Assembly: GCA_005239945.1 (NCBI GenBank)
Contig: SBAY01000363.1
Location: 1-44,783 of the forward strand
DNA length: 44,783 nucleotides
Reading direction: 5' to 3'
Source of the DNA: Nitrospira sp.
GTDB lineage: Bacteria; UBA9089; CG2-30-40-21; SBAY01
Shown here: positions 1 through 44,783 of the stretch, piece by piece
Position numbering within the stretch: position 1 is the first letter of the stretch
How the letters are laid out: every line of letters starts with the position of its first letter
Translations under genes and position numbers: made by a program
The notes under the pieces: generated by a model
Told to the model about the DNA's origin: nothing
Seen by the model: the letters and a program-made list of their open reading frames with translations, nothing else
Database searches by the model: none

Positions 1-207
1 ACATCATTTAACCTTCAATGCCATTTTTGTCCCCAATTACAGGGACAAAAAAGTTAAATATCAGCTCTTTTTTTTCTTGACATATTACCACAGGACTTTT
101 CCAACCGTTAGGTTGGGATTTGGTTGCGGCTCTGCTGCGCTGTGACCTCTGTGGTTAATCTTCCTACTGTTAACTGACTGAGACATTACGATTTTAATCA
201 ATTTTTT

Positions 208-236
208 GTTGCATTTACTTTAATTGTTTGGTATAA
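208..236 (+). promoter_or_regulatory. sigma70-like promoter TTGCAT-17-TATAAT for the leuD-like gene
   Basis: TTGCAT 208-213, 17-bp spacer, TATAAT 231-236. The ORF-track start at 224 lies inside this promoter, so the real start is downstream. Confidence 0.5.
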
Positions 237-304
237 TAATCAAAAGAGAGAAGAAAATTGGAGTTTTGGGTTCCGGCTTGTCCGGATTAGGAAAGGAGGA
301 AAAG

Positions 305-805
305 ATGAAACTTAAAGGTAGGGTATTTAAATTTGGTGATGACATCTCTACAGATTTGATTGCACCGGGTAGATATTTTCATTTACGGTCTAACCTGCAA
401 GAATTGGCTAAACATGTCATGGAGGATGCAGACCCTGATTTTTACTCCAAAATAAAGCCGGGTGATTTTATTGTTGCCGGAAAGAATTTTGGCCTGGGCT
501 CAAGCCGCGAACATGCACCAACGATTATTAAAATAGCCGGACTCAGTGGGGTGATTGCCTCGTCTTTTGCCCGGATCTTCTTCCGCAATGCCATCAATGT
601 CGGATTACCTATGATTGAATGCGAGACTAAGGATATAGACCAGGGGGATGAAATAGAGGTAGATTTAGAAAAAGGTTGTTTGACCAACCTGACCAAAAAT
701 ACAAAATTAACCTTTCCCATGTTACCAAAGGTAATGACCAATATCTTACAGGATGGTGGGCTGATAGAACATATTGCTAAATATGGAGATTTCAGGTTGG
801 ATTAA
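305..805 (+). CDS. leuD: aconitase-family small (swivel-domain) subunit, LeuD/HacB type
   Basis: ORF 224-805 trimmed to ATG 305, preceded by AGGAAAGGAGGA. MKLKGRVFKFGDDISTDLIAPGRY and GLGSSREHAP are typical of short LeuD-type subunits. No large-subunit gene lies directly upstream in the window. Confidence 0.8.
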   Translation: MKLKGRVFKFGDDISTDLIAPGRYFHLRSNLQELAKHVMEDADPDFYSKIKPGDFIVAGKNFGLGSSREHAPTIIKIAGLSGVIASSFARIFFRNAINVGLPMIECETKDIDQGDEIEVDLEKGCLTNLTKNTKLTFPMLPKVMTNILQDGGLIEHIAKYGDFRLD

Positions 806-825
806 TTGAAGGAGGGTATTAAAAT

Positions 826-1137
826 ATGCGTAGATTACATTTACATAGTTTGATTGAAAAGGAAGATAATCTTTATTCAGCTATTTGTCTTGAACTTAAT
901 GTTGCCTCACAAGGAGAAACTATTGGTAAGGCAAAAAAAAACTTACAAGAGGCAGTAGAATTATACCTTGAGGATGTAATTGAGGCAGGGGATGAGCAAG
1001 AGTTTATCCCTCGCCCGGCACCAGAGGAAACCTGGATAAAATTCTTTGATGCAGAAACTAAACTTATGATTAAAAAACTATCTAATATTGCCTTACCAAA
1101 TAATATCAAGTTTGAGGAGATAGTTTATGCCAGATAA
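826..1137 (+). CDS. hicB: HicB-family antitoxin (UPF0150-type N-domain)
   Basis: LYSAICLELNVASQGETIGKAKKNLQEAVELYLEDV matches the HicB N-terminal fold signature. It overlaps the next gene by 11 bp. Confidence 0.7.
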   Translation: MRRLHLHSLIEKEDNLYSAICLELNVASQGETIGKAKKNLQEAVELYLEDVIEAGDEQEFIPRPAPEETWIKFFDAETKLMIKKLSNIALPNNIKFEEIVYAR

Positions 1138-1363
1138 AAGACTACTTTCACTATCAAGTGAAGAGGTAGAAAGAATTCTGAAAAAGAATAATTTTATCCT
1201 AACCCGTCAAAAAGGAAGCCATCAACAGTTTGTAGGTTATGTCCAGGGTAAAAAGAGGAGAGTAACCGTAATTGGTAATCAGAGAAATTTTGCCCCCGGA
1301 ACCTTAAAAAGTATAATTTTGCAATCTGGCATTAGCGAACAAGAATGGTTAGAAAATATATAG
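1127..1363 (+). CDS. hicA: HicA-family mRNA interferase toxin
   Basis: 78 aa. LKKNNFILTRQKGSHQQF ... GTLKSIILQSGIS is the YcfA/HicA signature (GSH motif). Translationally coupled to the preceding hicB. Confidence 0.75.
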   Translation: MPDKRLLSLSSEEVERILKKNNFILTRQKGSHQQFVGYVQGKKRRVTVIGNQRNFAPGTLKSIILQSGISEQEWLENI

Positions 1364-1373
1364 AGGTGTAATT

Positions 1374-2216
1374 TTGCGAGAGATACATACAAACACTATT
1401 ACAAAAACAGTCAAAGAATTATGCATCAAGGCTAATTTGGAGCTGAGGGAGGATGTGGTTTTAACCCTTGAGAAAAGCCTGCATAATGAAAGTCATCCGC
1501 GAGCTAAGCAGATACTCCAGATATTGCTCGAAAATGCCCAAATTGCTAAGGAAAAAAAACTGCCTATTTGCCAGGATACGGGAATAGCCATTGTCTTTGT
1601 GGAAATGGGACAGGAGGTAATGGTAGTTGGGGATGATTTAACCGAGGCGATCAATCAAGGAATCAGGCTGGGTTATGAAGAGGGATTTTGTCGGAAATCC
1701 GTGGTCAGCGACCCAATCTTACGAGAAAACACTAAGGACAACACCCCGGGGATTATCCACTATAACATAGTTCCTGGAAATAAATTAAAGATTACGGTTA
1801 TGCCCAAAGGATTTGGCTGTGAGAATAAAAGCTGTCTTAAGATGATGAGACCAACCGTTACTGTTTCCGAAATAAAAGAGGTTATCATCGAGGCAGTAAA
1901 GGAGGCAGGGCCAGATGCCTGCCCACCGTTTATCTTAGGAATTGGACTTGGCGGGACTATGGATAAAGCCGCTCAATTAGCCAAAGAGGCTTTGATTTTA
2001 CCTATTGATAAACCCTCCCCGCAGGAACATATTGCCAGATTAGAGCAAGAATTATTGGCTGAACTTAACAACCTTAATATTGGGCCAGCAGGATTAGGTG
2101 GCAAAACAACCGTCTTAGGGGTAAATATCCTCACCTATCCAACCCATATTGCCGGCTTGCCGGTAGCCATAAATATCAATTGCCATGCCTTGCGCAGTGC
2201 AGCTGAATATTTATAG
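1374..2216 (+). CDS. Fe-S hydro-lyase alpha subunit (class I fumarate hydratase / tartrate dehydratase alpha type)
   Basis: 280 aa with a TTG start. PICQDTGIAIVFVE and the GIGLGGT region are typical of the FumA N-terminal/TtdA family. No beta-subunit gene follows. Confidence 0.8.
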   Translation: MREIHTNTITKTVKELCIKANLELREDVVLTLEKSLHNESHPRAKQILQILLENAQIAKEKKLPICQDTGIAIVFVEMGQEVMVVGDDLTEAINQGIRLGYEEGFCRKSVVSDPILRENTKDNTPGIIHYNIVPGNKLKITVMPKGFGCENKSCLKMMRPTVTVSEIKEVIIEAVKEAGPDACPPFILGIGLGGTMDKAAQLAKEALILPIDKPSPQEHIARLEQELLAELNNLNIGPAGLGGKTTVLGVNILTYPTHIAGLPVAININCHALRSAAEYL

Positions 2217-2259
2217 AGGAAGAAATGGGTCAGGGACAATACTGTTCGGAATGAATTTT

Positions 2260-2346
2260 GGTAATCGGGATTGGGGGTTCGGGGTCCGGATTTCGGGATT
2301 CGGGGTTGGAAAGTCAATCTTTTCCTTCCCTTCCTGAACCCAGAAC
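2260..2346. repeat. GGTAATCGGG/GGGATTCGGGG-word imperfect palindrome
   Basis: ggtaatcgggattgggggttcggggtccggatttcgggattcggggttgg ... ttccttcccttcctgaacccagaa. Related words recur at 5384-5442 and 13937-13976. Confidence 0.6.
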
Positions 2347-2372
2347 TCCTATTTTTAGAAAGGGGAAAAACC

Positions 2373-4295
2373 TTGGCTGAGTTAAGAATTTTAGAGATTA
2401 GTTTATTGTCCCTTCTGCTGATAACCTCTTTCTGCCCTGGTTTTAGAATACTCAAAATTCTTAGGGTTAGCCCAAATAGTTTCATGGAGGAAATTGTCTT
2501 CTGCCTCGGATTGGGACTGAGCAGCCTTTCTTTGCTCGTTTTAGAATTAGGGTTGCTCGGTCTTCTTTATGATTGGATTTTCTATGTCCTATTTGGGGTT
2601 GTATTAATTATTTTTTACCCGGAGTTATGGTATTTTTTACGCCGGCTGTGGTGTGCGAAAAACAAACGAATTCCAATGTGGATATTTATTCCCTTGTCTT
2701 TCACCCTTTTTTTAGCCATAATCTTACTCCTGGTTCCTACCATTACCTTTGATGCCCTGGTTTATCATTTAGCCGTGCCGCAAACCTACATCAAACACCA
2801 CAAAATTATTTATCTGCCCAACAACTGCTTTTCAAATTATACCTTTAATACCGAGATGCTCTTTACCCTGGGACTTTTATTAAAAGGGGACTTATTAGCT
2901 AAGTCTATACATTTTCTATTTGGGCTTTTGTCTGCCCTGGGGATTTACGCCTTAGCCAGAAGATATTTTGGCCAAAGGACAGCTTATTGGTCTGTTTTAG
3001 CTTTTTGTAGTATGCCTTTAGCCGTGTTTGTGGCTACGGCTGCCTTTAACGATTTTGCCCTTACCTTTTATGAAATTCTGGCGGTCTATGCCTTTATCAA
3101 CTGGTATCACGAGAAAAATCACGGTTGGTTATTGGTTTGTGGGCTGACCTGCGGATTGGCCATTGGTACAAAATACTTTGGTGGCTTTTGCTTTGTTATC
3201 TTATCCTTAAGTATTCTCTGGCTAACATGGCGTCAACAAGGTATCTTGAAAGGGCTCAAAACCACCGCGAGCTTTGCCATCTTAGTCCTCCTACCCAATC
3301 TCCCCTGGTTGATAAAAAACCTCATCTGGACAGGTAACCCTGTTTTCCCATTGTTTTATCCAATTTTGGGTGGGAAAAACTGGAGTCAATTTCTTTACAC
3401 CCAATATTTATACGAAATGACCCGCTATAGTCAGGGACATCACCTCTTCCTGAAACCATTTATCTTCCTCTGGGAGATAAGTTTTAAACAGGGAGGAGGG
3501 ATGGAGTCGGGCATAAAACTTACCGTTGGCCCAATATTTTTAAGCCTGCTACCTTTCCTTCTGCAATGGAGAAAATTAGATTTTGGCATCAAATATTTAC
3601 TTGCCTTCTGCGGGGTTTTCTTCCTCTTCTGGTCTTATGTCTGTGCCGTGGATAGATTTGCCTTACCTTGCTTTGTTTTGTTATGTGTTGTCGTTGGTTA
3701 TACGCTTGAACGCTTTAAAGGCAAACGCCTTTATCCCTGCCTCCTGGTTATTTTATTAATCAGTCTCTGCCTGAATTGGGGATATGTCTTCAAGGTTATC
3801 CACAAAAACGCGTATTTTATGTGTCTGAAAAAGGCAAATACCGAAAAATTCCTGCTTGAAAAATCCATCATCAAGGACTACTACGATGTTATTTCCTGGA
3901 GCAATCGTCATCTGCCAGCACAAAGCAAGGTTTTATTCATTGGTGAGGTGCGAAGTTACTACTGCCTAAGGGATAAATTAGTCGCCAGCCAATTTGATAC
4001 CAACATCATCCTCAAATTAATCCGTAAATCTAAAGGAATTGAAGGGTTGCTGTGGAATTTAAAACAGTCCGGGGTAACCCATGTGCTGGACAATGAAACA
4101 GGCACAAGGTGGCTAAATCAATACTTTGACTACTTCCATTGGAAAAACAATGGAGAAAAGGAATTATATAATTTATTCAGGCAGAATTACTTAAGGTTAA
4201 TCTATGTCCATGGGACAATAGCATTATTTGAAATTCAGGGGTTAGACTTAATTCACCACGGAAACACGGAGAAAAAGGTAATCGGTAGTTGGTAA
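2373..4295 (+). CDS. polytopic GT-C-fold membrane glycosyltransferase (GT39/ArnT/PMT_2-like)
   Basis: About 12 or more hydrophobic segments, a first-loop FDALVYH motif and a soluble C-terminal domain. Start is uncertain: TTG 2373 after AAAGGGGA, or ATG 2484. The ORF-track start at 2271 reads through the repeat. The C-terminal tail (..HHGNTEKKVIGSW) is encoded by the 4256-4362 palindrome. Confidence 0.55.
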   Translation: MAELRILEISLLSLLLITSFCPGFRILKILRVSPNSFMEEIVFCLGLGLSSLSLLVLELGLLGLLYDWIFYVLFGVVLIIFYPELWYFLRRLWCAKNKRIPMWIFIPLSFTLFLAIILLLVPTITFDALVYHLAVPQTYIKHHKIIYLPNNCFSNYTFNTEMLFTLGLLLKGDLLAKSIHFLFGLLSALGIYALARRYFGQRTAYWSVLAFCSMPLAVFVATAAFNDFALTFYEILAVYAFINWYHEKNHGWLLVCGLTCGLAIGTKYFGGFCFVILSLSILWLTWRQQGILKGLKTTASFAILVLLPNLPWLIKNLIWTGNPVFPLFYPILGGKNWSQFLYTQYLYEMTRYSQGHHLFLKPFIFLWEISFKQGGGMESGIKLTVGPIFLSLLPFLLQWRKLDFGIKYLLAFCGVFFLFWSYVCAVDRFALPCFVLLCVVVGYTLERFKGKRLYPCLLVILLISLCLNWGYVFKVIHKNAYFMCLKKANTEKFLLEKSIIKDYYDVISWSNRHLPAQSKVLFIGEVRSYYCLRDKLVASQFDTNIILKLIRKSKGIEGLLWNLKQSGVTHVLDNETGTRWLNQYFDYFHWKNNGEKELYNLFRQNYLRLIYVHGTIALFEIQGLDLIHHGNTEKKVIGSW

Positions 4296-4362
4296 TCGGT
4301 AATCAGGTAACTCTTTACCGATAACTGATTACCTTCTTCTCTGGGTCTCCGTGCCTCCGTGG
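4256..4362. repeat. nested palindrome (outer CCACGGA..CGGAG arms, inner GGTAATCGG/CCGATTACC-type arms)
   Basis: ccacggaaacacggagaaaaaggtaatcggtagttggtaatcggtaatcaggtaa ctc tttaccgataactgattacc ttcttctctgggtctccgtgcctccgtgg. It overlaps the stop codon of the upstream CDS and probably acts as a terminator hairpin. Confidence 0.75.
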
Positions 4363-4382
4363 TAAATATTTTAAAAAAATTG

Positions 4383-4411
4383 TTGCAAAAATTTAAAAAG
4401 AATGATAGAAT
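4383..4411 (+). promoter_or_regulatory. sigma70-like promoter TTGCAA-17-TAGAAT
   Basis: TTGCAA 4383-4388, 17-bp spacer, TAGAAT 4406-4411. Followed by GAAGGGA and ATG 4432. Confidence 0.5.
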
Positions 4412-4431
4412 AATTTCAGAAGGGAAAAAAT

Positions 4432-5082
4432 ATGTATTTAGTAAGATGGTTATGCCTTTGTTTAATAATATTTTTGGGGGTTGGCTGTAATCAAGGAATT
4501 GCACCAAAAGAGGAGCTCAAACCACTACCAGGTTTAAAACCTGTACCAGGTTTTAAACCTGAAATTGACAGTGCCGTTCAACAGGAAATAATCCAGGAAG
4601 GTAATGTCAAAGGAAGTCCAGGATTACCACCTGCAAAGATTACACCGCCAATAGGAAGCAAGAAAAAAGAGGGGATTGAAGAACAATCTAAGCAAGCACA
4701 AATCCATTATCTTCAACAAAAACCTATGGAAATCGAGACAAAAGAGATTAAGTGGTATACCTCTTTTGAGAAAGGATTAAAGGCAGGTAAAGAAGAGGGA
4801 AAACCTTTGATGGTAGATTTTGAGGCAAGCTGGTGTGGTTGGTGTAAGAAGTTAGATGAAATTACCTACAAAGATACACAAGTAATAACCCTTTCCAAGA
4901 AATTTATTCCGGTTAAGGTTGACTGTGATACCGACCGTGTTACTCCTCAGAAATATGGGATAAGGGGATTACCAACTATTATCTTCATGGATTCTGCCGG
5001 GCAAATACTTCATCAAATAATAGGTTATCGTGGCCCGGAAGATTTTGCAGCAGAAATGAACAAGGTGGTAAATGAAAATTAA
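4432..5082 (+). CDS. secreted/lipoprotein thioredoxin-fold protein (thiol:disulfide oxidoreductase-like)
   Basis: Signal peptide with a lipobox-like LGVGC, a Pro/Lys-rich linker, then a thioredoxin fold with SWCGWCKKLD (CxxC) and a GLPT cis-Pro loop. Confidence 0.7.
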   Translation: MYLVRWLCLCLIIFLGVGCNQGIAPKEELKPLPGLKPVPGFKPEIDSAVQQEIIQEGNVKGSPGLPPAKITPPIGSKKKEGIEEQSKQAQIHYLQQKPMEIETKEIKWYTSFEKGLKAGKEEGKPLMVDFEASWCGWCKKLDEITYKDTQVITLSKKFIPVKVDCDTDRVTPQKYGIRGLPTIIFMDSAGQILHQIIGYRGPEDFAAEMNKVVNEN

Positions 5083-5184
5083 CCGTTTATGAATCAGAAA
5101 GGGTTCAAAAAGTCGAGGGAGATTATCCTTAACCCCTTGAACCCTCTGACAATATTTTATCAAGAAAAAAGGAGGAAAGAAAAA

Positions 5185-5361
5185 ATGGCGGCTGTAGTTG
5201 ACAAAGAAAATTGTGTGGCCTGTGAAATGTGTATTGATGTCTGCCCGACTAATGCCATAAGTATGATTGACGATGTGGCTGTGGTAAATGAAGACGAATG
5301 CACAGACTGTGGCACTTGTGTCGAAGAATGCCCAAATGAGGCTATCTCAATACCTGCATAA
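5185..5361 (+). CDS. 2x[4Fe-4S] ferredoxin
   Basis: Trimmed to ATG 5185 after AAAAGGAGGAAAG. Carries two CxxCxxCxxxCP motifs (CVACEMCIDVCP, CTDCGTCVEECP). Confidence 0.85.
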   Translation: MAAVVDKENCVACEMCIDVCPTNAISMIDDVAVVNEDECTDCGTCVEECPNEAISIPA

Positions 5362-5383
5362 TTAATCAGGGATAAATTGGTTT

Positions 5384-5442
5384 GGGGTTTAGGAATAAGT
5401 CATATCGGTCATATAAGTCTTATTCTTCCTGAACCCCGAATC
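5384..5442. repeat. GGGG..AGGAATAAG / CTTATTC..CCCCGAATC hairpin
   Basis: ggggtttaggaataag ... cttattcttcctgaaccccgaatc. It shares the cctgaacccc(gaatc) word with 2260-2346 and 13937-13976. Confidence 0.6.
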
Positions 5443-5466
5443 TAAAAAAGGGAGGTGTAACAAAAA

Positions 5467-5784
5467 ATGGCTATGGAGCTAACCGATTCTAACTTCGAGA
5501 AGGAAGTCATAAAGTCCTCTATACCTGTACTGGTTGATTTCTGGGCGCCATGGTGTGGACCATGTAAAATGCTTGCCCCAACCTTAGATGAACTGACTAA
5601 AGAATATGAAGGAAGGGTGAAAATTGGCAAGGTGAATGTGGATGAAAATCAGGCAAAGGCTGGAGAATATAATGTTACCAGTATTCCTAATCTAAAATTA
5701 TTTAAGGATGGAAAGATGATTGATGAGATGATTGGGGTTGTGCCAAAGAAAACCATTATGAAAAAATTGGATGAAATCCTGTAA
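5467..5784 (+). CDS. trxA: thioredoxin
   Basis: 105 aa. VLVDFWAPWCGPCKMLAP is the canonical WCGPC active site. SD GGGAGG lies upstream. Confidence 0.92.
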   Translation: MAMELTDSNFEKEVIKSSIPVLVDFWAPWCGPCKMLAPTLDELTKEYEGRVKIGKVNVDENQAKAGEYNVTSIPNLKLFKDGKMIDEMIGVVPKKTIMKKLDEIL

Positions 5785-5792
5785 GAGAAAGG

Positions 5793-5881
5793 AAATAGGT
5801 AAAAGGTAATCGATAAAAGGTAATCGGTTATCAGGTAAGTAGTTACCGATAACCGATTAACTTTTACCGATTACCTTATTT
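5793..5881. repeat. GGTAATCGG-word palindrome
   Basis: aaataggtaaaaggtaatcgataaaaggtaatcggttatcaggtaa gtag ttaccgataaccgattaacttttaccgattaccttattt. A long imperfect hairpin that nearly fills the trxA-downstream gap. Confidence 0.75.
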
Positions 5882-5889
5882 ACAAAGAA

Positions 5890-6918
5890 ATGGAGATAAT
5901 TGTTTATAATCTTAAACATGGGTTAATAATAACCGTTTTTGTGTTTGTTATGATGATGCTGGTGGATTATATTGAGGTATTAACCCAGGGCAAAATGAGT
6001 AAGGTCATAAAAGGTGGTTGTTGGAGACAGTATGTAGGGGCATCAGGTTTGGCTGTTATACCGGGTTGTTTAGGGTCATTTATGAATGTCTCTTTTTATG
6101 TCCATGGGCTATTAAGCTTTGGGGCTCTGACAGGAGGTATGATTGCCGCCTCAGGTGATGAGGCTTTTGTTATGCTCACCCTGTTTCCCAAACAAGCCCT
6201 GATGCTTTTTGCCATCCTCTTTATTTTAGGAATTGTCTCTGCCTGGGTAATTGATAAAATACTCCCTGTTTTGAAGATTAAACCATGCCCTGCATGCGAA
6301 TTATCTGAGGTGCATTTCAAAAAAGATGTCTGTAAAATCCTTGATGTCCAAGGTGTATTGGACAATTTGCGCAAGATTACCCTTTCAAGATTTCTTTTGT
6401 TGGCTCTGTCTTTAATCTTCATCGTTTTCGTAGTCGCCAGAATCATTTCTATAGAAGAAACCTGGGAAAGAAATACGCTTATCTCCTTGCTTTTATTGGC
6501 CATATTTATCATTATCACTGTTCCGGACCATTATTTAGAAGAGCATATTTGGAATCACCTTGCCAAAAGACATCTCGGGCGAGTATTTTTATGGACATTC
6601 TTTTCATTTTTAGCTATAGATATAGGGCAGAATTTCTGGAATTTAGAAGCGTATGTTAAAGAAAATATGTTTTGGGTATTGATTATTGCCGCTCTAATCG
6701 GCTTAATACCTGAATCAGGTCCACATCTTATCTTTGTGACGATGTTTGCTAATGGAATTATCCCTTTCTCAGTTCTGTTGACAAGTTCTATCATCCAGGA
6801 TGGACATGGGATGCTCCCATTTCTGTCTTATTCCGTAAAACATGCCCTGTTAATAAAAATAATCAACCTGGTAATTGGTTTGAGTTGTGGTTTAATCCTT
6901 TATATGGTAGGTTTTTGA
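5890..6918 (+). CDS. 10-TM-type integral membrane protein (ArsP_2/DUF2899-like putative permease)
   Basis: 342 aa and very hydrophobic. The N-half motif PGCLGSF...GALTGGMIAASGDEAFVML and the C-half ESGPHLIFV resemble, from memory, the putative 10TM heavy-metal exporter family. The assignment is tentative. Confidence 0.45.
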   Translation: MEIIVYNLKHGLIITVFVFVMMMLVDYIEVLTQGKMSKVIKGGCWRQYVGASGLAVIPGCLGSFMNVSFYVHGLLSFGALTGGMIAASGDEAFVMLTLFPKQALMLFAILFILGIVSAWVIDKILPVLKIKPCPACELSEVHFKKDVCKILDVQGVLDNLRKITLSRFLLLALSLIFIVFVVARIISIEETWERNTLISLLLLAIFIIITVPDHYLEEHIWNHLAKRHLGRVFLWTFFSFLAIDIGQNFWNLEAYVKENMFWVLIIAALIGLIPESGPHLIFVTMFANGIIPFSVLLTSSIIQDGHGMLPFLSYSVKHALLIKIINLVIGLSCGLILYMVGF

Positions 6919-6919
6919 T

Positions 6920-7441
6920 ATGCCCATTTTACCTATAAAAAAATATCCTGACCCTATCCTTTACAAAAAGGCTAAAGAAGTAAATAAGATAAGGAAGAAG
7001 ACCGTAGATTTGATTACAAATATGCTGGAGACAATGTATGCGGCAAAAGGTGTTGGCTTAGCGGCTAACCAGGTTGGTGTGTTACAACGGATTATTGTGG
7101 CTGACCCTGATTCTGCCAATGCCAATGACCGGGATAAAAAACCCCGTAATCCTATGGTCCTGCTCAATCCTGAAATTATATCTCAGGAAGGAGAAAATGT
7201 AGCCGAAGAGGGATGTTTGAGTTTCCCCCAGGTTATAGGGATGGTAAAAAGGGCACAACAGGTAAGGATTAAGGGTTTGAATTTAATGGGTGAATCGATA
7301 GAAATAGAAGCCGCCGGTTTTCCCGCACGAGTTCTGCAACACGAGATTGACCACCTCAATGGAATAGTTTTTATCGACCGGATGGATAAAGAGACACGAG
7401 AAACTGCCAGGAAACAAATGGAGATAGCAAGGAAAAGGTAG
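6920..7441 (+). CDS. def: peptide deformylase
   Basis: GVGLAANQVG, EGCLSFP and HEIDHLNG are the three canonical Def motifs. The start lies 1 nt after the previous stop. Confidence 0.92.
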   Translation: MPILPIKKYPDPILYKKAKEVNKIRKKTVDLITNMLETMYAAKGVGLAANQVGVLQRIIVADPDSANANDRDKKPRNPMVLLNPEIISQEGENVAEEGCLSFPQVIGMVKRAQQVRIKGLNLMGESIEIEAAGFPARVLQHEIDHLNGIVFIDRMDKETRETARKQMEIARKR

Positions 7442-7517
7442 GAATGGTAAATGGTTATCGGTAATCAGGTAATCGGTTGTTACCGATTACCTGATTACCG
7501 ATAACCGATTACCATTC
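7442..7517. repeat. near-perfect GGTAATCGG-word palindrome
   Basis: gaatggtaaatggttatcggtaatcaggtaatcgg ttgt taccgattacctgattaccgataaccgattaccattc. It starts immediately after the def stop codon. Confidence 0.85.
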
Positions 7518-7530
7518 AAGGGGGTGTGCT

Positions 7531-8304
7531 ATGGAATACATTTATGGACCCGTGTCTTCATGGAGATTAGGAAGTTCACTGGGTATCGATTTGCTTTCAC
7601 AGAGGCATAGGATATGCACCTTTGACTGTATTTACTGTCAGCTTGGTAAAGGAAAGAGATTTGCTTCGTCAAGAAAGGTGTATGTTCCCACCCACAAAAT
7701 AATCAAAGAGTTAGAGATGGTATCATTGCCTCAACCTATTAATTATCTAACACTTTCAGGGCGTGGTGAACCTACACTGGCAGAAAACTTAGGTGAGACA
7801 ATAACGGCAATAAAGGCAATCCGAAAAGAGCCAGTAGCGGTTTTAACTAACGCATCCTTAATAACAAATGACAAAGTAAGGGCAGAACTTTCTTTAGCCG
7901 ATTTTGTATCAGTCAAATTAGATGCCTCATCCGAGGAGTCATTTGAATTGCTCAATAAACCCGCCCCAGGGATTAAATTTGCACAAATCCGCCAGGGCAT
8001 AAAACAATTCAAAAAAGAATATGGTGGAATATTTGGGCTACAGATTATGTTTATTGCCCAAAATAAAGATAATGTCTCTGAATTAGCCGAGTTGGCTTTT
8101 GAACTCAACCCAGATGAGGTGCAGATAAATACCCCTTTGCGTCCCTGTCCAATCAAACCGCTGTCTAAAGAAGAAATCTCTATGATAAAGGGTTATTTTA
8201 AAGGATTGAATGTCGTCTCAGTTTATGATAGAACACCCAAAGAAATTGAACCTATCAATGCAGAGGATACTTTAAGGCGACGGGGAAAGATTGAAATTCC
8301 GTAA
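7531..8304 (+). CDS. radical SAM protein, function unknown
   Basis: CTFDCIYCQ is a CxxxCxxC cluster motif near the N-terminus. GRGEPTL is a SAM-binding GGE-like motif. SD GGGGG lies upstream. Confidence 0.75.
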   Translation: MEYIYGPVSSWRLGSSLGIDLLSQRHRICTFDCIYCQLGKGKRFASSRKVYVPTHKIIKELEMVSLPQPINYLTLSGRGEPTLAENLGETITAIKAIRKEPVAVLTNASLITNDKVRAELSLADFVSVKLDASSEESFELLNKPAPGIKFAQIRQGIKQFKKEYGGIFGLQIMFIAQNKDNVSELAELAFELNPDEVQINTPLRPCPIKPLSKEEISMIKGYFKGLNVVSVYDRTPKEIEPINAEDTLRRRGKIEIP

Positions 8305-8335
8305 TCCATCAGTTACCACTCACAAATAAATCTTC

Positions 8336-8364
8336 TTGACAATACGAATAAGGATAGGTATAAT
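8336..8364 (+). promoter_or_regulatory. consensus sigma70 promoter TTGACA-17-TATAAT abutting the guaA start (leaderless-type)
   Basis: TTGACA 8336-8341, 17-bp spacer, TATAAT 8359-8364. Only tagttt (6 nt) lies before ATG 8371, and there is no SD. Confidence 0.6.
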
Positions 8365-8370
8365 TAGTTT

Positions 8371-9921
8371 ATGATAGCGATATTAGATTTTGGCTCACAA
8401 TATACACAACTTATTGCCCGGAGGATACGCGAACAACAGGTCTATTGCCGGATATTACCTTATAACCCAACACTTGAGGAATTAAAGGAGGCAAAAGGCA
8501 TAATCCTTTCTGGAGGTCCAGCAAGTGTTTATGACCAGAATGCACCGCATGGGGATCCGAAAATCCTGCAATTGGGTATCCCGGTATTAGGTATTTGTTA
8601 TGGTATGCAGTGGTTAGCTCAAGCCTTAGGTGGCGAGGTTAAGAAGGCAGCGCAAAGAGAGTATGGTAAGGCAAAACTGCAAATCATCGATTCAAGCACA
8701 ATGAGGCAAGCTTCAACAAAGCAAGCTTCACTTTTGGCAGGAATTTCTGCAGAAACTCAAGTCTGGATGAGCCATGGCGATAAAGTAGAACGTCTGCCTG
8801 ATGGATTTGAGATTATTGGTAAAACCACCAACTCGCCTGCCTGTGCCATTGGAAATCATCAAAAAAATATCTATGGGGTTCAATTCCACCCAGAGGTAAT
8901 TCATACCACAGGCGGCACGCAAATAATTAAAAATTTTCTGTTTAAAATATGTAATCTGAAACCTACCTGGACGATGGAATCCTTCATTGACCACTCGATA
9001 AAGAAAATCAGGACTGAGGTAGGCAAAAAGAAGGTTATTTGTGCCTTGAGTGGTGGTGTGGACTCATCTACCGTCGCCGTTCTTATCCATAAGGCTATTG
9101 GCGACCAACTTACCTGCATATTTGTCAATAACGGTCTGTTAAGGAAAAATGAGCCGGAACGCGTCATTAAAACCTTTAGGGATTATTATCATATCAATTT
9201 GGATTATTGTGATGCTCAGGAAAGATTCCTTACAAAACTTAAAAATGTCTCCAGCCCTGAGTTGAAACGCAAAATCATTGGTCATGAATTTATCAAGGTA
9301 TTTGAGGATGAGGCGAAAAAAATCGGTAAGGTGGATTTTCTGGCACAGGGCACCCTTTATCCGGATGTAATTGAAAGCATATCTACCAAAGGTCCTTCGG
9401 CGGTAATTAAGACACATCACAATGTAGGTGGTCTGCCGGCGAAGATGAAATTGAAATTAATCGAGCCATTCAGGGAGTTATTTAAGGATGAGGTGCGAAT
9501 TTTAGCCAAAGAGTTAGGTCTGCCGGATGAAATTATCTGGCAACACCCTTTCCCAGGGCCAGGATTAGCTATTCGGATAATTGGTGCGGCAAGTCCCAAA
9601 AGGTTAGACATCCTTCGTGAGGCAGATTGGATAATCGATGAAGAAATAAAGAAGGCTGGATTATATCGGTCGCTCTGGCAGTGTTTTGGGGTGTTTTTAC
9701 CGGTTAAAACTGTGGGGGTAATGGGCGATGAGCGAACCTATGAGAATGTCATTGCCATCCGTGCCGTTACCTCTTCTGATGCCATGACCGCTGATTGGGC
9801 TCAATTACCGCACTCACTGTTAAGTAAAATCTCTAACCGTATCGTTAATGAGATTAAAGGCATAAACCGGGTTGTCTATGACATCACCTCTAAACCGCCG
9901 GGAACGATTGAGTGGGAATAG
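8371..9921 (+). CDS. guaA: GMP synthase (glutamine-hydrolysing)
   Basis: 516 aa. N-terminus [18 protein letters not shown], the GATase CYGMQ active site, the ATP-PPase SGGVDSS motif, and the C-terminus KPPGTIEWE. Confidence 0.97.
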
Positions 9922-9983
9922 GGAGAAAGTAGTAACTTCCTATTGACTATTCCCTATTGCCTATTCCCTTACTAAAAAAATAC

Positions 9984-10012
9984 TTGCTTTTTTACCTCAG
10001 TTGTGGTATGAT
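9984..10012 (+). promoter_or_regulatory. sigma70-like promoter TTGCTT-17-TATGAT
   Basis: TTGCTT 9984-9989, 17-bp spacer, TATGAT 10007-10012. Followed by AAGGAG and ATG 10047. Confidence 0.5.
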
Positions 10013-10046
10013 AAGAAAGGATTGATTATAGAAAAGGAGAATAGAT

Positions 10047-10826
10047 ATGGTTTCAACAGTAGAGATAAGAAAAAGATTGGAAGATGTATTTGAAGTGAGG
10101 CAAGCAATAGTACTTGCAGATGTAATCGCAACCTCCTATAATGAGCTTGTAAAAACGAGTGATTTCAATGAACTCAAGGGAATAGTGAAAGAGATTGCCT
10201 GGGAAATAAAGGATCTCACCCAGGCACAGAAAAGAACTGAAATTAAGGTAGAAGAACTTGGCGAGGCTCAAAAAAGAACTGAAATTAAAGTAGAAGAACT
10301 TGGCGAGGCTCAGAAAGAAAGCCAAAAAGAGATAAGCAGACTTGATAAAACTATGCAAAAACTTGCTGAGGCTCAGAAAGAAACTCAAATCGAGATACAG
10401 TCGCTTACCAGAGGATTGAAAGAGACAAGGGGAGAAGTCGGTGGATTATCCAGAAGTGTAAGTTATGCCTTTGAAAATGAAGCCTACAGGATGTTACCCA
10501 AAATATTGAAGGAAACTTATGGAATTGAGATGAAGGAAAAGTTTATCAGAACTGAGATTGCTGGCAAAGAGATAAATATATTGGGTAGGGCAAAAATGAA
10601 TGGTAAAAATGTAGTCGTCATAGGAGAGGCAAAATTAAGACTTGAGGATAGACGAAAAAAAGAAGATCAAGATGTATTTAATGAGTTGGAGGAAAAAGTC
10701 CAGGCAGTAAAAAAGAATTATAAAGAAGAGCCAATTAGGGTGTTGATAACCCACTATGCTACAAAAAGCTTTATGAAAAAGGCAAAGGATAAAGAAATAT
10801 TAGTCATTCAAAGTTTTGAATGGTAA
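10047..10826 (+). CDS. coiled-coil (DUF3782-like AQKRTE repeats) protein with a C-terminal PD-(D/E)XK-like nuclease-fold domain
   Basis: The N-half has repeated LxEAQK(R/E)TE heptad-like segments. The C-half EINILGRAKMNGKNVVVIGEAKLRL contains an E-x-K motif after beta-strand-like segments. From memory it resembles proteins often mis-annotated as chordopoxvirus fusion protein. Function unknown. Confidence 0.5.
   Translation: MVSTVEIRKRLEDVFEVRQAIVLADVIATSYNELVKTSDFNELKGIVKEIAWEIKDLTQAQKRTEIKVEELGEAQKRTEIKVEELGEAQKESQKEISRLDKTMQKLAEAQKETQIEIQSLTRGLKETRGEVGGLSRSVSYAFENEAYRMLPKILKETYGIEMKEKFIRTEIAGKEINILGRAKMNGKNVVVIGEAKLRLEDRRKKEDQDVFNELEEKVQAVKKNYKEEPIRVLITHYATKSFMKKAKDKEILVIQSFEW
10224..10307 (+). 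repeat. 42-bp in-frame tandem duplication (AQKRTEIKVEELGE x2)
   Basis: Units at 10224-10265 and 10266-10307 differ at 3 nt. Degenerate further copies (gctcagaaagaaa) follow at about 10308 and 10366. Confidence 0.85.
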
Positions 10827-10860
10827 AAAACTTAATAAAAACAAAGGGAGGGAAAAGTAT

Positions 10861-11307
10861 ATGGAAAATCTTAAACCAATCAATATTTTGTTAGTTGAGG
10901 ATAATGAAGACGATATCCTCATTATCCAGCGGGCATTTAAGAAGGTAAAATTGATAAATGAACTCTATATTGTTCGTAATGGCCAGGATGGCCTGGATTT
11001 TGTTTTCCATGAGGGAATCTATGCACAAAACAAACCACCTACACCAGGACTTATCCTTTTAGATATTAATATGCCCAAGTTAAATGGCTTTCAGGTCTTA
11101 GAAAGAATTAAGGCACATCCTGTCTATAAGGTTATTCCTGTTATTATGCTCACTGTATCAGACAGGGATAAGGATATTGTTAGAAGTTATCAAACTGGTG
11201 CTGTTTCATATATTACTAAACCAATGAATTTTGAGGATTTTGTCACGGTCATTGAACAGTTTGAAATCTATTGGTCATTGGTCTCGAAAATACCGGAGGT
11301 GAAATAA
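10861..11307 (+). CDS. single-domain response regulator (CheY-like receiver)
   Basis: Trimmed to ATG 10861 after AGGGAGGGAAAAG. ILLVEDNEDD, LILLDINMPKLNG and a conserved T/K pattern (LTVS...KP). Confidence 0.85.
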   Translation: MENLKPINILLVEDNEDDILIIQRAFKKVKLINELYIVRNGQDGLDFVFHEGIYAQNKPPTPGLILLDINMPKLNGFQVLERIKAHPVYKVIPVIMLTVSDRDKDIVRSYQTGAVSYITKPMNFEDFVTVIEQFEIYWSLVSKIPEVK

Positions 11308-11334
11308 AGATAGTAAAACAGGCATCTTGCCTAT

Positions 11335-11495
11335 GAGGTAAGATATGCCACAAAATCACTAAGACACAAAGAATTAGCATTGAGCAAAGAGCACGGAGCA
11401 GGGAAATTCTTTTTTCTCCAGGCTCTATGCTCCAGGTTCAAAGCTCTCTCTTTGTGCCTTTGTGGCTAAAGAAATGTGTGTAAAGGAGGAAAAAA
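11335..11495 (+). repeat. structured ~140-170 bp repeat, copy 1 (5' of the porin-like gene)
   Basis: gatatgccacaaaatcac..agacacaaagaattagcattgagcaaagagcacggagcagggaaattcttttttctccaggctctatgctccaggttcaaagctc..ctttgtgcctttgtggctaaa. Terminal inverted repeats are GCCACAAA...TTTGTGGC. The tail atgtgtgtaaaggaggaaaaaa carries the SD and is shared with copy 3. Confidence 0.85.
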
Positions 11496-12656
11496 ATGTG
11501 TAAAAAAGGTTTAGTTTGTTTTCTGGGGTTGATTTTGGGTTTGCTAACTTCAGCATCAGTAACCGCTCAAGAAGAAGGGTTGGAATATGGATTCAAATCG
11601 GCTCTGCCAGAGATGCATGTGTTCATTACCAATCAATTTTATAACTATGGAAAGGCTGAATTTGGGAGGTATGCCAATGAAGGTGATAGCAAACTTGCAG
11701 GACACAGTGTCTTTATCCCTATGAGTGGCTATATCGACATTAGCTCTCAGCTTAACCCGGACATAAAGGCAGAGGCAGAATTCGAGCTTTACAGGGCTGA
11801 AAGTGTCAAGATTTGTAAATTACGCGGTGTCTGGTCACCAAAGGAGTGGTTTAACCTTTCTATGGGCAGGGATTTTGTGCCCATAGGAACACAGGATAAA
11901 AGCTATTATCCACCTTCTCGATTCAGGATGTTCACCGTGGCCCCTTACCTCTACCGAAATGTAATGCGTTCCTCTGGTTGGTGGGACACAGGGGTATTCA
12001 TTTCCGGCAAAAAACAACTTACAAAACAGGTAACCCTACTTTATAACATTTCTGCGACCAATGGACCCGGGGATTCACATCAAAGCTTTAATCTTGAAGA
12101 TAAGATGGGAATAGGAACTATCACGACAAATTATATGTATGAGCATTTCCATTCAGATGCCCGTCAGTATCTGGATAATAACGGTGATAAACCTATCTGT
12201 GTCAGGTTAGCCCTTTCTCCTAAGGAAGGTCTTGAGTTTGGCGGTTCTCACTTTAAGGCAAAATATGACAAGGAGGAGAAATACGGCTGTGATTACACCT
12301 TTTACCATTTATTATACGGCTCAGACAAATGGGATGTGGCCTGTGAGTATGGTAGGATAGGAATAGACACCAAAAATAACGGAAAGATTCATCAATCATC
12401 GGCCTACATTGCCACCAGTTACAAAATACTGCAAGAAAAATATGTCCATTTCCTTGCCCCGGTAATTAGATATGAAATTATTGACCCCTGGGAAGAAGAT
12501 ACAACGGATAAAGCTGACCGCAAATCCATAAGTATCGGGGTTAATATCTCCCCTGTCGAACATTTCTTAATTAGAGCCGCATATCAACGGACTAAAGAAA
12601 AGGGTCCTGAACTTAAAAATAATGGGGTAAGCGTAGAGACGGTATTTGATTTTTAG
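11496..12656 (+). CDS. outer-membrane beta-barrel porin-like protein
   Basis: Signal peptide ending SVTAQE, an alternating-polarity Tyr/Gly-rich sequence, and a C-terminal ..VETVFDF ending in Phe, as in OMP barrels. Family not identified. Confidence 0.5.
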   Translation: MCKKGLVCFLGLILGLLTSASVTAQEEGLEYGFKSALPEMHVFITNQFYNYGKAEFGRYANEGDSKLAGHSVFIPMSGYIDISSQLNPDIKAEAEFELYRAESVKICKLRGVWSPKEWFNLSMGRDFVPIGTQDKSYYPPSRFRMFTVAPYLYRNVMRSSGWWDTGVFISGKKQLTKQVTLLYNISATNGPGDSHQSFNLEDKMGIGTITTNYMYEHFHSDARQYLDNNGDKPICVRLALSPKEGLEFGGSHFKAKYDKEEKYGCDYTFYHLLYGSDKWDVACEYGRIGIDTKNNGKIHQSSAYIATSYKILQEKYVHFLAPVIRYEIIDPWEEDTTDKADRKSISIGVNISPVEHFLIRAAYQRTKEKGPELKNNGVSVETVFDF

Positions 12657-12665
12657 GGAGAATGT

Positions 12666-12905
12666 ATGGCACAGATAGAAATTCTGGAAGAAATCAAGAA
12701 ATTGCCGACAATAGAACGGTTAACAATCATTGAATCTGCCTTGCATTTGGTTTATGAAGATATTCAAGAAGTGAAGCATCCGATTGACCGCACCTCAAAA
12801 AAACGGCAGATGGCCACGGCAGCTAAAGTTTTATTGCCAGATTATGCAAGTAGTGGTGAACTGACCGCTTTTACATCCCTGGATAGTGAGAGGTTTTATG
12901 CGTAG
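12666..12905 (+). CDS. putative antitoxin (addiction-module component, short helical N-domain)
   Basis: 79 aa. ILEEIKKLPTIERLTIIESAL resembles the N-terminus of TIGR02574/DUF2281-like antitoxins. Its stop overlaps the start of the mazF-like gene (ATGCGTAG). Confidence 0.5.
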   Translation: MAQIEILEEIKKLPTIERLTIIESALHLVYEDIQEVKHPIDRTSKKRQMATAAKVLLPDYASSGELTAFTSLDSERFYA

Positions 12906-13242
12906 AGGTGAAATCTGGCTCATCAATTTGGACCCTGCGGTTGGTGCCGAGATTAAGAAAATCCGTCCATCGGTTGTTGTCAATGATGATGCTATTGGAA
13001 TTTTGCCACTGAAGGTAATCGTTCCTATTACCGAATGGAAAGACCATTATGCTATAGCCCCGTGGATGGTTTAGATAAAACCCGATGGAGAAAATGGTCT
13101 GGATAAACCTTCGGCAGCAGATACTTTTCAGGTGCGTTCAGTAGCACAAGAAAGACTTGTCAGACAAATAGGGAAACTTTCTGAGGCAACTATGCAAAAG
13201 ATCTCCAGGGCGCTGGCGGTTGTATTGAGTATTGAGTCATAA
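12898..13242 (+). pseudogene. mazF: MazF/PemK-family toxin interrupted by an in-frame TAG
   Basis: MRRGEIWLINLDPAVGAEIKKIRPSVVV...APWMV, then TAG at 13072-13074, then in the same frame IKPDGENGLDKPSAADTFQVRSVAQERLVRQIGKLSEATMQKISRAL. Together these form one full-length PemK-like sequence. Confidence 0.7.
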
Positions 13243-13280
13243 CTATATCTCTGATTTGCAGACAAGGGGAATTATCAATC

Positions 13281-13880
13281 ATGAAAAATATTTTTTCCGC
13301 TGTCCTAATCTTTACCTTATCGTGTATATTTGCTGTCTCCTGCTCGAGAGCAGAAGTGTATCAATCCGAATTAAAAATTGCTCCGGTTAAGGTCTATGAA
13401 TCAATCTTAGAGAATTTCAAGAATAAAAGGTATGTAGAGGTTGAACGAGCTATCCCTTATGTCCAACCGGTTATGGATACCATCAAGGCAAAATTTGATG
13501 TTGACCTCCAACCAGAAATTCAATCTACCCTAAAGGCAAAAAGTAATAATTTTTACACCGCCATCGAAAAACTAATCTTCTATGATATCCAGATTATATT
13601 CATTTCAATGATTGAACAAAAAGAAGGTCAATCATCGCAAGAATTGAAACCCTGGCTTAAGATGGCTTATGCAAACTACCTCTTACTTTCTCCCACTATA
13701 CTAAAAAACAAAGAAAATTTTGCAGTTGATAGAGAAATCAAAAAAATGTTTCGTGAGGCATATAGTTACTTAGGAAGTGAATCACCTTACGGGGGAAAAA
13801 TACCCCCAAATTTAAAGTTGTTTAAAAAACGCTCGGATAAAATTATAGAAAATATGGTCAAGGTTTTCCCGGAATTTTAA
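13281..13880 (+). CDS. hypothetical lipoprotein / secreted helical protein
   Basis: Signal peptide with a LSC/VSC lipobox-like site and no recognisable motif. It lies directly upstream of a sensor kinase. Confidence 0.45.
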   Translation: MKNIFSAVLIFTLSCIFAVSCSRAEVYQSELKIAPVKVYESILENFKNKRYVEVERAIPYVQPVMDTIKAKFDVDLQPEIQSTLKAKSNNFYTAIEKLIFYDIQIIFISMIEQKEGQSSQELKPWLKMAYANYLLLSPTILKNKENFAVDREIKKMFREAYSYLGSESPYGGKIPPNLKLFKKRSDKIIENMVKVFPEF

Positions 13881-13936
13881 GAAAATTATCACCACAGAGT
13901 AATGCCTCAGTTAAAGAGTGGAGGTATGTATTTAGC

Positions 13937-13976
13937 GGGGATTCGGGAAGAAGAGGACTTACTTATTCCCGAACCC
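13937..13976. repeat. GGGGATTCGGGAA / TTCCCGAACCC hairpin
   Basis: ggggattcgggaa gaagaggacttactta ttcccgaaccc. Same word family as 2260-2346 and 5384-5442. Confidence 0.65.
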
Positions 13977-13995
13977 TGAAAAGGAAACCAAAATA

Positions 13996-16242
13996 ATGAA
14001 AAGAGTAAGCATAAAGACCAAATTAATATTTTTTAGCAGTGTTTTGATGGCGGCGGTGGCGATTGTCTTGAGTTGGTATTTTCTAACCAGTGCCTCAAAT
14101 TTACTGCATAATGAATTGGAGAAAAAAGGGATAGAGGTTGTCCGCAATCTGAGCTATACCGCCAGAGAGGGAATCCTGACCAAAAACCTTTTTAAAGAAC
14201 TTAACCCATTGATTGAGGCAACGATGTGTGACCGGGATATTGTCTATGTAGCCGTAGTGGATAGAGAGGGTATGGTGTTGGTTCATAGCAAACCAGAAGA
14301 AACAGGGAAAATCTATAAAGACGAATTAACTAAAAGAGCCTTTTTATCCCAAAAACCTGCTTGTTTAAAGGAGGCACAAGGAATTATTACTATTGGTGCC
14401 GTTGTTGAAATTGGGGAAAAAGGAACAACACCCCTTGAGATGACACAAGAGATGGAGCAGGAAGAGAAAGGCCCCATCGGTGTCATTCTTATTGGGATTT
14501 CCTTAAAAAACCTTTATCTCAAGATGAATAATATCTTAAAGATTAGCCTGCCAATAACCATAGGGTTGATAATAATTGGGATTATTTTTGCCTTTTTGTT
14601 TTCTAAAAGAATAATAAAGCCGATTATATCTATAGCCGAGACCTCTCATGCCATTAGTAATGGTGATTTAACAAAACGCGTTGAGGTCAAAACTCACGAT
14701 GAGATTGGGGAATTAGCTGCTTCTTTTAACCAGATGACCGAGAATTTGAGAGATACCCTGGATAAGCTGGAAAAGAGCAAAAGAGAGATAGAAGAGGAAT
14801 CCCTGGAATTGGCTATTGGATTGTCAGAACATTTCGAGGTGCTGAGAAAGGTTGCTTCAGGGGATTTGAATGTTAATGCCCCTCTGACTTCAAAAAATGA
14901 GTTGTTGGTTAAGCTGGGAGAAGTAATTAATCATACCATAGCAAATCTGAAAATATTCGCTGATGAGGTAACGGTGAAAAAAGAGTTGGATCAAATATTT
15001 AATCTGACAGCCTCTGCCATCAGGGTAATTGATACGGATTTTAATGTTATAAAAGCCAATGAAAGGATTGCTCGGCTTATTGGTTCAAATAATGAGAGTC
15101 TTAGCGGGGTAAAATGTTATGACCAATTTAAAACGGATTTCTGTCATACTGAACAATGTCCACTGAAAAGGATATTAGCAGGGGAGGAAATAATAGAAGG
15201 TGAAATAGAACATGTGATGCTGTCAGGAGAAAAAATCCATTGCTTATTTAAAGCTGTGCCTTTTTGTAATCAGGAAGGAAAGATAATCGGGATGTTTGAA
15301 GATATTCGAGATATAACGGAATTAAAAAATCTGCAGAGAGAAATTCAGAATACTTCGATGGAGATGACTCGAGCACTTTCTCAACACTTTGAAGTATTGA
15401 ATAAAATTAGCCATGGAGATATAAGTGAACAAGCGATAGAAGATTCTAAAATTGAATTAATTGCTGAACTTGGACAGGTGATTAATCGGACAGGCAGATT
15501 GATTACTGCCAGAATCCAGGAGCTTGAAGCCGTTAATAAAGAGCTTGATGCCTTCACCTACTCTGCCTCACATGACTTGAAAGAGCCTTTAAGAGGGATA
15601 CAGTCCTTCAGTCAATTCATTTTAGAGGATTATGCGGATAAATTAGACGACACGGGAAAGGATTATCTCAGGAGGCTATCCGCCTCGGCTAACCGAATGA
15701 AATCCTTAATCGATGATTTACTTGCCCTGTCTAGAATTTCACGGATAAAAAATCCTTATGCCTCCGTAGATACAAATAAACTTGTTAAGGAGATTTTAAA
15801 GCAATTAAAACCAATAATCGAAGAAAAAAATGCAAAGGTCGAAATAGATGACGAGCTTCCATTTATCTATTGTGATGAGGTTAAAATAAAACAGGTTTTT
15901 TATAATCTTATCTCCAATGCTATTAAATATAATGTTCAAAAGCCGCCTAAGATTGAAATAGGAATTGAGGAGCAAGTAGTAGCTGGAAGAACTCAATCAG
16001 TCTTTTTTGTCAAGGATAATGGCATCGGTATTGAGGAAAAATATTTTGAGGAGATATTTGGGATATTTAAACGGCTGCATCAGAATAATGAGTATGAGGG
16101 AGGAACAGGGATAGGATTGGCTATTGTCAAGCGGGTTATAACCGACCATGGGGGAAAGGTCTGGGTCCAAAGCCCCCCTGGTGAAGGAAGCACCTTTTAT
16201 TTTAGCCTGCCGGGGAAGGAAGAGGTAACCGGTAATCGGTAA
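13996..16242 (+). CDS. sensor histidine kinase (periplasmic domain-TM-HAMP-PAS-HisKA-HATPase)
   Basis: Two TM segments flank a domain of about 150 aa. HAMP (ISNGDLTKRVEV..DEIGELAASFNQM), a PAS with a Cys-rich CYDQFKTDFCHTEQCP segment, the H-box FTYSASHDLKEPLR, and N/G boxes (NAIKY, DNGIGI, GGTGIGLA). The last codons (..EEVTGNR) lie in a GGTAACCGGTAATCGGTAA word. Confidence 0.88.
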   Translation: MKRVSIKTKLIFFSSVLMAAVAIVLSWYFLTSASNLLHNELEKKGIEVVRNLSYTAREGILTKNLFKELNPLIEATMCDRDIVYVAVVDREGMVLVHSKPEETGKIYKDELTKRAFLSQKPACLKEAQGIITIGAVVEIGEKGTTPLEMTQEMEQEEKGPIGVILIGISLKNLYLKMNNILKISLPITIGLIIIGIIFAFLFSKRIIKPIISIAETSHAISNGDLTKRVEVKTHDEIGELAASFNQMTENLRDTLDKLEKSKREIEEESLELAIGLSEHFEVLRKVASGDLNVNAPLTSKNELLVKLGEVINHTIANLKIFADEVTVKKELDQIFNLTASAIRVIDTDFNVIKANERIARLIGSNNESLSGVKCYDQFKTDFCHTEQCPLKRILAGEEIIEGEIEHVMLSGEKIHCLFKAVPFCNQEGKIIGMFEDIRDITELKNLQREIQNTSMEMTRALSQHFEVLNKISHGDISEQAIEDSKIELIAELGQVINRTGRLITARIQELEAVNKELDAFTYSASHDLKEPLRGIQSFSQFILEDYADKLDDTGKDYLRRLSASANRMKSLIDDLLALSRISRIKNPYASVDTNKLVKEILKQLKPIIEEKNAKVEIDDELPFIYCDEVKIKQVFYNLISNAIKYNVQKPPKIEIGIEEQVVAGRTQSVFFVKDNGIGIEEKYFEEIFGIFKRLHQNNEYEGGTGIGLAIVKRVITDHGGKVWVQSPPGEGSTFYFSLPGKEEVTGNR

Positions 16243-16271
16243 AGAGTTACCATTTCATAAGGAGTACAACT

Positions 16272-17720
16272 ATGTCAGAAGCTAAAAGAATTTTACTGGT
16301 CGAAGACAATCCGAATGATGTGCTTGTTGTGAAACGATTTTTGAGCAAGACCGCCGAGAGATTTGAGGTTGAGGTAGCAACTACAGGAAAAGAGGGAATA
16401 GAAAAACTCAAAAAGGGGAATTTTGACTGCTTATTGCTTGACTATAGGCTACCGGATACAAATGCCTTAGAGTTTTTACAAAACAAGGAATTTCCAGATG
16501 TTCCGGTCATTATTCTTACCGGCTTGAAGGATGAGCGGCTTCTTATCGGGGCATTAAAACTTGGCGTAGTTAATTTCCTCACCAAAGACGAGATTTCCGG
16601 TGAGATTCTTTACCATTCCATCCTGAATGCCCTGTCCTCAAAACAAAAAAGTCAATTCTTAGAAGAGAAAAAAGAATATATCTATGAGGGGTTAATGAAC
16701 TCCATGGGGCAAGGATTATTTGCCCTTGACTTAAACGATAACATCGTTTTTATCAATCAAAGACTCGCTGAAATCTTAGGCTATCAAGAATTTGAGTTAT
16801 TGGGTAAGCCTGTCTTTAATTTAATCGATGAAAAGGATATTGAAACCTTTCGGAATGAATATTCCAAAGTCAAATCAGGCAAGAGAACTGATTTTGAAAT
16901 GCTTCTGACATCGAAAATGAAAGAAAAAATCCATGTTTTTATTAATCAGACGCCTTTGTTCGATAACAATGGTGTTTTTAACGGCAGCCTTTCTTTGGTA
17001 GCGGATATTACCAATTTAAAGGAAATGGAAAAAAGATTGAGGGAGGCTGAGAAATTAACGATGATGACTCAAATTGCCTCAGAAACCGCACATGAAATTA
17101 GAAATCCATTGACTGTCATCAAAGGTGGACTCTATCTGCTGAAGATGACCTTGCCAAAAGAAAAAGCTATAGAGGAGCAAATTTCACAAATAGATAGGGC
17201 TGTTGATAGGGTAAATGCCCATATGGATGACCTGTTGAATCTTTCAAAACCCCCTGTGCTCAAATTAAGGACAGCGAATATAAATGGCCTTATCGAGGAA
17301 GCCTTAGCTGAGGTGCCACCTGAGATTCTTTCAAATATAGAGGTAATAAAGAAGTTGGAAGATGGTTATCCGCAAGTAAATGTTGATAGCGAGAGATTAA
17401 AGCGGGTTTTTATAAACCTGATTAAAAATGCCTTAGAATCTATGGAAGGAAAAGGAAAATTGCGGATTGCGGTTCATAGAGAGCAAATTAAAAAAAGGGA
17501 ATTTATCTCCATAACATTTGAGGATACAGGATACGGAATCCCGGAGGATGACTTAGAAAAGATTTTTGACCCTTTCTACACGACTAAAACTAAAGGGACA
17601 GGGTTAGGATTGGTTATTTGCAAACGGATTATCGATGCCCATCATGGAAACATAGAAGTGCAGAGTAAGGTTGGTATTGGCACAACATTTACGGTTCAAC
17701 TGCCGATTTTTAGTTCTTAA
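16272..17720 (+). CDS. hybrid receiver-PAS-histidine kinase
   Basis: N-terminal REC (ILLVEDNPND, LLLDYRLPD), a PAS (FALDLNDNIVFINQRLAEILGY), the H-box ASETAHEIRNPL, and HATPase (DTGYGIP, GTGLGL). Confidence 0.88.
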   Translation: MSEAKRILLVEDNPNDVLVVKRFLSKTAERFEVEVATTGKEGIEKLKKGNFDCLLLDYRLPDTNALEFLQNKEFPDVPVIILTGLKDERLLIGALKLGVVNFLTKDEISGEILYHSILNALSSKQKSQFLEEKKEYIYEGLMNSMGQGLFALDLNDNIVFINQRLAEILGYQEFELLGKPVFNLIDEKDIETFRNEYSKVKSGKRTDFEMLLTSKMKEKIHVFINQTPLFDNNGVFNGSLSLVADITNLKEMEKRLREAEKLTMMTQIASETAHEIRNPLTVIKGGLYLLKMTLPKEKAIEEQISQIDRAVDRVNAHMDDLLNLSKPPVLKLRTANINGLIEEALAEVPPEILSNIEVIKKLEDGYPQVNVDSERLKRVFINLIKNALESMEGKGKLRIAVHREQIKKREFISITFEDTGYGIPEDDLEKIFDPFYTTKTKGTGLGLVICKRIIDAHHGNIEVQSKVGIGTTFTVQLPIFSS

Positions 17721-17728
17721 CATAAAGA

Positions 17729-17895
17729 CTTCTGCGAAATAAGAAATGTTAAGCGAGGAGAGATATGCCACAAAGTCACCAAAACACAAAGAATTAGCAT
17801 TGAGCAAAGAGCACGGAGCATGGAAATTCTTTTTTCTCCAAGCTCTATGCTTCAGGCTCAAAGTTTTTTTAGTGCCTTTGTGTCTTTGCGGCTAA
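17729..17895 (+). repeat. structured ~140-170 bp repeat, copy 2 (5' of queC)
   Basis: Nearly identical core to copy 1 (..gatatgccacaaagtcacc..acacaaagaattagcattgagcaaagagcacggagcatggaaattcttttttctcc..). The upstream extension cttctgcgaaataagaaatgttaagcgagg is shared with copy 3. Confidence 0.85.
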
Positions 17896-17921
17896 TTAGT
17901 TGAAAGATAACGAGGGGAAAA

Positions 17922-18728
17922 ATGAAAAAGGCAGTTATCTTGCTTTCCGGGGGATTGGATTCTACTACCACCCTTTATTGGGCAAAAAATCAAGGATACA
18001 CTTGCGTCTGCCTGATTTTTGACTACGGCCAGCGACATCGAAAGGAAGTTCAATGTGCCATAAAAATAGCCGAGAGGATAGGCTGTGAATTCCAGGTAAT
18101 CAAATTCAAGTTTCCCTGGCTGAGAAGTGCGTTACTTGATAAAAGGATGCCTATTCCTAATTCCTCCTTAATAACGGGGGGCAGTGAATATCCCCCCTTA
18201 ATAAAGGGGGTCAGGGGGTGTTCCCCCTTAATAAAGGGGGTCAGGGGGTTGTCTCCTACAGAAATTCCATCTACTTATGTTGTTTCATCCAATCCAAAAT
18301 CCAAAATCCAAAATCCAAAATTCCAAACAGAAATTCCATCCACTTATGTTCCAGCCCGCAATACCATCTTTCTCTCCTTTGCCCTATCTTGCGCCGAGGC
18401 AATTGGGGCACAGACAATAATTATAGGGGCTAACGCCTTAGACTACAGTGGTTATCCTGATTGTCGTCCTGAATATTACGAGGCATTCAGGAAGGTAGCG
18501 GCACTTGGAACCAAACAAGGCGTGGAAGACAAACCAATAGAAATTCTTACCCCATTAATTAATAAGACAAAGGCGGAAATCGTAAAATTAGGGCTCAGCC
18601 TTAATGTCCCGTTTGAACTAACCTGGTCATGCTACAAAGGTGGCAAAAACCCCTGTGGGAAATGCGATAGCTGTTTGTTGCGAAGTAAAGGCTTTAACGA
18701 GGCAAAAATACAGGACCCGATATTATAG
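17922..18728 (+). CDS. queC: 7-cyano-7-deazaguanine synthase with a ~55-aa repeat-derived in-frame insertion
   Basis: SGGLDSTT PP-loop, DYGQRH, TYVPARN, DYSGYPDCR and the C-terminal Zn site CYKGGKNPCGKCDSC are all present. About 268 aa, against about 220-230 aa recalled for E. coli and B. subtilis QueC. The extra segment maps to 18161-18326. Confidence 0.88.
   Translation: MKKAVILLSGGLDSTTTLYWAKNQGYTCVCLIFDYGQRHRKEVQCAIKIAERIGCEFQVIKFKFPWLRSALLDKRMPIPNSSLITGGSEYPPLIKGVRGCSPLIKGVRGLSPTEIPSTYVVSSNPKSKIQNPKFQTEIPSTYVPARNTIFLSFALSCAEAIGAQTIIIGANALDYSGYPDCRPEYYEAFRKVAALGTKQGVEDKPIEILTPLINKTKAEIVKLGLSLNVPFELTWSCYKGGKNPCGKCDSCLLRSKGFNEAKIQDPIL
18161..18250 (+). repeat. 3 x 30-bp tandem hairpin units (CCCCC-TTAATAAA-GGGGG) inside queC
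   Basis: Units are ttcctccttaataacggggggcagtgaata / tccccccttaataaagggggtcagggggtg / ttcccccttaataaagggggtcagggggtt. They translate as SSLITGGSEY / PPLIKGVRGC / SPLIKGVRGL. Confidence 0.9.
18258..18350 (+). repeat. 24-bp direct repeat flanking a 45-bp AATCCAAAAT-word insert inside queC
   Basis: acagaaattccatctacttatgtt (18258-18281) and acagaaattccatccacttatgtt (18327-18350) both encode TEIPSTYV. Between them lies gtttcatccaatccaaaatccaaaatccaaaatccaaaattccaa, the same word as the intergenic hairpin arm at 21094-21125. Confidence 0.9.
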
Positions 18729-18818
18729 ATAAGGGTTCCCGGGGCAAAGGCAAGAAAAAAATCCTTCCTTCTTCCCTTGTCCCCTTAATCCCTTTTGAAC
18801 TTTTTTGGATTAACTTCT

Positions 18819-19790
18819 TTATTTAACACCGTAATGGTTACGCCAATAATCAAGAATATCTGTCAGTGTTTTTTCAAAAGGTATAGTTGGTTGCCAACCG
18901 GTTTTTTCACTAAACTTAGTATGGTCGCCTAATAATATGAGGACATCAGAAGGACGCATACGAGATGGGTCTTGTTTTATCTCAACCTTTATTTTAGACA
19001 TGGAAAGTAATATATCTAAAACCTCTTTTATCTTATATGCCTTTCCAGAACAAATATTATATACCTCACCCATATCAGCCTTTTCAAGGGCTAACCAATA
19101 TGCTTTAACCATATCACGCACATCGGTATAATCCCTTTCTGCCTCAAGATTGCCTACATAAATAACAGGCTCTTTTAACCCTTTTTCAATTTCGGCAATT
19201 TGTTTAGCAAAATTTGCCTCGACAAAGACATCTCCCCGTCGAGGTCCACTATGATTAAATCCACGGGTTCTAACAATATTAAGTTTATAACTCATATAAT
19301 ATTGATACCCTAAAAGATCATGGGCTACCTTACTGACACCATAAGGACTTAAAGGTCTGAGTGGATTAGTTTCTTTTATAGGGACTTCATCCGCATAAAC
19401 CATGCCGTATTCTTCTGATGAACCGGCAATCTGAATCTTAGTATCTAAAAGAGATGCTTTACGAATAGCCTCAAATATATTTAATGTACTTAATATATTG
19501 GTCATTAAAGTGTCATTAGGTGCCAGCCATGAGGTGGGAATAAAACTTTGAGCCGCCAGATGAAATATTTTATCTGGCCTCACCTCCTCAATACAATTTG
19601 TGACTGAGGATAGATCTCGCAAGTCACATTCAATTAAGGTAATCTTATCTTCAATATGCTCAATATGTTCCATCCTGCTGCGCCATCTTCTGATTCCATA
19701 AACCTCTACATCCCCTCGTTCAAGCAAAAATTCAGCCATATAGCTACCGGCAAATCCTGTAATGCCTGTAATAAGACATCGTTCCTTCAT
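18819..19790 (-). CDS. NAD-dependent sugar-nucleotide dehydratase/reductase (GDP-mannose 4,6-dehydratase / Rmd family SDR)
   Basis: ITGITGFAGSYMAEFLL is a Rossmann GxxGxxG motif, and YGVSKVAHDLL is the YxxxK catalytic motif. It lies next to manC. Confidence 0.75.
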   Translation of the reverse strand: MKERCLITGITGFAGSYMAEFLLERGDVEVYGIRRWRSRMEHIEHIEDKITLIECDLRDLSSVTNCIEEVRPDKIFHLAAQSFIPTSWLAPNDTLMTNILSTLNIFEAIRKASLLDTKIQIAGSSEEYGMVYADEVPIKETNPLRPLSPYGVSKVAHDLLGYQYYMSYKLNIVRTRGFNHSGPRRGDVFVEANFAKQIAEIEKGLKEPVIYVGNLEAERDYTDVRDMVKAYWLALEKADMGEVYNICSGKAYKIKEVLDILLSMSKIKVEIKQDPSRMRPSDVLILLGDHTKFSEKTGWQPTIPFEKTLTDILDYWRNHYGVK

Positions 19791-19899
19791 TATTTAAATA
19801 CCTCCTTGAATTATTAATTAAAAATTATGAATTAAAAATTAAAAATTGAGGGATAAGAAAGTATCTTTTCCTTGATTTTCAATTCATAATTCATAATTT

Positions 19900-20937
19900 T
19901 TAATTTCTCAATTTCTCTACTATTTTCTTGACTTCTTCTGCCCTTTCCTTGGCACAGATAAGGATAGCCTCTCCACTATCCACGATAATCAAATCAGAGA
20001 TTCCAAGTGTAGCAATCATTTTTTTATCTCCCCTGATGATACAATTTTGCGTATCGATTCCCACATGTTCACCCAGGACAACATTATTATTTTCATCTTT
20101 AGGATATATCCTTTCCAAAGCCTTCCATGAACCAACATCGTCCCAGATAAAATCCCCTTCGAGCATCAGGATATTTTTCGCCTTTTCCATTACACCAAAA
20201 TCTATAGAGATATTTTCTACCTCCTGATAGAATTCCTCTAACTCAGCCTCCCGGCAATTTTGAATTTTTATTAATCCTGAATATAACCCGGGCATAAATT
20301 TAGAAAAGGCATTAAGAATTGCCTGGACATGCCAGATAAATATACCACTATTCCAGAAATACCCTCCTTGAGCAATAAACCCCCTGGCGGTATCCAGATT
20401 GGGTTTTTCTTTAAATGAATGGACCTTATAAATAGAGATACCATTTTTTATCTCTACTTTTTTATCCACTTCTATATAGCCATAACCTGTTTCAGGACGG
20501 GTAGGTTTAATCCCAAAGGTGATAAGATTTTCTTTTTTTTGAGCCAACTCATAACCCAGGGATAAAATCTTTAAAAATTTCTCCTCATCCGGAATAAAAT
20601 GGTCTGCCGGTAAAACCACAAAGCTTGCGTCTTTATCCTTTTTCCTTAAGTACAAAGCGGCTAAGGCAATAGCCGGAGCAGTGTTCTTTCGCCCTGGCTC
20701 AACAATAATATTATCCTGAGTAAGACTACTAATTCCAGACAGAATTTTATCCCCGATGTTTTTATTGGTAACAATCAATATCCGCTCTCGTGGAATCAAA
20801 GGGGCAATTCGAGTAAGCGTTTCCTCTAATAATGTCTTTTTGCCTGTAATTGATAATAATTGTTTGGGTGTATCTGGTTTACTTTTTGGCCAGAATCTAT
20901 CCCCAAATCCACCTGCCAGAATCACACCATAAAGCAT
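19900..20937 (-). CDS. manC: mannose-1-phosphate guanylyltransferase (no PMI domain)
   Basis: ILAGGFGDRFWPKS N-terminal nucleotidyltransferase motif, VLPADHFI and GYGYIE. 345 aa. Confidence 0.8.
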   Translation of the reverse strand: MLYGVILAGGFGDRFWPKSKPDTPKQLLSITGKKTLLEETLTRIAPLIPRERILIVTNKNIGDKILSGISSLTQDNIIVEPGRKNTAPAIALAALYLRKKDKDASFVVLPADHFIPDEEKFLKILSLGYELAQKKENLITFGIKPTRPETGYGYIEVDKKVEIKNGISIYKVHSFKEKPNLDTARGFIAQGGYFWNSGIFIWHVQAILNAFSKFMPGLYSGLIKIQNCREAELEEFYQEVENISIDFGVMEKAKNILMLEGDFIWDDVGSWKALERIYPKDENNNVVLGEHVGIDTQNCIIRGDKKMIATLGISDLIIVDSGEAILICAKERAEEVKKIVEKLRN

Positions 20938-20976
20938 CTTTATTTTCCTTTTCTGTTTTGAATTCAGCGTTAAGTG

Positions 20977-21005
20977 ATTATACCATTTATTTTTGTAGAT
21001 GTCAA
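20977..21005 (-). promoter_or_regulatory. consensus sigma70 promoter (TTGACA-17-TATAAT on the minus strand) for manC
   Basis: The minus strand reads ttgaca tctacaaaaataaatgg tataat. About 40 nt of leader, containing AAAGGAAA, precede ATG 20937. Confidence 0.6.
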
Positions 21006-21019
21006 TGGGAAAAATGGTA

Positions 21020-21218
21020 CTCAGGTAATCCCTCAGTTACCAGTTAATACCAAATGGATTTTGGATTTTGGATTGAGGAATCTTAATATCCTTAATCCAA
21101 AATCGAAAATCTAAAATCCAAAATTGTAATCGTAATCTGATACCTGATAGCTTACCAACCGGTAACTGAGGCATTACGTAATCGGTGATCGGTAAATATT
21201 TATCTGATTACCGATTAC
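21020..21218. repeat. compound palindrome: CCTCAGTTACC/GGTAACTGAGG outer arms, GGATTTTGG/CCAAAATCC inner hairpin, then a GGTAATCGG-word hairpin
   Basis: ctcaggtaatccctcagttacc..ggattttggattttggatt gaggaatcttaatatcctt aatccaaaatcgaaaatctaaaatccaaaatt..ccggtaactgaggcattacg, then taatcggtgatcggtaaatatttatctgattaccgatta. It lies between the lptC stop and the manC promoter. Confidence 0.8.
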
Positions 21219-21219
21219 C

Positions 21220-21768
21220 TTACTTAATAACTATCCGTACCTTTTCTTTGATTTCTATTCTATCCTTATCGGAATCAATTTCTAATCCATAACCGGACAG
21301 ATGTGCCTTGCCATAAATCACGGTTACCTTATCCGGTGTAATCAAAATTCCTGATTTAGCCCTCCACCTGAGGGTATTGGTTATAAATTCTGCCCCATCT
21401 TTAGTTACTGCTTTAACATCATTCTTTAGTTCGATATCCCTTGTTTGGGTATCTAAAATCCCTTTTTTAGCCGCTACATTTAGAATAGGTTCGTTAGTCT
21501 GTTTTGCTGAGAAAAATACGCATTTAATCTCCTCAAGATTGGTTTGTGTTTGAGTAACCTCTGCCTCTTTCGCCCATAATTCCCATTGTGGTTTACCACC
21601 TATTGTCTCTATGAGATGAAATCCACTCAAGCCTAATTCTGCACCTGGGGATTGGGTAGCGGAATCTTTCTCTGTCGGCTCTGTTTTATCCCCTTTTTTT
21701 ACTAAAAGCAAGATGATAATTAAAGTCAAAACTACGATGATTAGCCCATAAACCCTTAACTTCCTCAT
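21220..21768 (-). CDS. lptC: LptC-like periplasmic LPS-export protein
   Basis: A single N-terminal TM anchor followed by a beta-rich domain of about 150 aa. It lies directly downstream of, and is coupled to, kdsD, sharing one nt (21768) between the kdsD stop codon and the lptC start codon. The call rests on position and architecture. Confidence 0.55.
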   Translation of the reverse strand: MRKLRVYGLIIVVLTLIIILLLVKKGDKTEPTEKDSATQSPGAELGLSGFHLIETIGGKPQWELWAKEAEVTQTQTNLEEIKCVFFSAKQTNEPILNVAAKKGILDTQTRDIELKNDVKAVTKDGAEFITNTLRWRAKSGILITPDKVTVIYGKAHLSGYGLEIDSDKDRIEIKEKVRIVIK

Positions 21769-22739
21769 TAAACTACCCCGGCTTTAAGTAAATCATGCAG
21801 ATGGACAATTCCAATTACTTTATGCTGTTTATTGGTAATGAGTAACGAGGTGATGGTATATTCTTCCATTTTTGCAACGGCTGTGGCACAAAGAGCCTTG
21901 TCGGAAATCGTTTTTGGGTTTTTCGTCATTATCTCTTTCACCTTTAAGTCCCAAATATCCTCGTTCTTTCTTTTCTCCATTAATCGGCGTAAGTCACCAT
22001 CGGTAATTATGCCAACTAATCCGTCTTTTTCATCTACTACCGTTGTTATTCCTAAGCGTTTAGAAGTCATCTCAAATAACGCATCTCGCATTAGCGTTCC
22101 TTCAGTAACCTTTGGTATGGCACCTCCTGTGTGCATAACATCTTCAACCCTAAGTAATAATTTTCTGCCTAATGTACCGCCAGGATGCAGTAAAGCAAAG
22201 TCTTCCTCCTTAAATCCTTTTTTTTTGAATAAGGCAATGGCTAAGGCATCACCCATAGCCAGGGTAGCCGTAGTACTTGCCGTCGGGACAAGCCCTAATG
22301 GACAGGCCTCCTCTTTTACCCCTACATCCAGGACCACATCGCTATTGTTCGCCAAGGTAGAATTTAGGTTTCCAGTCAGGGCAATAAGTTTAATCCCCAG
22401 CCGTTTGATACTCGGTAGTAGACGATTAATCTCCTCGGTCTCACCGCTATTAGAAAGGGCGATAAGGACATCTTGTTTGGAGACCATGCCTAAATCACCA
22501 TGCATTCCTTCGGCCGGATGCATAAATAAGGCTAATGTGCCGGTAGAGGCTAATGTCCCAGCAATTTTTTCACCGATGATGCCGCTCTTACCCATACCGG
22601 TTACAACCACCCTACCCTTACATTTGTAAAGTAACTCAAGTGCCGCTAAAAAACTCGTATCGATTTTATCTACAAGGTTGGAAATTGCCTCAGCCTCAAT
22701 TTGCAGGACCTTTTTCGCCTCGTCTAAAAGCGTCTTCAT
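21768..22739 (-). CDS. kdsD: arabinose-5-phosphate isomerase (SIS + tandem CBS)
   Basis: GRVVVTGMGKSGIIGEKIAGTLASTG and ALSNSGET are SIS motifs, followed by two CBS repeats at the C-terminus. 323 aa. Confidence 0.9.
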   Translation of the reverse strand: MKTLLDEAKKVLQIEAEAISNLVDKIDTSFLAALELLYKCKGRVVVTGMGKSGIIGEKIAGTLASTGTLALFMHPAEGMHGDLGMVSKQDVLIALSNSGETEEINRLLPSIKRLGIKLIALTGNLNSTLANNSDVVLDVGVKEEACPLGLVPTASTTATLAMGDALAIALFKKKGFKEEDFALLHPGGTLGRKLLLRVEDVMHTGGAIPKVTEGTLMRDALFEMTSKRLGITTVVDEKDGLVGIITDGDLRRLMEKRKNEDIWDLKVKEIMTKNPKTISDKALCATAVAKMEEYTITSLLITNKQHKVIGIVHLHDLLKAGVV

Positions 22740-22814
22740 CTTTTTTACCCCTTTTACCTGACACCTGTTTTGCCTCCGGTAATATTATCACCCAGGCTTT
22801 TTCTATATTCTTTA

Positions 22815-23004
22815 CTTCAATTCAGACATTAGACCATCGACTAAAGACTTAAGTCGTAAGCGGTTAGCCGAAAGATTACTCTTTCAGTTTTTGGAGGAGA
22901 CAGGTGTTCATCCATTATCTTTTTCTCCATCTGAAAGCTGACGGTTGAATGTTTACGACTTAAGTCTGATGTCTAAAGTCTGAAGTCTAATGTCTGAATT
23001 GAAG
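22815..23004. repeat. ~190-bp imperfect palindrome between the ybbR-like gene and kdsD
   Basis: Left arm cttcaattcagacattagac..gacttaagtcgtaa..ctttcag..tggagga. Right arm ttctcca..ctgaaag..ttacgacttaagtc..gtctaatgtctgaattgaag. Perfect sub-stems of 14 bp (gacttaagtcgtaa) and about 15 bp (ttcaattcagacatt). Confidence 0.8.
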
Positions 23005-23039
23005 ATATTCTTTATGAAGGAGACTGCCAATCCATCATG

Positions 23040-23435
23040 TTACTCCTTTTTTCTTAAAGTTACGCTTACCTTTTGTGGTTCTATAGAAATAATCTTAACC
23101 CCTGTAGGGGTAACTACCTTATCCGGGAGAAGGTTATAAGAATAACTACCCGGGGCATTGATGCCGGTTAAATCAATAGGAAGATAGAATGCCGATGACT
23201 GACATTTCAAAACCGTAACTCTATCCCCCTGAACACTGATAGATACATTCTTGGTAGTTTGGTTAGAAACCATTAAGCCTTCGGGAACATTCTCAAAGGC
23301 AAGCGAAATACTGAAATCTCTAATTATAGATACCCCAACGGTAGTCGAAAACCATAATAGGACGGCTAATAAAAAACAGGATAATTTTATCCACAAATTA
23401 TTGGTAATCCAGGCATAAAGGTTTAACTTTTTCAT
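23040..23435 (-). CDS. YbbR-like domain protein (CdaR-type regulator of CdaA, short form)
   Basis: N-terminal TM anchor followed by one YbbR-like beta domain (VPEGLMV..VSISVQGD). It lies directly downstream of cdaA, as in cdaA-cdaR operons. Confidence 0.6.
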   Translation of the reverse strand: MKKLNLYAWITNNLWIKLSCFLLAVLLWFSTTVGVSIIRDFSISLAFENVPEGLMVSNQTTKNVSISVQGDRVTVLKCQSSAFYLPIDLTGINAPGSYSYNLLPDKVVTPTGVKIISIEPQKVSVTLRKKE

Positions 23436-23485
23436 CTATCCTCCCTGAATATAATTAACAATTAATAATTGATAATTGTTAATTG

Positions 23486-24274
23486 TTAATTGATTTCTGA
23501 CTTCTCTGTAAAACCTTCTGTCTCTTTTGCCTTATAAAGGGTAAGCATTTCTGTCAGGCTTTCTTCATCTAAATTACTACGCATCTTTCCATCCATGGCA
23601 ATAGATATACTTCCTGTTTCTTCAGAGACAACCAGAATTAAGGCGTCTGTTTCTTCAGATAGTCCCAGGGCCGCCCGATGTCTCGTTCCCAGTGGTATAG
23701 TTACATCAGGATTTTGAGTTAGTGGTAAGACACAACTTGCGGCTATTATTTTATCTTCCTGAATGATTACTGCCCCATCATGTAGGGGACTATCAGGGGT
23801 AAATATTGTCTTTAGCAGTTCATAACTTACCTCTGCATTTATTCTTACTCCTGTTTCTATATAATTTTTTAGACTTATATTTTGTCTTAAAACAATTAAT
23901 GCCCCTGAACCTTCCTTTGATAGAGCCATGATTACCCTTACAATTTCGGTGATTAATTTACTTTCTTGCTTGAAAAATTTCTTTAAAATATAATTTTTGT
24001 CAATTTCTCCTATGACTCGTCTTAATTCCGGTTGAAATAAAATCACAAAGGCTAAAGGTAAAATAGTCCATAAACTTCGAAGAATCCAATCTATCGTGTA
24101 TAATTGAAGTAAATGTGCACCAAAGGAGGCAATAATCAGAAAGGCAAGGACCTTCAACCCCTGGACAGCCCTTGTCTCTCTTATCAAGATAAATAACCAA
24201 TAAAAGATACAACTAATAAGTAATATCTCTAAAATATCTAAAAATCTAATTGCCAGTGGAAAAAAATTAATCAT
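23486..24274 (-). CDS. cdaA: diadenylate cyclase CdaA (3 TM + DAC domain)
   Basis: Three N-terminal TM helices, with the DAC motifs SPLHDGAVII, GTRHRAALGLSEETDA and VVSEETG. Confidence 0.9.
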   Translation of the reverse strand: MINFFPLAIRFLDILEILLISCIFYWLFILIRETRAVQGLKVLAFLIIASFGAHLLQLYTIDWILRSLWTILPLAFVILFQPELRRVIGEIDKNYILKKFFKQESKLITEIVRVIMALSKEGSGALIVLRQNISLKNYIETGVRINAEVSYELLKTIFTPDSPLHDGAVIIQEDKIIAASCVLPLTQNPDVTIPLGTRHRAALGLSEETDALILVVSEETGSISIAMDGKMRSNLDEESLTEMLTLYKAKETEGFTEKSEIN

Positions 24275-24294
24275 CTTGTTCCCCTATTATCTGT

Positions 24295-24328
24295 GTCAGA
24301 CCAGTCTAACCTGTCTGACTGGTCTGAC
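24295..24328 (-). terminator. 12-bp-stem hairpin after rho (GTCAGACCAGTC / GACTGGTCTGAC)
   Basis: A perfect 12-bp inverted repeat with a 10-nt loop lies between the rho stop (24333) and the cdaA start (24274). No U-tract follows, so terminator function is uncertain. Confidence 0.4.
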
Positions 24329-24332
24329 TATT

Positions 24333-25595
24333 CTATCCTCTATTTATCGCCATTAAAAACTCCTTATTACTTTTTGTAGCCAGCATTTTCTCAACTATCA
24401 ATTCCATACTCTCAACCGGACTTAAGGGAGTAATTGCCTTACGCAGAAGCCAGACTTTATTTAAATCCGCTTCATCTAAAAGTAATTCTTCTTTGCGTGT
24501 GCCGGATTTAAGTATATTGATTGCAGGGAATAATCTGCGGTCAACTAAACTACGATCCAAAAGTACCTCCATATTCCCAGTGCCTTTGAACTCCTCAAAG
24601 ATAACATCATCCATTCTACTACCGGTATCAATCAAGGCGGTAGCTAAAATAGTCAAACTGCCGCCTTCTTCAATATTTCGTGCCGCACCAAAGAATCTCT
24701 TTGGCCGCTGTAAAGCATTTGAATCCACACCACCGGAAAGCACCTTACCTGAGGTAGGTACTACCTGATTATGTGCCCGGGCTAATCGGGTAATGCTATC
24801 TAAAAGAATAACCACATTGTGTTTATGTTCTACCAGCCTTTTTGCCTTTTCGATGACCATATCAGCTACCTGGACATGTCGGGTTGGAGGTTCATCGAAG
24901 GTAGAACTTATCACCTCACCCTTGACAGACCTTTCCATATCCGTAACCTCTTCAGGACGCTCATCAATCAATAAAACAATTAATTTTATATCCGGGTGAT
25001 TAGTGGTAATCGAATTAGCTAATTTCTGTAATAAAACCGTTTTCCCTGTGCGTGGTGGTGCCACAATCAATCCTCGCTGACCGGCTCCAATAGGTGTAAG
25101 TAAATCCATAATCCGCATAGATATTTCTTCTGCCCCTCGTTCTAAGTGAATCCTTTTCTGGGGATATAATGGTGTCAGGTTATCAAATAATATCCTATCT
25201 GAGGCCTTAGATGGGTCATTAAAATTAACAGCCTCTACCTTCAGAAGGGCAAAAAACTTCTCGTTCTCCTTAGGTGGTCTTATTTGCCCGGAGACCGTAT
25301 CCCCTGTCTTTAGACTAAATTTCCTTATCTGGGAAGGTGAGATATAAATATCATCAGGGGAAGGCAGGTAATTATATTTTGGAGACCTTAAAAAACCATA
25401 TCCATCAGGCAATGTCTCCAATACCCCTTCACCAAACAAAAGCCCTTTTTCTTGTGCTTGAGCTTGTAAAATGGCAAAGATAAGCTCTTGCTTTTTCATC
25501 CCACTTACACCCTCGATTTTCAAATTATGGGCTAAGTCGCTTAATTTTGAAATACTCATCCCTTGCAAGTCCACTAAGTTAAGTTGTGCTTCCAC
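24333..25595 (-). CDS. rho: transcription termination factor Rho
   Basis: 420 aa. GTG start with GGAGG 8 nt upstream. Rho N-terminal domain, the RNA-binding GFGFLR-like GYGFLRS, Walker A APPRTGKT, and the C-terminal SGTRKEELL. Confidence 0.96.
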
Positions 25596-25789
25596 TATTT
25601 TTTCCTCCTTTTACACACATTTTTTAGCCACAAAAACACAAAGACACTAAAAAGCTTTGAACCTGAAGCATAGAGCCTGGAGAAAAAGGATTTCCATGCT
25701 CCGTGCTCTTTGCTCAATGCTAATTCTTCGTGTCTTGGTGACTTTGTGGTACATCTCCCCTTCCTTAACATTATCTCATTTTGCAGAAA
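25596..25789 (-). repeat. structured ~140-170 bp repeat, copy 3 (5' of rho, minus orientation)
   Basis: The reverse complement reads ..ctgcaaaatgagataatgttaaggaaggggagatgtaccacaaagtcaccaagacacgaagaattagcattgagcaaagagcacggagcatggaaatcctttttctccaggctctatgcttcaggttcaaagc..gtctttgtgtttttgtggctaaaaaatgtgtgtaaaaggaggaaaaaata GTG(rho). Confidence 0.85.
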
Positions 25790-25795
25790 TCCTTT

Positions 25796-26488
25796 TTACT
25801 CTCTACTCTCTACTCTTTTTAAAAGATATATTGCCCCTACCCTTTCTTTGTCCTTTTTAATAGGTACACCGTCATATATAAACTCCTCTCCTTCAATGAA
25901 TATCCTTTCATTGATAATGGATGCGGAAGAATCATACTTCAAAGATGGAAAAACCTCATTTACGGATTTGCCAGTTATTTTTCTTCCACGCCCGGTAATT
26001 ACTAATTCACTACCTAGCGGATTTATATAGGTTATTTCCAACTTATTGTCTATAATCACTATCGGATATGGGAAATCGGAAAAGAGTATTTCATACTGTT
26101 GTTTATCTGCATCCGGACATCCTTCCCAGGCACAAATCAAATCGAATCTATTCCAGTAATCAACTACTCTACCTCTCGTATCCATAACAGGAATAGTCTT
26201 TACCCTCTTGAAATTTTGCAGTAATCCTTGTAAAACTTGATAATCCTTCTCTAAGTTTACAGGTATGAGATGATTGGTGATAACCTTGGTCAATGGTGTA
26301 TCTAAATTTGAGGTAATGGCAGAGGAGGCAATTAAACTATCTTTTACCAATACCCCGATTATACATTTATCCTTGTTCACTACAGGTAGGTTTTTTATGG
26401 GATATTTATAAAAAAAACCTAATATATCACTTTTGGTTCCCCTATCTTTTTTCATTCTTGATTGCCTTTGGAGTGCGAAAGATTGCAT
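25796..26488 (-). CDS. CBS-pair + PAS-like domain protein
   Basis: Two CBS-like repeats (PVVNKDKCIIGVLV; IPVMDTRGRVVDY), then a PAS-like PIVIIDNKLEITYINPLGSELV. The start is uncertain (ATG 26488 or 26455), and neither has a good SD. Confidence 0.5.
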   Translation of the reverse strand: MQSFALQRQSRMKKDRGTKSDILGFFYKYPIKNLPVVNKDKCIIGVLVKDSLIASSAITSNLDTPLTKVITNHLIPVNLEKDYQVLQGLLQNFKRVKTIPVMDTRGRVVDYWNRFDLICAWEGCPDADKQQYEILFSDFPYPIVIIDNKLEITYINPLGSELVITGRGRKITGKSVNEVFPSLKYDSSASIINERIFIEGEEFIYDGVPIKKDKERVGAIYLLKRVESRE

Positions 26489-26672
26489 TCGCTTTGGAAT
26501 GTCAAAGTGTTATTGTGTTTCTAAAAGTGGTACTAAACCATTGGATTTCATATAACCTTAAAATTCCTGAAGTATTAAATAAGTGATTGACATTTATAAG
26601 TAGAACTATTACGAAATTTGATTTTCTTGGCTTCCAGGAAAGATTTTTGGTTGGTTTCACTTTCCATTATAT

Positions 26673-26701
26673 AATATAACATAAAATCTTATTTATGTCA
26701 A
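26673..26701 (-). promoter_or_regulatory. sigma70-like promoter (TTGACA-17-TATATT on the minus strand)
   Basis: The minus strand reads ttgaca taaataagattttatgt tatatt. This would give a leader of about 180-210 nt before the CBS-PAS gene. Confidence 0.45.
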
Positions 26702-26762
26702 GTAAAAAATTAAGGAAATTAAAAAAATTCATCTCTTTTAAAAAATCCCCCTAACTTTTAAT

Positions 26763-27017
26763 AATCGTTCAAAGGATGGAATTTTTGAGGGGGAAAACCT
26801 TTTGAAAAAGGTTTACCCCCTCAAACTCCCCTTTTCCAAAACTTTTTAACAACAAGAGTATAAAATTTTATTTACCCCATTTCTTATAAATGGGTAAATA
26901 AAATTTTATACTCTTGTGGTTAAAAAGTTTTTAGGAAGAGAGGGGTTTAAGGGGAGAGAAACATTTTTTTCAAAAAGGGTTTCTCTCCCCTTAAAAAACA
27001 CCTCTCTTTGAACAATT
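26763..27017. repeat. ~255-bp compound palindrome: closing stem plus three hairpins
   Basis: The closing stem aatcgttcaaag (26763-26774) pairs with ctttgaacaatt (27006-27017). H1 is 26784-26825 (tttgaggggg..ccccctcaaa). H2 is 26836-26935, a stem of about 45 bp (aaactttttaacaacaagagtataaaattttatttaccc / gggtaaataaaattttatactcttgtggttaaaaagttt). H3 is 26951-26990 (ggggagagaaac / gtttctctcccc). Confidence 0.85.
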
Positions 27018-27018
27018 A

Positions 27019-28083
27019 CTAAAAGTTGAGGAATTTCTCCCTGATACTATTCTGCCAGTTTGGAGTGCTAATCTCAAATTTTATCATTAAATAAAGGACA
27101 GGAATGTCAGGGGGGACTACCTCTTTTAGCCGGACCATATCCTTTTCTGTAGTGATGATAAAACTTATTCCCTGTAAGCAATCTATTAATTTATAGACAT
27201 CCTTTTTGGTATAAGCATAATGGTCAGGGTATTTTAGGTGTAGAAAATGTCGTGGGGTAAGTTTCTTTAAAATAGCCTCAAAAGAATCAGGGTCACCTAT
27301 ACTCGATAAGGCTAAAATATCAATATCCTTGATGAATTCTAAGGGGTATTCCTCCTTTGAATCCAGGCTGATAAATTTTATGGGTGTATGTCTGCTTTCT
27401 AATATTGGGGCATTGGGATTAACCCTTTTTAAATCCTGAACAATGGCGGTTCTATTCAATGATTGGTCTATTTTGGTAATAATAAAAATATTTGCCCGTT
27501 TTAAATTCTTAATCGGCTCCCTGAGTATTCCTGCCGGGAAAAGACTGTTATTGCCATAATGGTTCTTGCCGTCTATTAAAACTATGTCCAGATCTCGTTT
27601 AAGTGGCAGGTACTGAAACCCATCGTCAAGGACAATTATTTCCGCCCCAAATTTATCTATGGCATATTTTGCTGATTTGACCCTATCCGTGCCAATAATG
27701 ATTGGCACGGTAGGTAATCGTTTAGCTAAAAGATACGGCTCATCTCCCGACTCGGTCACACCCAGTAGTATTTGCTTACCATCTGAGACAACAGCCATTT
27801 TATTTTCGTTACGACTTTTATAACCTCGGCTTAAAATGGCTACTTTTTTATCGGAAAACAAACGGGCTATTTCGATTATCGCCGGAGTCTTGCCTGTCCC
27901 ACCCAGGGTAATATTGCCGATACTTATGACCTTTGCTGGCGCCTGTGTCTGCCTTAGGAGCTTCGTTTTATAGAGAAATAACCTTAGTTGAACAACTAAA
28001 TAGTAGAGGCAGGAGATAAAATTCAATATAGATAGGATTAATTTGTTACCCTTTTCCTTTTCTCGAATAATGTACTCGATCAT
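27019..28083 (-). CDS. lpxK: tetraacyldisaccharide 4'-kinase
   Basis: An N-terminal hydrophobic helix, the P-loop GNITLGGTGKTP and SRGY. 354 aa. Confidence 0.87.
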   Translation of the reverse strand: MIEYIIREKEKGNKLILSILNFISCLYYLVVQLRLFLYKTKLLRQTQAPAKVISIGNITLGGTGKTPAIIEIARLFSDKKVAILSRGYKSRNENKMAVVSDGKQILLGVTESGDEPYLLAKRLPTVPIIIGTDRVKSAKYAIDKFGAEIIVLDDGFQYLPLKRDLDIVLIDGKNHYGNNSLFPAGILREPIKNLKRANIFIITKIDQSLNRTAIVQDLKRVNPNAPILESRHTPIKFISLDSKEEYPLEFIKDIDILALSSIGDPDSFEAILKKLTPRHFLHLKYPDHYAYTKKDVYKLIDCLQGISFIITTEKDMVRLKEVVPPDIPVLYLMIKFEISTPNWQNSIREKFLNF

Positions 28084-29297
28084 TTTACTCCCTTTATATG
28101 TGGAAAAATAGTCATTCGGATACCAAAATAACCAACGACGGAAAACCCATCAGGCGTCTTCATAAAACATAAATCAAATCCTAAAAACCGCTCAATAGAG
28201 GTATTTATTAATAAATTATCTCCTGAGGGTATAATTCCTTCGATATTAATTTGCCGATTAAATAGTTTTGTATCCAACCCAAAGACAAGTGCCTTTTTAT
28301 CGGATACCTTCATATATTCCGATAATGGATTAAGCAAATGCCCTATTTCGCCAGACATCATACCCAGATGGTAGCCGGTATTTTTAAATTTCTTGCTCAC
28401 CATAAGATATGGATAGCCAAATCTATCGGATTTACCAGAGAATTGACCACCCATCTGGGCAGGGGTAGCCGCCTGACCTTGAATAACTAAAAACCATTCA
28501 TAACCTACTCCAAGTCCAGGGATTTTCTCTTTCTCTTTTAGTAAGCAATACTTAAAGTCTGTTGATAAAAACAGGAATTTGATTGGCTCAAAAAGCTCAC
28601 CACCAGCCATACTATGCCATAATTCACCAATGTAATAGGCGAAGATAAAATCTGCGTTTAGTCCTGATTTACTATCCCGTCTATAAGCAGTTGGAACGAG
28701 TATTAAGCCGGTATTTAAAAGGGTAGGAGTACCAACTGTGACAGTTCCAACGGTCAGGGTTCCATCTAAAGGTGTCGTTTGCGTGCCTGCATCAGTAGTC
28801 GTAGTCCCTTCTGTGAACGAGGGGGTAATTGTGCCTATGGGTGGCGGTTGCTGTGGTGGAGTTACTGTTCCTAATGTAGCAGGAGTACCTACTTGTGGCG
28901 GAGGTGGAGGAGTAATTTCGGGAGTAAGAGTCCCAACCTCGGTAGTTGCCGTTCCAACGGTTAAGGTTCCAGCTAAAGCCGTGGTTTGCGTGGCTGTGGA
29001 AATGATGGTAGTCCCTTCTGCAGACGGCACGGTAATCGTTCCCATGGTTTCCTCCTGTGGTGATTGCTGTGGTGGAATTGTTGTTTCTGATGTGCTGGGA
29101 GTGCCTACCTGGGGAGAAGAAGTAATCTCTGGAATTGAAGTGTCCACCTCCACAGTGGTAGCGGTACCAATTGTTGAAGTTCCCACTACAGGGGTAATTA
29201 TCGGTTCTTCCCACAAGGGTAGTTTCTCATCCAATTCTTGCCCAAAAGCCAATCCAACCATTAAAATTAAATAACCAAGACATAAAATCTTTTGCAT
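28080..29297 (-). CDS. secreted protein with a Thr/Pro/Gly-rich tandem-repeat N-region and a beta-rich C-domain (possible OM barrel)
   Basis: A signal peptide, then two repeats of about 70 aa (..GT.T.EV.T..PEIT..PQVGTP....T.PPQQ.P...GTIT.S..EGTT...A.TQTT.L.GTLTVGT), then a Gly/Tyr/Phe-rich C-half. Its stop overlaps the lpxK start (ATGA). Confidence 0.45.
28745..29195 (-). repeat. in-frame tandem repeat of ~210-225 bp (two units) encoding the T/P/G-rich region
   Basis: Two diverged units are visible in the protein. The low complexity creates long spurious ORFs at 28738-29274 (+) and 28792-29214 (-). Confidence 0.7.
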
Positions 29298-29356
29298 TGA
29301 GCACCTCGGTATGTATATTTTACAACCTAATCCTCACTTTGTCAACTATTTTTATA

Positions 29357-29385
29357 TTGACTTTCTGCAAAGAACCGTGTATAAT
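29357..29385 (+). promoter_or_regulatory. sigma70 promoter TTGACT-17-TATAAT abutting the gatB start
   Basis: TTGACT 29357-29362, 17-bp spacer, TATAAT 29380-29385. Ten nt precede ATG 29396, with no SD. Confidence 0.55.
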
Positions 29386-29395
29386 GAAGAATACT

Positions 29396-30826
29396 ATGAA
29401 TTACGAGGCAGTTATTGGTTTAGAAACCCATGTTCAATTAAAGACCAAATCCAAGATATTCTGTGGTTGTTCGACTAATTTTGGGGCTGAACCTAATTCG
29501 CAGACCTGCCCGGTATGTTTAGGGTTTCCTGGTGTATTACCGGTTTTAAATAAAAAGGTGGTGGAACTCGCTCTTAAATCTGCCTTAGCCCTAAATTGTC
29601 GGATTACCCCAAATTGTAAGTTTCACCGCAAAAATTACTTCTACCCTGACCTGCCAAAGGCATACCAGATATCCCAGTATGATGAGCCATTGGCTATTGA
29701 TGGGTATTTAGATGTGGAAGGGGTTAAAATAGGGATTACCCGGGTGCATTTAGAAGAGGATGCGGGCAAACTTATTCATACGCAAGAAGGGGATAGCCTG
29801 GTGGATTATAATCGTTGTGGGATGCCGTTAATTGAGATAGTCAGCCACCCTGATTTAAAAACTCCACACCAGGCTTATGAATACCTCACGAATTTAAAAG
29901 CTATCCTCGAATACCTCGAGGTCTCAGATTGCAATATGGAAGAGGGGTCATTACGCTGTGATGCCAATGTCTCCATTAGACCTGTTGGACAGGTTGAACT
30001 CGGCACGAAAACCGAGGTAAAAAATATGAATTCCTTCAAGGCGGTAGAGCGGGCACTAACCTATGAAATAGAAAGGCAGATTAAGGTTGTTCAACAAGGC
30101 GAGCAAATTAACCAGGAGACAAGGTTGTGGGATGAGAAAAAGGAGATAACTACCCCGATGCGAAGCAAAGAGGAGGCTCATGATTACCGCTATTTCCCAG
30201 AGCCTGATTTAGTGCCGTTAGAGGTCTCACAGGAGTGGACAGAGAAGATAAAAGCCGGTATCCCAGAATTACCTCAAGCCAAAAGACAGCGATTCATGGC
30301 AGGCTACGAATTACCACCTTATGATGCCCAGGTATTGACGGCAAACAAATCTTTAGCCGATTTCTTCGAAAATACCACCAAACTCTATCCAAAACCAAAG
30401 ATGGTCAGCAATTGGATAATGACCGAGGTGTTAGGCTATTTAGCTGGGGCAAATTTAGATATTAGCCAATCTAAACTTACCCCAACACATCTGGTTAAAA
30501 TGTTAGAACTGATTGATACCGGCACGATAAGTGGTAAAATTGGTAAAGAGGTATTGCCTGAAATATTTAAAACCGGTAGAGCGCCGGTTGAAATAATTCA
30601 GGAAAAAGGGCTAACTCAAATCACAGATGGAGATGAGATAGTAAAGGTGATTGAGCAGGTAATCACGGAGAACCCAAAGGCAGTTGAAGACTATAAAGCC
30701 GGTAAAAAGGAGACATTAGGTTTCCTGGTCGGTCAGGTGATGAAACTGACCAAAGGTAAGGCAAACCCGCAGCTCACAAATAAACTTTTGCAAGAAAGAA
30801 TAGGACTTGACCTATTCTTGTTGTAG
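29396..30826 (+). CDS. gatB: Asp/Glu-tRNA amidotransferase subunit B
   Basis: Trimmed to [15 protein letters not shown], the canonical GatB N-terminus. Also [12 protein letters not shown] and a C-terminal YqeY-like GKANPQ region. The ORF-track start at 29297 reads through the promoter. Confidence 0.92.
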
Positions 30827-33325
30827 TGCGGCTAAACTATTTCTGGCTGGGCTATAATTTGGGTCTATGGCAAGCACCTTTTGAAAGGCATCTATGGCCT
30901 CAAACCTTTTCCCTAACTGCGAATAGGCTATACCAAGATTATAAAGTGCGGCGATATTCCCCGGCTTTAAGGAGATAGCCTTCTGGAAGGAGACAACGGC
31001 TTCATTTAGCTTACCCTTAGAGATATAGGCACTACCCAGATTTATATGAATAAAATCCTGGTTTGGGTCTAATTGGGCGGCTTTTTCGTATTCTGAAATG
31101 GCCTTATCCACCTCCCCTACCCTTTGATAGACCATCCCTAACCCATAGTAACCCTTAGCATCCTGGGGTCCAAGTTCGATAATTTTATTGAATTGTCCAA
31201 TTGCCTCTTGAGTTTGACCTGAGTCGTTATAGACCATGCCAATATTATAATAACTTATCAATCGTTCTGGGTCGGCCAGTAGTGCCTTTTGGTATTCTGC
31301 GATAGCCTGAGAATATTTACCCATATCCTTGAAAAACCCACCGCGATTGTTATAGGAAGTGGCATAGTTAGAAATGTTACTTGCTACCCGCTCTTCTTTA
31401 TAAATACTTTCGTCAAGTATGCCTCGATACCTAAACCGTAAGTTCTCATCTATGGCAGATAACTGTTCTTTTAAGGTTGCCTCCTTTTTGAAGACCCGAT
31501 GGCAGATGCCTGTCGGCACTAAGGTATAACCCTGGGCTATACTTTCATCAAAGGGTAGAAAAACAGGCCGATTGGGATTAGCCTCAAAAATGGCGTCAAA
31601 CCGTGTCTTGATAATTCGGCTTGCCTCGTCGGTTAGCCTTTTCACCCTGTTTTGCGGCACAAACTCAAAATTCAACTCCCGCTTAATCTGATTAGCATAC
31701 CAATCTAAATATAATGAATGCTGGTCAATTAAGGTTACATCCTGGCGGATATTTTCTACATAATGAAGATACCACAACGGAAAGGCAAAGGTATCGCCTT
31801 TGATGTAAAGGATTGATTTTTCGTCTAATGGGGAAAGGATATTCATCCCATAGTCATAAGAGTAATAATTTTTGCGGTGGTCTCCATAATGATGATTACA
31901 AGCCCAGGAAATTACCGGGATAAGAAGGAAAAAATAGGGTAGAAGGACAGCTAAAATCCCCTGCTTTATCCTTTTACCCAGCCACTCATTGAATATTCCC
32001 ACCCCATAGCCAATAAACAAACTATAAATAATATAAGACGGGATATAATAATCCTCGATGTTATGGATACTATACCTTGAGGAATGAAGAAAATCCACCA
32101 TAACAATTAACCCTAGGTAGATGAAGGTGTTCACCCTTTGTTTGTAGAAGAAAAACAGCCCGACAAATCCAATCCAAATGAGATATGGAGTGAATTGGTT
32201 GATGAAAAATATAGGGTGCTCAACAAATATTCGTTTAAGCAGGGTTGGAAGTGAGGTAGCAAAATAATAGCCATATTCCTTAGCCGTGATATGGTCAATA
32301 AACCGCTCAAAATTATCCGGGCAACCCCAGTTAATTATGGGATGGGCCGCGGCACGAACAGGTAAGTAGGCATATAAAATGATGGGTAGGAAAAACAGAC
32401 AGGCCATCTTAAGTATGGCGTTAAATGTTAAGAGGTTAGGGTGCTTGCGCCAGATTATGATGATAAGAAACGCACTTGCCGGCACTAAGAATATAGTTTG
32501 CAAGTGGTGGGTGAAGGCTAATCCGAGGGTGAAAGCGAATAAGTAAAGTAAGCCTGGAGCGTGGAGCGTGGAGCGTGGAGCGTGGAGTTTTTTTCTCCCT
32601 GCTTCCTGCTCCGTGCTCCGTGCTCCCCACTCCTTTCTCCCTGCTTCCTGCTCCATGCTCCGTGCTCCGTGCTCCATGCTTTGTGCTTCTACCCATTTCA
32701 GGAGGATAAAAATCAAGACAGTGGCAAACAAGGCATTCAGGGTGTATTTCTCGGCAATAACTGCCTGCTGCCAGAAGACACGGGCAAAACATAGCATTAA
32801 AGCGGCTATTACCGCAGGGATGAGGAACGAAAGCATGGAGCGTGGAGCGTGGAGCGTGGAGCGTGGAGCGTGGAGCGTGGAGTTTTTTTCTCCGTGCCCC
32901 GTGCTCCGTGCTCCGTGCTCCGTGCTCCTACCTACTTTTAAACTTATAAAATACACCATCATCACGGCTAAGGCGGCACTTGCAGCCGAAAATAGGTTGT
33001 AGCGATAGGCAATGTTGCCCAATGGAATAAGACTAAATAGCTTACCGAGGAGGCAATACAAAGGATAACCGGGTGGATGTGGAATACCAAGGGTATAGGA
33101 CGCCCCTATCATATCCCCGGAATCATGCAGGTCTATCGTTGGGGTTAAGGTATGAAGGTAAATAAAGAAGGAAAAGAGGAAGACTCCTATGCCCACAAAA
33201 TAATCAGGGAGGGTAAAAATTCTCGGCGTGATTACCTCCGTCGACGGTTTTATAAAATCCAATAAGGGTTTTTTCGAAGGCGATATTGATTTTGGCTTTG
33301 GTGATTTTTTCTTCTTTTTCCCCAT
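30812..33325 (-). CDS. DUF2723-type (TMEM260-like) GT-C membrane glycosyltransferase fused to C-terminal TPR repeats, with two repeat-derived in-frame insertions
   Basis: [24 protein letters not shown] is the DUF2723 signature as I recall it. Many TM segments, and at least 6 TPR units at the C-terminus ([26 protein letters not shown] ..). The start is set at ATG 33325 (MGKKKKK) because a consensus promoter occupies 33336-33364. Confidence 0.7.
32553..32690. repeat. GGAGCGT-heptad hairpin element inside the glycosyltransferase CDS (copy b, right arm duplicated)
   Basis: cc tggagcg tggagcg tggagcg tggagcg tggag tttttttctcc ctgcttcctgctccgtgctccgtgctcc ccactcctttctcc ctgcttcctgctccatgctccgtgctccgtgctcc. 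It translates on the minus strand as ..[43 protein letters not shown].. Confidence 0.9.
32833..32928. repeat. GGAGCGT-heptad hairpin element inside the glycosyltransferase CDS (copy a)
   Basis: (ggagcgt)x6 ggag ttttttt ctcc gtgcccc (gtgctcc)x4. It translates on the minus strand as ..[32 protein letters not shown].. between two hydrophobic segments. Confidence 0.9.
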
Positions 33326-33335
33326 CTTGATTAGT

Positions 33336-33364
33336 ATTATACCCCAAAAGCGTATTTTTGTCAA
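33336..33364 (-). promoter_or_regulatory. consensus sigma70 promoter (TTGACA-17-TATAAT on the minus strand) abutting the glycosyltransferase start
   Basis: The minus strand reads ttgaca aaaatacgcttttgggg tataat actaatcaag ATG(33325). Ten nt separate the -10 box from ATG, with no SD. Confidence 0.55.
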
Positions 33365-33551
33365 ACTTTTTATCTCTACAATGGGGTTAAATTTTATCTG
33401 TGGACTACTTCAGAGTCAAATTTACTACTAAAGAAAAAAAGGAAGATTTTTTTCGTAGAGAGATAATGACCTAACTATATGTGAATCATATAGTTACAGA
33501 ATTTGGCTTATGCCCTGCTATAGTTTTTTTAAAAAAAATTAAACTTTTTAC

Positions 33552-33580
33552 TTGACATATTCAAGGTTATATGATAAATT
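33552..33580 (+). promoter_or_regulatory. sigma70-like promoter TTGACA-17-TAAATT for the two-gene orphan cassette
   Basis: TTGACA 33552-33557, 17-bp spacer, TAAATT 33575-33580. The ORF-track start at 33552 coincides with the -35 box. Confidence 0.5.
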
Positions 33581-33626
33581 AAAAGATATTGTATCCTCTC
33601 TTATCCTGTTATCCTGCTCAAAAAAG

Positions 33627-34142
33627 ATGAAAAATCTGCCGATAAATATATTAAGGAATAAAATAATGAATAATAAAGGGTTTCCATTTAATATTGTGTG
33701 TGATAAATTAAATAGTTTTTTACCCACAAAAGACGACTTTTCTGATATTAATTTAGTTATTGGAAAAATGCAAGCAGAAAGAGAATTTCCAGTTGCTGTT
33801 TTTGCCTCTGAAGCTCTCCTGAATAGATTAGTCAAGCATGAGAGTCCATATCAACTCACGGAGGAAGCACATTGGTTAATAAGAGACTTCAAATGGAAAT
33901 TTACTCGTGAGTTTATTGAGGAGCAAATTATGGGTAGGCTAAGAGGAAATTTCCCACTTCTATATGATAAACTTCTTTCGGAAATGATGTCTATTTTTTG
34001 GATACTTATCGACAAAAAAGTTTTTATAAAAGAAACTATTGAGAAAAAAGCAGATGAGAAACTAATTAGACCCACTACCTTCTTATTCCTTTTAGTCATT
34101 TACGGAATACAAAAAACAACTGAGGAGCAATTTATTACTTGA
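33627..34142 (+). CDS. hypothetical protein (no recognisable motif)
   Basis: An open frame in a very AT-rich stretch. The start is ATG 33627, or ATG 33666 (AAGGA 8 nt upstream). The protein is predicted to be mostly helical with a hydrophobic C-terminal segment (TTFLFLLVIYGI). Confidence 0.4.
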   Translation: MKNLPINILRNKIMNNKGFPFNIVCDKLNSFLPTKDDFSDINLVIGKMQAEREFPVAVFASEALLNRLVKHESPYQLTEEAHWLIRDFKWKFTREFIEEQIMGRLRGNFPLLYDKLLSEMMSIFWILIDKKVFIKETIEKKADEKLIRPTTFLFLLVIYGIQKTTEEQFIT

Positions 34143-34198
34143 GGAAAATAAACCTACCCTAGCAACAAATCAGAATTAAAAAAAATAAAGGAGAAAAT

Positions 34199-35134
34199 AT
34201 GGAAGACCTAAATGAGTGGGGTAATAGACTCCTTTTTTCAGTATTTAAAAATGGAATGAGTAATACAGTTAGTGCAGTCATGGAAAAAATAGAATCAGCA
34301 TTTAAATTAGATAAAAACGATGATAAAATTTCAAGGATAGAAAAAGAACCGGATAACTTTAAAAATGAACTATTGCGCCACCTAATGACATATAAAGCAG
34401 TGGCAATACGGTCTCCTATTCCAATTATTCCATTAGTGGATTATGCAAATGAGGTTATAGAAGAAGTAGAGAAGAATGAAAGAATGGAGGGAAGAGAACT
34501 TTTAAATTTTATAAGTGAGAAATGTGCTTCTTTAAGGCAGGAAATGGAGACGAAAAGGAAGGAAGCTATTAAACGGGCAGGAGATCTGGTAAAAAGAGGA
34601 GTAGTATTTCTGGGAGGAGAAGAAAGTGATTTCTCAACGAAAATTATAGAAGAATCAAGAAAAGAATCAGGAAAAAGTTGGCATAACACACGAATTATAT
34701 TTCCTATTCATCGAGAAGGAGAGGACTCTATTCCCTTTAAATTGAAAGGTGAGCGATATGAGGAAGAGTATGAACAAAAAAGAGCAATAGAATCTGATAT
34801 AGACAAATTTAAGGAAATTATTATTCCAAGTAGAGTTAAACATGTTATTACAGAGGCTTATATAAGGAGTAAAGAAGGAAGTGTACTCTGTATCTATGGT
34901 ATGAAGAAGATAGCATCTATGATAAATGAAAGGGAAATTCCTTTCTATATTTTAGAGGATTCTTTTTCTAATGATTACCCCCAAGATATTTTAAAGAATA
35001 TGGTCGAAGAATTTCCCCTCCTGAAAAAATTTTGTGATTTTCTTCCTTCAGAATACATTACGGGAATAATTAATGAAAATGGTATCCATCAGAGGAGAGA
35101 TTTTAATAAAAGAGAGACAATTGAAACTCATTAA
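34199..35134 (+). CDS. hypothetical protein, possible divergent eIF-2B/MtnA/R15P-isomerase-fold protein
   Basis: SD AAGGAG lies 6 nt upstream. The C-terminal HVITEAYIRSKEGSVLCIYGMKKIASMINEREIPFYIL....DFLPSEYITGIINENGI aligns by eye with the family pattern V(I/V)VGADxIxxNGxVxNKxGTxxxAxxAxxxxxPFxV....fDxTPxxlItgiiTExG. The GAD Asp is replaced here (EAY). Confidence 0.35.
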   Translation: MEDLNEWGNRLLFSVFKNGMSNTVSAVMEKIESAFKLDKNDDKISRIEKEPDNFKNELLRHLMTYKAVAIRSPIPIIPLVDYANEVIEEVEKNERMEGRELLNFISEKCASLRQEMETKRKEAIKRAGDLVKRGVVFLGGEESDFSTKIIEESRKESGKSWHNTRIIFPIHREGEDSIPFKLKGERYEEEYEQKRAIESDIDKFKEIIIPSRVKHVITEAYIRSKEGSVLCIYGMKKIASMINEREIPFYILEDSFSNDYPQDILKNMVEEFPLLKKFCDFLPSEYITGIINENGIHQRRDFNKRETIETH

Positions 35135-35187
35135 CTCAGTTTATAATAATCCTACCCTATCCTATTCTAACTCTCTAAAAATAGTTA

Positions 35188-36288
35188 TTATTGATTTTCT
35201 CGAAAGTAATAATACTGCCCGCCAATTAATTGTTTTAATTCTTCAGGTCTTGGTGAGTATTTCAAAGCATTTTCATAAGTAATTAATTTACTCTCATAAA
35301 GTTCTTTGAGTGACATATTCATTGTTTGCATCTTATACTCCTTTCCGGTTTGCATATAAGTATAGATTTGTGGCAATTTTTTGGGGTCTTCATCCCGAAT
35401 TAGACTTCGGACCGCTTCTGTATCAGATAGAACTTCACAGGCTAATACCCTTCCCGTGCCAGAGAAATGAGGTAATAATTGCTGTGAAATTACAGCCTTT
35501 ATCACAAAAGATAATTGAGTTCTTACCTGCCTTTGCTCATTTTTAGGAAATACATCAATGATACGGTTGATTGACTGGACAGCATCCGAAGTATGTAGAG
35601 TAGAAAAGACTAAGTGTCCTGTCTCAGCTATATTCAGAGTAACTCTGATAGTTTCTAAATCACGCATCTCTCCTACCAGAATTATATCAGGGTCCTGTCG
35701 CAGTACATACTTTAGAGCATTAGTAAAAGATTTAGTATCAGCAACTATCTCCCGCTGGTGGACAATAGACTGTTTGGAACGATGATAAAATTCTATCGGG
35801 TCTTCAACAGTTATAATATGTTCTTTACGATTAGTATTTATATAATCAATCATAGAAGCTAATGTAGTTGTTTTCCCTGTACCAGTAGGACCTGTTACCA
35901 AAACTAAACCAGGAGAGCCTGGAGGTAATTTTACTATATCATCTACAATAGAAGGAAGGCGTAACTTATTAAAGTTAGGCACCTCATGCGGAATACTTCG
36001 TAACGCAGCACAAACTGTCCCTTTCTGACGAAATACATTCATCCTTATCCTACCCATATTTCTAATCTCTAAAGATAAATCCAATTCATTATCCTCTTCA
36101 AATTTCCTCTTCTGGTCATCATTTAAGACAGAGTAAATAATTGACTGGGTTCTTTGTGGACCGAGATTCTCATCCTTTACAGGAGTTAGTAAACCATCGA
36201 TTCTTATCATCGGTGGTTTTTCTATCCCAATATGTATATCAGAAGCTCCTCTATCTCTCATTAGTTGCACTAACTGAAAAATATCCAT
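35188..36288 (-). CDS. pilT: PilT-family type IV pilus retraction ATPase
   Basis: Walker A GPTGTGKTT, Walker B ILVGEMRD, His box TGHLVFSTLHT and the PilT-type AVRSLIRDED motif. 366 aa with no N-terminal T2SSE_N domain. Confidence 0.85.
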   Translation of the reverse strand: MDIFQLVQLMRDRGASDIHIGIEKPPMIRIDGLLTPVKDENLGPQRTQSIIYSVLNDDQKRKFEEDNELDLSLEIRNMGRIRMNVFRQKGTVCAALRSIPHEVPNFNKLRLPSIVDDIVKLPPGSPGLVLVTGPTGTGKTTTLASMIDYINTNRKEHIITVEDPIEFYHRSKQSIVHQREIVADTKSFTNALKYVLRQDPDIILVGEMRDLETIRVTLNIAETGHLVFSTLHTSDAVQSINRIIDVFPKNEQRQVRTQLSFVIKAVISQQLLPHFSGTGRVLACEVLSDTEAVRSLIRDEDPKKLPQIYTYMQTGKEYKMQTMNMSLKELYESKLITYENALKYSPRPEELKQLIGGQYYYFRENQ

Positions 36289-36294
36289 TTTAAA

Positions 36295-37245
36295 TTATAC
36301 CTCCTTTTCTGATGGAATATAATTGAATTTTTGAAGTAATTTCTTCCTTCCTACCCCACCCAAAATCTTGTTAATTGTCTCCATAATATTTTTAGGAGAG
36401 CCTAAGAAAACCTTAACCTGACAACCTGTTATAGTCTCGATGAGTTCAATACTTTGAGAATCATTAGGGTCAGCTATAACTACTGTAAGTTGATTATCTA
36501 TTTTGGCAATAGGTATTAAGCAACAGACTCTAAGAATTTCTTCAGGGATATTCTGGACAACTTCAGCATCGATTGTTTCTGGAATTAGGTAGATGTAAGG
36601 GGCATTAAGTTGCTTACTCAATGTCCAATTTATAGGCCCTTCCTCAACCCCATTATTAACTAACGCCTTTTCCAGACTTATTTTCTTTTCCTCTTGTTCT
36701 TTCAACGCATCTTCTAACTGTTTTTTTGTAATTAATCCTTCTGGAACTGCATATTTCTTCACGCCTTCTAACAATGCCTTCTCAGTTTCTAAAGACCTCC
36801 TATATTCTTCCTTCACTTCAGAAATTTCTTCCCTGGGTCTACCTAACAGTCTCTCAAGTATTCTGTTTTTATGTTCCAGAGCCTTTTCCACTTCTGAATA
36901 TAAAATCTCGTTAGCACTTTCTCTCGTTTTATCAATATACTGCCAGATGCCAAATTCCATCGCCTTCCGAACATTCTCTAAAGTTCCATAGGCGGTTAAG
37001 ACAATTATCTGTGTAAATAAGTTTTTGAGCCTAACCGCTTTTACTACATCTAATCCTCCTTCTTCATCTCCCTCCCTCAATTTCATATCAACTACCGCGA
37101 CATCAAAAGCAGGACTTTCTCTAATAGTCTCAATCGCTTCCTCCTTACTATCTACTCCCTCTACTTCATACCCTTTTTCTTTAAGCTTCTCAACCATCTC
37201 TTTTAATGTAGTTAATTCATCATCAACAATTAGTATCTTAGACAT
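36295..37245 (-). CDS. response-regulator receiver fused to a T2SSE_N (GspE/PilB N-terminal, MshEN-like) domain
   Basis: REC: ILIVDDE, VAVVDMKL, LTAYG. C-half: GLITKKQLEDALKEQ..SLEKALVNNGV..LSKQLNAPYIYL..IDAEVVQNIPEEILRVCCLIPIAKIDNQLTVVIADPND is typical of T2SSE_N. It overlaps the kinase stop by 8 bp and lies 6 bp upstream of pilT. Confidence 0.75.
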   Translation of the reverse strand: MSKILIVDDELTTLKEMVEKLKEKGYEVEGVDSKEEAIETIRESPAFDVAVVDMKLREGDEEGGLDVVKAVRLKNLFTQIIVLTAYGTLENVRKAMEFGIWQYIDKTRESANEILYSEVEKALEHKNRILERLLGRPREEISEVKEEYRRSLETEKALLEGVKKYAVPEGLITKKQLEDALKEQEEKKISLEKALVNNGVEEGPINWTLSKQLNAPYIYLIPETIDAEVVQNIPEEILRVCCLIPIAKIDNQLTVVIADPNDSQSIELIETITGCQVKVFLGSPKNIMETINKILGGVGRKKLLQKFNYIPSEKEV

Positions 37246-40200
37246 TAATCTCTCCTCCTTTTCTCTGCCTCACAGGCAGAAAGATTACAAACTTTGCTCC
37301 CTTACCAAAAGTTCCTTCTTCCCTTATAATCCCTTTATGATAATTGATAATAATCTCTATGATAGAAAGTCCCAAACCAGTGCCATTTTTCCTTGTAGTA
37401 ACTAAAGGCTCAAATATCCTTGATTTATTTTCTTCTGCCACACCTATTCCTGTATCAATAAATTCTATCATAATGTAGCCATCTTCTTTTAAATTATAAG
37501 ATTTACTTTCATGAGAAGGAATAAATTTAGTATTAATTTCGAGTTTTCCCTTCCCATCCTTCAAATCTATCTTTGATAACAAACTATTAAAATCCTCTGG
37601 TGATATATCCAGCATAAATTGGTTTTTTATCATCCTTCGTAATTCTTCTTCCTCTTTTTGCCCTGTTCTTTCTTGCCAGATGAATTTTTTTATATTCATA
37701 AAATATTTAGCATTTTGAGCTAATTCTGAAAATGCCTCCTTTAATTTTTCTGAGTCTCCTTCTATAGAATTTAACTTCTCATCAAAATTGAAACTTATTT
37801 CTATCTGTTCACGCTCAGGAGAAGGGAATATAGAAGTAACTGCTTTATTCAAAATAGAATTTACATTTACTGAGCTAATTGTTACATTTAAAGGCTTTGC
37901 AAACTCAGTAATTTCTCGCACAATTCTCCTGGCATCTTCAATTTCCTCTTTCATATCTTTTACCTTATTTTGAATCTCATTAAGATTATTCTTTGATAAG
38001 ATTGATGTTCGTAGTTCCTCTAATGCATAAATTTTATTACCTATCTTATGAGAAACCTTTGCGGCAAGATCTCGCCATCCAGACAATTTCCTTACGATAA
38101 AATCTTCCCGAGTTTCGTCTAATTCTATTCTTATCTCTCCAAGTTGAAATTTTATCTTTTCAAACGCCTGAAGATGTAAAATAGAACTTGTTATAGAGTG
38201 TCTTATTTCATTTAGAAATTCCTTATCTTCCTCAGTAAACTCATTACCTTCCTGAAATCTATTTAAGCCAATTACTCCCCACAGGTTTCTATCATTATCC
38301 ATAATAGGAAAACCAAGATATAATCCTTTTTGGATTACTAATTGCTGTTGTGCTGTTTCTCCTATATTACCTTCACCAATTTTACACTTATAATTTATTA
38401 TATATTTATTGTAAGGTATTATGTATCCACGAGAGGGTCTATTAATCTTCACAAAAAGTAATATATCGTCTTTTTTATCATAAAGATATATAGCACAAAC
38501 TGCTTTGAAATAATCAGCAAGGGTAGTAGATATATCTTCCAAAAGGTCAACAAGGTTATAAGTAGTAGGTGATTTTCTCATTATGTTATCGAATACCTTA
38601 AATATCCCTTTTCTTTCCAACTTTTGAATAACAATAGATATTTGACTGCTGAGTATTTCTAATGCTTGCATATCAAGGTCAGTAATAGGGTAGTTTTGAT
38701 AACTATACTTTCTATCTGCTAACATTATTCCTTTTACCCTACCTGTGATAATTAAAGGGATAATGACAAAGGCATCTGAGCTTAACTCTCCTAAGAGATC
38801 TTTCATTACTGCAATTATATTCTCATTCTCATCTATATTCCTAATATGAAGTGATTTTTTTTCAGAAATACATTCCTCTCTTATCATATATGGACAGTTT
38901 TTAAGAGGAACTTCTATCTTTTCAAGTTCCTCTGTTATCTTTGTTCTTATTGGGTAATTTTTAATGCTGTCCTCCATAGAAATTCCCTTTGAAATTGTCT
39001 CCTCCCATTCTTCCCCATCAATTGGTCCAACTCCTTTTTCTCCTATTAACTTTTCCTCATCTATAAAAAAAATCATTGCCCTATTAAATCCTAATCCTTC
39101 ACCATGAGTAACACCGGTTAAAAAAATATGGAGTAATTCATTCAAGTCTCTTGCATTGTGCAGGTATGTAATTATCCTCTGAATTATCTTTATTTTTTCA
39201 TCCCACCAGGAGGATACTGTCTTTTTTAATTCATAGAATTGCAAATTATTAAGGATACCTCCTATATGGGGACATAATTCAAGAAGAATTTCTAACTCTT
39301 CTTCAGTATAATAAGGCTCTTCTATCTTTTTCTTCTTTAATCCTAATATCCCCAATAACTTATCTCCATATACTATAGGCACAAATAATTCCATTTCCAT
39401 CTTTTCAAGGTTTTTTTTAAAATCCCCCCATATCTTTTTTCCTGTCAACCATTTTTTAAAGATTGGATATCTTTCTAATCTTTCTTTTAATATCACCTTC
39501 TTCTCTTTTTTAAGCCATTCAACCATAATCTCATTTAGTCCAAATATCTCTTCCTTGACCAAACTATCTACTCCAATACTCCAATTTACTTTATACCTTC
39601 TTTCCACCTCATCTAATAACAGGATAACACTCTTATCCAGAGGCACTACCTGTTTAAGAGTGTCTTCAATTATAACAAATAAGGCTTGTTTATTATTTAC
39701 AGAAAGGGTTCTTCTCTTAAAGTTTTCAATTATTTGTTCTAACTCATACCTTCGATAGAATACCCATCTATCAATGAATCTTCTTACCTCCTCATTTTCA
39801 ATTAGTTGAAAGGCAATTGTTATTAAAATGGCAGAAATAAAAACAAGGATTATCCCCCATCCTGGAGAAATGGTGAATAATCTTCCAATGCCAATTACAA
39901 TAAAAATAATTACAAAGGATAATAAAAGATAAATACTACCCTTTCTAACTACGATTTCCATTAATCTATATTTAAAGATGACATAACCGACCATCAAAGA
40001 GAAAAAGACAGCTATTAAATGTCCTGTTATGTATATCCAGGATAAAGCAGGGAGTTTAGAGATATATACTAACAAAGCATTAACTATCCCTCCTACTATA
40101 ACTACAACTACTACAACACTTAATAATATTAATTTTCTCTTCTCCGCTCGATTTTGTGTTAAAAAACATTTTCTGCACATTAATACGGCCCCGTAGGCTG

Positions 40201-40702
40201 TAAAAATAAAAAAGGCTATAAGAAAGGGAATAAGGAGATATAGTGGGGCACTTATTTGGGGATAATAGTATTTAGAAGAAGAAAAATGAACAAGGTTTAT
40301 ATTTATATACATTAGTCCAAGAATTGCTAAAACAACGCTGGAAATATATCCTATTCTGGATACCCAGCGATGAACACCTTTATTATTATTTGTAATAATT
40401 AATACAAAATGAAAAAAGGTAGAGTAGATAAATGGTATAGCTATTTTAGGGAGTGTCAAATAAAAAGTTTTGGGAAATCCGAAAGATAGAATTGCTAAAA
40501 AAAGATTAACTTCTTCTTTAGTTTTAATAAGAGAGACTCCTGCATATTCCAATCCCCAGACGCTTAAACAAAATTCTAATCCTGCAAATACGCAATTTAT
40601 AACTCTTTTAGGATTTTGAACCAACACAAAAATAGCTAATCCAAGATTGATGAAAGCGGCAAAGAAATAAAAATTAGCGTGATGAATATTGTGTATATCC
40701 AA
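37238..40702 (-). CDS. large sensor histidine kinase (multi-TM N-domain, GAF-like repeats, HisKA-like, HATPase_c)
   Basis: 1154 aa. TTG start with AGGAGA 6 nt upstream. About 8 TM helices in the first 300 aa, then at least two GAF-like regions (..LFVPIVYGDKLLGILGL.., ..FVIIPLIITGRVKGIMLA.., ..FPIMDNDRNLWGVIGL..). H-box-like AAKVSHKIGNKIYAL, and C-terminal DTGIGV / GTGLGLSI. An insertion of about 70 aa lies between the N and G boxes. Confidence 0.8.
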   Translation of the reverse strand: MDIHNIHHANFYFFAAFINLGLAIFVLVQNPKRVINCVFAGLEFCLSVWGLEYAGVSLIKTKEEVNLFLAILSFGFPKTFYLTLPKIAIPFIYSTFFHFVLIITNNNKGVHRWVSRIGYISSVVLAILGLMYININLVHFSSSKYYYPQISAPLYLLIPFLIAFFIFTAYGAVLMCRKCFLTQNRAEKRKLILLSVVVVVVIVGGIVNALLVYISKLPALSWIYITGHLIAVFFSLMVGYVIFKYRLMEIVVRKGSIYLLLSFVIIFIVIGIGRLFTISPGWGIILVFISAILITIAFQLIENEEVRRFIDRWVFYRRYELEQIIENFKRRTLSVNNKQALFVIIEDTLKQVVPLDKSVILLLDEVERRYKVNWSIGVDSLVKEEIFGLNEIMVEWLKKEKKVILKERLERYPIFKKWLTGKKIWGDFKKNLEKMEMELFVPIVYGDKLLGILGLKKKKIEEPYYTEEELEILLELCPHIGGILNNLQFYELKKTVSSWWDEKIKIIQRIITYLHNARDLNELLHIFLTGVTHGEGLGFNRAMIFFIDEEKLIGEKGVGPIDGEEWEETISKGISMEDSIKNYPIRTKITEELEKIEVPLKNCPYMIREECISEKKSLHIRNIDENENIIAVMKDLLGELSSDAFVIIPLIITGRVKGIMLADRKYSYQNYPITDLDMQALEILSSQISIVIQKLERKGIFKVFDNIMRKSPTTYNLVDLLEDISTTLADYFKAVCAIYLYDKKDDILLFVKINRPSRGYIIPYNKYIINYKCKIGEGNIGETAQQQLVIQKGLYLGFPIMDNDRNLWGVIGLNRFQEGNEFTEEDKEFLNEIRHSITSSILHLQAFEKIKFQLGEIRIELDETREDFIVRKLSGWRDLAAKVSHKIGNKIYALEELRTSILSKNNLNEIQNKVKDMKEEIEDARRIVREITEFAKPLNVTISSVNVNSILNKAVTSIFPSPEREQIEISFNFDEKLNSIEGDSEKLKEAFSELAQNAKYFMNIKKFIWQERTGQKEEEELRRMIKNQFMLDISPEDFNSLLSKIDLKDGKGKLEINTKFIPSHESKSYNLKEDGYIMIEFIDTGIGVAEENKSRIFEPLVTTRKNGTGLGLSIIEIIINYHKGIIREEGTFGKGAKFVIFLPVRQRKGGEINV

Positions 40703-40851
40703 TTATAGTCTCCTGAATTTAACTATATGATGATGCATCAAAAGAGGTTATTCTACTATACTGCACCAAACCTACCTTCCCGAATTCCAAAAGGTTTTTT
40801 ACCAATACCAATAGGTGAAATTATTCCTCAAAAACTACATTTACAATGATT

Positions 40852-40880
40852 ATAATATTATAATATTGTAAAAAAGTCAA
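40852..40880 (-). promoter_or_regulatory. candidate promoter (TTGACT-17-TATTAT on the minus strand) for the kinase operon, overlapping a 14-bp perfect palindrome
   Basis: The minus strand reads ttgact tttttacaatattataa tattat. AATATTATAATATT (40854-40867) is a perfect palindrome within it. Divergent from the hicA promoter. Confidence 0.35.
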
Positions 40881-40900
40881 GAAAAATTATAAAAAATATC

Positions 40901-40929
40901 TTGCAAAAATTGGAATTATGGTGTAAAAT
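40901..40929 (+). promoter_or_regulatory. sigma70-like promoter TTGCAA-17-TAAAAT for hicAB-2
   Basis: TTGCAA 40901-40906, 17-bp spacer, TAAAAT 40924-40929. Confidence 0.5.
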
Positions 40930-40950
40930 TATAGAAGATGGTGACACTAT

Positions 40951-41217
40951 ATGGATATGAGTAAGATTGAAGATATTCTTATCCAGATGAAGAGTAATCC
41001 CAAAGATATCAGATTTAGCAATTTGTGCAGGGTTTGTGATTTTTATTTCGGGAAAGCTCGTCAAGAAAGAAGCAGTCATCGAGTATATAAAACACCGTGG
41101 CAGGGTGATCCACGGGTGAATATTCAGAATCATAAAGGAAGAGCCAAGGCATATCAGGTTAAACAGGTACTCAATGTTATTGAAAGGTTGGAGGTAGATT
41201 ATGGTACTGGAAAATGA
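40951..41217 (+). CDS. hicA: HicA-family toxin (long form)
   Basis: 88 aa. ..RQERSSHRVYKTPWQGDPRVNIQNHKGRAKAYQVKQVLNVIE carries the SH motif and the K.YQVKQV tail seen in HicA-like toxins. It overlaps the downstream hicB by 17 bp. Confidence 0.6.
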   Translation: MDMSKIEDILIQMKSNPKDIRFSNLCRVCDFYFGKARQERSSHRVYKTPWQGDPRVNIQNHKGRAKAYQVKQVLNVIERLEVDYGTGK

Positions 41218-41530
41218 TCGTTATACCTACCGAGTAACTTGGGCTGAAGACGATAATGAATATGTCGGTTTGTGTGTAGAGTTTCCGAGTTTGAGCTGGC
41301 TGGCTGAGACACCAGAATTAGCCTTAAAAGGCATTCGCAAAGTAGTTGCAGATGTTGTGAGGGATATGCAAGACAATGGTGAGATATTACCTGAAGCAAT
41401 TGCTTGTAAGCGATATAGCGGCAAATTTATGGTACGTGTACCGATAGAAATCCATCGAAATCTTGCAATCCGGGCAGCAGAATCTGGTGTCAGCATGAAT
41501 CGGCTTGCCAGTTCAAGGTTAAGTCAATAG
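41201..41530 (+). CDS. hicB: HicB-family antitoxin with a C-terminal RHH-like DNA-binding tail
   Basis: YTYRVTWAEDDNEYVGLCVEFPSLSWLAETPELALKGIRKVV followed by YSGKFMVRVPIEIHRNLAIRAAESGVSMNRL, the classic HicB arrangement. Confidence 0.78.
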   Translation: MVLENDRYTYRVTWAEDDNEYVGLCVEFPSLSWLAETPELALKGIRKVVADVVRDMQDNGEILPEAIACKRYSGKFMVRVPIEIHRNLAIRAAESGVSMNRLASSRLSQ

Positions 41531-41619
41531 GAAGAGGAGTAAGCTCATCTTGAATTGTGAATTAAAGAAAGAAGGTTAATTTGTTAAAAACAGATGAGTA
41601 GTTTCGAAAATGTTGATAA

Positions 41620-42639
<1,020 letters not shown>

Positions 42640-42654
42640 AGGAGGAGAGAATTA

Positions 42655-42735
42655 GTAATCGGATTTACAGGTTTTAAACCTGGAGCGGATTAAACGGATA
42701 AATAAAAAAATAAAATCCGCTTAATCCGATTACTA
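42655..42735 (+). terminator. GTAATCGGATT-word hairpin after gap
   Basis: agtaatcggatt tacaggttttaaacctgg agcggattaa..ttaatccgc? The right arm taaaatccgcttaatccgattact pairs with the left arm, which also contains an internal caggttt/aaacctg mini-hairpin. There is an A/T-rich loop and no clean U-tract. Confidence 0.4.
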
Positions 42736-42777
42736 AATTAAATTTTGACATTACCAATGAAAAAATAGGAGCAAATC

Positions 42778-43188
42778 ATGATAGTAGAGAATAAAGATAT
42801 TCGATGGAAACAACGGTTTCAGAATTTTGACAAGGCTTATTTGCTGTTAGAGAGGACATTGAAGATAGAAAATCCATCGGAAGCGGAAAAAGGTGGGATA
42901 ATTCAATTTTATGAAATGGCTTTTGATCTTGCCTGGAAATTAATGAAGGATTACCTGGATGAACAGGGGTTTACTGTCCAGTCGCCACGCGAAGCTATTA
43001 AACAGGCTTTTCAATCGAGTATTATTGAAGATGGGCATATTTGGATTGATGCTTTAGAGGACAGAAACCTGACCACGCATACATACGATGAAGAGATTGC
43101 CACAGAAGTCGTATCAAAAATTCGCCTGGTTTATTTTCCCGCTTTAAGCCAATTACATAACTTGTTAAGGTCTAAGGCAGAATTATGA
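42778..43188 (+). CDS. HEPN-domain protein, HI0074-type nucleotidyltransferase substrate-binding family (type VII TA toxin-like)
   Basis: 136 aa. RWKQRFQNFDKAYLLL.. and ..DRNLTTHTYDE contains the R-x4-H HEPN motif (RNLTTH). Its stop overlaps the next start (ATGA). Confidence 0.75.
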   Translation: MIVENKDIRWKQRFQNFDKAYLLLERTLKIENPSEAEKGGIIQFYEMAFDLAWKLMKDYLDEQGFTVQSPREAIKQAFQSSIIEDGHIWIDALEDRNLTTHTYDEEIATEVVSKIRLVYFPALSQLHNLLRSKAEL

Positions 43189-43511
43189 ATACAGGATTAA
43201 AAAAACAGGATATTGATGATGTCCTGAAAGCCCTGAAGCAATGCCCTGAAGTGGAAGAGGCTATTATTTTCGGTTCTCGGGCCAAAGGAAACTCCAAACC
43301 AGGTTCTGATGTGGATCTGGCTGTTAAAGGCAAAAATGTGACGCATGACATCGTACTAAAGTTGATTGAACTGCTTAATGAAGAGCTTCCTTCGCCTTAC
43401 TTTTTTGATGTTGTGCATTATGAGAAAATAAATAGCCGGGAACTTATTGATCATATCGACCGTGTGGGGAAAATTGTTTACTCTGTTTCAAAGAAAATAC
43501 GAAGAAGATAA
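43185..43511 (+). CDS. minimal nucleotidyltransferase (MNT antitoxin-like)
   Basis: IFGSRAKGNSKPGSDVDLAV is the GSxxxG..(x)SDxDL polymerase-beta-type NTase motif. 108 aa. Confidence 0.8.
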   Translation: MNTGLKKQDIDDVLKALKQCPEVEEAIIFGSRAKGNSKPGSDVDLAVKGKNVTHDIVLKLIELLNEELPSPYFFDVVHYEKINSRELIDHIDRVGKIVYSVSKKIRRR

Positions 43512-43535
43512 AAATCTGCAGAGGACGCAGATTTT
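43511..43535 (+). terminator. small hairpin aaaatctgc-agaggac-gcagatttt after the MNT gene
   Basis: A 9-bp perfect stem and a 7-nt loop, with the right arm ending in TTTT. It starts at the stop codon of the MNT gene. Confidence 0.5.
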
Positions 43536-43593
43536 AGAGATACTAAAAACTATATACTCTAAACTAAAAACTATTAAAATGAAGGTAATAAAT

Positions 43594-43836
43594 ATGATAA
43601 CATTACCAACTACTGAAGCAAGAACAAAACTAGATAATCTGATGGACGAGATGGCGTTATCGCATCAACCTATTCAGATCAGAGGCAAAAGAACTAATGC
43701 TGTTCTTATCACAGGGAAAGATTGGCGAGCAATAGAGGAGACTCTTTATCTTCTGTCAATCCCAGGAATAAGAGAGTCGATTCGAGAAGGACTTGAAACA
43801 CCCATCAATAAATGCAGCAAGGAACTAAAGTGGTGA
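43594..43836 (+). CDS. Phd/YefM-family antitoxin
   Basis: Trimmed to ATG 43594 (AAGG 8 nt upstream). TEARTKLDNLMDEM..QPIQIRGKRTNAVLITGKDWRAIEETLYLLSIPG is the canonical Phd/YefM pattern. Confidence 0.78.
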   Translation: MITLPTTEARTKLDNLMDEMALSHQPIQIRGKRTNAVLITGKDWRAIEETLYLLSIPGIRESIREGLETPINKCSKELKW

Positions 43837-43868
43837 GTTGGCAACTGGTTTTCACAAAAAGGTTATGA
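43833..43868 (+). pseudogene. ~11-codon stub of a RelE/ParE-type toxin
   Basis: GTG 43833 overlaps the phd stop (GTGA) and reads (M)SWQLVFTKRL-stop. One extra A in the A-run at 43856-43860 would read SWQLVFTKKVMNFAKELG.., a RelE/ParE-like N-terminus that then runs straight into the vapB-like ORF. Confidence 0.3.
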
Positions 43869-43900
43869 ATTTTGCAAAAGAATTAGGGAGTATGATTAAA

Positions 43901-44155
43901 ATGGAAACAGTTCAGACTAAAATAATGCCAAATGGAGAGATAAAATTACCTCCTAAAATTTTAAAGGGTTGGGGAGTAAGAGTGGGAGGAAATATTAAGG
44001 TGAGGATTGAAAATCAACAGGTTATACTTTTTCCAGCAAAGAGTACTGATAAATCAAAAGACTTGTTACGAAAAGTACTTGAAGATTTGAGGAAACCCGC
44101 AGTAAAATGTAGTATTGAAAAAATGATGTTAGATGAGGTAGTGGATGCCGATTAG
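43901..44155 (+). CDS. AbrB/SpoVT-fold antitoxin (VapB/MazE-like)
   Basis: Trimmed to ATG 43901 (GGGAG about 10 nt upstream). NGEIKLPPKILKGWGVRVGGNIKVRIENQQVILFP is the swapped-hairpin AbrB-type signature. It overlaps the PIN gene by 11 bp. Confidence 0.6.
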   Translation: METVQTKIMPNGEIKLPPKILKGWGVRVGGNIKVRIENQQVILFPAKSTDKSKDLLRKVLEDLRKPAVKCSIEKMMLDEVVDAD

Positions 44156-44663
44156 TATATTAATTGATACCAATATTTGGCACTTTGCTTATGTAGAGCC
44201 AAAAGAGTTACAGTATGAAGAGATACACCAAAAGGCTAAAGAATTTCTTTTTAATAAACTTAAGGAAAAGGGAATAAAGATATTCCTTACTTCTTATCAG
44301 GTGAGTGAGATATTAGACATGCTAAGAAAGGGAAATGTAAGCAAAGAGATTAGAATACATTTGATGGAATTGATGGAAACGCCACTCTTTTCCATAATTG
44401 ATTTACATTTTTCTATAGTAAAAGTCTCGTTTCAAAAAAGTCTAAACTCTAACATCCATATTTATGATTATTTAGTTGCATTACCATTAAAAGGTACTAT
44501 AGGTAGGATATACTCAGCAGATGACCATTTTCAACACAAAGATTTCTTAGCTGTTGCTCCTGTAGAAAATCCATTAGAGCCATGGATACTTCGTGAGGGA
44601 AGAAAGCCTTTTGAAAAAGTTCATTTATCACAAAAGATAATTGAAGAAGGGAAAAATATTTAA
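44145..44663 (+). CDS. PIN-domain protein (VapC-like toxin, atypically long)
   Basis: ILIDTNIW supplies the first acidic residue, EILDML the second and YSADDHF the third or fourth. 172 aa. Confidence 0.6.
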   Translation: MPISILIDTNIWHFAYVEPKELQYEEIHQKAKEFLFNKLKEKGIKIFLTSYQVSEILDMLRKGNVSKEIRIHLMELMETPLFSIIDLHFSIVKVSFQKSLNSNIHIYDYLVALPLKGTIGRIYSADDHFQHKDFLAVAPVENPLEPWILREGRKPFEKVHLSQKIIEEGKNI

Positions 44664-44691
44664 TTTGTGATTTTAGGAGGTAAAAATATGA

Positions 44692-44783
44692 GTGTGCCGA
44701 GCAAGTTTATTAGTTCTTATCAGTGAAAGTCTGGTCTGAGTAAAGGTTAGCAACCATCTCAGCACCAAATCCCACGCATAGGG
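44692..44783 (+). mobile_element. probable 5' end of a group II intron (truncated by the window edge)
   Basis: It starts with GTGTG, matching the GUGYG 5' consensus. It is followed by ..cagtgaaagtctggtctgagtaaaggttagcaacc.., which resembles from memory the GUGA(A/G)AGUC..GUUAGC segments in domain I of bacterial group II introns. It interrupts a frame that has a strong SD (TAGGAGG) and ATG 44688 after only 4 nt. Confidence 0.4.

Follow-up and report, generated by a model that had tools for sequence, protein, structure and literature searches.

What is the palindromic sequence that recurs within a short stretch of this chromosome, each time directly ahead of a different gene? The original prediction offered two answers, a MITE-like mobile UTR cassette or a shared cis-regulatory leader RNA, for copies in front of a porin-like gene, queC and rho. 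The DNA that we analysed (44,783 nt, hereafter the window) is ordinary chromosome with a G+C content of 38%. Its genes include fumarase, thioredoxins, def, guaA, two-component systems, queC, GDP-mannose genes and lptC, as well as a kdsD-like gene, cdaA, rho, lpxK, gatB, gap and a type IV pilus ATPase. We would place the organism in the neighbourhood of Candidatus Desantisbacteria, because Rho homologues with 82-85% identity bear that name.

The three copies were found at the predicted places, with a near-identical core. By alignment, copy 1 (11339-11481, plus strand, 143 nt) lies between a response regulator gene (10816-11307) and the porin-like gene (11496-12656). Copy 2 (17725-17896, plus strand, 172 nt) lies between a hybrid histidine kinase gene (16272-17720) and queC (17922-18728), and copy 3 (25615-25795, minus strand), which is the most complete at about 181 nt, between a CBS-like gene (25796-26488) and rho (24333-25595). 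Pairwise identity across the hairpin was 90.4-92.2% when the three copies were aligned. A scan of the window found the 30-mer GAATTAGCATTGAGCAAAGAGCACGGAGCA of the 5' inner arm as an exact match in all three copies (11371-11400 and 17791-17820 on the plus strand, 25697-25726 on the minus strand), with 0 matches in 100 shuffles. We built a covariance model from the three copies, and searched the window and the loci fetched from other genomes. In the window, copies 1, 2 and 3 scored 143, 150 and 152 bits, their reverse strands scored 50-58 bits, and everything else scored at most 36 bits; the next matches (20-36 bits) were unrelated hairpins. There are exactly three copies in the 44.8 kb window. 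Their G+C content is 40-43%.

To compare the three sites with those of closer relatives, we used five rho loci (L084-L088, with Rho identities of 98, 97, 96, 90 and 90%) and three loci around the orthologue of the porin-like gene (L089-L091). L084 and L089 belong to one 22-kb contig (JASEHU010000004.1) of the sister genome GCA_030018635.1. The left boundary of copy 1 was set by the homology of 11308-11338 to L090, where the left flank AGATAGTAAAACAGGCATCTTGCCTATGAGG matches the sequence downstream of the orthologous response regulator gene. On the right, homology to the sister contig resumes at 11482. The flanks of copy 2, TTCTTAACATA and TAGTTGAAAGATAAC, match the sister-genome site CATAGTGAAAGGTAAC. 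At copy 3, the flank homology to L084-L088 stops at ..aaagagta and restarts at GTAAAAGGAGGA. This copy is preceded by (GAGAGTA)2-3 heptamers at 25796-25810, which lengthen the upstream ORF by a few codons. Independent support for the junctions between flank and element came from Logan unitigs of sample SRR6943130, which match the window at 99.98-100% and terminate within the copies at 11427, about 17810, 25639 and 25699, as a de Bruijn assembler behaves at repeats. Exact-protein look-ups of the window genes matched short Logan unitigs of one sample only, and queC remained unmatched.

The overall layout of the element is a nested hairpin of about 125 nt with a 5' extension of about 45 nt and a 3' tail of about 10 nt. 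The 5' extension is common to copies 2 and 3 and is missing from copy 1; it had been predicted at about 35 nt, was about 45 nt in the alignment, and appeared less similar than the core when judged by eye. Copy 2 is without the 3' tail AAATGTGTG. Copy 1 shows an apparent 5' similarity, AGTAAAACAGGCATCTTGCC, which is ancestral flank outside the element. The likeness of this 5' flank to the extension of copy 3, as aligned with MAFFT, was rejected as spurious, since the flank is ancestral according to L090.

The consensus fold is one long imperfect hairpin with 42 pairs. The predicted folding energies of the hairpin cores were -51.8 kcal/mol for copy 1 (11347-11466, plus strand; z = -5.55), -48.5 kcal/mol for copy 2 (17767-17892, plus strand; z = -4.84) and -52.5 kcal/mol for copy 3 (25627-25750, minus strand; z = -5.22), and the complementary strand is equally foldable (-47 to -55 kcal/mol). 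The inverted arms GCCACAAAG / CTTTGTGGC and the inner module GAGCACGGAGCA..TTTTTTCTCC..GCTCTATGCT that had been predicted are present in the copies, and they fold. The arms had been described as terminal, but copies 2 and 3 have 45 nt of shared sequence beyond them, which makes the arms subterminal there. By direct reading, the outer arms consist of CACAAAGn octamer-like repeats (CACAAAGT CACCAAGA CACAAAGA and the complement). The inner arms of copy 1 are four degenerate heptamers, AGCAnnG / CTyyAnG, flanking a TTTTTT loop; the 5' arm reads AGCATTG AGCAAAG AGCACGG AGCATGG, and its partner CTCCAGG CTCTATG CTTCAGG TTCAAAG.

We also examined how the copies differ from each other. Variable columns make up 31% of the unpaired positions (15/49) and 13% of the paired positions (11/84), and 17 of them fall in the 3' half compared with 9 in the 5' half. 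The lower variation in paired columns fits retention of the hairpin, without proving selection. A 1-nt indel between copies 2 and 3 was confirmed at alignment column 63, and the small ORFs at 17604-17861 and 25657-25860 both exist, in different frames. Copy 1 has stops.

All three copies have the same orientation relative to the downstream gene, whose start codon lies 14-25 nt past the end of the element. We found that the upstream gene is co-oriented as well in each case (response regulator to porin-like gene, hybrid kinase to queC, CBS-like gene to rho). It can thus be described as following one gene just as well as preceding another, and it occupies a spacer within a co-directional gene string. 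As had been anticipated, the shared orientation is statistically weak, with p = 0.25 for all three copies having one orientation. Together with the variation found mostly at unpaired positions, the co-orientation is compatible with some selection at the RNA level.

The sister contig is syntenic with the window from 8.3 to 26.7 kb, at 88% nucleotide identity. BLAST homology to it is broken at 11311-11481, 17725-17915 and 25611-25818, and these three gaps are the three copies. At the junction between the CBS-like gene and rho, L087 and L088 have no spacer, and the upstream stop overlaps the Shine-Dalgarno (SD) sequence. The same junction holds an 82-nt spacer with a GAATTAT-heptamer hairpin in L084, an unrelated hairpin in L085, and an additional gene with a 9-nt tandem array in L086; the element is also absent there from two more distant loci (L002, L003). 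Between the kinase gene and queC, the sister genome (L084/L089) carries a different repeat of about 189 nt, described below, and L090 another hairpin. Upstream of the porin-like gene, L089, L090 and L091 have other sequences and lack the element. A search for the core in related genomes had been proposed as a check, and the covariance model was run on about 1.46 Mb of loci, drawn from the close relatives (L084-L091; about 99 kb) and from 80 more distant rho loci, without finding a copy. The copies are more alike among themselves (90-92%) than is orthologous coding DNA between the window and the sister genome (88%). The absence from the orthologous junctions in relatives indicates a recent gain specific to this genome, and not a conserved leader.

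A conserved leader, attenuator or sRNA that jointly controls the porin-like gene, queC and rho would be suggested by the stable predicted structure, by the invariant 30-nt stretch of the 5' inner arm facing a variable opposite arm, and by five one-sided changes between G-C and G-U pairs. However, none of the three orthologues is preceded by the element in the eight relatives, which largely refutes this explanation. Covariation, another check that had been proposed, gave compensatory changes in 0 of the 42 pairs and six pairs broken in one copy, a comparison of three sequences about 90% identical that has no statistical power. No Rfam 15 family matched at gathering thresholds, and at E <= 10 only chance miRNA and snoRNA families appeared. 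In addition, folding is no weaker on the antisense strand, and the three genes are functionally unrelated. We therefore consider a shared leader RNA very improbable.

Integron attC-like sites, or other site-specific recombination sites that mark gene cassettes, could also appear as imperfect palindromes of about 125 nt between co-oriented genes, in one orientation relative to the genes. Such palindromes superficially resemble the VCR arrays of Vibrio. Here, the flanking genes are housekeeping genes that are syntenic in relatives without the element, the hairpin ends show no RYYYAAC / GTTRRRY core sites on direct reading, and the window contains no integrase. The probability of this explanation is close to nil.

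The original prediction further held that the 3' segment shared by copies 1 and 3 provides the SD of the porin-like gene and of rho. Both SDs proved to be older than the element. The SD and spacer of the porin-like gene (11482-11495, plus strand) lie outside the element and are ancestral, since AAAGGAGGAA..ATG, with the SD AAAGGAGGAAnnAAA-ATG, is also found in L089-L091, none of which has the element. The SD and spacer of rho (25596-25614, minus strand; GTAAAAGGAGGAAAAAATA before the GTG start) are likewise ancestral and outside the element, and GTAAGGAGGAcAAAATA-RTG occurs in L084, L085 and L086, again without it. Only about 10 nt (AAATGTGTGT) of the segment common to copies 1 and 3 are new. 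Thus, a UTR cassette that supplies the SD is refuted.

A related explanation is that the element is a mobile promoter or 5'-UTR cassette, which brings a transcription or translation signal to the downstream gene and whose co-orientation is selected. All three copies are co-oriented and lie 14-25 nt from a start codon. The operational definition of putative mobile promoters (at least 80% identity over at least 50 nt in -150..-50 of unrelated genes; PMC3575422) covers the element, whose core is 90-92% identical within -150..-50 of all three start codons. Direct reading of copy 3 also reveals TGAGATAAT, an extended -10-like string, and in every copy the 5' arm carries an SD-like GGAG plus ATG at its foot. 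However, the -10-like string does not recur in copies 1 and 2, and a scan of the sense strands found no sigma-70-type promoter in any copy, despite perfect TTGACA-17-TATAAT promoters elsewhere in the window (for example 8336-8364, 21005-20977 and 33364-33336). The GGAG plus ATG leads to ORFs of 5, 10 and 35 codons in differing frames, and a leader peptide was rejected on this basis. With ancestral SDs and an orientation statistic of p = 0.25, a mobile promoter has a low probability.

The sense strands of the three copies contain no intrinsic terminator either, that being a G+C-rich stem with a U tract behind it. In the window as a whole, terminator-like sites are not enriched over shuffles (21 vs 18.4; 19 vs 15.9). 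A site matching the promoter consensus at 11 of 12 positions (26701-26673) lies ahead of the string that runs from the CBS-like gene to rho. With neither a promoter nor a terminator inside the element, and with canonical promoters further upstream, read-through as part of a polycistronic mRNA would be most probable.

We next compared the element with the published definition of a MITE (PMC3184786). The element is small (143-181 nt, with a limit of about 400 bp in the definition), carries no transposase and no conserved ORF, as the ORFs across the copies differ in frame through the 1-nt indel, and is dispersed in three copies over 44.8 kb. It forms a long stem-loop, and it is absent from all three junctions in close relatives. 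The MITE-like character that had been predicted is therefore borne out for a small, non-coding, palindromic, multi-copy sequence missing at three orthologous sites, but clean terminal repeats and target duplications were not obtained. Delimited against relatives, the copies have ragged ends, and apart from the hairpin arms these carry no terminal inverted repeats. Copy 3 is flanked by the direct repeats GAGTAAAA / GTGTAAAA, which are imperfect (7/8 match) and A-rich, and those at copies 1 and 2 are weaker. A flanking TA is possible at all three copies, which is not significant at 38% G+C.

No transposase, integrase or RAYT gene was found in the window. Exact-pattern scans for the core gave 0 matches in genome contigs, in metagenome contigs (two different blocks) and in viral contigs, and a six-frame pseudo-protein query, designed for spurious ORFs across other copies, gave 0 matches in a set of 5.8 billion proteins. 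An orientation that depends on the replication strand, as with IS200/IS605-like elements, was judged unlikely, since copies 1 and 2 occupy one DNA strand and copy 3 the other, all within 15 kb. GC skew in the window simply tracks gene direction.

The sister genome provides a useful comparison. Within about 8 kb of L084 (GCA_030018635.1), we found three copies of an unrelated nested-hairpin repeat of 188-189 nt, which is the repeat between the kinase gene and queC mentioned above. Two copies are intact (3493-3680 and 9942-10130); each has 11-nt inverted repeats at its ends (GGGAYGGTTCA) and is flanked by a perfect 8-bp target duplication (ATAATTGA and TTACCTTT). One copy sits at the apex of a CAATTAA-heptamer hairpin, which the window keeps uninterrupted at 23453-23491. 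The window has no copy of this sister MITE. The two elements occur in the same genus, are about equal in length, share the nested layout of a unique outer part with an inner heptamer hairpin, and occupy spacers between co-directional housekeeping genes, including the spacer between the histidine kinase gene and queC that holds copy 2. In contrast, the sister MITE is unrelated in sequence, has terminal repeats and target duplications, and occurs in both orientations relative to genes: its two intact copies are direct on one DNA strand and the flanking genes point opposite ways, so its orientation relative to genes is not fixed. The comparison shows that MITEs of this genus do enter such spacers by classical transposition, and that each genome has its own burst.

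The window is also rich in other hairpins built from short repeats. GGTAATC-type hairpins lie at 4257-4353, 5803-5877, 7442-7517, 16223-16251 and 21170-21221, hairpins of the form (GGAGCGT)n-TTTTTTT-(GTGCTCC)n at 32551-32943, and further repeat-built hairpins at 19816-19905, 22815-23004, 23453-23491 and 26743-27036. The invariant 30-mer is 86-90% complementary to the heptamer hairpin arm at 32652-32680. Relatives carry repeat-built hairpins of their own. A repeat-hairpin also occurs in frame within queC, where it is missing in L090 and differs in copy number between the window and L089, and another occurs in frame within a TMEM260-like glycosyltransferase gene.

These hairpins lead to an explanation that needs no transposase. 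Almost every co-directional spacer in the genus would hold a stem-loop, produced locally by the expansion of 7-9-nt tandem units and then inverted duplication; the element would be one such nested hairpin, which template switching between hairpins or gene conversion carried to other hairpin-bearing spacers. Its two arms do consist of degenerate 7- and 8-nt tandem units, and the GGAGCGT heptamer hairpins at 32551-32943 show 86-90% complementarity to the inner arm. The GGTAATC-type hairpins at five spacers of the window, the ragged ends, and the lack of clear terminal repeats or target duplications point in the same direction. The same junctions in relatives hold other hairpins, so an earlier hairpin at these sites is possible. 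However, a non-palindromic 5' extension of about 45 nt and the 3' tail were copied together with the hairpin, no conversion tracts extend into the flanking genes, and the sister family, with its terminal repeats and 8-bp target duplications, shows that classical transposition works in the genus. We therefore regard homogenisation of hairpins as improbable, while giving it more weight than a mobile promoter.

We conclude that the element is probably a genome-specific, MITE-like palindromic repeat that was recently copied into spacers and is read through as an intercistronic hairpin, and we assign this reading a probability of about 0.68. After the split from the closest sequenced relative, the element would have been copied into at least three A-rich intergenic sites. 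These sites would have been just upstream of pre-existing SDs, between co-directional housekeeping genes. Either trans-mobilisation or recombinational copy-paste may have been the copying route. The transcript of the polycistronic mRNA, in which the element is most probably read through, would form a stable intercistronic hairpin of about -50 kcal/mol that leaves the SD free. Its effect on the mRNA would likely be modest and generic, as a barrier to 3' exonucleases or as a site of RNase III-type processing by which the two cistrons become uncoupled. Regulation specific to any one gene is unlikely. In origin, the element looks like a nested hairpin from the native pool of repeat-hairpins that became copyable.

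Taken alone, this is one more lineage-specific MITE-like intergenic repeat. It calls for care in annotation: assemblies break at the element, spurious small ORFs arise from it, and in front of rho or queC it could pass for a riboregulator. A wider reading, which we hold only tentatively and think less likely to be right than wrong, is that the element is one product of a genus-wide hairpin process that has not been described for this candidate phylum; our literature search on Desantisbacteria together with hairpins or repeats returned nothing relevant. According to this wider reading, nearly every co-directional spacer may contain a long hairpin of locus-specific 7-9-nt tandem repeats, and two genomes with flanking genes 88% identical may have entirely different hairpins in a given spacer. 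Hairpins may also nest, as the sister MITE does at the apex of the ancestral CAATTAA hairpin, and may insert in frame into essential genes, here queC and the TMEM260-like glycosyltransferase gene. If this is true, there would be either a dedicated mechanism that generates or targets hairpins, or strong selection to keep some stem-loop between cistrons, whatever its sequence, in an organism whose terminator-like sites are no commoner than in shuffled sequence, and the three-copy element would be a 'successful' hairpin that turned copyable. Desantisbacteria-like genomes seem to replace intergenic stem-loops very fast and to tolerate in-frame copies in enzymes. They would offer a natural system for asking whether 'any hairpin' has to separate cistrons in bacteria whose intrinsic terminators are not enriched, and how hairpins of short tandem repeats turn into mobile elements.

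Among known systems, the ERIC (IRU) elements of Enterobacteriaceae, and RU-1/2/3, are comparable in palindrome size, the core of our element being about 120-126 nt. ERIC elements have orientation-dependent effects on mRNA. They are imperfect palindromes of about 127 bp that are intergenic, multi-copy, variably present at orthologous sites, and transcribed into a long RNA stem-loop (PMC3184786). Our element has no sequence similarity to ERIC and comes from a different phylum, and it differs in having arms of degenerate 7-/8-nt tandem repeats with a nested inner hairpin and a non-palindromic 45-nt 5' extension. A TA target duplication could not be demonstrated for our element.

The Correia elements (CREE/NEMIS) of Neisseria lie near gene starts and are often co-transcribed, and their hairpin is a potential RNase III substrate. 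They are MITEs of 100-160 bp (PMC3184786). They have well-defined terminal inverted repeats of 26 bp, a TA duplication, an IHF site, and promoters at the ends, none of which could be shown for our element, where the scan found no promoter consensus. REP/REPIN sequences are intergenic palindromes, regarded as selfish dispersed repeats and as stabilisers of mRNA 3' ends (PMC3184786; PMC3116915). REPs are 20-40 bp long, G+C-rich, marked by a GTAG/CGTC tag and mobilised by RAYT, whereas our element is about four times longer with 40-43% G+C.

The STRR heptamers of cyanobacteria and the TAACTGA repeats of Beggiatoaceae are 7-nt tandem units that are intergenic, lie near start codons and occasionally occur in ORFs (PMC4679880). 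They form direct arrays of a fixed heptamer, whereas the heptamers described here are locus-specific, inverted into hairpins, and degenerate in the element. Putative mobile promoters are similar sequences at -150..-50 of non-paralogous genes within one genome (Matus-Garcia, Nijveen and van Passel 2012; PMC3575422). This is a purely operational class, whose definition the element fits while a promoter function is unsupported. Taken together, these comparisons identify the element as a new family of a known kind, filed as MITE-like in the class of ERIC, Correia elements and 'putative mobile promoters'.

Comparing the spacers of the rho region between the window and the rho loci of five close relatives (L084-L088), we found that the hairpin in the rho-to-cdaA spacer (window 24275-24332) and in the spacer between cdaA and the next gene (23436-23485) differs in every relative, while the flanks are conserved. 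Among these hairpins are ones built on GTCAGAC, GGGGTTA or GGTGAAT heptamers, as well as the MITE of the sister genome GCA_030018635.1. The pattern suggests that stem-loops are swapped rapidly at fixed "slots".

The sister genome was found to have its own nested-hairpin MITE of ~189 nt in three copies (L084, the rho locus of the sister contig, 3493-3680; 9942-10130; and ~2470-2640, truncated), with GGGAYGGTTCA terminal repeats and 8-bp target duplications that match perfectly (ATAATTGA; TTACCTTT). An ancestral CAATTAA-heptamer hairpin has one of the copies inserted at its apex, and both orientations relative to genes occur. In the three-copy element of the window, the 5' inner arm (11371-11400 and its equivalents) is invariant over 30-32 nt in 3/3 copies, whereas the complementary 3' arm has at least 6 variable sites among them. 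By our rough estimate, the probability of this asymmetry arising by chance is ~0.05-0.1; it could hint at a sequence-specific constraint, for instance recognition by a protein or an antisense RNA.

Repeats were also identified in frame within genes. An 850-aa TMEM260-like O-mannosyltransferase/TPR gene, ORF 30812-33364 (-), contains heptamer hairpins of the form (GGAGCGT)n-TTTTTTT-(GTGCTCC)n at two places (32551-32680 and 32830-32943). Its Pfam TMEM260-like match spreads 173 profile positions over 224 residues, a span consistent with inserts in this ORF. The insert in queC (17922-18728), within 18160-18350, comprises three 30-nt units (18160-18249) followed by (AAAATCC)n at about 18292-18320. 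On either side of this heptamer run stands cagaaattccatcYacttatgtt (18259-18281 and 18328-18350), a direct duplication of 23 nt that doubles the EIPSTYV motif of QueC. Among the porin-like orthologue loci, L090 encodes a QueC of 218 aa that is free of the entire insert, and the number of 30-nt units in L089 (sister contig) is not the same as in the window.

Coding repeats of 42 nt stand in tandem (10207-10397) within a 259-aa ORF (10047-10826), for which neither a Pfam match nor homology in the syntenic sister contig was found; there, guaA is followed by 86 nt and then the response-regulator gene. In the relative's rho locus L086, a tandem array of a 9-nt unit (3918-4084, at least about 17 copies; AACTTTATG / AACTTTACA) is located directly 5' of the rho SD and 3' of an inserted 23S_rRNA_IVP-family gene. 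Small toxin-antitoxin or defence-type genes (PemK, NTase/HEPN, AbiEii, PIN/PhD, HicAB and PDDEXK_3 among others) come and go at the same junctions between syntenic relatives (window ~12660-13100 and 42778-43511; L084, L086 and L089-L091).

TTGACA-17-TATAAT promoters were identified in spacers at 8336-8364, 21005-20977 and 33364-33336 (12/12 matches) and at 26701-26673 (11/12), several of them preceded by TTTTTAC. The window shows no excess of intrinsic-terminator-like sites compared with shuffled sequence; the lineage may therefore depend on Rho and/or U-less hairpins.

A nested palindrome of ~300 nt (26743-27036), in which several inverted repeats are arranged concentrically, separates lpxK from the promoter of the CBS-like to rho string; an inverted 213-nt pair at the ends of L087 (1-213 and 16187-16399), another relative's rho locus, is related to it. 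In a blastn-based scan, L072, the unrelated rho locus of Desulfococcaceae bacterium HSG8, had 10 long hairpins over 14 kb and was thereby the most hairpin-dense of the loci checked. The window also holds a second multi-copy hairpin family, with GGTAATC / GATTACC-type heptamers, immediately 3' of stop codons in five different spacers (4257-4353, 5803-5877, 7442-7517, 16223-16251 and 21170-21221). Some of its arms contain the heptamer TAACTGA, which has been treated for Beggiatoaceae (PMC4679880).

Follow-up and report, generated by a model that had tools for sequence, protein, structure and literature searches.

The RPEs are small palindromic repeats of ~150 bp, described from Rickettsia, that lie dispersed and in frame in unrelated housekeeping genes (PMC10969869). 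REPINs are non-autonomous, highly similar within a genome, and consist of short imperfect palindromes arranged as inverted doublets that can form a larger hairpin (PMC3116915). MITEs, such as ERIC, BOX and the Anabaena MITEs, are also non-autonomous, have terminal inverted repeats and occasionally make in-frame fusions with host ORFs. A genome with REPINs is expected to hold a cognate RAYT (Y1/HUH transposase) gene, usually beside the REPIN cluster. The cyanobacterial STRR, found in heterocystous hosts, are tandem 7-nt units in many words, abundant between genes in one lineage and occasionally found inside a functional one. Rickettsia is the only textbook case of essential genes colonised in frame by tiny palindromic repeats.

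The locus described here is queC, an essential tRNA-modification gene, within a window of 44,783 nucleotides (the whole stretch of DNA that was analysed). The gene carries about 50–51 extra codons, entirely in frame, which a first-pass annotation had read as an RPE-like insertion. We favour, with a probability of roughly two in three, an origin in which the ~51 additional codons are repeat DNA of no function, built up in three steps in a length-tolerant QueC loop and kept in frame only through selection on queC. The parts of the locus are the following, with L002 and L003 denoting two orthologous genes.

17922–18728, plus strand: queC (7-cyano-7-deazaguanine synthase), an intact 268-aa ORF that carries the insert
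18160–18189, plus strand: hairpin unit 1, degenerate, CCTCC-TTAATAAC-GGGGG, its second G-run decayed to GTGAA
18190–18219, plus strand: hairpin unit 2, CCCCC-TTAATAAA-GGGGG-TCA-GGGGG (covariance model R1, 27.3 bits, E=7e-6)
18220–18257, plus strand: hairpin unit 3 with the family's conserved tail TGTCTC(CT) (R1, 54.4 bits, E=7e-14 over 18218–18259)
18258–18281, plus strand: upstream copy of the direct repeat (DR1), a redundant TEIPSTYV, the derived copy, absent from L002 and L003
18282–18326, plus strand: linker GTTTCATCC followed by (AAAATCC)n and CAAACA, encoding VSSNPKSKIQNPKFQ
18327–18350, plus strand: downstream copy (DR2), the original T-EIPSTYV, running into the invariant PARN motif

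TRF finds the three tandem units at 18160–18249 (period 30, 3.0 copies, 85% matches) and the heptamer array at 18291–18327 (period 7, 5.1 copies), and a repeat search places the unit starts at 18160, 18190 and 18220. The units, the 24-bp repeat and the array, all in frame, thus lie where the first-pass annotation had put them, give or take 1 nt.

The protein is recognisably QueC on both sides of the insert. Pfam QueC (PF06508) matches with E=1.8e-72 (243.7 bits; cut-off 22), split in two stretches that cover both halves of the domain, and the alignment to B. subtilis QueC (3bl5) pairs query 2–60 with 4–62 and query 135–263 with 86–213, leaving 74 residues between the aligned blocks compared to 23 in the crystallised protein. 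Foldseek gives 3bl5 and 2pg3 as top hits, 3bl5 being the best with a target-normalised TM of 0.81–0.83, and both were matched in the alignment search as well. When 120 sequences are aligned, the PP-loop SGGLDS (S9, G10, G11, D13, S14) and the four C-terminal cysteines (C237, C245, C248 and C251) fall in invariant columns, confirming that the motifs of the family are kept despite the insert; SGGxDS and the cysteines also align to the B. subtilis motifs, and the latter correspond to the zinc ligands of 3bl5. P139, T141, Y142, V143, R146 and N147 are invariant in the same 120 homologues, and all invariant family residues are retained in an unbroken ORF.

The spacing between K74 and P139 is 15–19 aa in most of the 120 homologues, compared to 64 aa in the window and 44 aa in its sister MAG (L001; GCA_030018635.1, Yes70-31, independently assembled). 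This alignment places the insert in the QueC loop that varies most in length, and the loop is predicted to be disordered (AlphaFold pLDDT >90 in the core and <50 for residues 82–135), in keeping with the surface loop that had been proposed for it. Metagenome contigs, scanned for intermediate states, yielded no QueC relative above 57% identity.

We compared the site in two filled genes (window and L001) and two empty ones (L002 and L003), the latter providing the empty site that an alignment of orthologues had been expected to define. Neither L002 nor L003 has the hairpin units or the duplication; at the same queC site they have heptamer arrays, (GAAATTC)n in L002 and (GAAATTC/GAAATCC)n in L003, which abut GAAATTCCC and GAAATCCCA and run directly, in register, into the conserved Glu-Ile-Pro codons. 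L001 has one hairpin unit, both copies of the 24-bp repeat and the same heptamer array as the window, so that the three units in the window compared to the one in the sister MAG represent a tandem copy-number difference; the only unit common to both is unit 3, which aligns to L001 10241–10274. In the flanks, codon positions 1 and 2 are 92–94% identical between the two genes and position 3 only 67–73%, which indicates purifying selection. The shared insert is 92.3% identical, compared to 84–87% in the flanks overall, and its third positions are 89% identical (Fisher p=0.014, modestly significant over 130 aligned bases). The insert is conserved at the nucleotide rather than the peptide level, the reverse of the pattern that the first-pass annotation had set against its own reading.

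The two copies of the direct repeat (24 nt, 1 mismatch, 96% identical) lie 69 nt apart and both encode TEIPSTYV. A simple tandem duplication alone does not place the hairpin unit at the expected position of the first array copy. In the window and L001 alike, TCT stands in the upstream copy where the downstream one has TCC, and the duplication is thus older than their split. In L001 the upstream copy has the family-invariant Tyr replaced by Cys (TEIPSTCV), whereas the downstream copy retains it. By these comparisons DR2 and the array are original, and DR1 is a new, decaying copy. The insert consists of three components of different age, with the heptamer array old and local, and the duplication and one unit younger.

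Units 2 and 3 differ solely in their first 3 nt, and unit 1 is 77% identical to both. Unit 3 is the sole full-length copy among the three of a dispersed ~34-nt module, TCCCCCTT..AAGGGGGnnAGGGGGwTGTCTC, and fits a pattern with 27 fixed bases for which we found 69 exact matches in 24 assemblies from about 11 phyla, where by our own arithmetic ~2e-4 matches are expected by chance. Module copies are mostly intergenic, often as inverted doublets, for instance at L017 5440–5580 (perfect), in L010, in a Jettenia doublet and in the related MAG JBDRHR, where the module lies within a ~170-nt element with terminal inverted repeats GTAATCCTTCAGTTAC and the unit is tandemly amplified 2–3 times. At least six independent copies lie within genes, with Pfam matches on both sides, among hosts that comprise a histidine kinase ATPase domain, RsmH, the MutL linker, DUF2162 and TPR-GT41. 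All of these are in one frame, reading SPL[IE]KGVRGLS or SPFEGG.G.VS, though a second frame of the module is also stop-free, and the 12-aa peptide SPLIKGVRGLSP is common to proteins of different phyla. The search for further genes with the 30-bp unit that had been suggested was thus fruitful in other genomes; within the window only queC has it. The part of the RPE-like reading that stands is that the unit belongs to a dispersed palindromic family, intergenic and in frame in unrelated genes elsewhere; the part that does not is that of a single insertion, the insert being composed of three parts that differ in age and nature.

The 18-nt hairpin core CCCCCTTAATAAAGGGGG (≤3 mismatches) has three sites in the window, all of them in queC, compared to 0.05 expected from shuffles. 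We found no second copy of the module outside queC in the 44.8-kb window or in the sister assembly, which lends no support to the notion of mobile repeats belonging to this genome, where the family may be extinct. No transposase was found next to the module in any genome (8-kb stretches around the matches), the neighbours being ordinary, and an all-against-all BLAST of the ORFs within 1.5 kb detected no shared gene beyond generic families (ABC ATPase, GATase, GAF, response regulators, TPR). Around the other in-gene copies a target-site duplication was sought, with just short, inconsistent matches as a result, e.g. TTCAATT around the RsmH copy, and no module site polymorphic within a species was seen. 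With no transposase, target-site duplication or polymorphic site, mobility is something that we infer. Carriers were looked for by plasmid and phage BLAST and by an IMG/VR pattern scan, with no match, and a full-text search of the literature, by module sequence and by peptide, brought up nothing but irrelevant papers on G-quadruplexes and a Salmonella prophage. We also considered an integron attC, as GGGGGTTAGGGGG resembles the GTTRRRY core, and rejected it on the grounds that the two bases before AGGGGG vary freely.

The heptamer arrays have a different distribution. Two further features of the window are relevant here.

21055–21124, no strand assigned: intergenic hairpin whose arms, (TGGATTT)n and (AATCCAA)n, are the heptamer word of queC
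32551–32928, minus strand: another gene of the window that carries repeat DNA in frame, with heptamer-arm hairpins at 32551–32680 and 32832–32928

The 19-mer heptamer word of queC recurs in the window only in both arms of the first of these (0.03 expected), as had been noticed before; the hairpin is bracketed by the inverted words GTAATCCCTCAGTTACC (21025–21041) and GGTAACTGAGGCATTAC (21161–21177). The second feature belongs to the gene of a DUF2723/TMEM260-like membrane protein of 850 aa (30812–33364). Its two hairpins read (GGAGCAC)n-A7-(CTCCACG)n in the coding direction and occupy two loops of the protein, and the orthologues have other heptamer peptides, or none, in these loops; in the DNA of the sister MAG the flanks are near-identical by eye (no figure computed) and the array word differs. 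Perfect arrays of period 7 number nine in the window, compared to none for each of periods 5, 6, 8 and 9, and 25 in JBDRHR, compared to 0–3 for other periods. About 50 different heptamer words were found, and the arrays fill most intergenic spacers of the window. They are a clade-wide, slippage-prone class with rapid turnover of words. One and the same word turns up at loci that are not linked and in three different genomes, for which purely local slippage is insufficient and which may point to an exchange among arrays. Only the clade of the window has period-7 arrays, whereas the C5/G5 module is present in phyla that have none, and the two are thus independent classes, contrary to the view that the hairpin units and the AATCCAAAAT segment are one mobile class. 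They do adjoin at some other loci, e.g. L002 13270–13360 and L064.

The origin that we favour would have had three steps. The orthologues attest the first, in which the clade ancestor gained a heptamer microsatellite directly upstream of the Glu-Ile-Pro codons. As the unit in the orthologues that have nothing else of the insert corresponds to the first 7 nt of these codons (GAAATTC or GAAATCC), it would most simply have arisen by replication slippage of the coding sequence, and the word would later have been homogenised to AAAATCC in the lineage of the window. Second, in the common ancestor of the window and Yes70-31, a placement and timing that the site comparison documents, one ~34-nt hairpin module (C5 stem, loop, G5 stem, 3 nt, second G5 run and tail TGTCTC) would have landed between Pro-Ile-Pro and the array, and a second copy of the 24 bp encoding TEIPSTYV would have come along with it. 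The module would be a building block of non-autonomous REPIN/MITE-like elements in many phyla, and may have entered as a single-stranded DNA hairpin, through mobilisation in trans, or through a template switch that copied another module; the 24-bp repeat would be a by-product of segmental duplication rather than a transposon target-site duplication. Third, the unit would have been amplified to three 30-bp copies in the lineage of the window by slipped-strand mispairing, where the copy difference is observed and the direction is one that we infer; the C5, G5 and G5 runs of each unit could pair in alternative registers, and 30 bp preserves the frame. The encoded peptide (SPLIKGVRG...) is modelled as an unstructured loop and would have no role of its own, and in-gene copies would be seen only in a stop-free frame because other insertions are purged by selection.

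An improbable alternative, though the one that fares best, is that the insert is functional, either (a) as a heptamer contingency locus that switches queC off and on by one 7-nt unit gained or lost, (b) through mRNA or DNA hairpins that regulate translation or transcription, or (c) because SPLIKGVRG is a recruited loop. As 7 nt is not a multiple of three, the slippage of a single unit would put the gene out of frame, but the array is identical in length and sequence in the window and L001, though the genes have diverged by ~15%, and so gives no sign of length switching. The third positions, more conserved in the insert than in the flanks, would suit a functional insert, but several results argue otherwise. 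The fold of the insert region is no more stable than dinucleotide shuffles (z=-0.2 as RNA, +1.1 as DNA), owing to the fact that the G5 and C5 runs survive shuffling, so that the hairpin is a fact of the sequence and not a thermodynamic outlier. Rfam gives no match at gathering score in the region or in 18 module-bearing loci, apart from one tRNA, and only sub-threshold noise in the queC insert region. The stem is invariant C5/G5, with 0 pairs changed on both sides among 76 distinct copies under the covariance model, and covariation gives no grounds for a structure at either the RNA or the DNA level. A function would also agree with the single frame of all in-gene copies, even with a second one stop-free, and with the same 12-aa peptide recurring in different phyla; however, the peptide is predicted to be disordered, its hosts are unrelated proteins with no common function, and the redundant TEIPSTYV copy is decaying.

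Less probable still is that a single RPE-like mobile element, comprising hairpin units and heptamer word, transposed into queC and made the 24-bp repeats as its target-site duplication. The heptamer segment is indeed flanked by direct repeats, its word also makes the intergenic hairpin at 21055–21124, and modules and arrays are neighbours at the two loci named above. However, orthologues devoid of both duplication and unit have an array at this very codon position, which largely refutes such an element and with it the earlier view of the heptamer segment as a recent insertion between the copies of a duplicated target. Additionally, the two repeat copies do not enclose the hairpin units, which lie beyond them, the other in-gene copies have no flanking duplication, the two repeat classes differ in taxonomic range, and 24 bp far exceeds the target duplications of bacterial transposable elements known to us. 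That the locus is an assembly artefact, or queC a decaying pseudogene, we regard as hardly credible. Short G/C hairpin repeats and tandem units are indeed hard for short-read assemblers, and the window is from an uncultured organism, but GCA_030018635.1, assembled independently, shares the unit, the array and the two copies of the repeat, 92% identical, a typical read is longer than the 90 bp of tandem repeat, the ORF is intact with its invariant residues, and the substitutions show purifying selection.

Returning to the three-step origin, the locus offers what may be a dated series, from microsatellite to element plus duplication to tandem expansion, in which a protein loop grows from ~15 to 64 residues with the reading frame kept. 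Repeats thus colonise genes in frame in lineages that are free-living and uncultured too, and do so with a far smaller unit; small repeats can settle in protein loops well beyond Rickettsia. For annotation, SPL[IE]KGVRGLS, SPFEGG.G.VS and 7-residue-periodic peptides such as NPKSKIQNPKF mark repeat DNA rather than protein motifs. A 27-base core identical across ~11 phyla suggests that the copies have a recognition machinery in common or have spread horizontally. A joint reading goes further and is one that we hold only tentatively, as rather unlikely: the ~34-nt module would be the recognition hairpin of a system, HUH/RAYT-like or of another kind, that mobilises it in trans. Such a system would have passed horizontally among bacteria from sediment, groundwater and wastewater, in no fewer than eleven phyla, and would insert often enough to leave the same 12-aa peptide in many unrelated proteins. 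In the clade of the window, heptamer arrays at unlinked loci would in addition be exchanged or rewritten by a second process, which would continually remodel the surface loops of housekeeping proteins. The second process is suggested by the same word in queC, the DUF2723 loops and intergenic hairpins, and by the wholesale replacement of words between sister genomes.

Each of the described systems resembles the locus in part. The clade of the window has, like genomes with STRR, an excess of period 7 in many words, but its members are uncultured MAGs that bear the labels ‘bacterium’ or ‘Nitrospirota bacterium’, the words differ from those of STRR, and the arrays are usually paired as inverted hairpin arms and translated in frame. 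The ~170-nt JBDRHR element, which carries the module, has inverted termini as a MITE does, but no consistent target-site duplication was seen, no parent insertion sequence was identified, and the queC copy has no terminal repeats. As in REP, BIME and REPIN sequences, the module is a short imperfect palindrome found in inverted doublets, able to fold into a larger hairpin, and sometimes in tandem, and it is non-autonomous, with copies highly similar within one genome; however, REPs are extragenic by definition whereas the module lies in at least six Pfam-supported genes, it has no GTAG-type 5′ tetranucleotide, and REP families are usually species- or genus-specific whereas the module core is identical across phyla. 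As with RPEs, the module is dispersed, in frame in unrelated genes, and encodes a conserved, fold-compatible peptide in one frame, which in queC lies in a loop predicted to be disordered. It differs in its length of 30–34 nt, in its occurrence in ~11 uncultured non-rickettsial phyla, in having no sequence resemblance to anything matched and, in queC, in occurring together with a microsatellite and a segmental duplication. The module is thus not a member of the described RPE families (~100–150 bp, Rickettsia), though it behaves like an RPE.

Our search of 5.8 billion proteins found only one close relative of the window's QueC with a comparable length (P0002, 269 aa, 80% identity), from the MAG Yes70-31 (GCA_030018635.1), the remaining relatives having 217-256 residues. 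The window's own protein matches Pfam PF06508 (E=1.8e-72) in two pieces, and its residues 2-60 and 135-263 align with residues 4-62 and 86-213 of B. subtilis QueC (3bl5), leaving 74 residues between the blocks compared to 23 in the solved enzyme. The parts that the first-pass annotation had described within this gap are all present by TRF, repeat comparison and the open reading frame:

17922-18728, + strand: queC, ORF of 268 aa
18160-18249: three tandem 30-bp units (TRF period 30, 3.0 copies)
18258-18281 and 18327-18350: 24-bp direct repeat, 1 mismatch, starts 69 bp apart
18291-18327: (AAAATCC)n array, 5.1 copies, between the two 24-bp copies

Apart from their first 3 nt, units 2 and 3 are the same, and unit 1 shares 77% identity with both. 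Outside queC, the 44.8-kb window has no match to the 18-nt hairpin core (0.05 matches expected), and a 19-mer of the heptamer array recurs only in the intergenic hairpin at 21055-21124, in both of its arms (0.03 expected). The insert is therefore confirmed, with the sole qualification that in a thermodynamic folding test the repeat region is no more stable than dinucleotide shuffles.

Two contigs are syntenic with the window, that of P0002 (L001) and that of P0003 from a ‘Nitrospirota bacterium’ (L002; GCA_043816605.1), and the genes around the queC of P0006 (L003; GCA_040757115.1) are different ones. DNA alignment shows that queC of L002 and L003 has neither the hairpin unit nor the 24-bp duplication, and yet has a heptamer array at the exact position of the window array, which contradicts the earlier proposal of a single RPE-like insertion with target duplication. 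L002 has a (GAAATTC)n array that leads directly into GAA-ATT-CCC (Glu-Ile-Pro). L003 has (GAAATTC)2(GAAATCC)4 leading into GAA-ATC-CCA, and its unit repeats the opening 7 nt of these conserved codons, local synonymous variant included. The L001 gene carries one hairpin unit, both 24-bp copies and the window's AAAATCC array. Window and L001 share a difference between the 24-bp copies, TCT in the upstream one against TCC in the downstream one, and the duplication is therefore older than the split of the two genomes; the L001 upstream copy has also replaced the family-invariant Tyr by Cys (TEIPSTCV), which marks it as redundant and decaying. Aligned with the window, these three loci give an order in which an old heptamer array was followed by one hairpin unit and the 24-bp duplication, and these by the difference between one and three units.

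The K74-P139 segment that received these repeats is the length-variable loop of the QueC family, with a spacing of mostly 15-19 residues among 120 homologues. Unrelated lineages reach 41 residues, the sister has 44, and the window's 64 is the longest spacing. AlphaFold2 with the 120-homologue alignment gives pLDDT >90 for the core and <50 for residues 82-135; the best structural matches of the model are both QueC crystal structures. All invariant residues are retained, the PP-loop and four Cys among them. In the queC flanks, window and L001 are 92-94% identical at codon positions 1+2 and 67-73% at position 3, indicating purifying selection, and their common insert reaches 92.3% identity over all positions and 89% at third positions (Fisher p=0.014). 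The insert is therefore conserved as DNA and not as peptide, the opposite of the protein-level conservation that the first-pass annotation had named as counter-evidence. Elsewhere in the QueC alignment (A3), the loop before IPSTYV holds repeat-like peptides (EFSNSTNSINSSNSI, HSNILTSQHSNRI, ANPRTREPANSRTSQHANTRTPEH) in P0085, P0096, P0022, P0118 and P0067, which suggests independent short-period DNA repeats at the same loop in unrelated lineages.

We consider it about two-thirds probable that selfish or neutral repeat DNA built up in layers within a loop that tolerates it, with selection for an open frame acting as a filter. A function for the insert, as phase switch, regulatory hairpin or recruited peptide, finds little support. 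An assembly artefact is improbable, since the structure recurs in an independent assembly.

The 30-bp unit is part of a dispersed module of about 34 nt. We searched 185,579 species-representative genomes with the pattern TCCCCCTT-N2-4-AAGGGGG-NN-AGGGGG-N-TGTCTC, whose 27 fixed bases should match by chance about 2e-4 times (our own arithmetic), and obtained 69 stretches from 24 assemblies. Going by their database record names, these belong to Nitrospirota/Nitrospirae, Ca. Desantisbacteria, Terriglobia, Calditrichaceae, Brevinematales, Ca. Jettenia, Ca. Brocadia, Desulfobacteraceae, Sericytochromatia, Hydrogenedentota, Nitrospinota and several Bacteroidota, one a complete Ekhidna chromosome. Most surprising is that the 34-nt core is identical across phyla; the flanks outside it are genome-specific. 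The pattern was not found in plasmid, phage or IMG/VR collections, the module has no match in Rfam and no protein family common to its neighbours, which are ordinary genes, and a full-text literature search for its sequence gave nothing relevant. A covariance model added about 30 diverged copies, and the copies show no stem covariation because the stem is invariant. Inverted doublets are frequent; for instance, one (L017) is a perfect 133-nt palindrome, and in Jettenia ACAACCCCC/GGGGGTTGT closes a doublet of two hairpins. The module tail in Terriglobia pairs with GGGACAACCCCC downstream. A related MAG, JBDRHR, has the module within an element of ~170 nt with termini GTAATCCTTCAGTTAC, in which the hairpin unit has two or three tandem copies with a 27-nt period, which makes tandem amplification a feature of the whole family. 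Even with filters off, the covariance model matches only the queC copies in the window, and queC is its sole match in the sister assembly, so the queC copy may be the relic of a family that has ceased to be active in the window lineage. Position in the gene, relative timing and family membership are observed; how the module arrived (as trans-mobilised hairpin DNA or by template switching), how the 24-bp duplication arose and which way the copy number changed between one and three are inferred.

Most module copies are intergenic. With relaxed patterns, L002 too shows related copies, some between genes and some within a histidine-kinase gene. Several module copies lie inside long ORFs with Pfam matches on either side:

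L002: histidine kinase, HATPase_c domain
L043: RsmH, two tandem 33-nt units
L039: MutL, inter-domain linker
L064: DUF2162 transporter
L030: TPR-GT41 protein
L005: HlyD-like protein, probably the C-terminal part

Including queC, there are at least six independent in-gene events, in four named phyla and the window's own unplaced clade. Same-strand copies all share one frame, which gives SPL[IE]KGVRG[LM]S and, in the variant with a 6-nt loop, SPFEGG.G.VS.

Other contexts were seen. In Ekhidna sp. (L058, NZ_OZ245746.1, 6650-8000) the module is in a tandem array of ~250-bp composite repeats, downstream of a DEAD-box helicase gene, that also hold sequences translating as CHPEQSEGS and ILHFVQDD. L002 has the variant CCCCC-GCTGGC-GGGGG-TAG-GGGGG (4636-4658) just 5′ of a PDDEXK_3 gene (4858-5226) and near a 23S_rRNA_IVP/bAvd four-helix-bundle gene (8005-8379), the latter with dense arrays of AAATGGT heptamers on either side (7735-7986 and 8388-8429). 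The word GGTAACTGAGGGATTAC, which forms the inverted termini of the JBDRHR element, also occurs in the window, where a pair of copies brackets an AATCCAA hairpin rather than a C5/G5 module:

8301-8317, - strand: GGTAACTGAGGGATTAC
21025-21041, - strand: GGTAACTGAGGGATTAC
21161-21177, + strand: GGTAACTGAGGGATTAC

The heptamer arrays are a phenomenon of their own, specific to the clade. Nine perfect arrays of period 7 occur in the window and none of periods 5, 6, 8 or 9, a strong excess that no other short period shows; it is also seen in Yes70-31 with 9 arrays, JBFLYA with 5 and JBDRHR with 25 (in JBDRHR versus 0-3 for other periods), and the other module-bearing phyla have none. In the window they occupy most intergenic spacers, usually as both arms of a hairpin; such hairpins are in nearly all spacers, with many different words. 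Two more lie in frame in a second gene, for a membrane protein:

4257-4353, 5789-5877, 7442-7517, 19807-19914, 21055-21124, 22824-22988, 23453-23491 and 42652-42736: intergenic heptamer-arm hairpins (examples)
30812-33364, - strand: DUF2723/TMEM260-like membrane protein, 850 aa
32551-32680 and 32832-32928, - strand: (GGAGCAC)n-A7-(CTCCACG)n hairpins in two of its loops

In these two loops, orthologues of the protein either have peptides encoded by other heptamers or lack such peptides. The sister's array is a one-armed (ATCCAAA)n, with three of seven unit positions different in every copy, between flanks near-identical by eye (no figure computed), and its peptide NPKSKIQNPKF is the queC word. 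AAAATCC itself forms nine arrays in three genomes, at sites including queC, the sister DUF2723 loops and intergenic hairpins. Rapid word change and words common to unlinked loci imply fast, concerted turnover; local slippage accounts for array growth, though not fully for the common words. On the + strand the DUF2723 arms, (AGCGTGG)n/(CTCCGTG)n, are complementary only with G-U pairs, which become A-C mismatches on the coding (-) strand, and thus only an antisense transcript would form a perfect RNA hairpin.

The window holds further repeats:

11340-11475 and 17760-17895: two copies of a nested hairpin element of ~125 nt, close to 90% identical by eye in alignment
4245-4375: same architecture, inner heptamers GGTAATC
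26784-26825, 26838-26931 and 26946-26995: near-perfect palindromes in one intergenic region

The ~125-nt element has outer arms GCCACAAA...TTTGTGGC and inner heptamers GAGCAnn/CTCCAnn, and its second copy ends 27 nt 5′ of the queC start codon. The palindromes are unrelated in sequence to the queC repeats; that at 26838-26931 has 40-nt arms, 98% complementary.

Among known systems, the module is like the Rickettsia RPEs in being in frame, compatible with the fold and read as one conserved peptide, though its size and host differ. Its genomic organisation resembles REP/REPIN doublets, but its copies also occur in genes, whereas REPs are confined to extragenic DNA. A similar likeness holds between the heptamer arrays of the window's clade and cyanobacterial STRRs, which are also known within the functional gene rnpB; the arrays described here, however, belong to a different lineage and are translated.

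Follow-up and report, generated by a model that had tools for sequence, protein, structure and literature searches.

How two long hairpins built of 7-nt repeats came to lie within the reading frame of a conserved membrane enzyme, and what kind of element they represent, is the question raised by one gene in the 44,783-nt stretch of DNA analyzed here (the window). The gene, on the minus strand at 30812-33325, encodes a TMEM260-like (DUF2723) GT-C glycosyltransferase with C-terminal TPR repeats, as judged by Pfam (PF11028, E 3.8e-35, plus TPR families), by a profile match to the TMEM260 O-mannosyltransferase of PDB entry 9rql (E 6e-69) and by an AlphaFold model (mean pLDDT 86, pTM 0.85). Foldseek matches of this model were dominated by the TPR domain and were uninformative on the membrane part. 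The list of open reading frames places the start at a TTG at 33364 (ORF 30812-33364, minus strand); the true start is likely the ATG at 33325-33323, giving a predicted protein of 837 residues, in keeping with orthologues that open with MGKKKK. A consensus sigma-70-type promoter (TTGACA-17-TATAAT, 12/12 match) is located at 33336-33364 on the same strand, leaves a leader of only ~10 nt before the ATG and is kept in the relative L001.

Two heptad hairpins within a reading frame

The initial annotation had described two heptad hairpins in this gene, and direct reading of the sequence confirms both, base for base. Insert 1 (32833-32928, minus strand; 96 nt, 32 codons, residues ~146-178) has the sense-strand structure (GGAGCAC)4-GGGGCAC-GGAG-A7-CTCC-(ACGCTCC)6-ATGC. 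The plus strand at 32837-32928 reads (GGAGCGT)6-GGAG-T7-CTCC-GTGCCCC-(GTGCTCC)4, with the six GGAGCGT units at 32837-32878, GGAG at 32879-32882, the T7 loop at 32883-32889, CTCC at 32890-32893, GTGCCCC at 32894-32900 and the four GTGCTCC units at 32901-32928. Insert 2 (32553-32690, minus strand; 138 nt, 46 codons, residues ~226-271) holds repeat units at 32556-32689. Its left part, in plus-strand letters, consists of four GGAGCGT units (32556-32583), GGAG (32584-32587) and T7 (32588-32594), and its other arm is a 42-nt (six-heptad, 14-codon) tandem duplication, 32592-32633 and 32634-32675, followed by degenerate units up to 32689. The A7 loop and the ACGCTCC arm are common to both inserts (sense strand; the arm unit occurs six times in insert 1 and four times in insert 2). 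Tandem Repeats Finder (TRF) reports period-7 arrays at 32551-32587, 32595-32680, 32832-32882 and 32890-32928, and the ORF contains four perfect heptad tracts, including the window's longest (47 and 33 nt); the longest of all is in insert 1.

Both inserts are crossed in frame by the minus-strand ORF 30812-33364, as its translation shows, and the structure model agrees with the position in loops that had been proposed for them, since they form low-confidence loops between transmembrane helices (AlphaFold, Pfam). In insert 1 the pLDDT falls below 50 at residues 150-172, flanked by helices 118-145 and 182-201; in insert 2 it dips at ~250-268, flanked by helices 207-249 and 269-286. The Pfam TMEM260-like profile is stretched across the inserts from 173 to 224 residues, and the insert columns are hypervariable in alignments of 16 and 65 sequences. 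Both insert-bearing loops appear to be cytoplasmic.

Folding reproduced the strand asymmetry that had been claimed, with a continuous helix containing G-U pairs on the plus strand and an A-C/C-A break every 7 nt in the mRNA. Insert 1 folds into a continuous helix of -63.0 kcal/mol (z -8.1) on the plus strand and into 5-bp helices split by 2x2 loops, at -49.8 kcal/mol (z -7.5), on the mRNA (minus) strand, with 40 pairs (10 G-U) vs 31 pairs (one G-U). The corresponding energies for insert 2 are -59.7 and -47.8 kcal/mol. The antisense strand is thus 12-13 kcal/mol more stable for both inserts, each with 9-10 G-U pairs on that strand, and the ranking was unchanged with DNA folding parameters.

Relatives in the window, in orthologues and in other phyla

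The inserts had also been linked to three UTR elements of the window, and this kinship holds: the three share an identical 27-mer (11374-11400 and 17794-17820 on the plus strand, 25697-25723 on the minus strand; 0 expected by chance), and their core aligns with the inserts. Intergenic copy 1 (11347-11466, plus strand) is an imperfect palindrome of 120 nt, periodic in NNNNAGC heptads, and forms part of a conserved cassette of ~200 nt that ends in the AAGGAGG-N6-ATG of the downstream gene (11496). The same cassette is present at copy 2 (17774-17893, plus strand), directly 5' of queC (17922), and, reverse-complemented, at copy 3 (25640-25760, minus strand), directly 5' of rho (24333-25595, minus strand). 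The three are alignable over ~200 nt and place the hairpin 15-20 nt upstream of AAGGAGG-N6-ATG/GTG in three unrelated genes, rho and queC among them; neither sigma-70 promoters nor U-tract terminators were found at the cassette. The window holds five family copies of 96-138 nt each per 44.8 kb, and the family consensus on the mRNA strand is (GGAGCAN)n, an A/T-rich loop and (ANGCTCC)n.

These copies are surrounded by a wider 7-nt periodicity. At lag 7 the window contains 101 runs of at least 10 matches, or 31 when 32501-32950 is left out, vs 0-2 runs at each of the other lags from 3 to 13 and 0-1 in shuffled sequence; 29 of 56 TRF rows have a period of 7, 14 or 21. Besides the GGAGC type, hairpins in spacers are built from GGTAATC, AATCCAA, AATTCAT, AGTCTGA, CCTATTC and ATAATTG units, at 4257-4353, 5789-5877, 7442-7517, 9911-9969, 19807-19914, 21055-21124, 22824-22988 and 23453-23491. 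GGTAATC alone occurs 37 times vs ~5.5 expected. A nested hairpin at 4251-4367 (plus strand) combines outer arms of the CACGGAG/CTCCGTG type, a rotation of GGAGCAC, with inner (GGTAATC)n/(GATTACC)n arms. The lag-7 signal is also seen in the relatives L001, L003 and L008. About 33 ORFs of the window scanned with Pfam are ordinary housekeeping or signaling genes, and none is a transposase. G-rich GGGATTC/GGGGTTC arrays are likewise present, and many of the window's hairpins begin at or overlap a stop codon.

A second gene of the window, queC, carries an in-frame repeat insert at 18160-18327 (plus strand; TRF, Pfam), translated as SSNPKSKIQNPKFQTEIPSTYV. Three hairpin units of 30 nt (18160-18249) are followed by an (AATCCAA)5 array (18291-18327), and 24 nt of host sequence stand on both sides of this array as a direct duplication (18258-18281 and 18327-18350, 23/24 identical). 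The Pfam match to QueC falls into two parts, with ~50 extra residues.

Orthologues of the glycosyltransferase had been expected to show empty sites. A short loop 1 was indeed found in L004 and L006, but elsewhere both loops are hypervariable and filled with heptads. L001 (83% identity) carries (AATCCAA)4 in each of the two loops, and the L003 orthologue (AAATCAA)5; in L002 loop 1 is filled by a GGAAGTG hairpin and loop 2 by one built of GGAGCAC. In P0008 the loop peptide ITDYRL corresponds to (ATTACCG)n, and in L005 (43% identity) each of the two protein loops contains a GGAGCAC-type hairpin closed by A7. The families other than GGAGCAC in these loops are thus AATCCAA, GGAAGTG, AAATCAA and GATTACC. 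The window gene and all eight close orthologues are in frame, and heptad arrays at both loops recur in independent NCBI, JGI and Logan assemblies. The orthologue loops hold other or the same heptad families and are permissive spots of landing and turnover rather than sites of single recent insertions.

Hairpins of the GGAGCAN/ANGCTCC type were also found in metagenome-assembled genomes (MAGs) of Planctomycetota, Bacteroidetes, Nitrospirota and Desulfobacterota, in contexts that vary by phylum (intercistronic, 5' of a start codon, upstream of a promoter or within ORFs). The in-frame carriers outside the window are a Planctomycetota isoleucyl-tRNA synthetase (IleRS, L017), an AAA_25 ATPase (L019) and a ketoacyl synthase (L020), with peptides of the form GARSTE..LHAP. 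Across more than 100 IleRS orthologues, one loop ranges from 'PKDEN' to ~75 residues and is occupied by GGAGCAN-, AATCCAA-, CGAATGA- or TCAGAGG-type peptides, and a GC-rich Planctomycetota IleRS harbors AT-rich AATCCAA and TCTCAAA arrays. Seven of 17 genome matches to the two-armed pattern were discarded as chance matches in GC-rich coding DNA. Metagenomes yielded just two further two-armed hairpins, and direct (GGAGCAY)3+ arrays are very common there (>120 loci). A protein-database search with the insert peptide returned 69 candidates, all short hypothetical ORFs. Rfam gave no match at the gathering score for the whole window and, at permissive settings, only generic miRNA-precursor hairpins far below threshold; full-text literature searches with the heptad strings and encoded peptides retrieved no relevant paper. 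The inserts are not a self-contained pair. They exemplify a class of heptanucleotide arrays and hairpins that runs through the lineage and, in part, across phyla, and that in this lineage fills many intergenic spacers and a few tolerant protein loops.

Orientation relative to transcription

The initial annotation suggested that the orientation of the inserts may be selected so that the mRNA hairpin is weakened. Orientation is non-random: the strand with A in the spacers of both arms is the mRNA strand in 5/5 window copies and in 9/9 classifiable copies outside the window, a small sample in which L008 was assigned by one base. Weakening is nevertheless not the sole reading. The mRNA fold is 5-13 kcal/mol weaker than the antisense fold in all five in-ORF copies, and the sense fold equals or beats the antisense fold in the three intergenic copies of the window and in L008, L014 and L022. 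As the sense hairpins of the inserts are still very stable (-48 to -50 kcal/mol), 'weakened' applies only in relative terms. Inverted inserts would encode peptides rich in W, V, C and F (read from the plus-strand ORF), which is another possible reason for the rule, and the position of the intergenic copies within a cassette that carries a ribosome-binding site (RBS) offers a further alternative.

The two-armed hairpins are in sense orientation in all 14 cases. A genome-wide survey of orientation was approximated with direct (GGAGCAY)n arrays from metagenomes, which are unbiased (12 vs 10 and 27 vs 25). Because the spacer A is kept on the mRNA strand in both arms and its partner varies, the constraint is strand-specific and does not act on the duplex. 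The coincidence of A-spacer strand and mRNA strand is a simple and checkable rule that points to a constraint at the level of RNA or transcription. Should it apply genome-wide, it would offer a way into the spread of such repeats and into what limits them.

Origin of the inserts

The combined results suggest that the inserts are probably tolerated heptanucleotide palindromes that copy and slip, reside in permissive loops and are filtered by frame and orientation; they would then be passengers and not parts of the enzyme. In the proposed mechanism sequence is copied between loci, as shown by the 27 nt that are identical in the three spacers and by what the inserts have in common, the A7 loop and the ACGCTCC arm; the copying could proceed by gene conversion or other recombination, by template switching or through an enzyme. 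The arms would grow, shrink and homogenize separately by slipped-strand mispairing in 7-nt steps, in keeping with the perfect arrays, the arms that consistently differ at the same two positions and the 42-nt duplication. Within ORFs, selection would retain copies with a length that is a multiple of three, in a loop site and with the A-spacer strand as the mRNA, an orientation that interrupts the mRNA helix every 7 nt and yields a peptide of small, hydrophilic amino acids (G, A, R, S, T, E, H, L, P). Over evolutionary time, other heptad families would replace the loop occupant. The recurrence of the same heptamers in distant phyla counts against this explanation, as does the placement of the window's longest, most perfect arrays inside an ORF, which would not be expected of purely neutral passengers.

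Other explanations draw on parts of the same evidence. The hairpin may have a function in cis within the sense RNA (stabilizing or processing the mRNA, serving as a platform for an RNA-binding protein or setting translation rate or pauses), with the ORF copies co-opted or spill-over. The strict sense orientation (14/14 copies), the spacer A that both arms retain on the mRNA strand, the conserved cassette with its hairpin 15-20 nt 5' of the RBS of three unrelated genes and the many hairpins at or over stop codons would all fit. We consider this unlikely, since the many heptad units of one genome suit no single sequence-specific reader, an Rfam family match and U-tract terminators 3' of the hairpins are absent, genomic contexts differ among phyla, and unrelated units are swapped within one protein loop. 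Phase variation, in which gain or loss of a 7-nt unit shifts the frame and turns a surface-modifying enzyme off, is improbable in our view, although the unit is not a multiple of three, the product is predicted to be an envelope glycosyltransferase, its ORF contains the four perfect tracts, among them the window's longest (47 and 33 nt), and unrelated perfect tracts occupy the same sites in relatives, (AATCCAA)4 twice in L001 and (AAATCAA)5 in L003. Phase variation mediated by simple sequence repeats (SSRs), at both the transcriptional and the translational level, is covered in two papers (PMC4679880, PMC12721329), and a frameshift-prone tract in a surface glycosyltransferase ORF recalls the SSR contingency loci of host-adapted pathogens. 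Here, however, no length variants were observed, the window gene and 8/8 close orthologues are in frame, and the lineage is free-living and uncultured, with tracts everywhere. Such tracts also lie in essential genes, the same elements occur in IleRS, a ketoacyl synthase and queC, where on/off switching would be senseless, and heptad arrays are abundant in spacers unlinked to surface genes.

In-situ microsatellite growth from chance seeds, by polymerase slippage with a 7-nt preference, would make the similarity of the copies a matter of convergence without copying. Heptanucleotides are the most over-represented long SSRs in many prokaryotes, and a 7-nt polymerase footprint has been proposed (Mrazek 2007, as related in passages of PMC4679880 and PMC4692102). 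The direct (GGAGCAY)3+ arrays at >120 metagenome loci, which show no orientation bias, and the separately homogenized insert arms agree with such growth. The 27-nt identity and 200-nt alignability of the three spacers make convergence impossible for these copies, and further evidence against growth in place comes from the loop and arm common to the inserts, the recurrence of complete two-armed hairpins with one core across unrelated genes and phyla, the 24-nt host duplication flanking the queC array and the AT-rich AATCCAA and TCTCAAA arrays within a GC-rich Planctomycetota IleRS. As the full account, growth in place is quite improbable. It is very unlikely that the plus strand encodes a structured antisense RNA with the G-U helix as the selected object. 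That strand does fold 12-13 kcal/mol better, into a continuous helix with 9-10 G-U pairs, but the idea gained backing neither from a promoter-like site on the plus strand near the inserts nor from an Rfam match above generic sub-threshold hairpins. Moreover, the many members with AG, AA or AT spacers would, on the antisense strand, yield C-T/T-T mismatches or ordinary pairs in place of G-U, and such an RNA has no rationale at the intergenic operon copies. Perfect short tandem and inverted repeats are difficult to assemble, yet a collapsed or chimeric product of assembly or amplification is extremely unlikely, given an ORF that stays in frame through both inserts, the heptad arrays at the same two loops in independent NCBI, JGI and Logan assemblies and the same architecture in many unrelated MAGs.

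Relation to known repeats

The reading of the inserts as tolerated, copying and slipping palindromes invites comparison with the Rickettsia palindromic elements (RPE), palindromes of ~100-150 bp found in coding and non-coding DNA and in frame within unrelated housekeeping genes, with a recurrent peptide at fold-compatible sites (PMC10969869). The initial annotation had called the inserts RPE-like palindromes tolerated in loops, and this stands in so far as they are in frame, in loops and kin to dispersed copies; the idea of single insertions into empty sites does not apply to them. Similar to RPE, the palindromes are dispersed, ~100-150 bp long and several per genome (five in 44.8 kb), and they occupy in-frame, fold-compatible positions in queC and at two sites of DUF2723, with further cases in the IleRS, AAA_25 ATPase and ketoacyl synthase of other phyla. 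Unlike RPE, they consist of tandem 7-nt units that expand and contract, with many unit families in one architecture; the loop occupant is exchanged among orthologues, several phyla and not one genus are involved, and orientation relative to transcription is strict. The host belongs to an uncultured lineage close to Candidatus Desantisbacteria, and the relation would therefore be one of functional analogy and not of membership. The description as 'selfish' transposition found no support. Within strongly diverged flanks, no target-site duplication was seen at the DUF2723 inserts or between IleRS of L017 and the near-empty L161, and neither a terminal signature nor a transposase was found for the inserts in the 44.8-kb window, which leaves transposon-type mobility unproven. 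It is possible, though doubtful, that a small repertoire of heptanucleotide hairpins (GGAGCAN, AATCCAA and others) is shared across distant phyla and spreads by undescribed transcription-strand-specific copying, overwriting permissive loops of conserved and even essential proteins. If true, this would be a pan-bacterial counterpart of RPE, doubling as a generator of loop diversity and intercistronic RNA hairpins.

Heptanucleotide repeats have long stood out as a peculiarity of cyanobacteria, Beggiatoaceae and a small number of further groups and have no accepted origin or role. The cyanobacterial STRR were reportedly treated by Mazel in 1990, and small dispersed repeats are said to be the subject of work by Elhai in 2008. 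Besides STRR, the cases include TAACTGA (Beggiatoaceae, Cyanobacteria, Bacteroidetes), GGGAATC (Xanthomonas) and GGGGA(T/C)T (Nostoc). Such SSRs show a lineage-specific excess, are mostly intergenic, with some over stop codons or in ORFs, and have a patchy cross-phylum spread with no known transfer mechanism (PMC4679880); inverted pairs are occasional (PMC4692102). The window and its relatives share the 7-nt tandem excess over chance (TRF, lag analysis with controls), but the known cases are mainly direct arrays with one dominant unit, whereas here two-armed hairpins of many units prevail. In-frame occupation of enzyme loops, replacement of one family by another and the A-spacer rule are not reported in the heptanucleotide-SSR literature examined.

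Similar to REP/BIME/REPIN sequences, the elements are many-copy, short, imperfect palindromes at gene 3' ends or between cistrons and may act as hairpins at mRNA ends. REP are by definition extragenic, lack heptad periodicity, bear a GTAG or CGTC tag and are linked to RAYT transposases (PMC3116915 and passages of PMC3733652). The present elements are instead heptad-periodic, two copies lie inside the DUF2723 ORF and relatives lie in other ORFs, at variance with a strictly extragenic location. The termini of the intergenic copies are GCCACAAA...TTTGTGGC, with no GTAG/CGTC tag, the GTAGGTAGG that adjoins insert 1 belongs to a coding segment (LKVG) conserved among orthologues, and no RAYT gene was seen in the 44.8-kb window. 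MITEs (Correia/NEMIS, ERIC, BOX, RUP) are non-autonomous palindromic repeats of ~100-200 bp that form in-frame fusions and carry regulatory signals (PMC10969869), and the ~200-nt cassette with its ribosome-binding site is reminiscent of them. For the elements described here, however, no terminal inverted repeats apart from the stem and no parent insertion sequence were found, and their interior is a microsatellite.

Rickettsia is the main known source of in-frame palindromic 'selfish' DNA, and the DUF2723 locus joins this phenomenon with heptanucleotide repeats: it has microsatellite-like hairpins inside conserved enzymes and loop occupants swapped among close relatives, with the same units in Planctomycetota and a candidate-phylum lineage. 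In practical terms, such inserts inflate or split domain matches and may mislead gene callers and alignments in MAGs.

Heptad hairpins in two loops of a membrane glycosyltransferase

The two heptad hairpins are read through in frame by the minus-strand ORF 30812-33364, as had been claimed, and direct reading confirmed their base sequences. Insert 1 (32833-32928) has a left arm of (GGAGCGT)6 at 32837-32878 followed by GGAG, a T7 loop (32883-32889) and a right arm of CTCC, GTGCCCC and (GTGCTCC)4 that ends at 32928. Insert 2 (32553-32690) consists of (GGAGCGT)4 (32556-32583), GGAG, T7 (32588-32594) and a right arm of two 42-nt copies (32592-32633 and 32634-32675) trailing off in degenerate units up to 32689. 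Tandem Repeats Finder and a repeat finder recovered the same arrays. As RNA, the plus strand of insert 1 forms an unbroken helix of 40 pairs, 10 of them G-U (-63.0 kcal/mol, z = -8.1), and in the minus (mRNA) strand 2x2 A-C/C-A loops divide the stem into 5-bp helices (-49.8 kcal/mol, z = -7.5). For insert 2 the energies were -59.7 (plus) versus -47.8 (mRNA), and DNA folding parameters ranked the strands identically. Folding thus bears out the predicted G-U helix on the plus strand and A-C/C-A mismatch every 7 nt in the mRNA. A promoter-like site for an antisense RNA across the inserts was sought on the plus strand, and none was found.

The host ORF has Pfam matches to the TMEM260-like family (formerly DUF2723) and to a C-terminal TPR array, and a profile of 65 homologues matches the solved TMEM260 protein O-mannosyltransferase 9rql (E = 6e-69). 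The stretching of 173 Pfam profile positions across 224 residues is the first sign of insertions in the protein. In the AlphaFold model (pLDDT 86, pTM 0.85), pLDDT falls below 50 at residues 150-172 and confidence dips again at ~250-268; both stretches are flanked by helices (118-145, 182-201, 207-249 and 269-286), in agreement with the proposal that the inserts occupy loops between membrane segments. In the standard GT-C topology the Lys-rich N-terminus is cytoplasmic and the first periplasmic loop carries the catalytic Asp. We take HDSGD (residues 80-84) to be the site of this Asp, and both inserts should face the cytoplasm, an expectation drawn from established topology rather than from computation. 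The true start of the gene is probably ATG 33325, since the TTG at 33364 given in the ORF list, which we rejected, sits inside the -35 box of a perfect promoter (TTGACA-17-TATAAT, 33364-33336, 12/12 consensus). This promoter is kept in the closest relative and leaves almost no leader before the ATG, promoter and start codon together spanning 33323-33364. A comparable problem in the closest relative left its protein (P0002) annotated ~20 residues too short.

Uncultured bacteria supply the closest homologues, and Candidatus Desantisbacteria and Nitrospirota are the nearest that have a name. In a 16-sequence alignment, length varies most at the columns of the two inserts. The initial annotation had suggested looking for empty sites in orthologues; in its simple form this check fails, because loops 1 and 2 (holding inserts 1 and 2) are mostly filled by the same or other heptad families in the six orthologue DNAs compared (L001-L006). 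L001 (83% identity) carries (AATCCAA)4 in both loops, with the peptide NPKSKIQ in loop 1. L002 has a GGAAGTG/CACTTCC hairpin in loop 1, found in degenerate form in L003, and a GGAGCAC hairpin with a TTAAAAA loop in loop 2, where L003 has GTCAGAA units and (AAATCAA)5. Loop 1 is nearly empty in L004 and L006, L004 keeping a GGAGCGT/GGAGCAC remnant in loop 2, and L005 (43% identity) has GGAGCAC-type hairpins in both, with A7 and GGTAATA loops, respectively. Loop 2 of the homologue P0008 reads ITDYRL, i.e. (ATTACCG)n, and the intermediate-distance orthologues P0009-P0016 are without these heptad peptides. Both loops appear to be permissive sites whose occupant is replaced again and again. The two loops of one genome tend toward the same family, and the A7 loop and (ACGCTCC) arm common to both window inserts point to copying between the two sites, a step inferred from sequence identity.

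Heptad elements elsewhere in the window

An exact 27-mer, with a chance expectation of none, is common to three spacers (11374-11400 and 17794-17820 on the plus strand, 25697-25723 on the minus strand) that can be aligned over ~200 nt with 82% mean column identity (11308-11495, 17721-17921 and 25596-25795). In this cassette a conserved 35-nt lead-in is followed by a 120-nt imperfect palindrome with an NNNNAGC period and, ~15-20 nt further on, by AAGGAGG-N6 and a start codon; the three genes that begin there (an unknown ORF, queC and rho) are unrelated to one another. Neither a sigma-70 promoter nor a U-tract terminator was detected in the cassette. Its palindrome core aligns with both ORF inserts, which together with the 27-mer upholds the suspected kinship between the inserts and these three UTR elements. 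In 5/5 window copies the mRNA strand is the one that reads GGAGCA-N ... A-N-GCTCC.

The QueC Pfam match (queC, 17922-18728, plus strand) is split by ~50 extra residues, encoded in frame by three 30-nt hairpin units at 18160-18249 (ATTCCCCCTTAATAAAGGGGGTCAGGGGGT) and (AATCCAA)5 at 18291-18327, and translated as ..NPKSKIQNPKFQ... Host sequence is directly duplicated on the two sides of the array (24 nt; 18258-18281 and 18327-18350, 23/24 identical), a duplication that encodes TEIPSTYV twice and looks like an insertion footprint.

Across the whole window, match runs of at least 10 number 101 at lag 7 and 58 at lag 14, each other lag from 3 to 13 giving 0-2; 31 lag-7 runs remain when 32501-32950 is left out, and shuffles and Markov simulations yield ~0-1. 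Two-armed hairpins with 7-nt-periodic arms occupy many spacers in the 4-26 kb region (4257-4353, 5789-5877, 7442-7517, 9911-9969, 19807-19914, 21055-21124, 21160-21220, 22824-22988 and 23453-23491), the unit differing from spacer to spacer (GGTAATC/GATTACC, AATCCAA/TGGATTT, AATTCAT, AGTCTGA, CCTATTC, ATAATTG). At 4251-4367, CACGGAG/CTCCGTG outer arms (a rotation of GGAGCAC) surround a complete GGTAATC/GATTACC hairpin, and it looks as if one element is seated in the loop of another. Nothing unusual marks the neighbouring genes (fumarase, thioredoxins, def, guaA, two-component kinases, queC, GDP-mannose enzymes, lptC, cdaA, rho, lpxK, gatB and pilT). Several spacer hairpins overlap the stop codon of the upstream gene or begin at it, e.g. 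GGTAACCGGTAATCGGTAA at the end of ORF 13996-16242, and heptad hairpins are sparse at 33-44 kb, the right-hand third of the window.

Two-armed hairpins in other phyla and their orientation

Both strands of 185,579 species genomes were scanned with the pattern GAGCACGGAG-N5-20-CTCCANGCTCYA. Seven of the 17 matches were dropped as chance matches within GC-rich coding DNA; the other 10 are real heptad hairpins that extend past the pattern, from a relative of the window genome (L008), Bacteroidetes, Nitrospirota and Desulforhabdus (one each) and Planctomycetota (six). Intergenic copies lie between gyrB and gyrA, GGDEF and T2SS-M, yacP and aroQ, sigma factor and Ser/Thr kinase, rplY and pth (L015), and ferredoxin and FAD/NAD oxidoreductase. 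In-frame copies encode KEQGARSTEKDSSELHAPSSTLHAP in IleRS, immediately before KMSKS, GSTEQGARSTSDSDSTLHAPCSTL in an AAA_25 ATPase and ARSEEHGAGNTNSDSMLHAPCSPL in a Planctomycetota ketoacyl synthase (L020). The latter gene (650-1350) is split over two reading frames ~200 nt downstream of the hairpin, which may reflect misassembly or a genuine frameshift.

In >100 Planctomycetota IleRS orthologues, the LAISTLLFG-to-YPHPFRNCIVLG segment spans anything from 'PKDEN' to ~75 residues. The loop just before KMSKS (IleRS DNAs L017, 5540-5615, and L160, 846-1115; proteins P0130-P0249) is hypervariable, with an extra length of 5 to ~75 residues. Depending on the species, in-frame heptad arrays or hairpins fill it; at least four families are represented, with peptides of GGAGCAN type, AATCCAA type (IQNPKSKI, SEIRNPKS), CGAATGA type (RMTNDE...SFVIRHS) and TCAGAGG type. 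The first two families are common to this loop and the window's lineage. In L160, (TCTCAAA)5 and (AATCCAA)3 sit within a GC-rich gene, which argues for imported rather than locally evolved sequence. The IleRS loop repeats the DUF2723 pattern of occupancy.

Transcription direction was assigned by Pfam search of neighbour or host ORFs for 8 of the 9 scored hairpins and by reading of the flanking sequence for L015. The mRNA strand is the pattern strand in 9/9 outside copies (two-sided binomial p ~0.004) and, with the window copies added, in 14/14, a small sample in which a single base classifies L008, the two DUF2723 inserts are mutually non-independent and 44.8 kb of the window genome is covered. 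Direct (GGAGCAY)3 arrays occur in at least 120 metagenome contigs and 16 viral contigs, the inverted partner being absent for 133 of 144. Neither orientation prevails among them (12 versus 10 for arrays flanked by co-directional genes, 27 versus 25 when scored from one flank), and the orientation rule is therefore a property of two-armed elements with A in the spacers, not of the heptamer as such. In several viral and metagenome contigs (L024, L025, L038, L052 and L068), (GGAGCAT)3-5 comes after the same context, GCTTCTTTATGTAGCAG, pointing to a locus conserved within some phage group in which this heptamer forms a direct array.

Strand asymmetry and comparison with known repeats

The self-complementary form of the unit, GGAGCAT/ATGCTCC, is seen in L008. 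In other copies the mRNA strand keeps the spacer A in each of the two arms, with a varying partner (C, G or A), and since a duplex-level palindrome would not hold A on one strand only, the constraint on the spacers is strand-specific. All in-ORF copies (5/5) fold 5-13 kcal/mol weaker as sense, the mRNA helix being broken every 7 nt, and their peptides consist of G/A/R/S/T/E/H/L/P, where the opposite orientation would give W/V/C/F-rich products; a filter on the mRNA helix and a filter on the peptide both predict the observed orientation. The peptide filter cannot apply to intergenic copies, and for six intergenic elements the sense/antisense energy difference is small or reversed. Szybalski's rule describes a general purine loading of mRNA-synonymous strands, and loading of this type is a further possible, non-specific explanation. 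The idea that orientation is selected to weaken the mRNA hairpin is compatible with these data, which do not single it out.

The inserts behave like RPEs, which are inserted in frame in many Rickettsia genes (PMC10969869), and are built like a heptanucleotide SSR, combining both behaviours; the likeness is one of behaviour and build, and no assignment to the RPE, REP or MITE families is claimed. Of the earlier description as RPE-like selfish palindromes, the in-frame palindromes in loops hold up; neither a mobilising enzyme nor a target-site duplication was found for the inserts in the 44.8-kb window, and any spread by transposition-like mobility would be hypothetical. Neither the heptad strings nor the peptides they encode turned up in any paper in a literature search. 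According to PMC4679880, no other long simple repeats are as over-represented in many prokaryotes as those with a heptanucleotide unit, with a 7-nt polymerase footprint as a possible cause; TAACTGA repeats, part of which overlap stop codons or sit in ORFs, are common to Beggiatoaceae, Cyanobacteria and Bacteroidetes, their transfer route being not known. Xanthomonas and Nostoc carry GGGAATC and GGGGA(T/C)T arrays, part of them inverted pairs (PMC4692102).

The window also has a G-rich heptad array (GGGATTC/GGGGTTC/GGGGTCC) at 2258-2309, between fumarase and a PMT_2-type glycosyltransferase; folding favours its plus strand over the minus strand by 13 kcal/mol, and its units are similar to the quadruplex-forming GGGAATC/GGGGATT repeats of Xanthomonas and Nostoc. 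Three long near-perfect hairpins with no heptad period (26784-26995; arms of 20, 40 and 24 nt, 92-98% complementarity) crowd the 530-nt spacer upstream of lpxK. ORF 10047-10826, for which Pfam gave no match, contains 2.3 copies of a 42-nt unit (92% match) at 10222-10316, which would give the protein an in-frame repeat of 14 residues.
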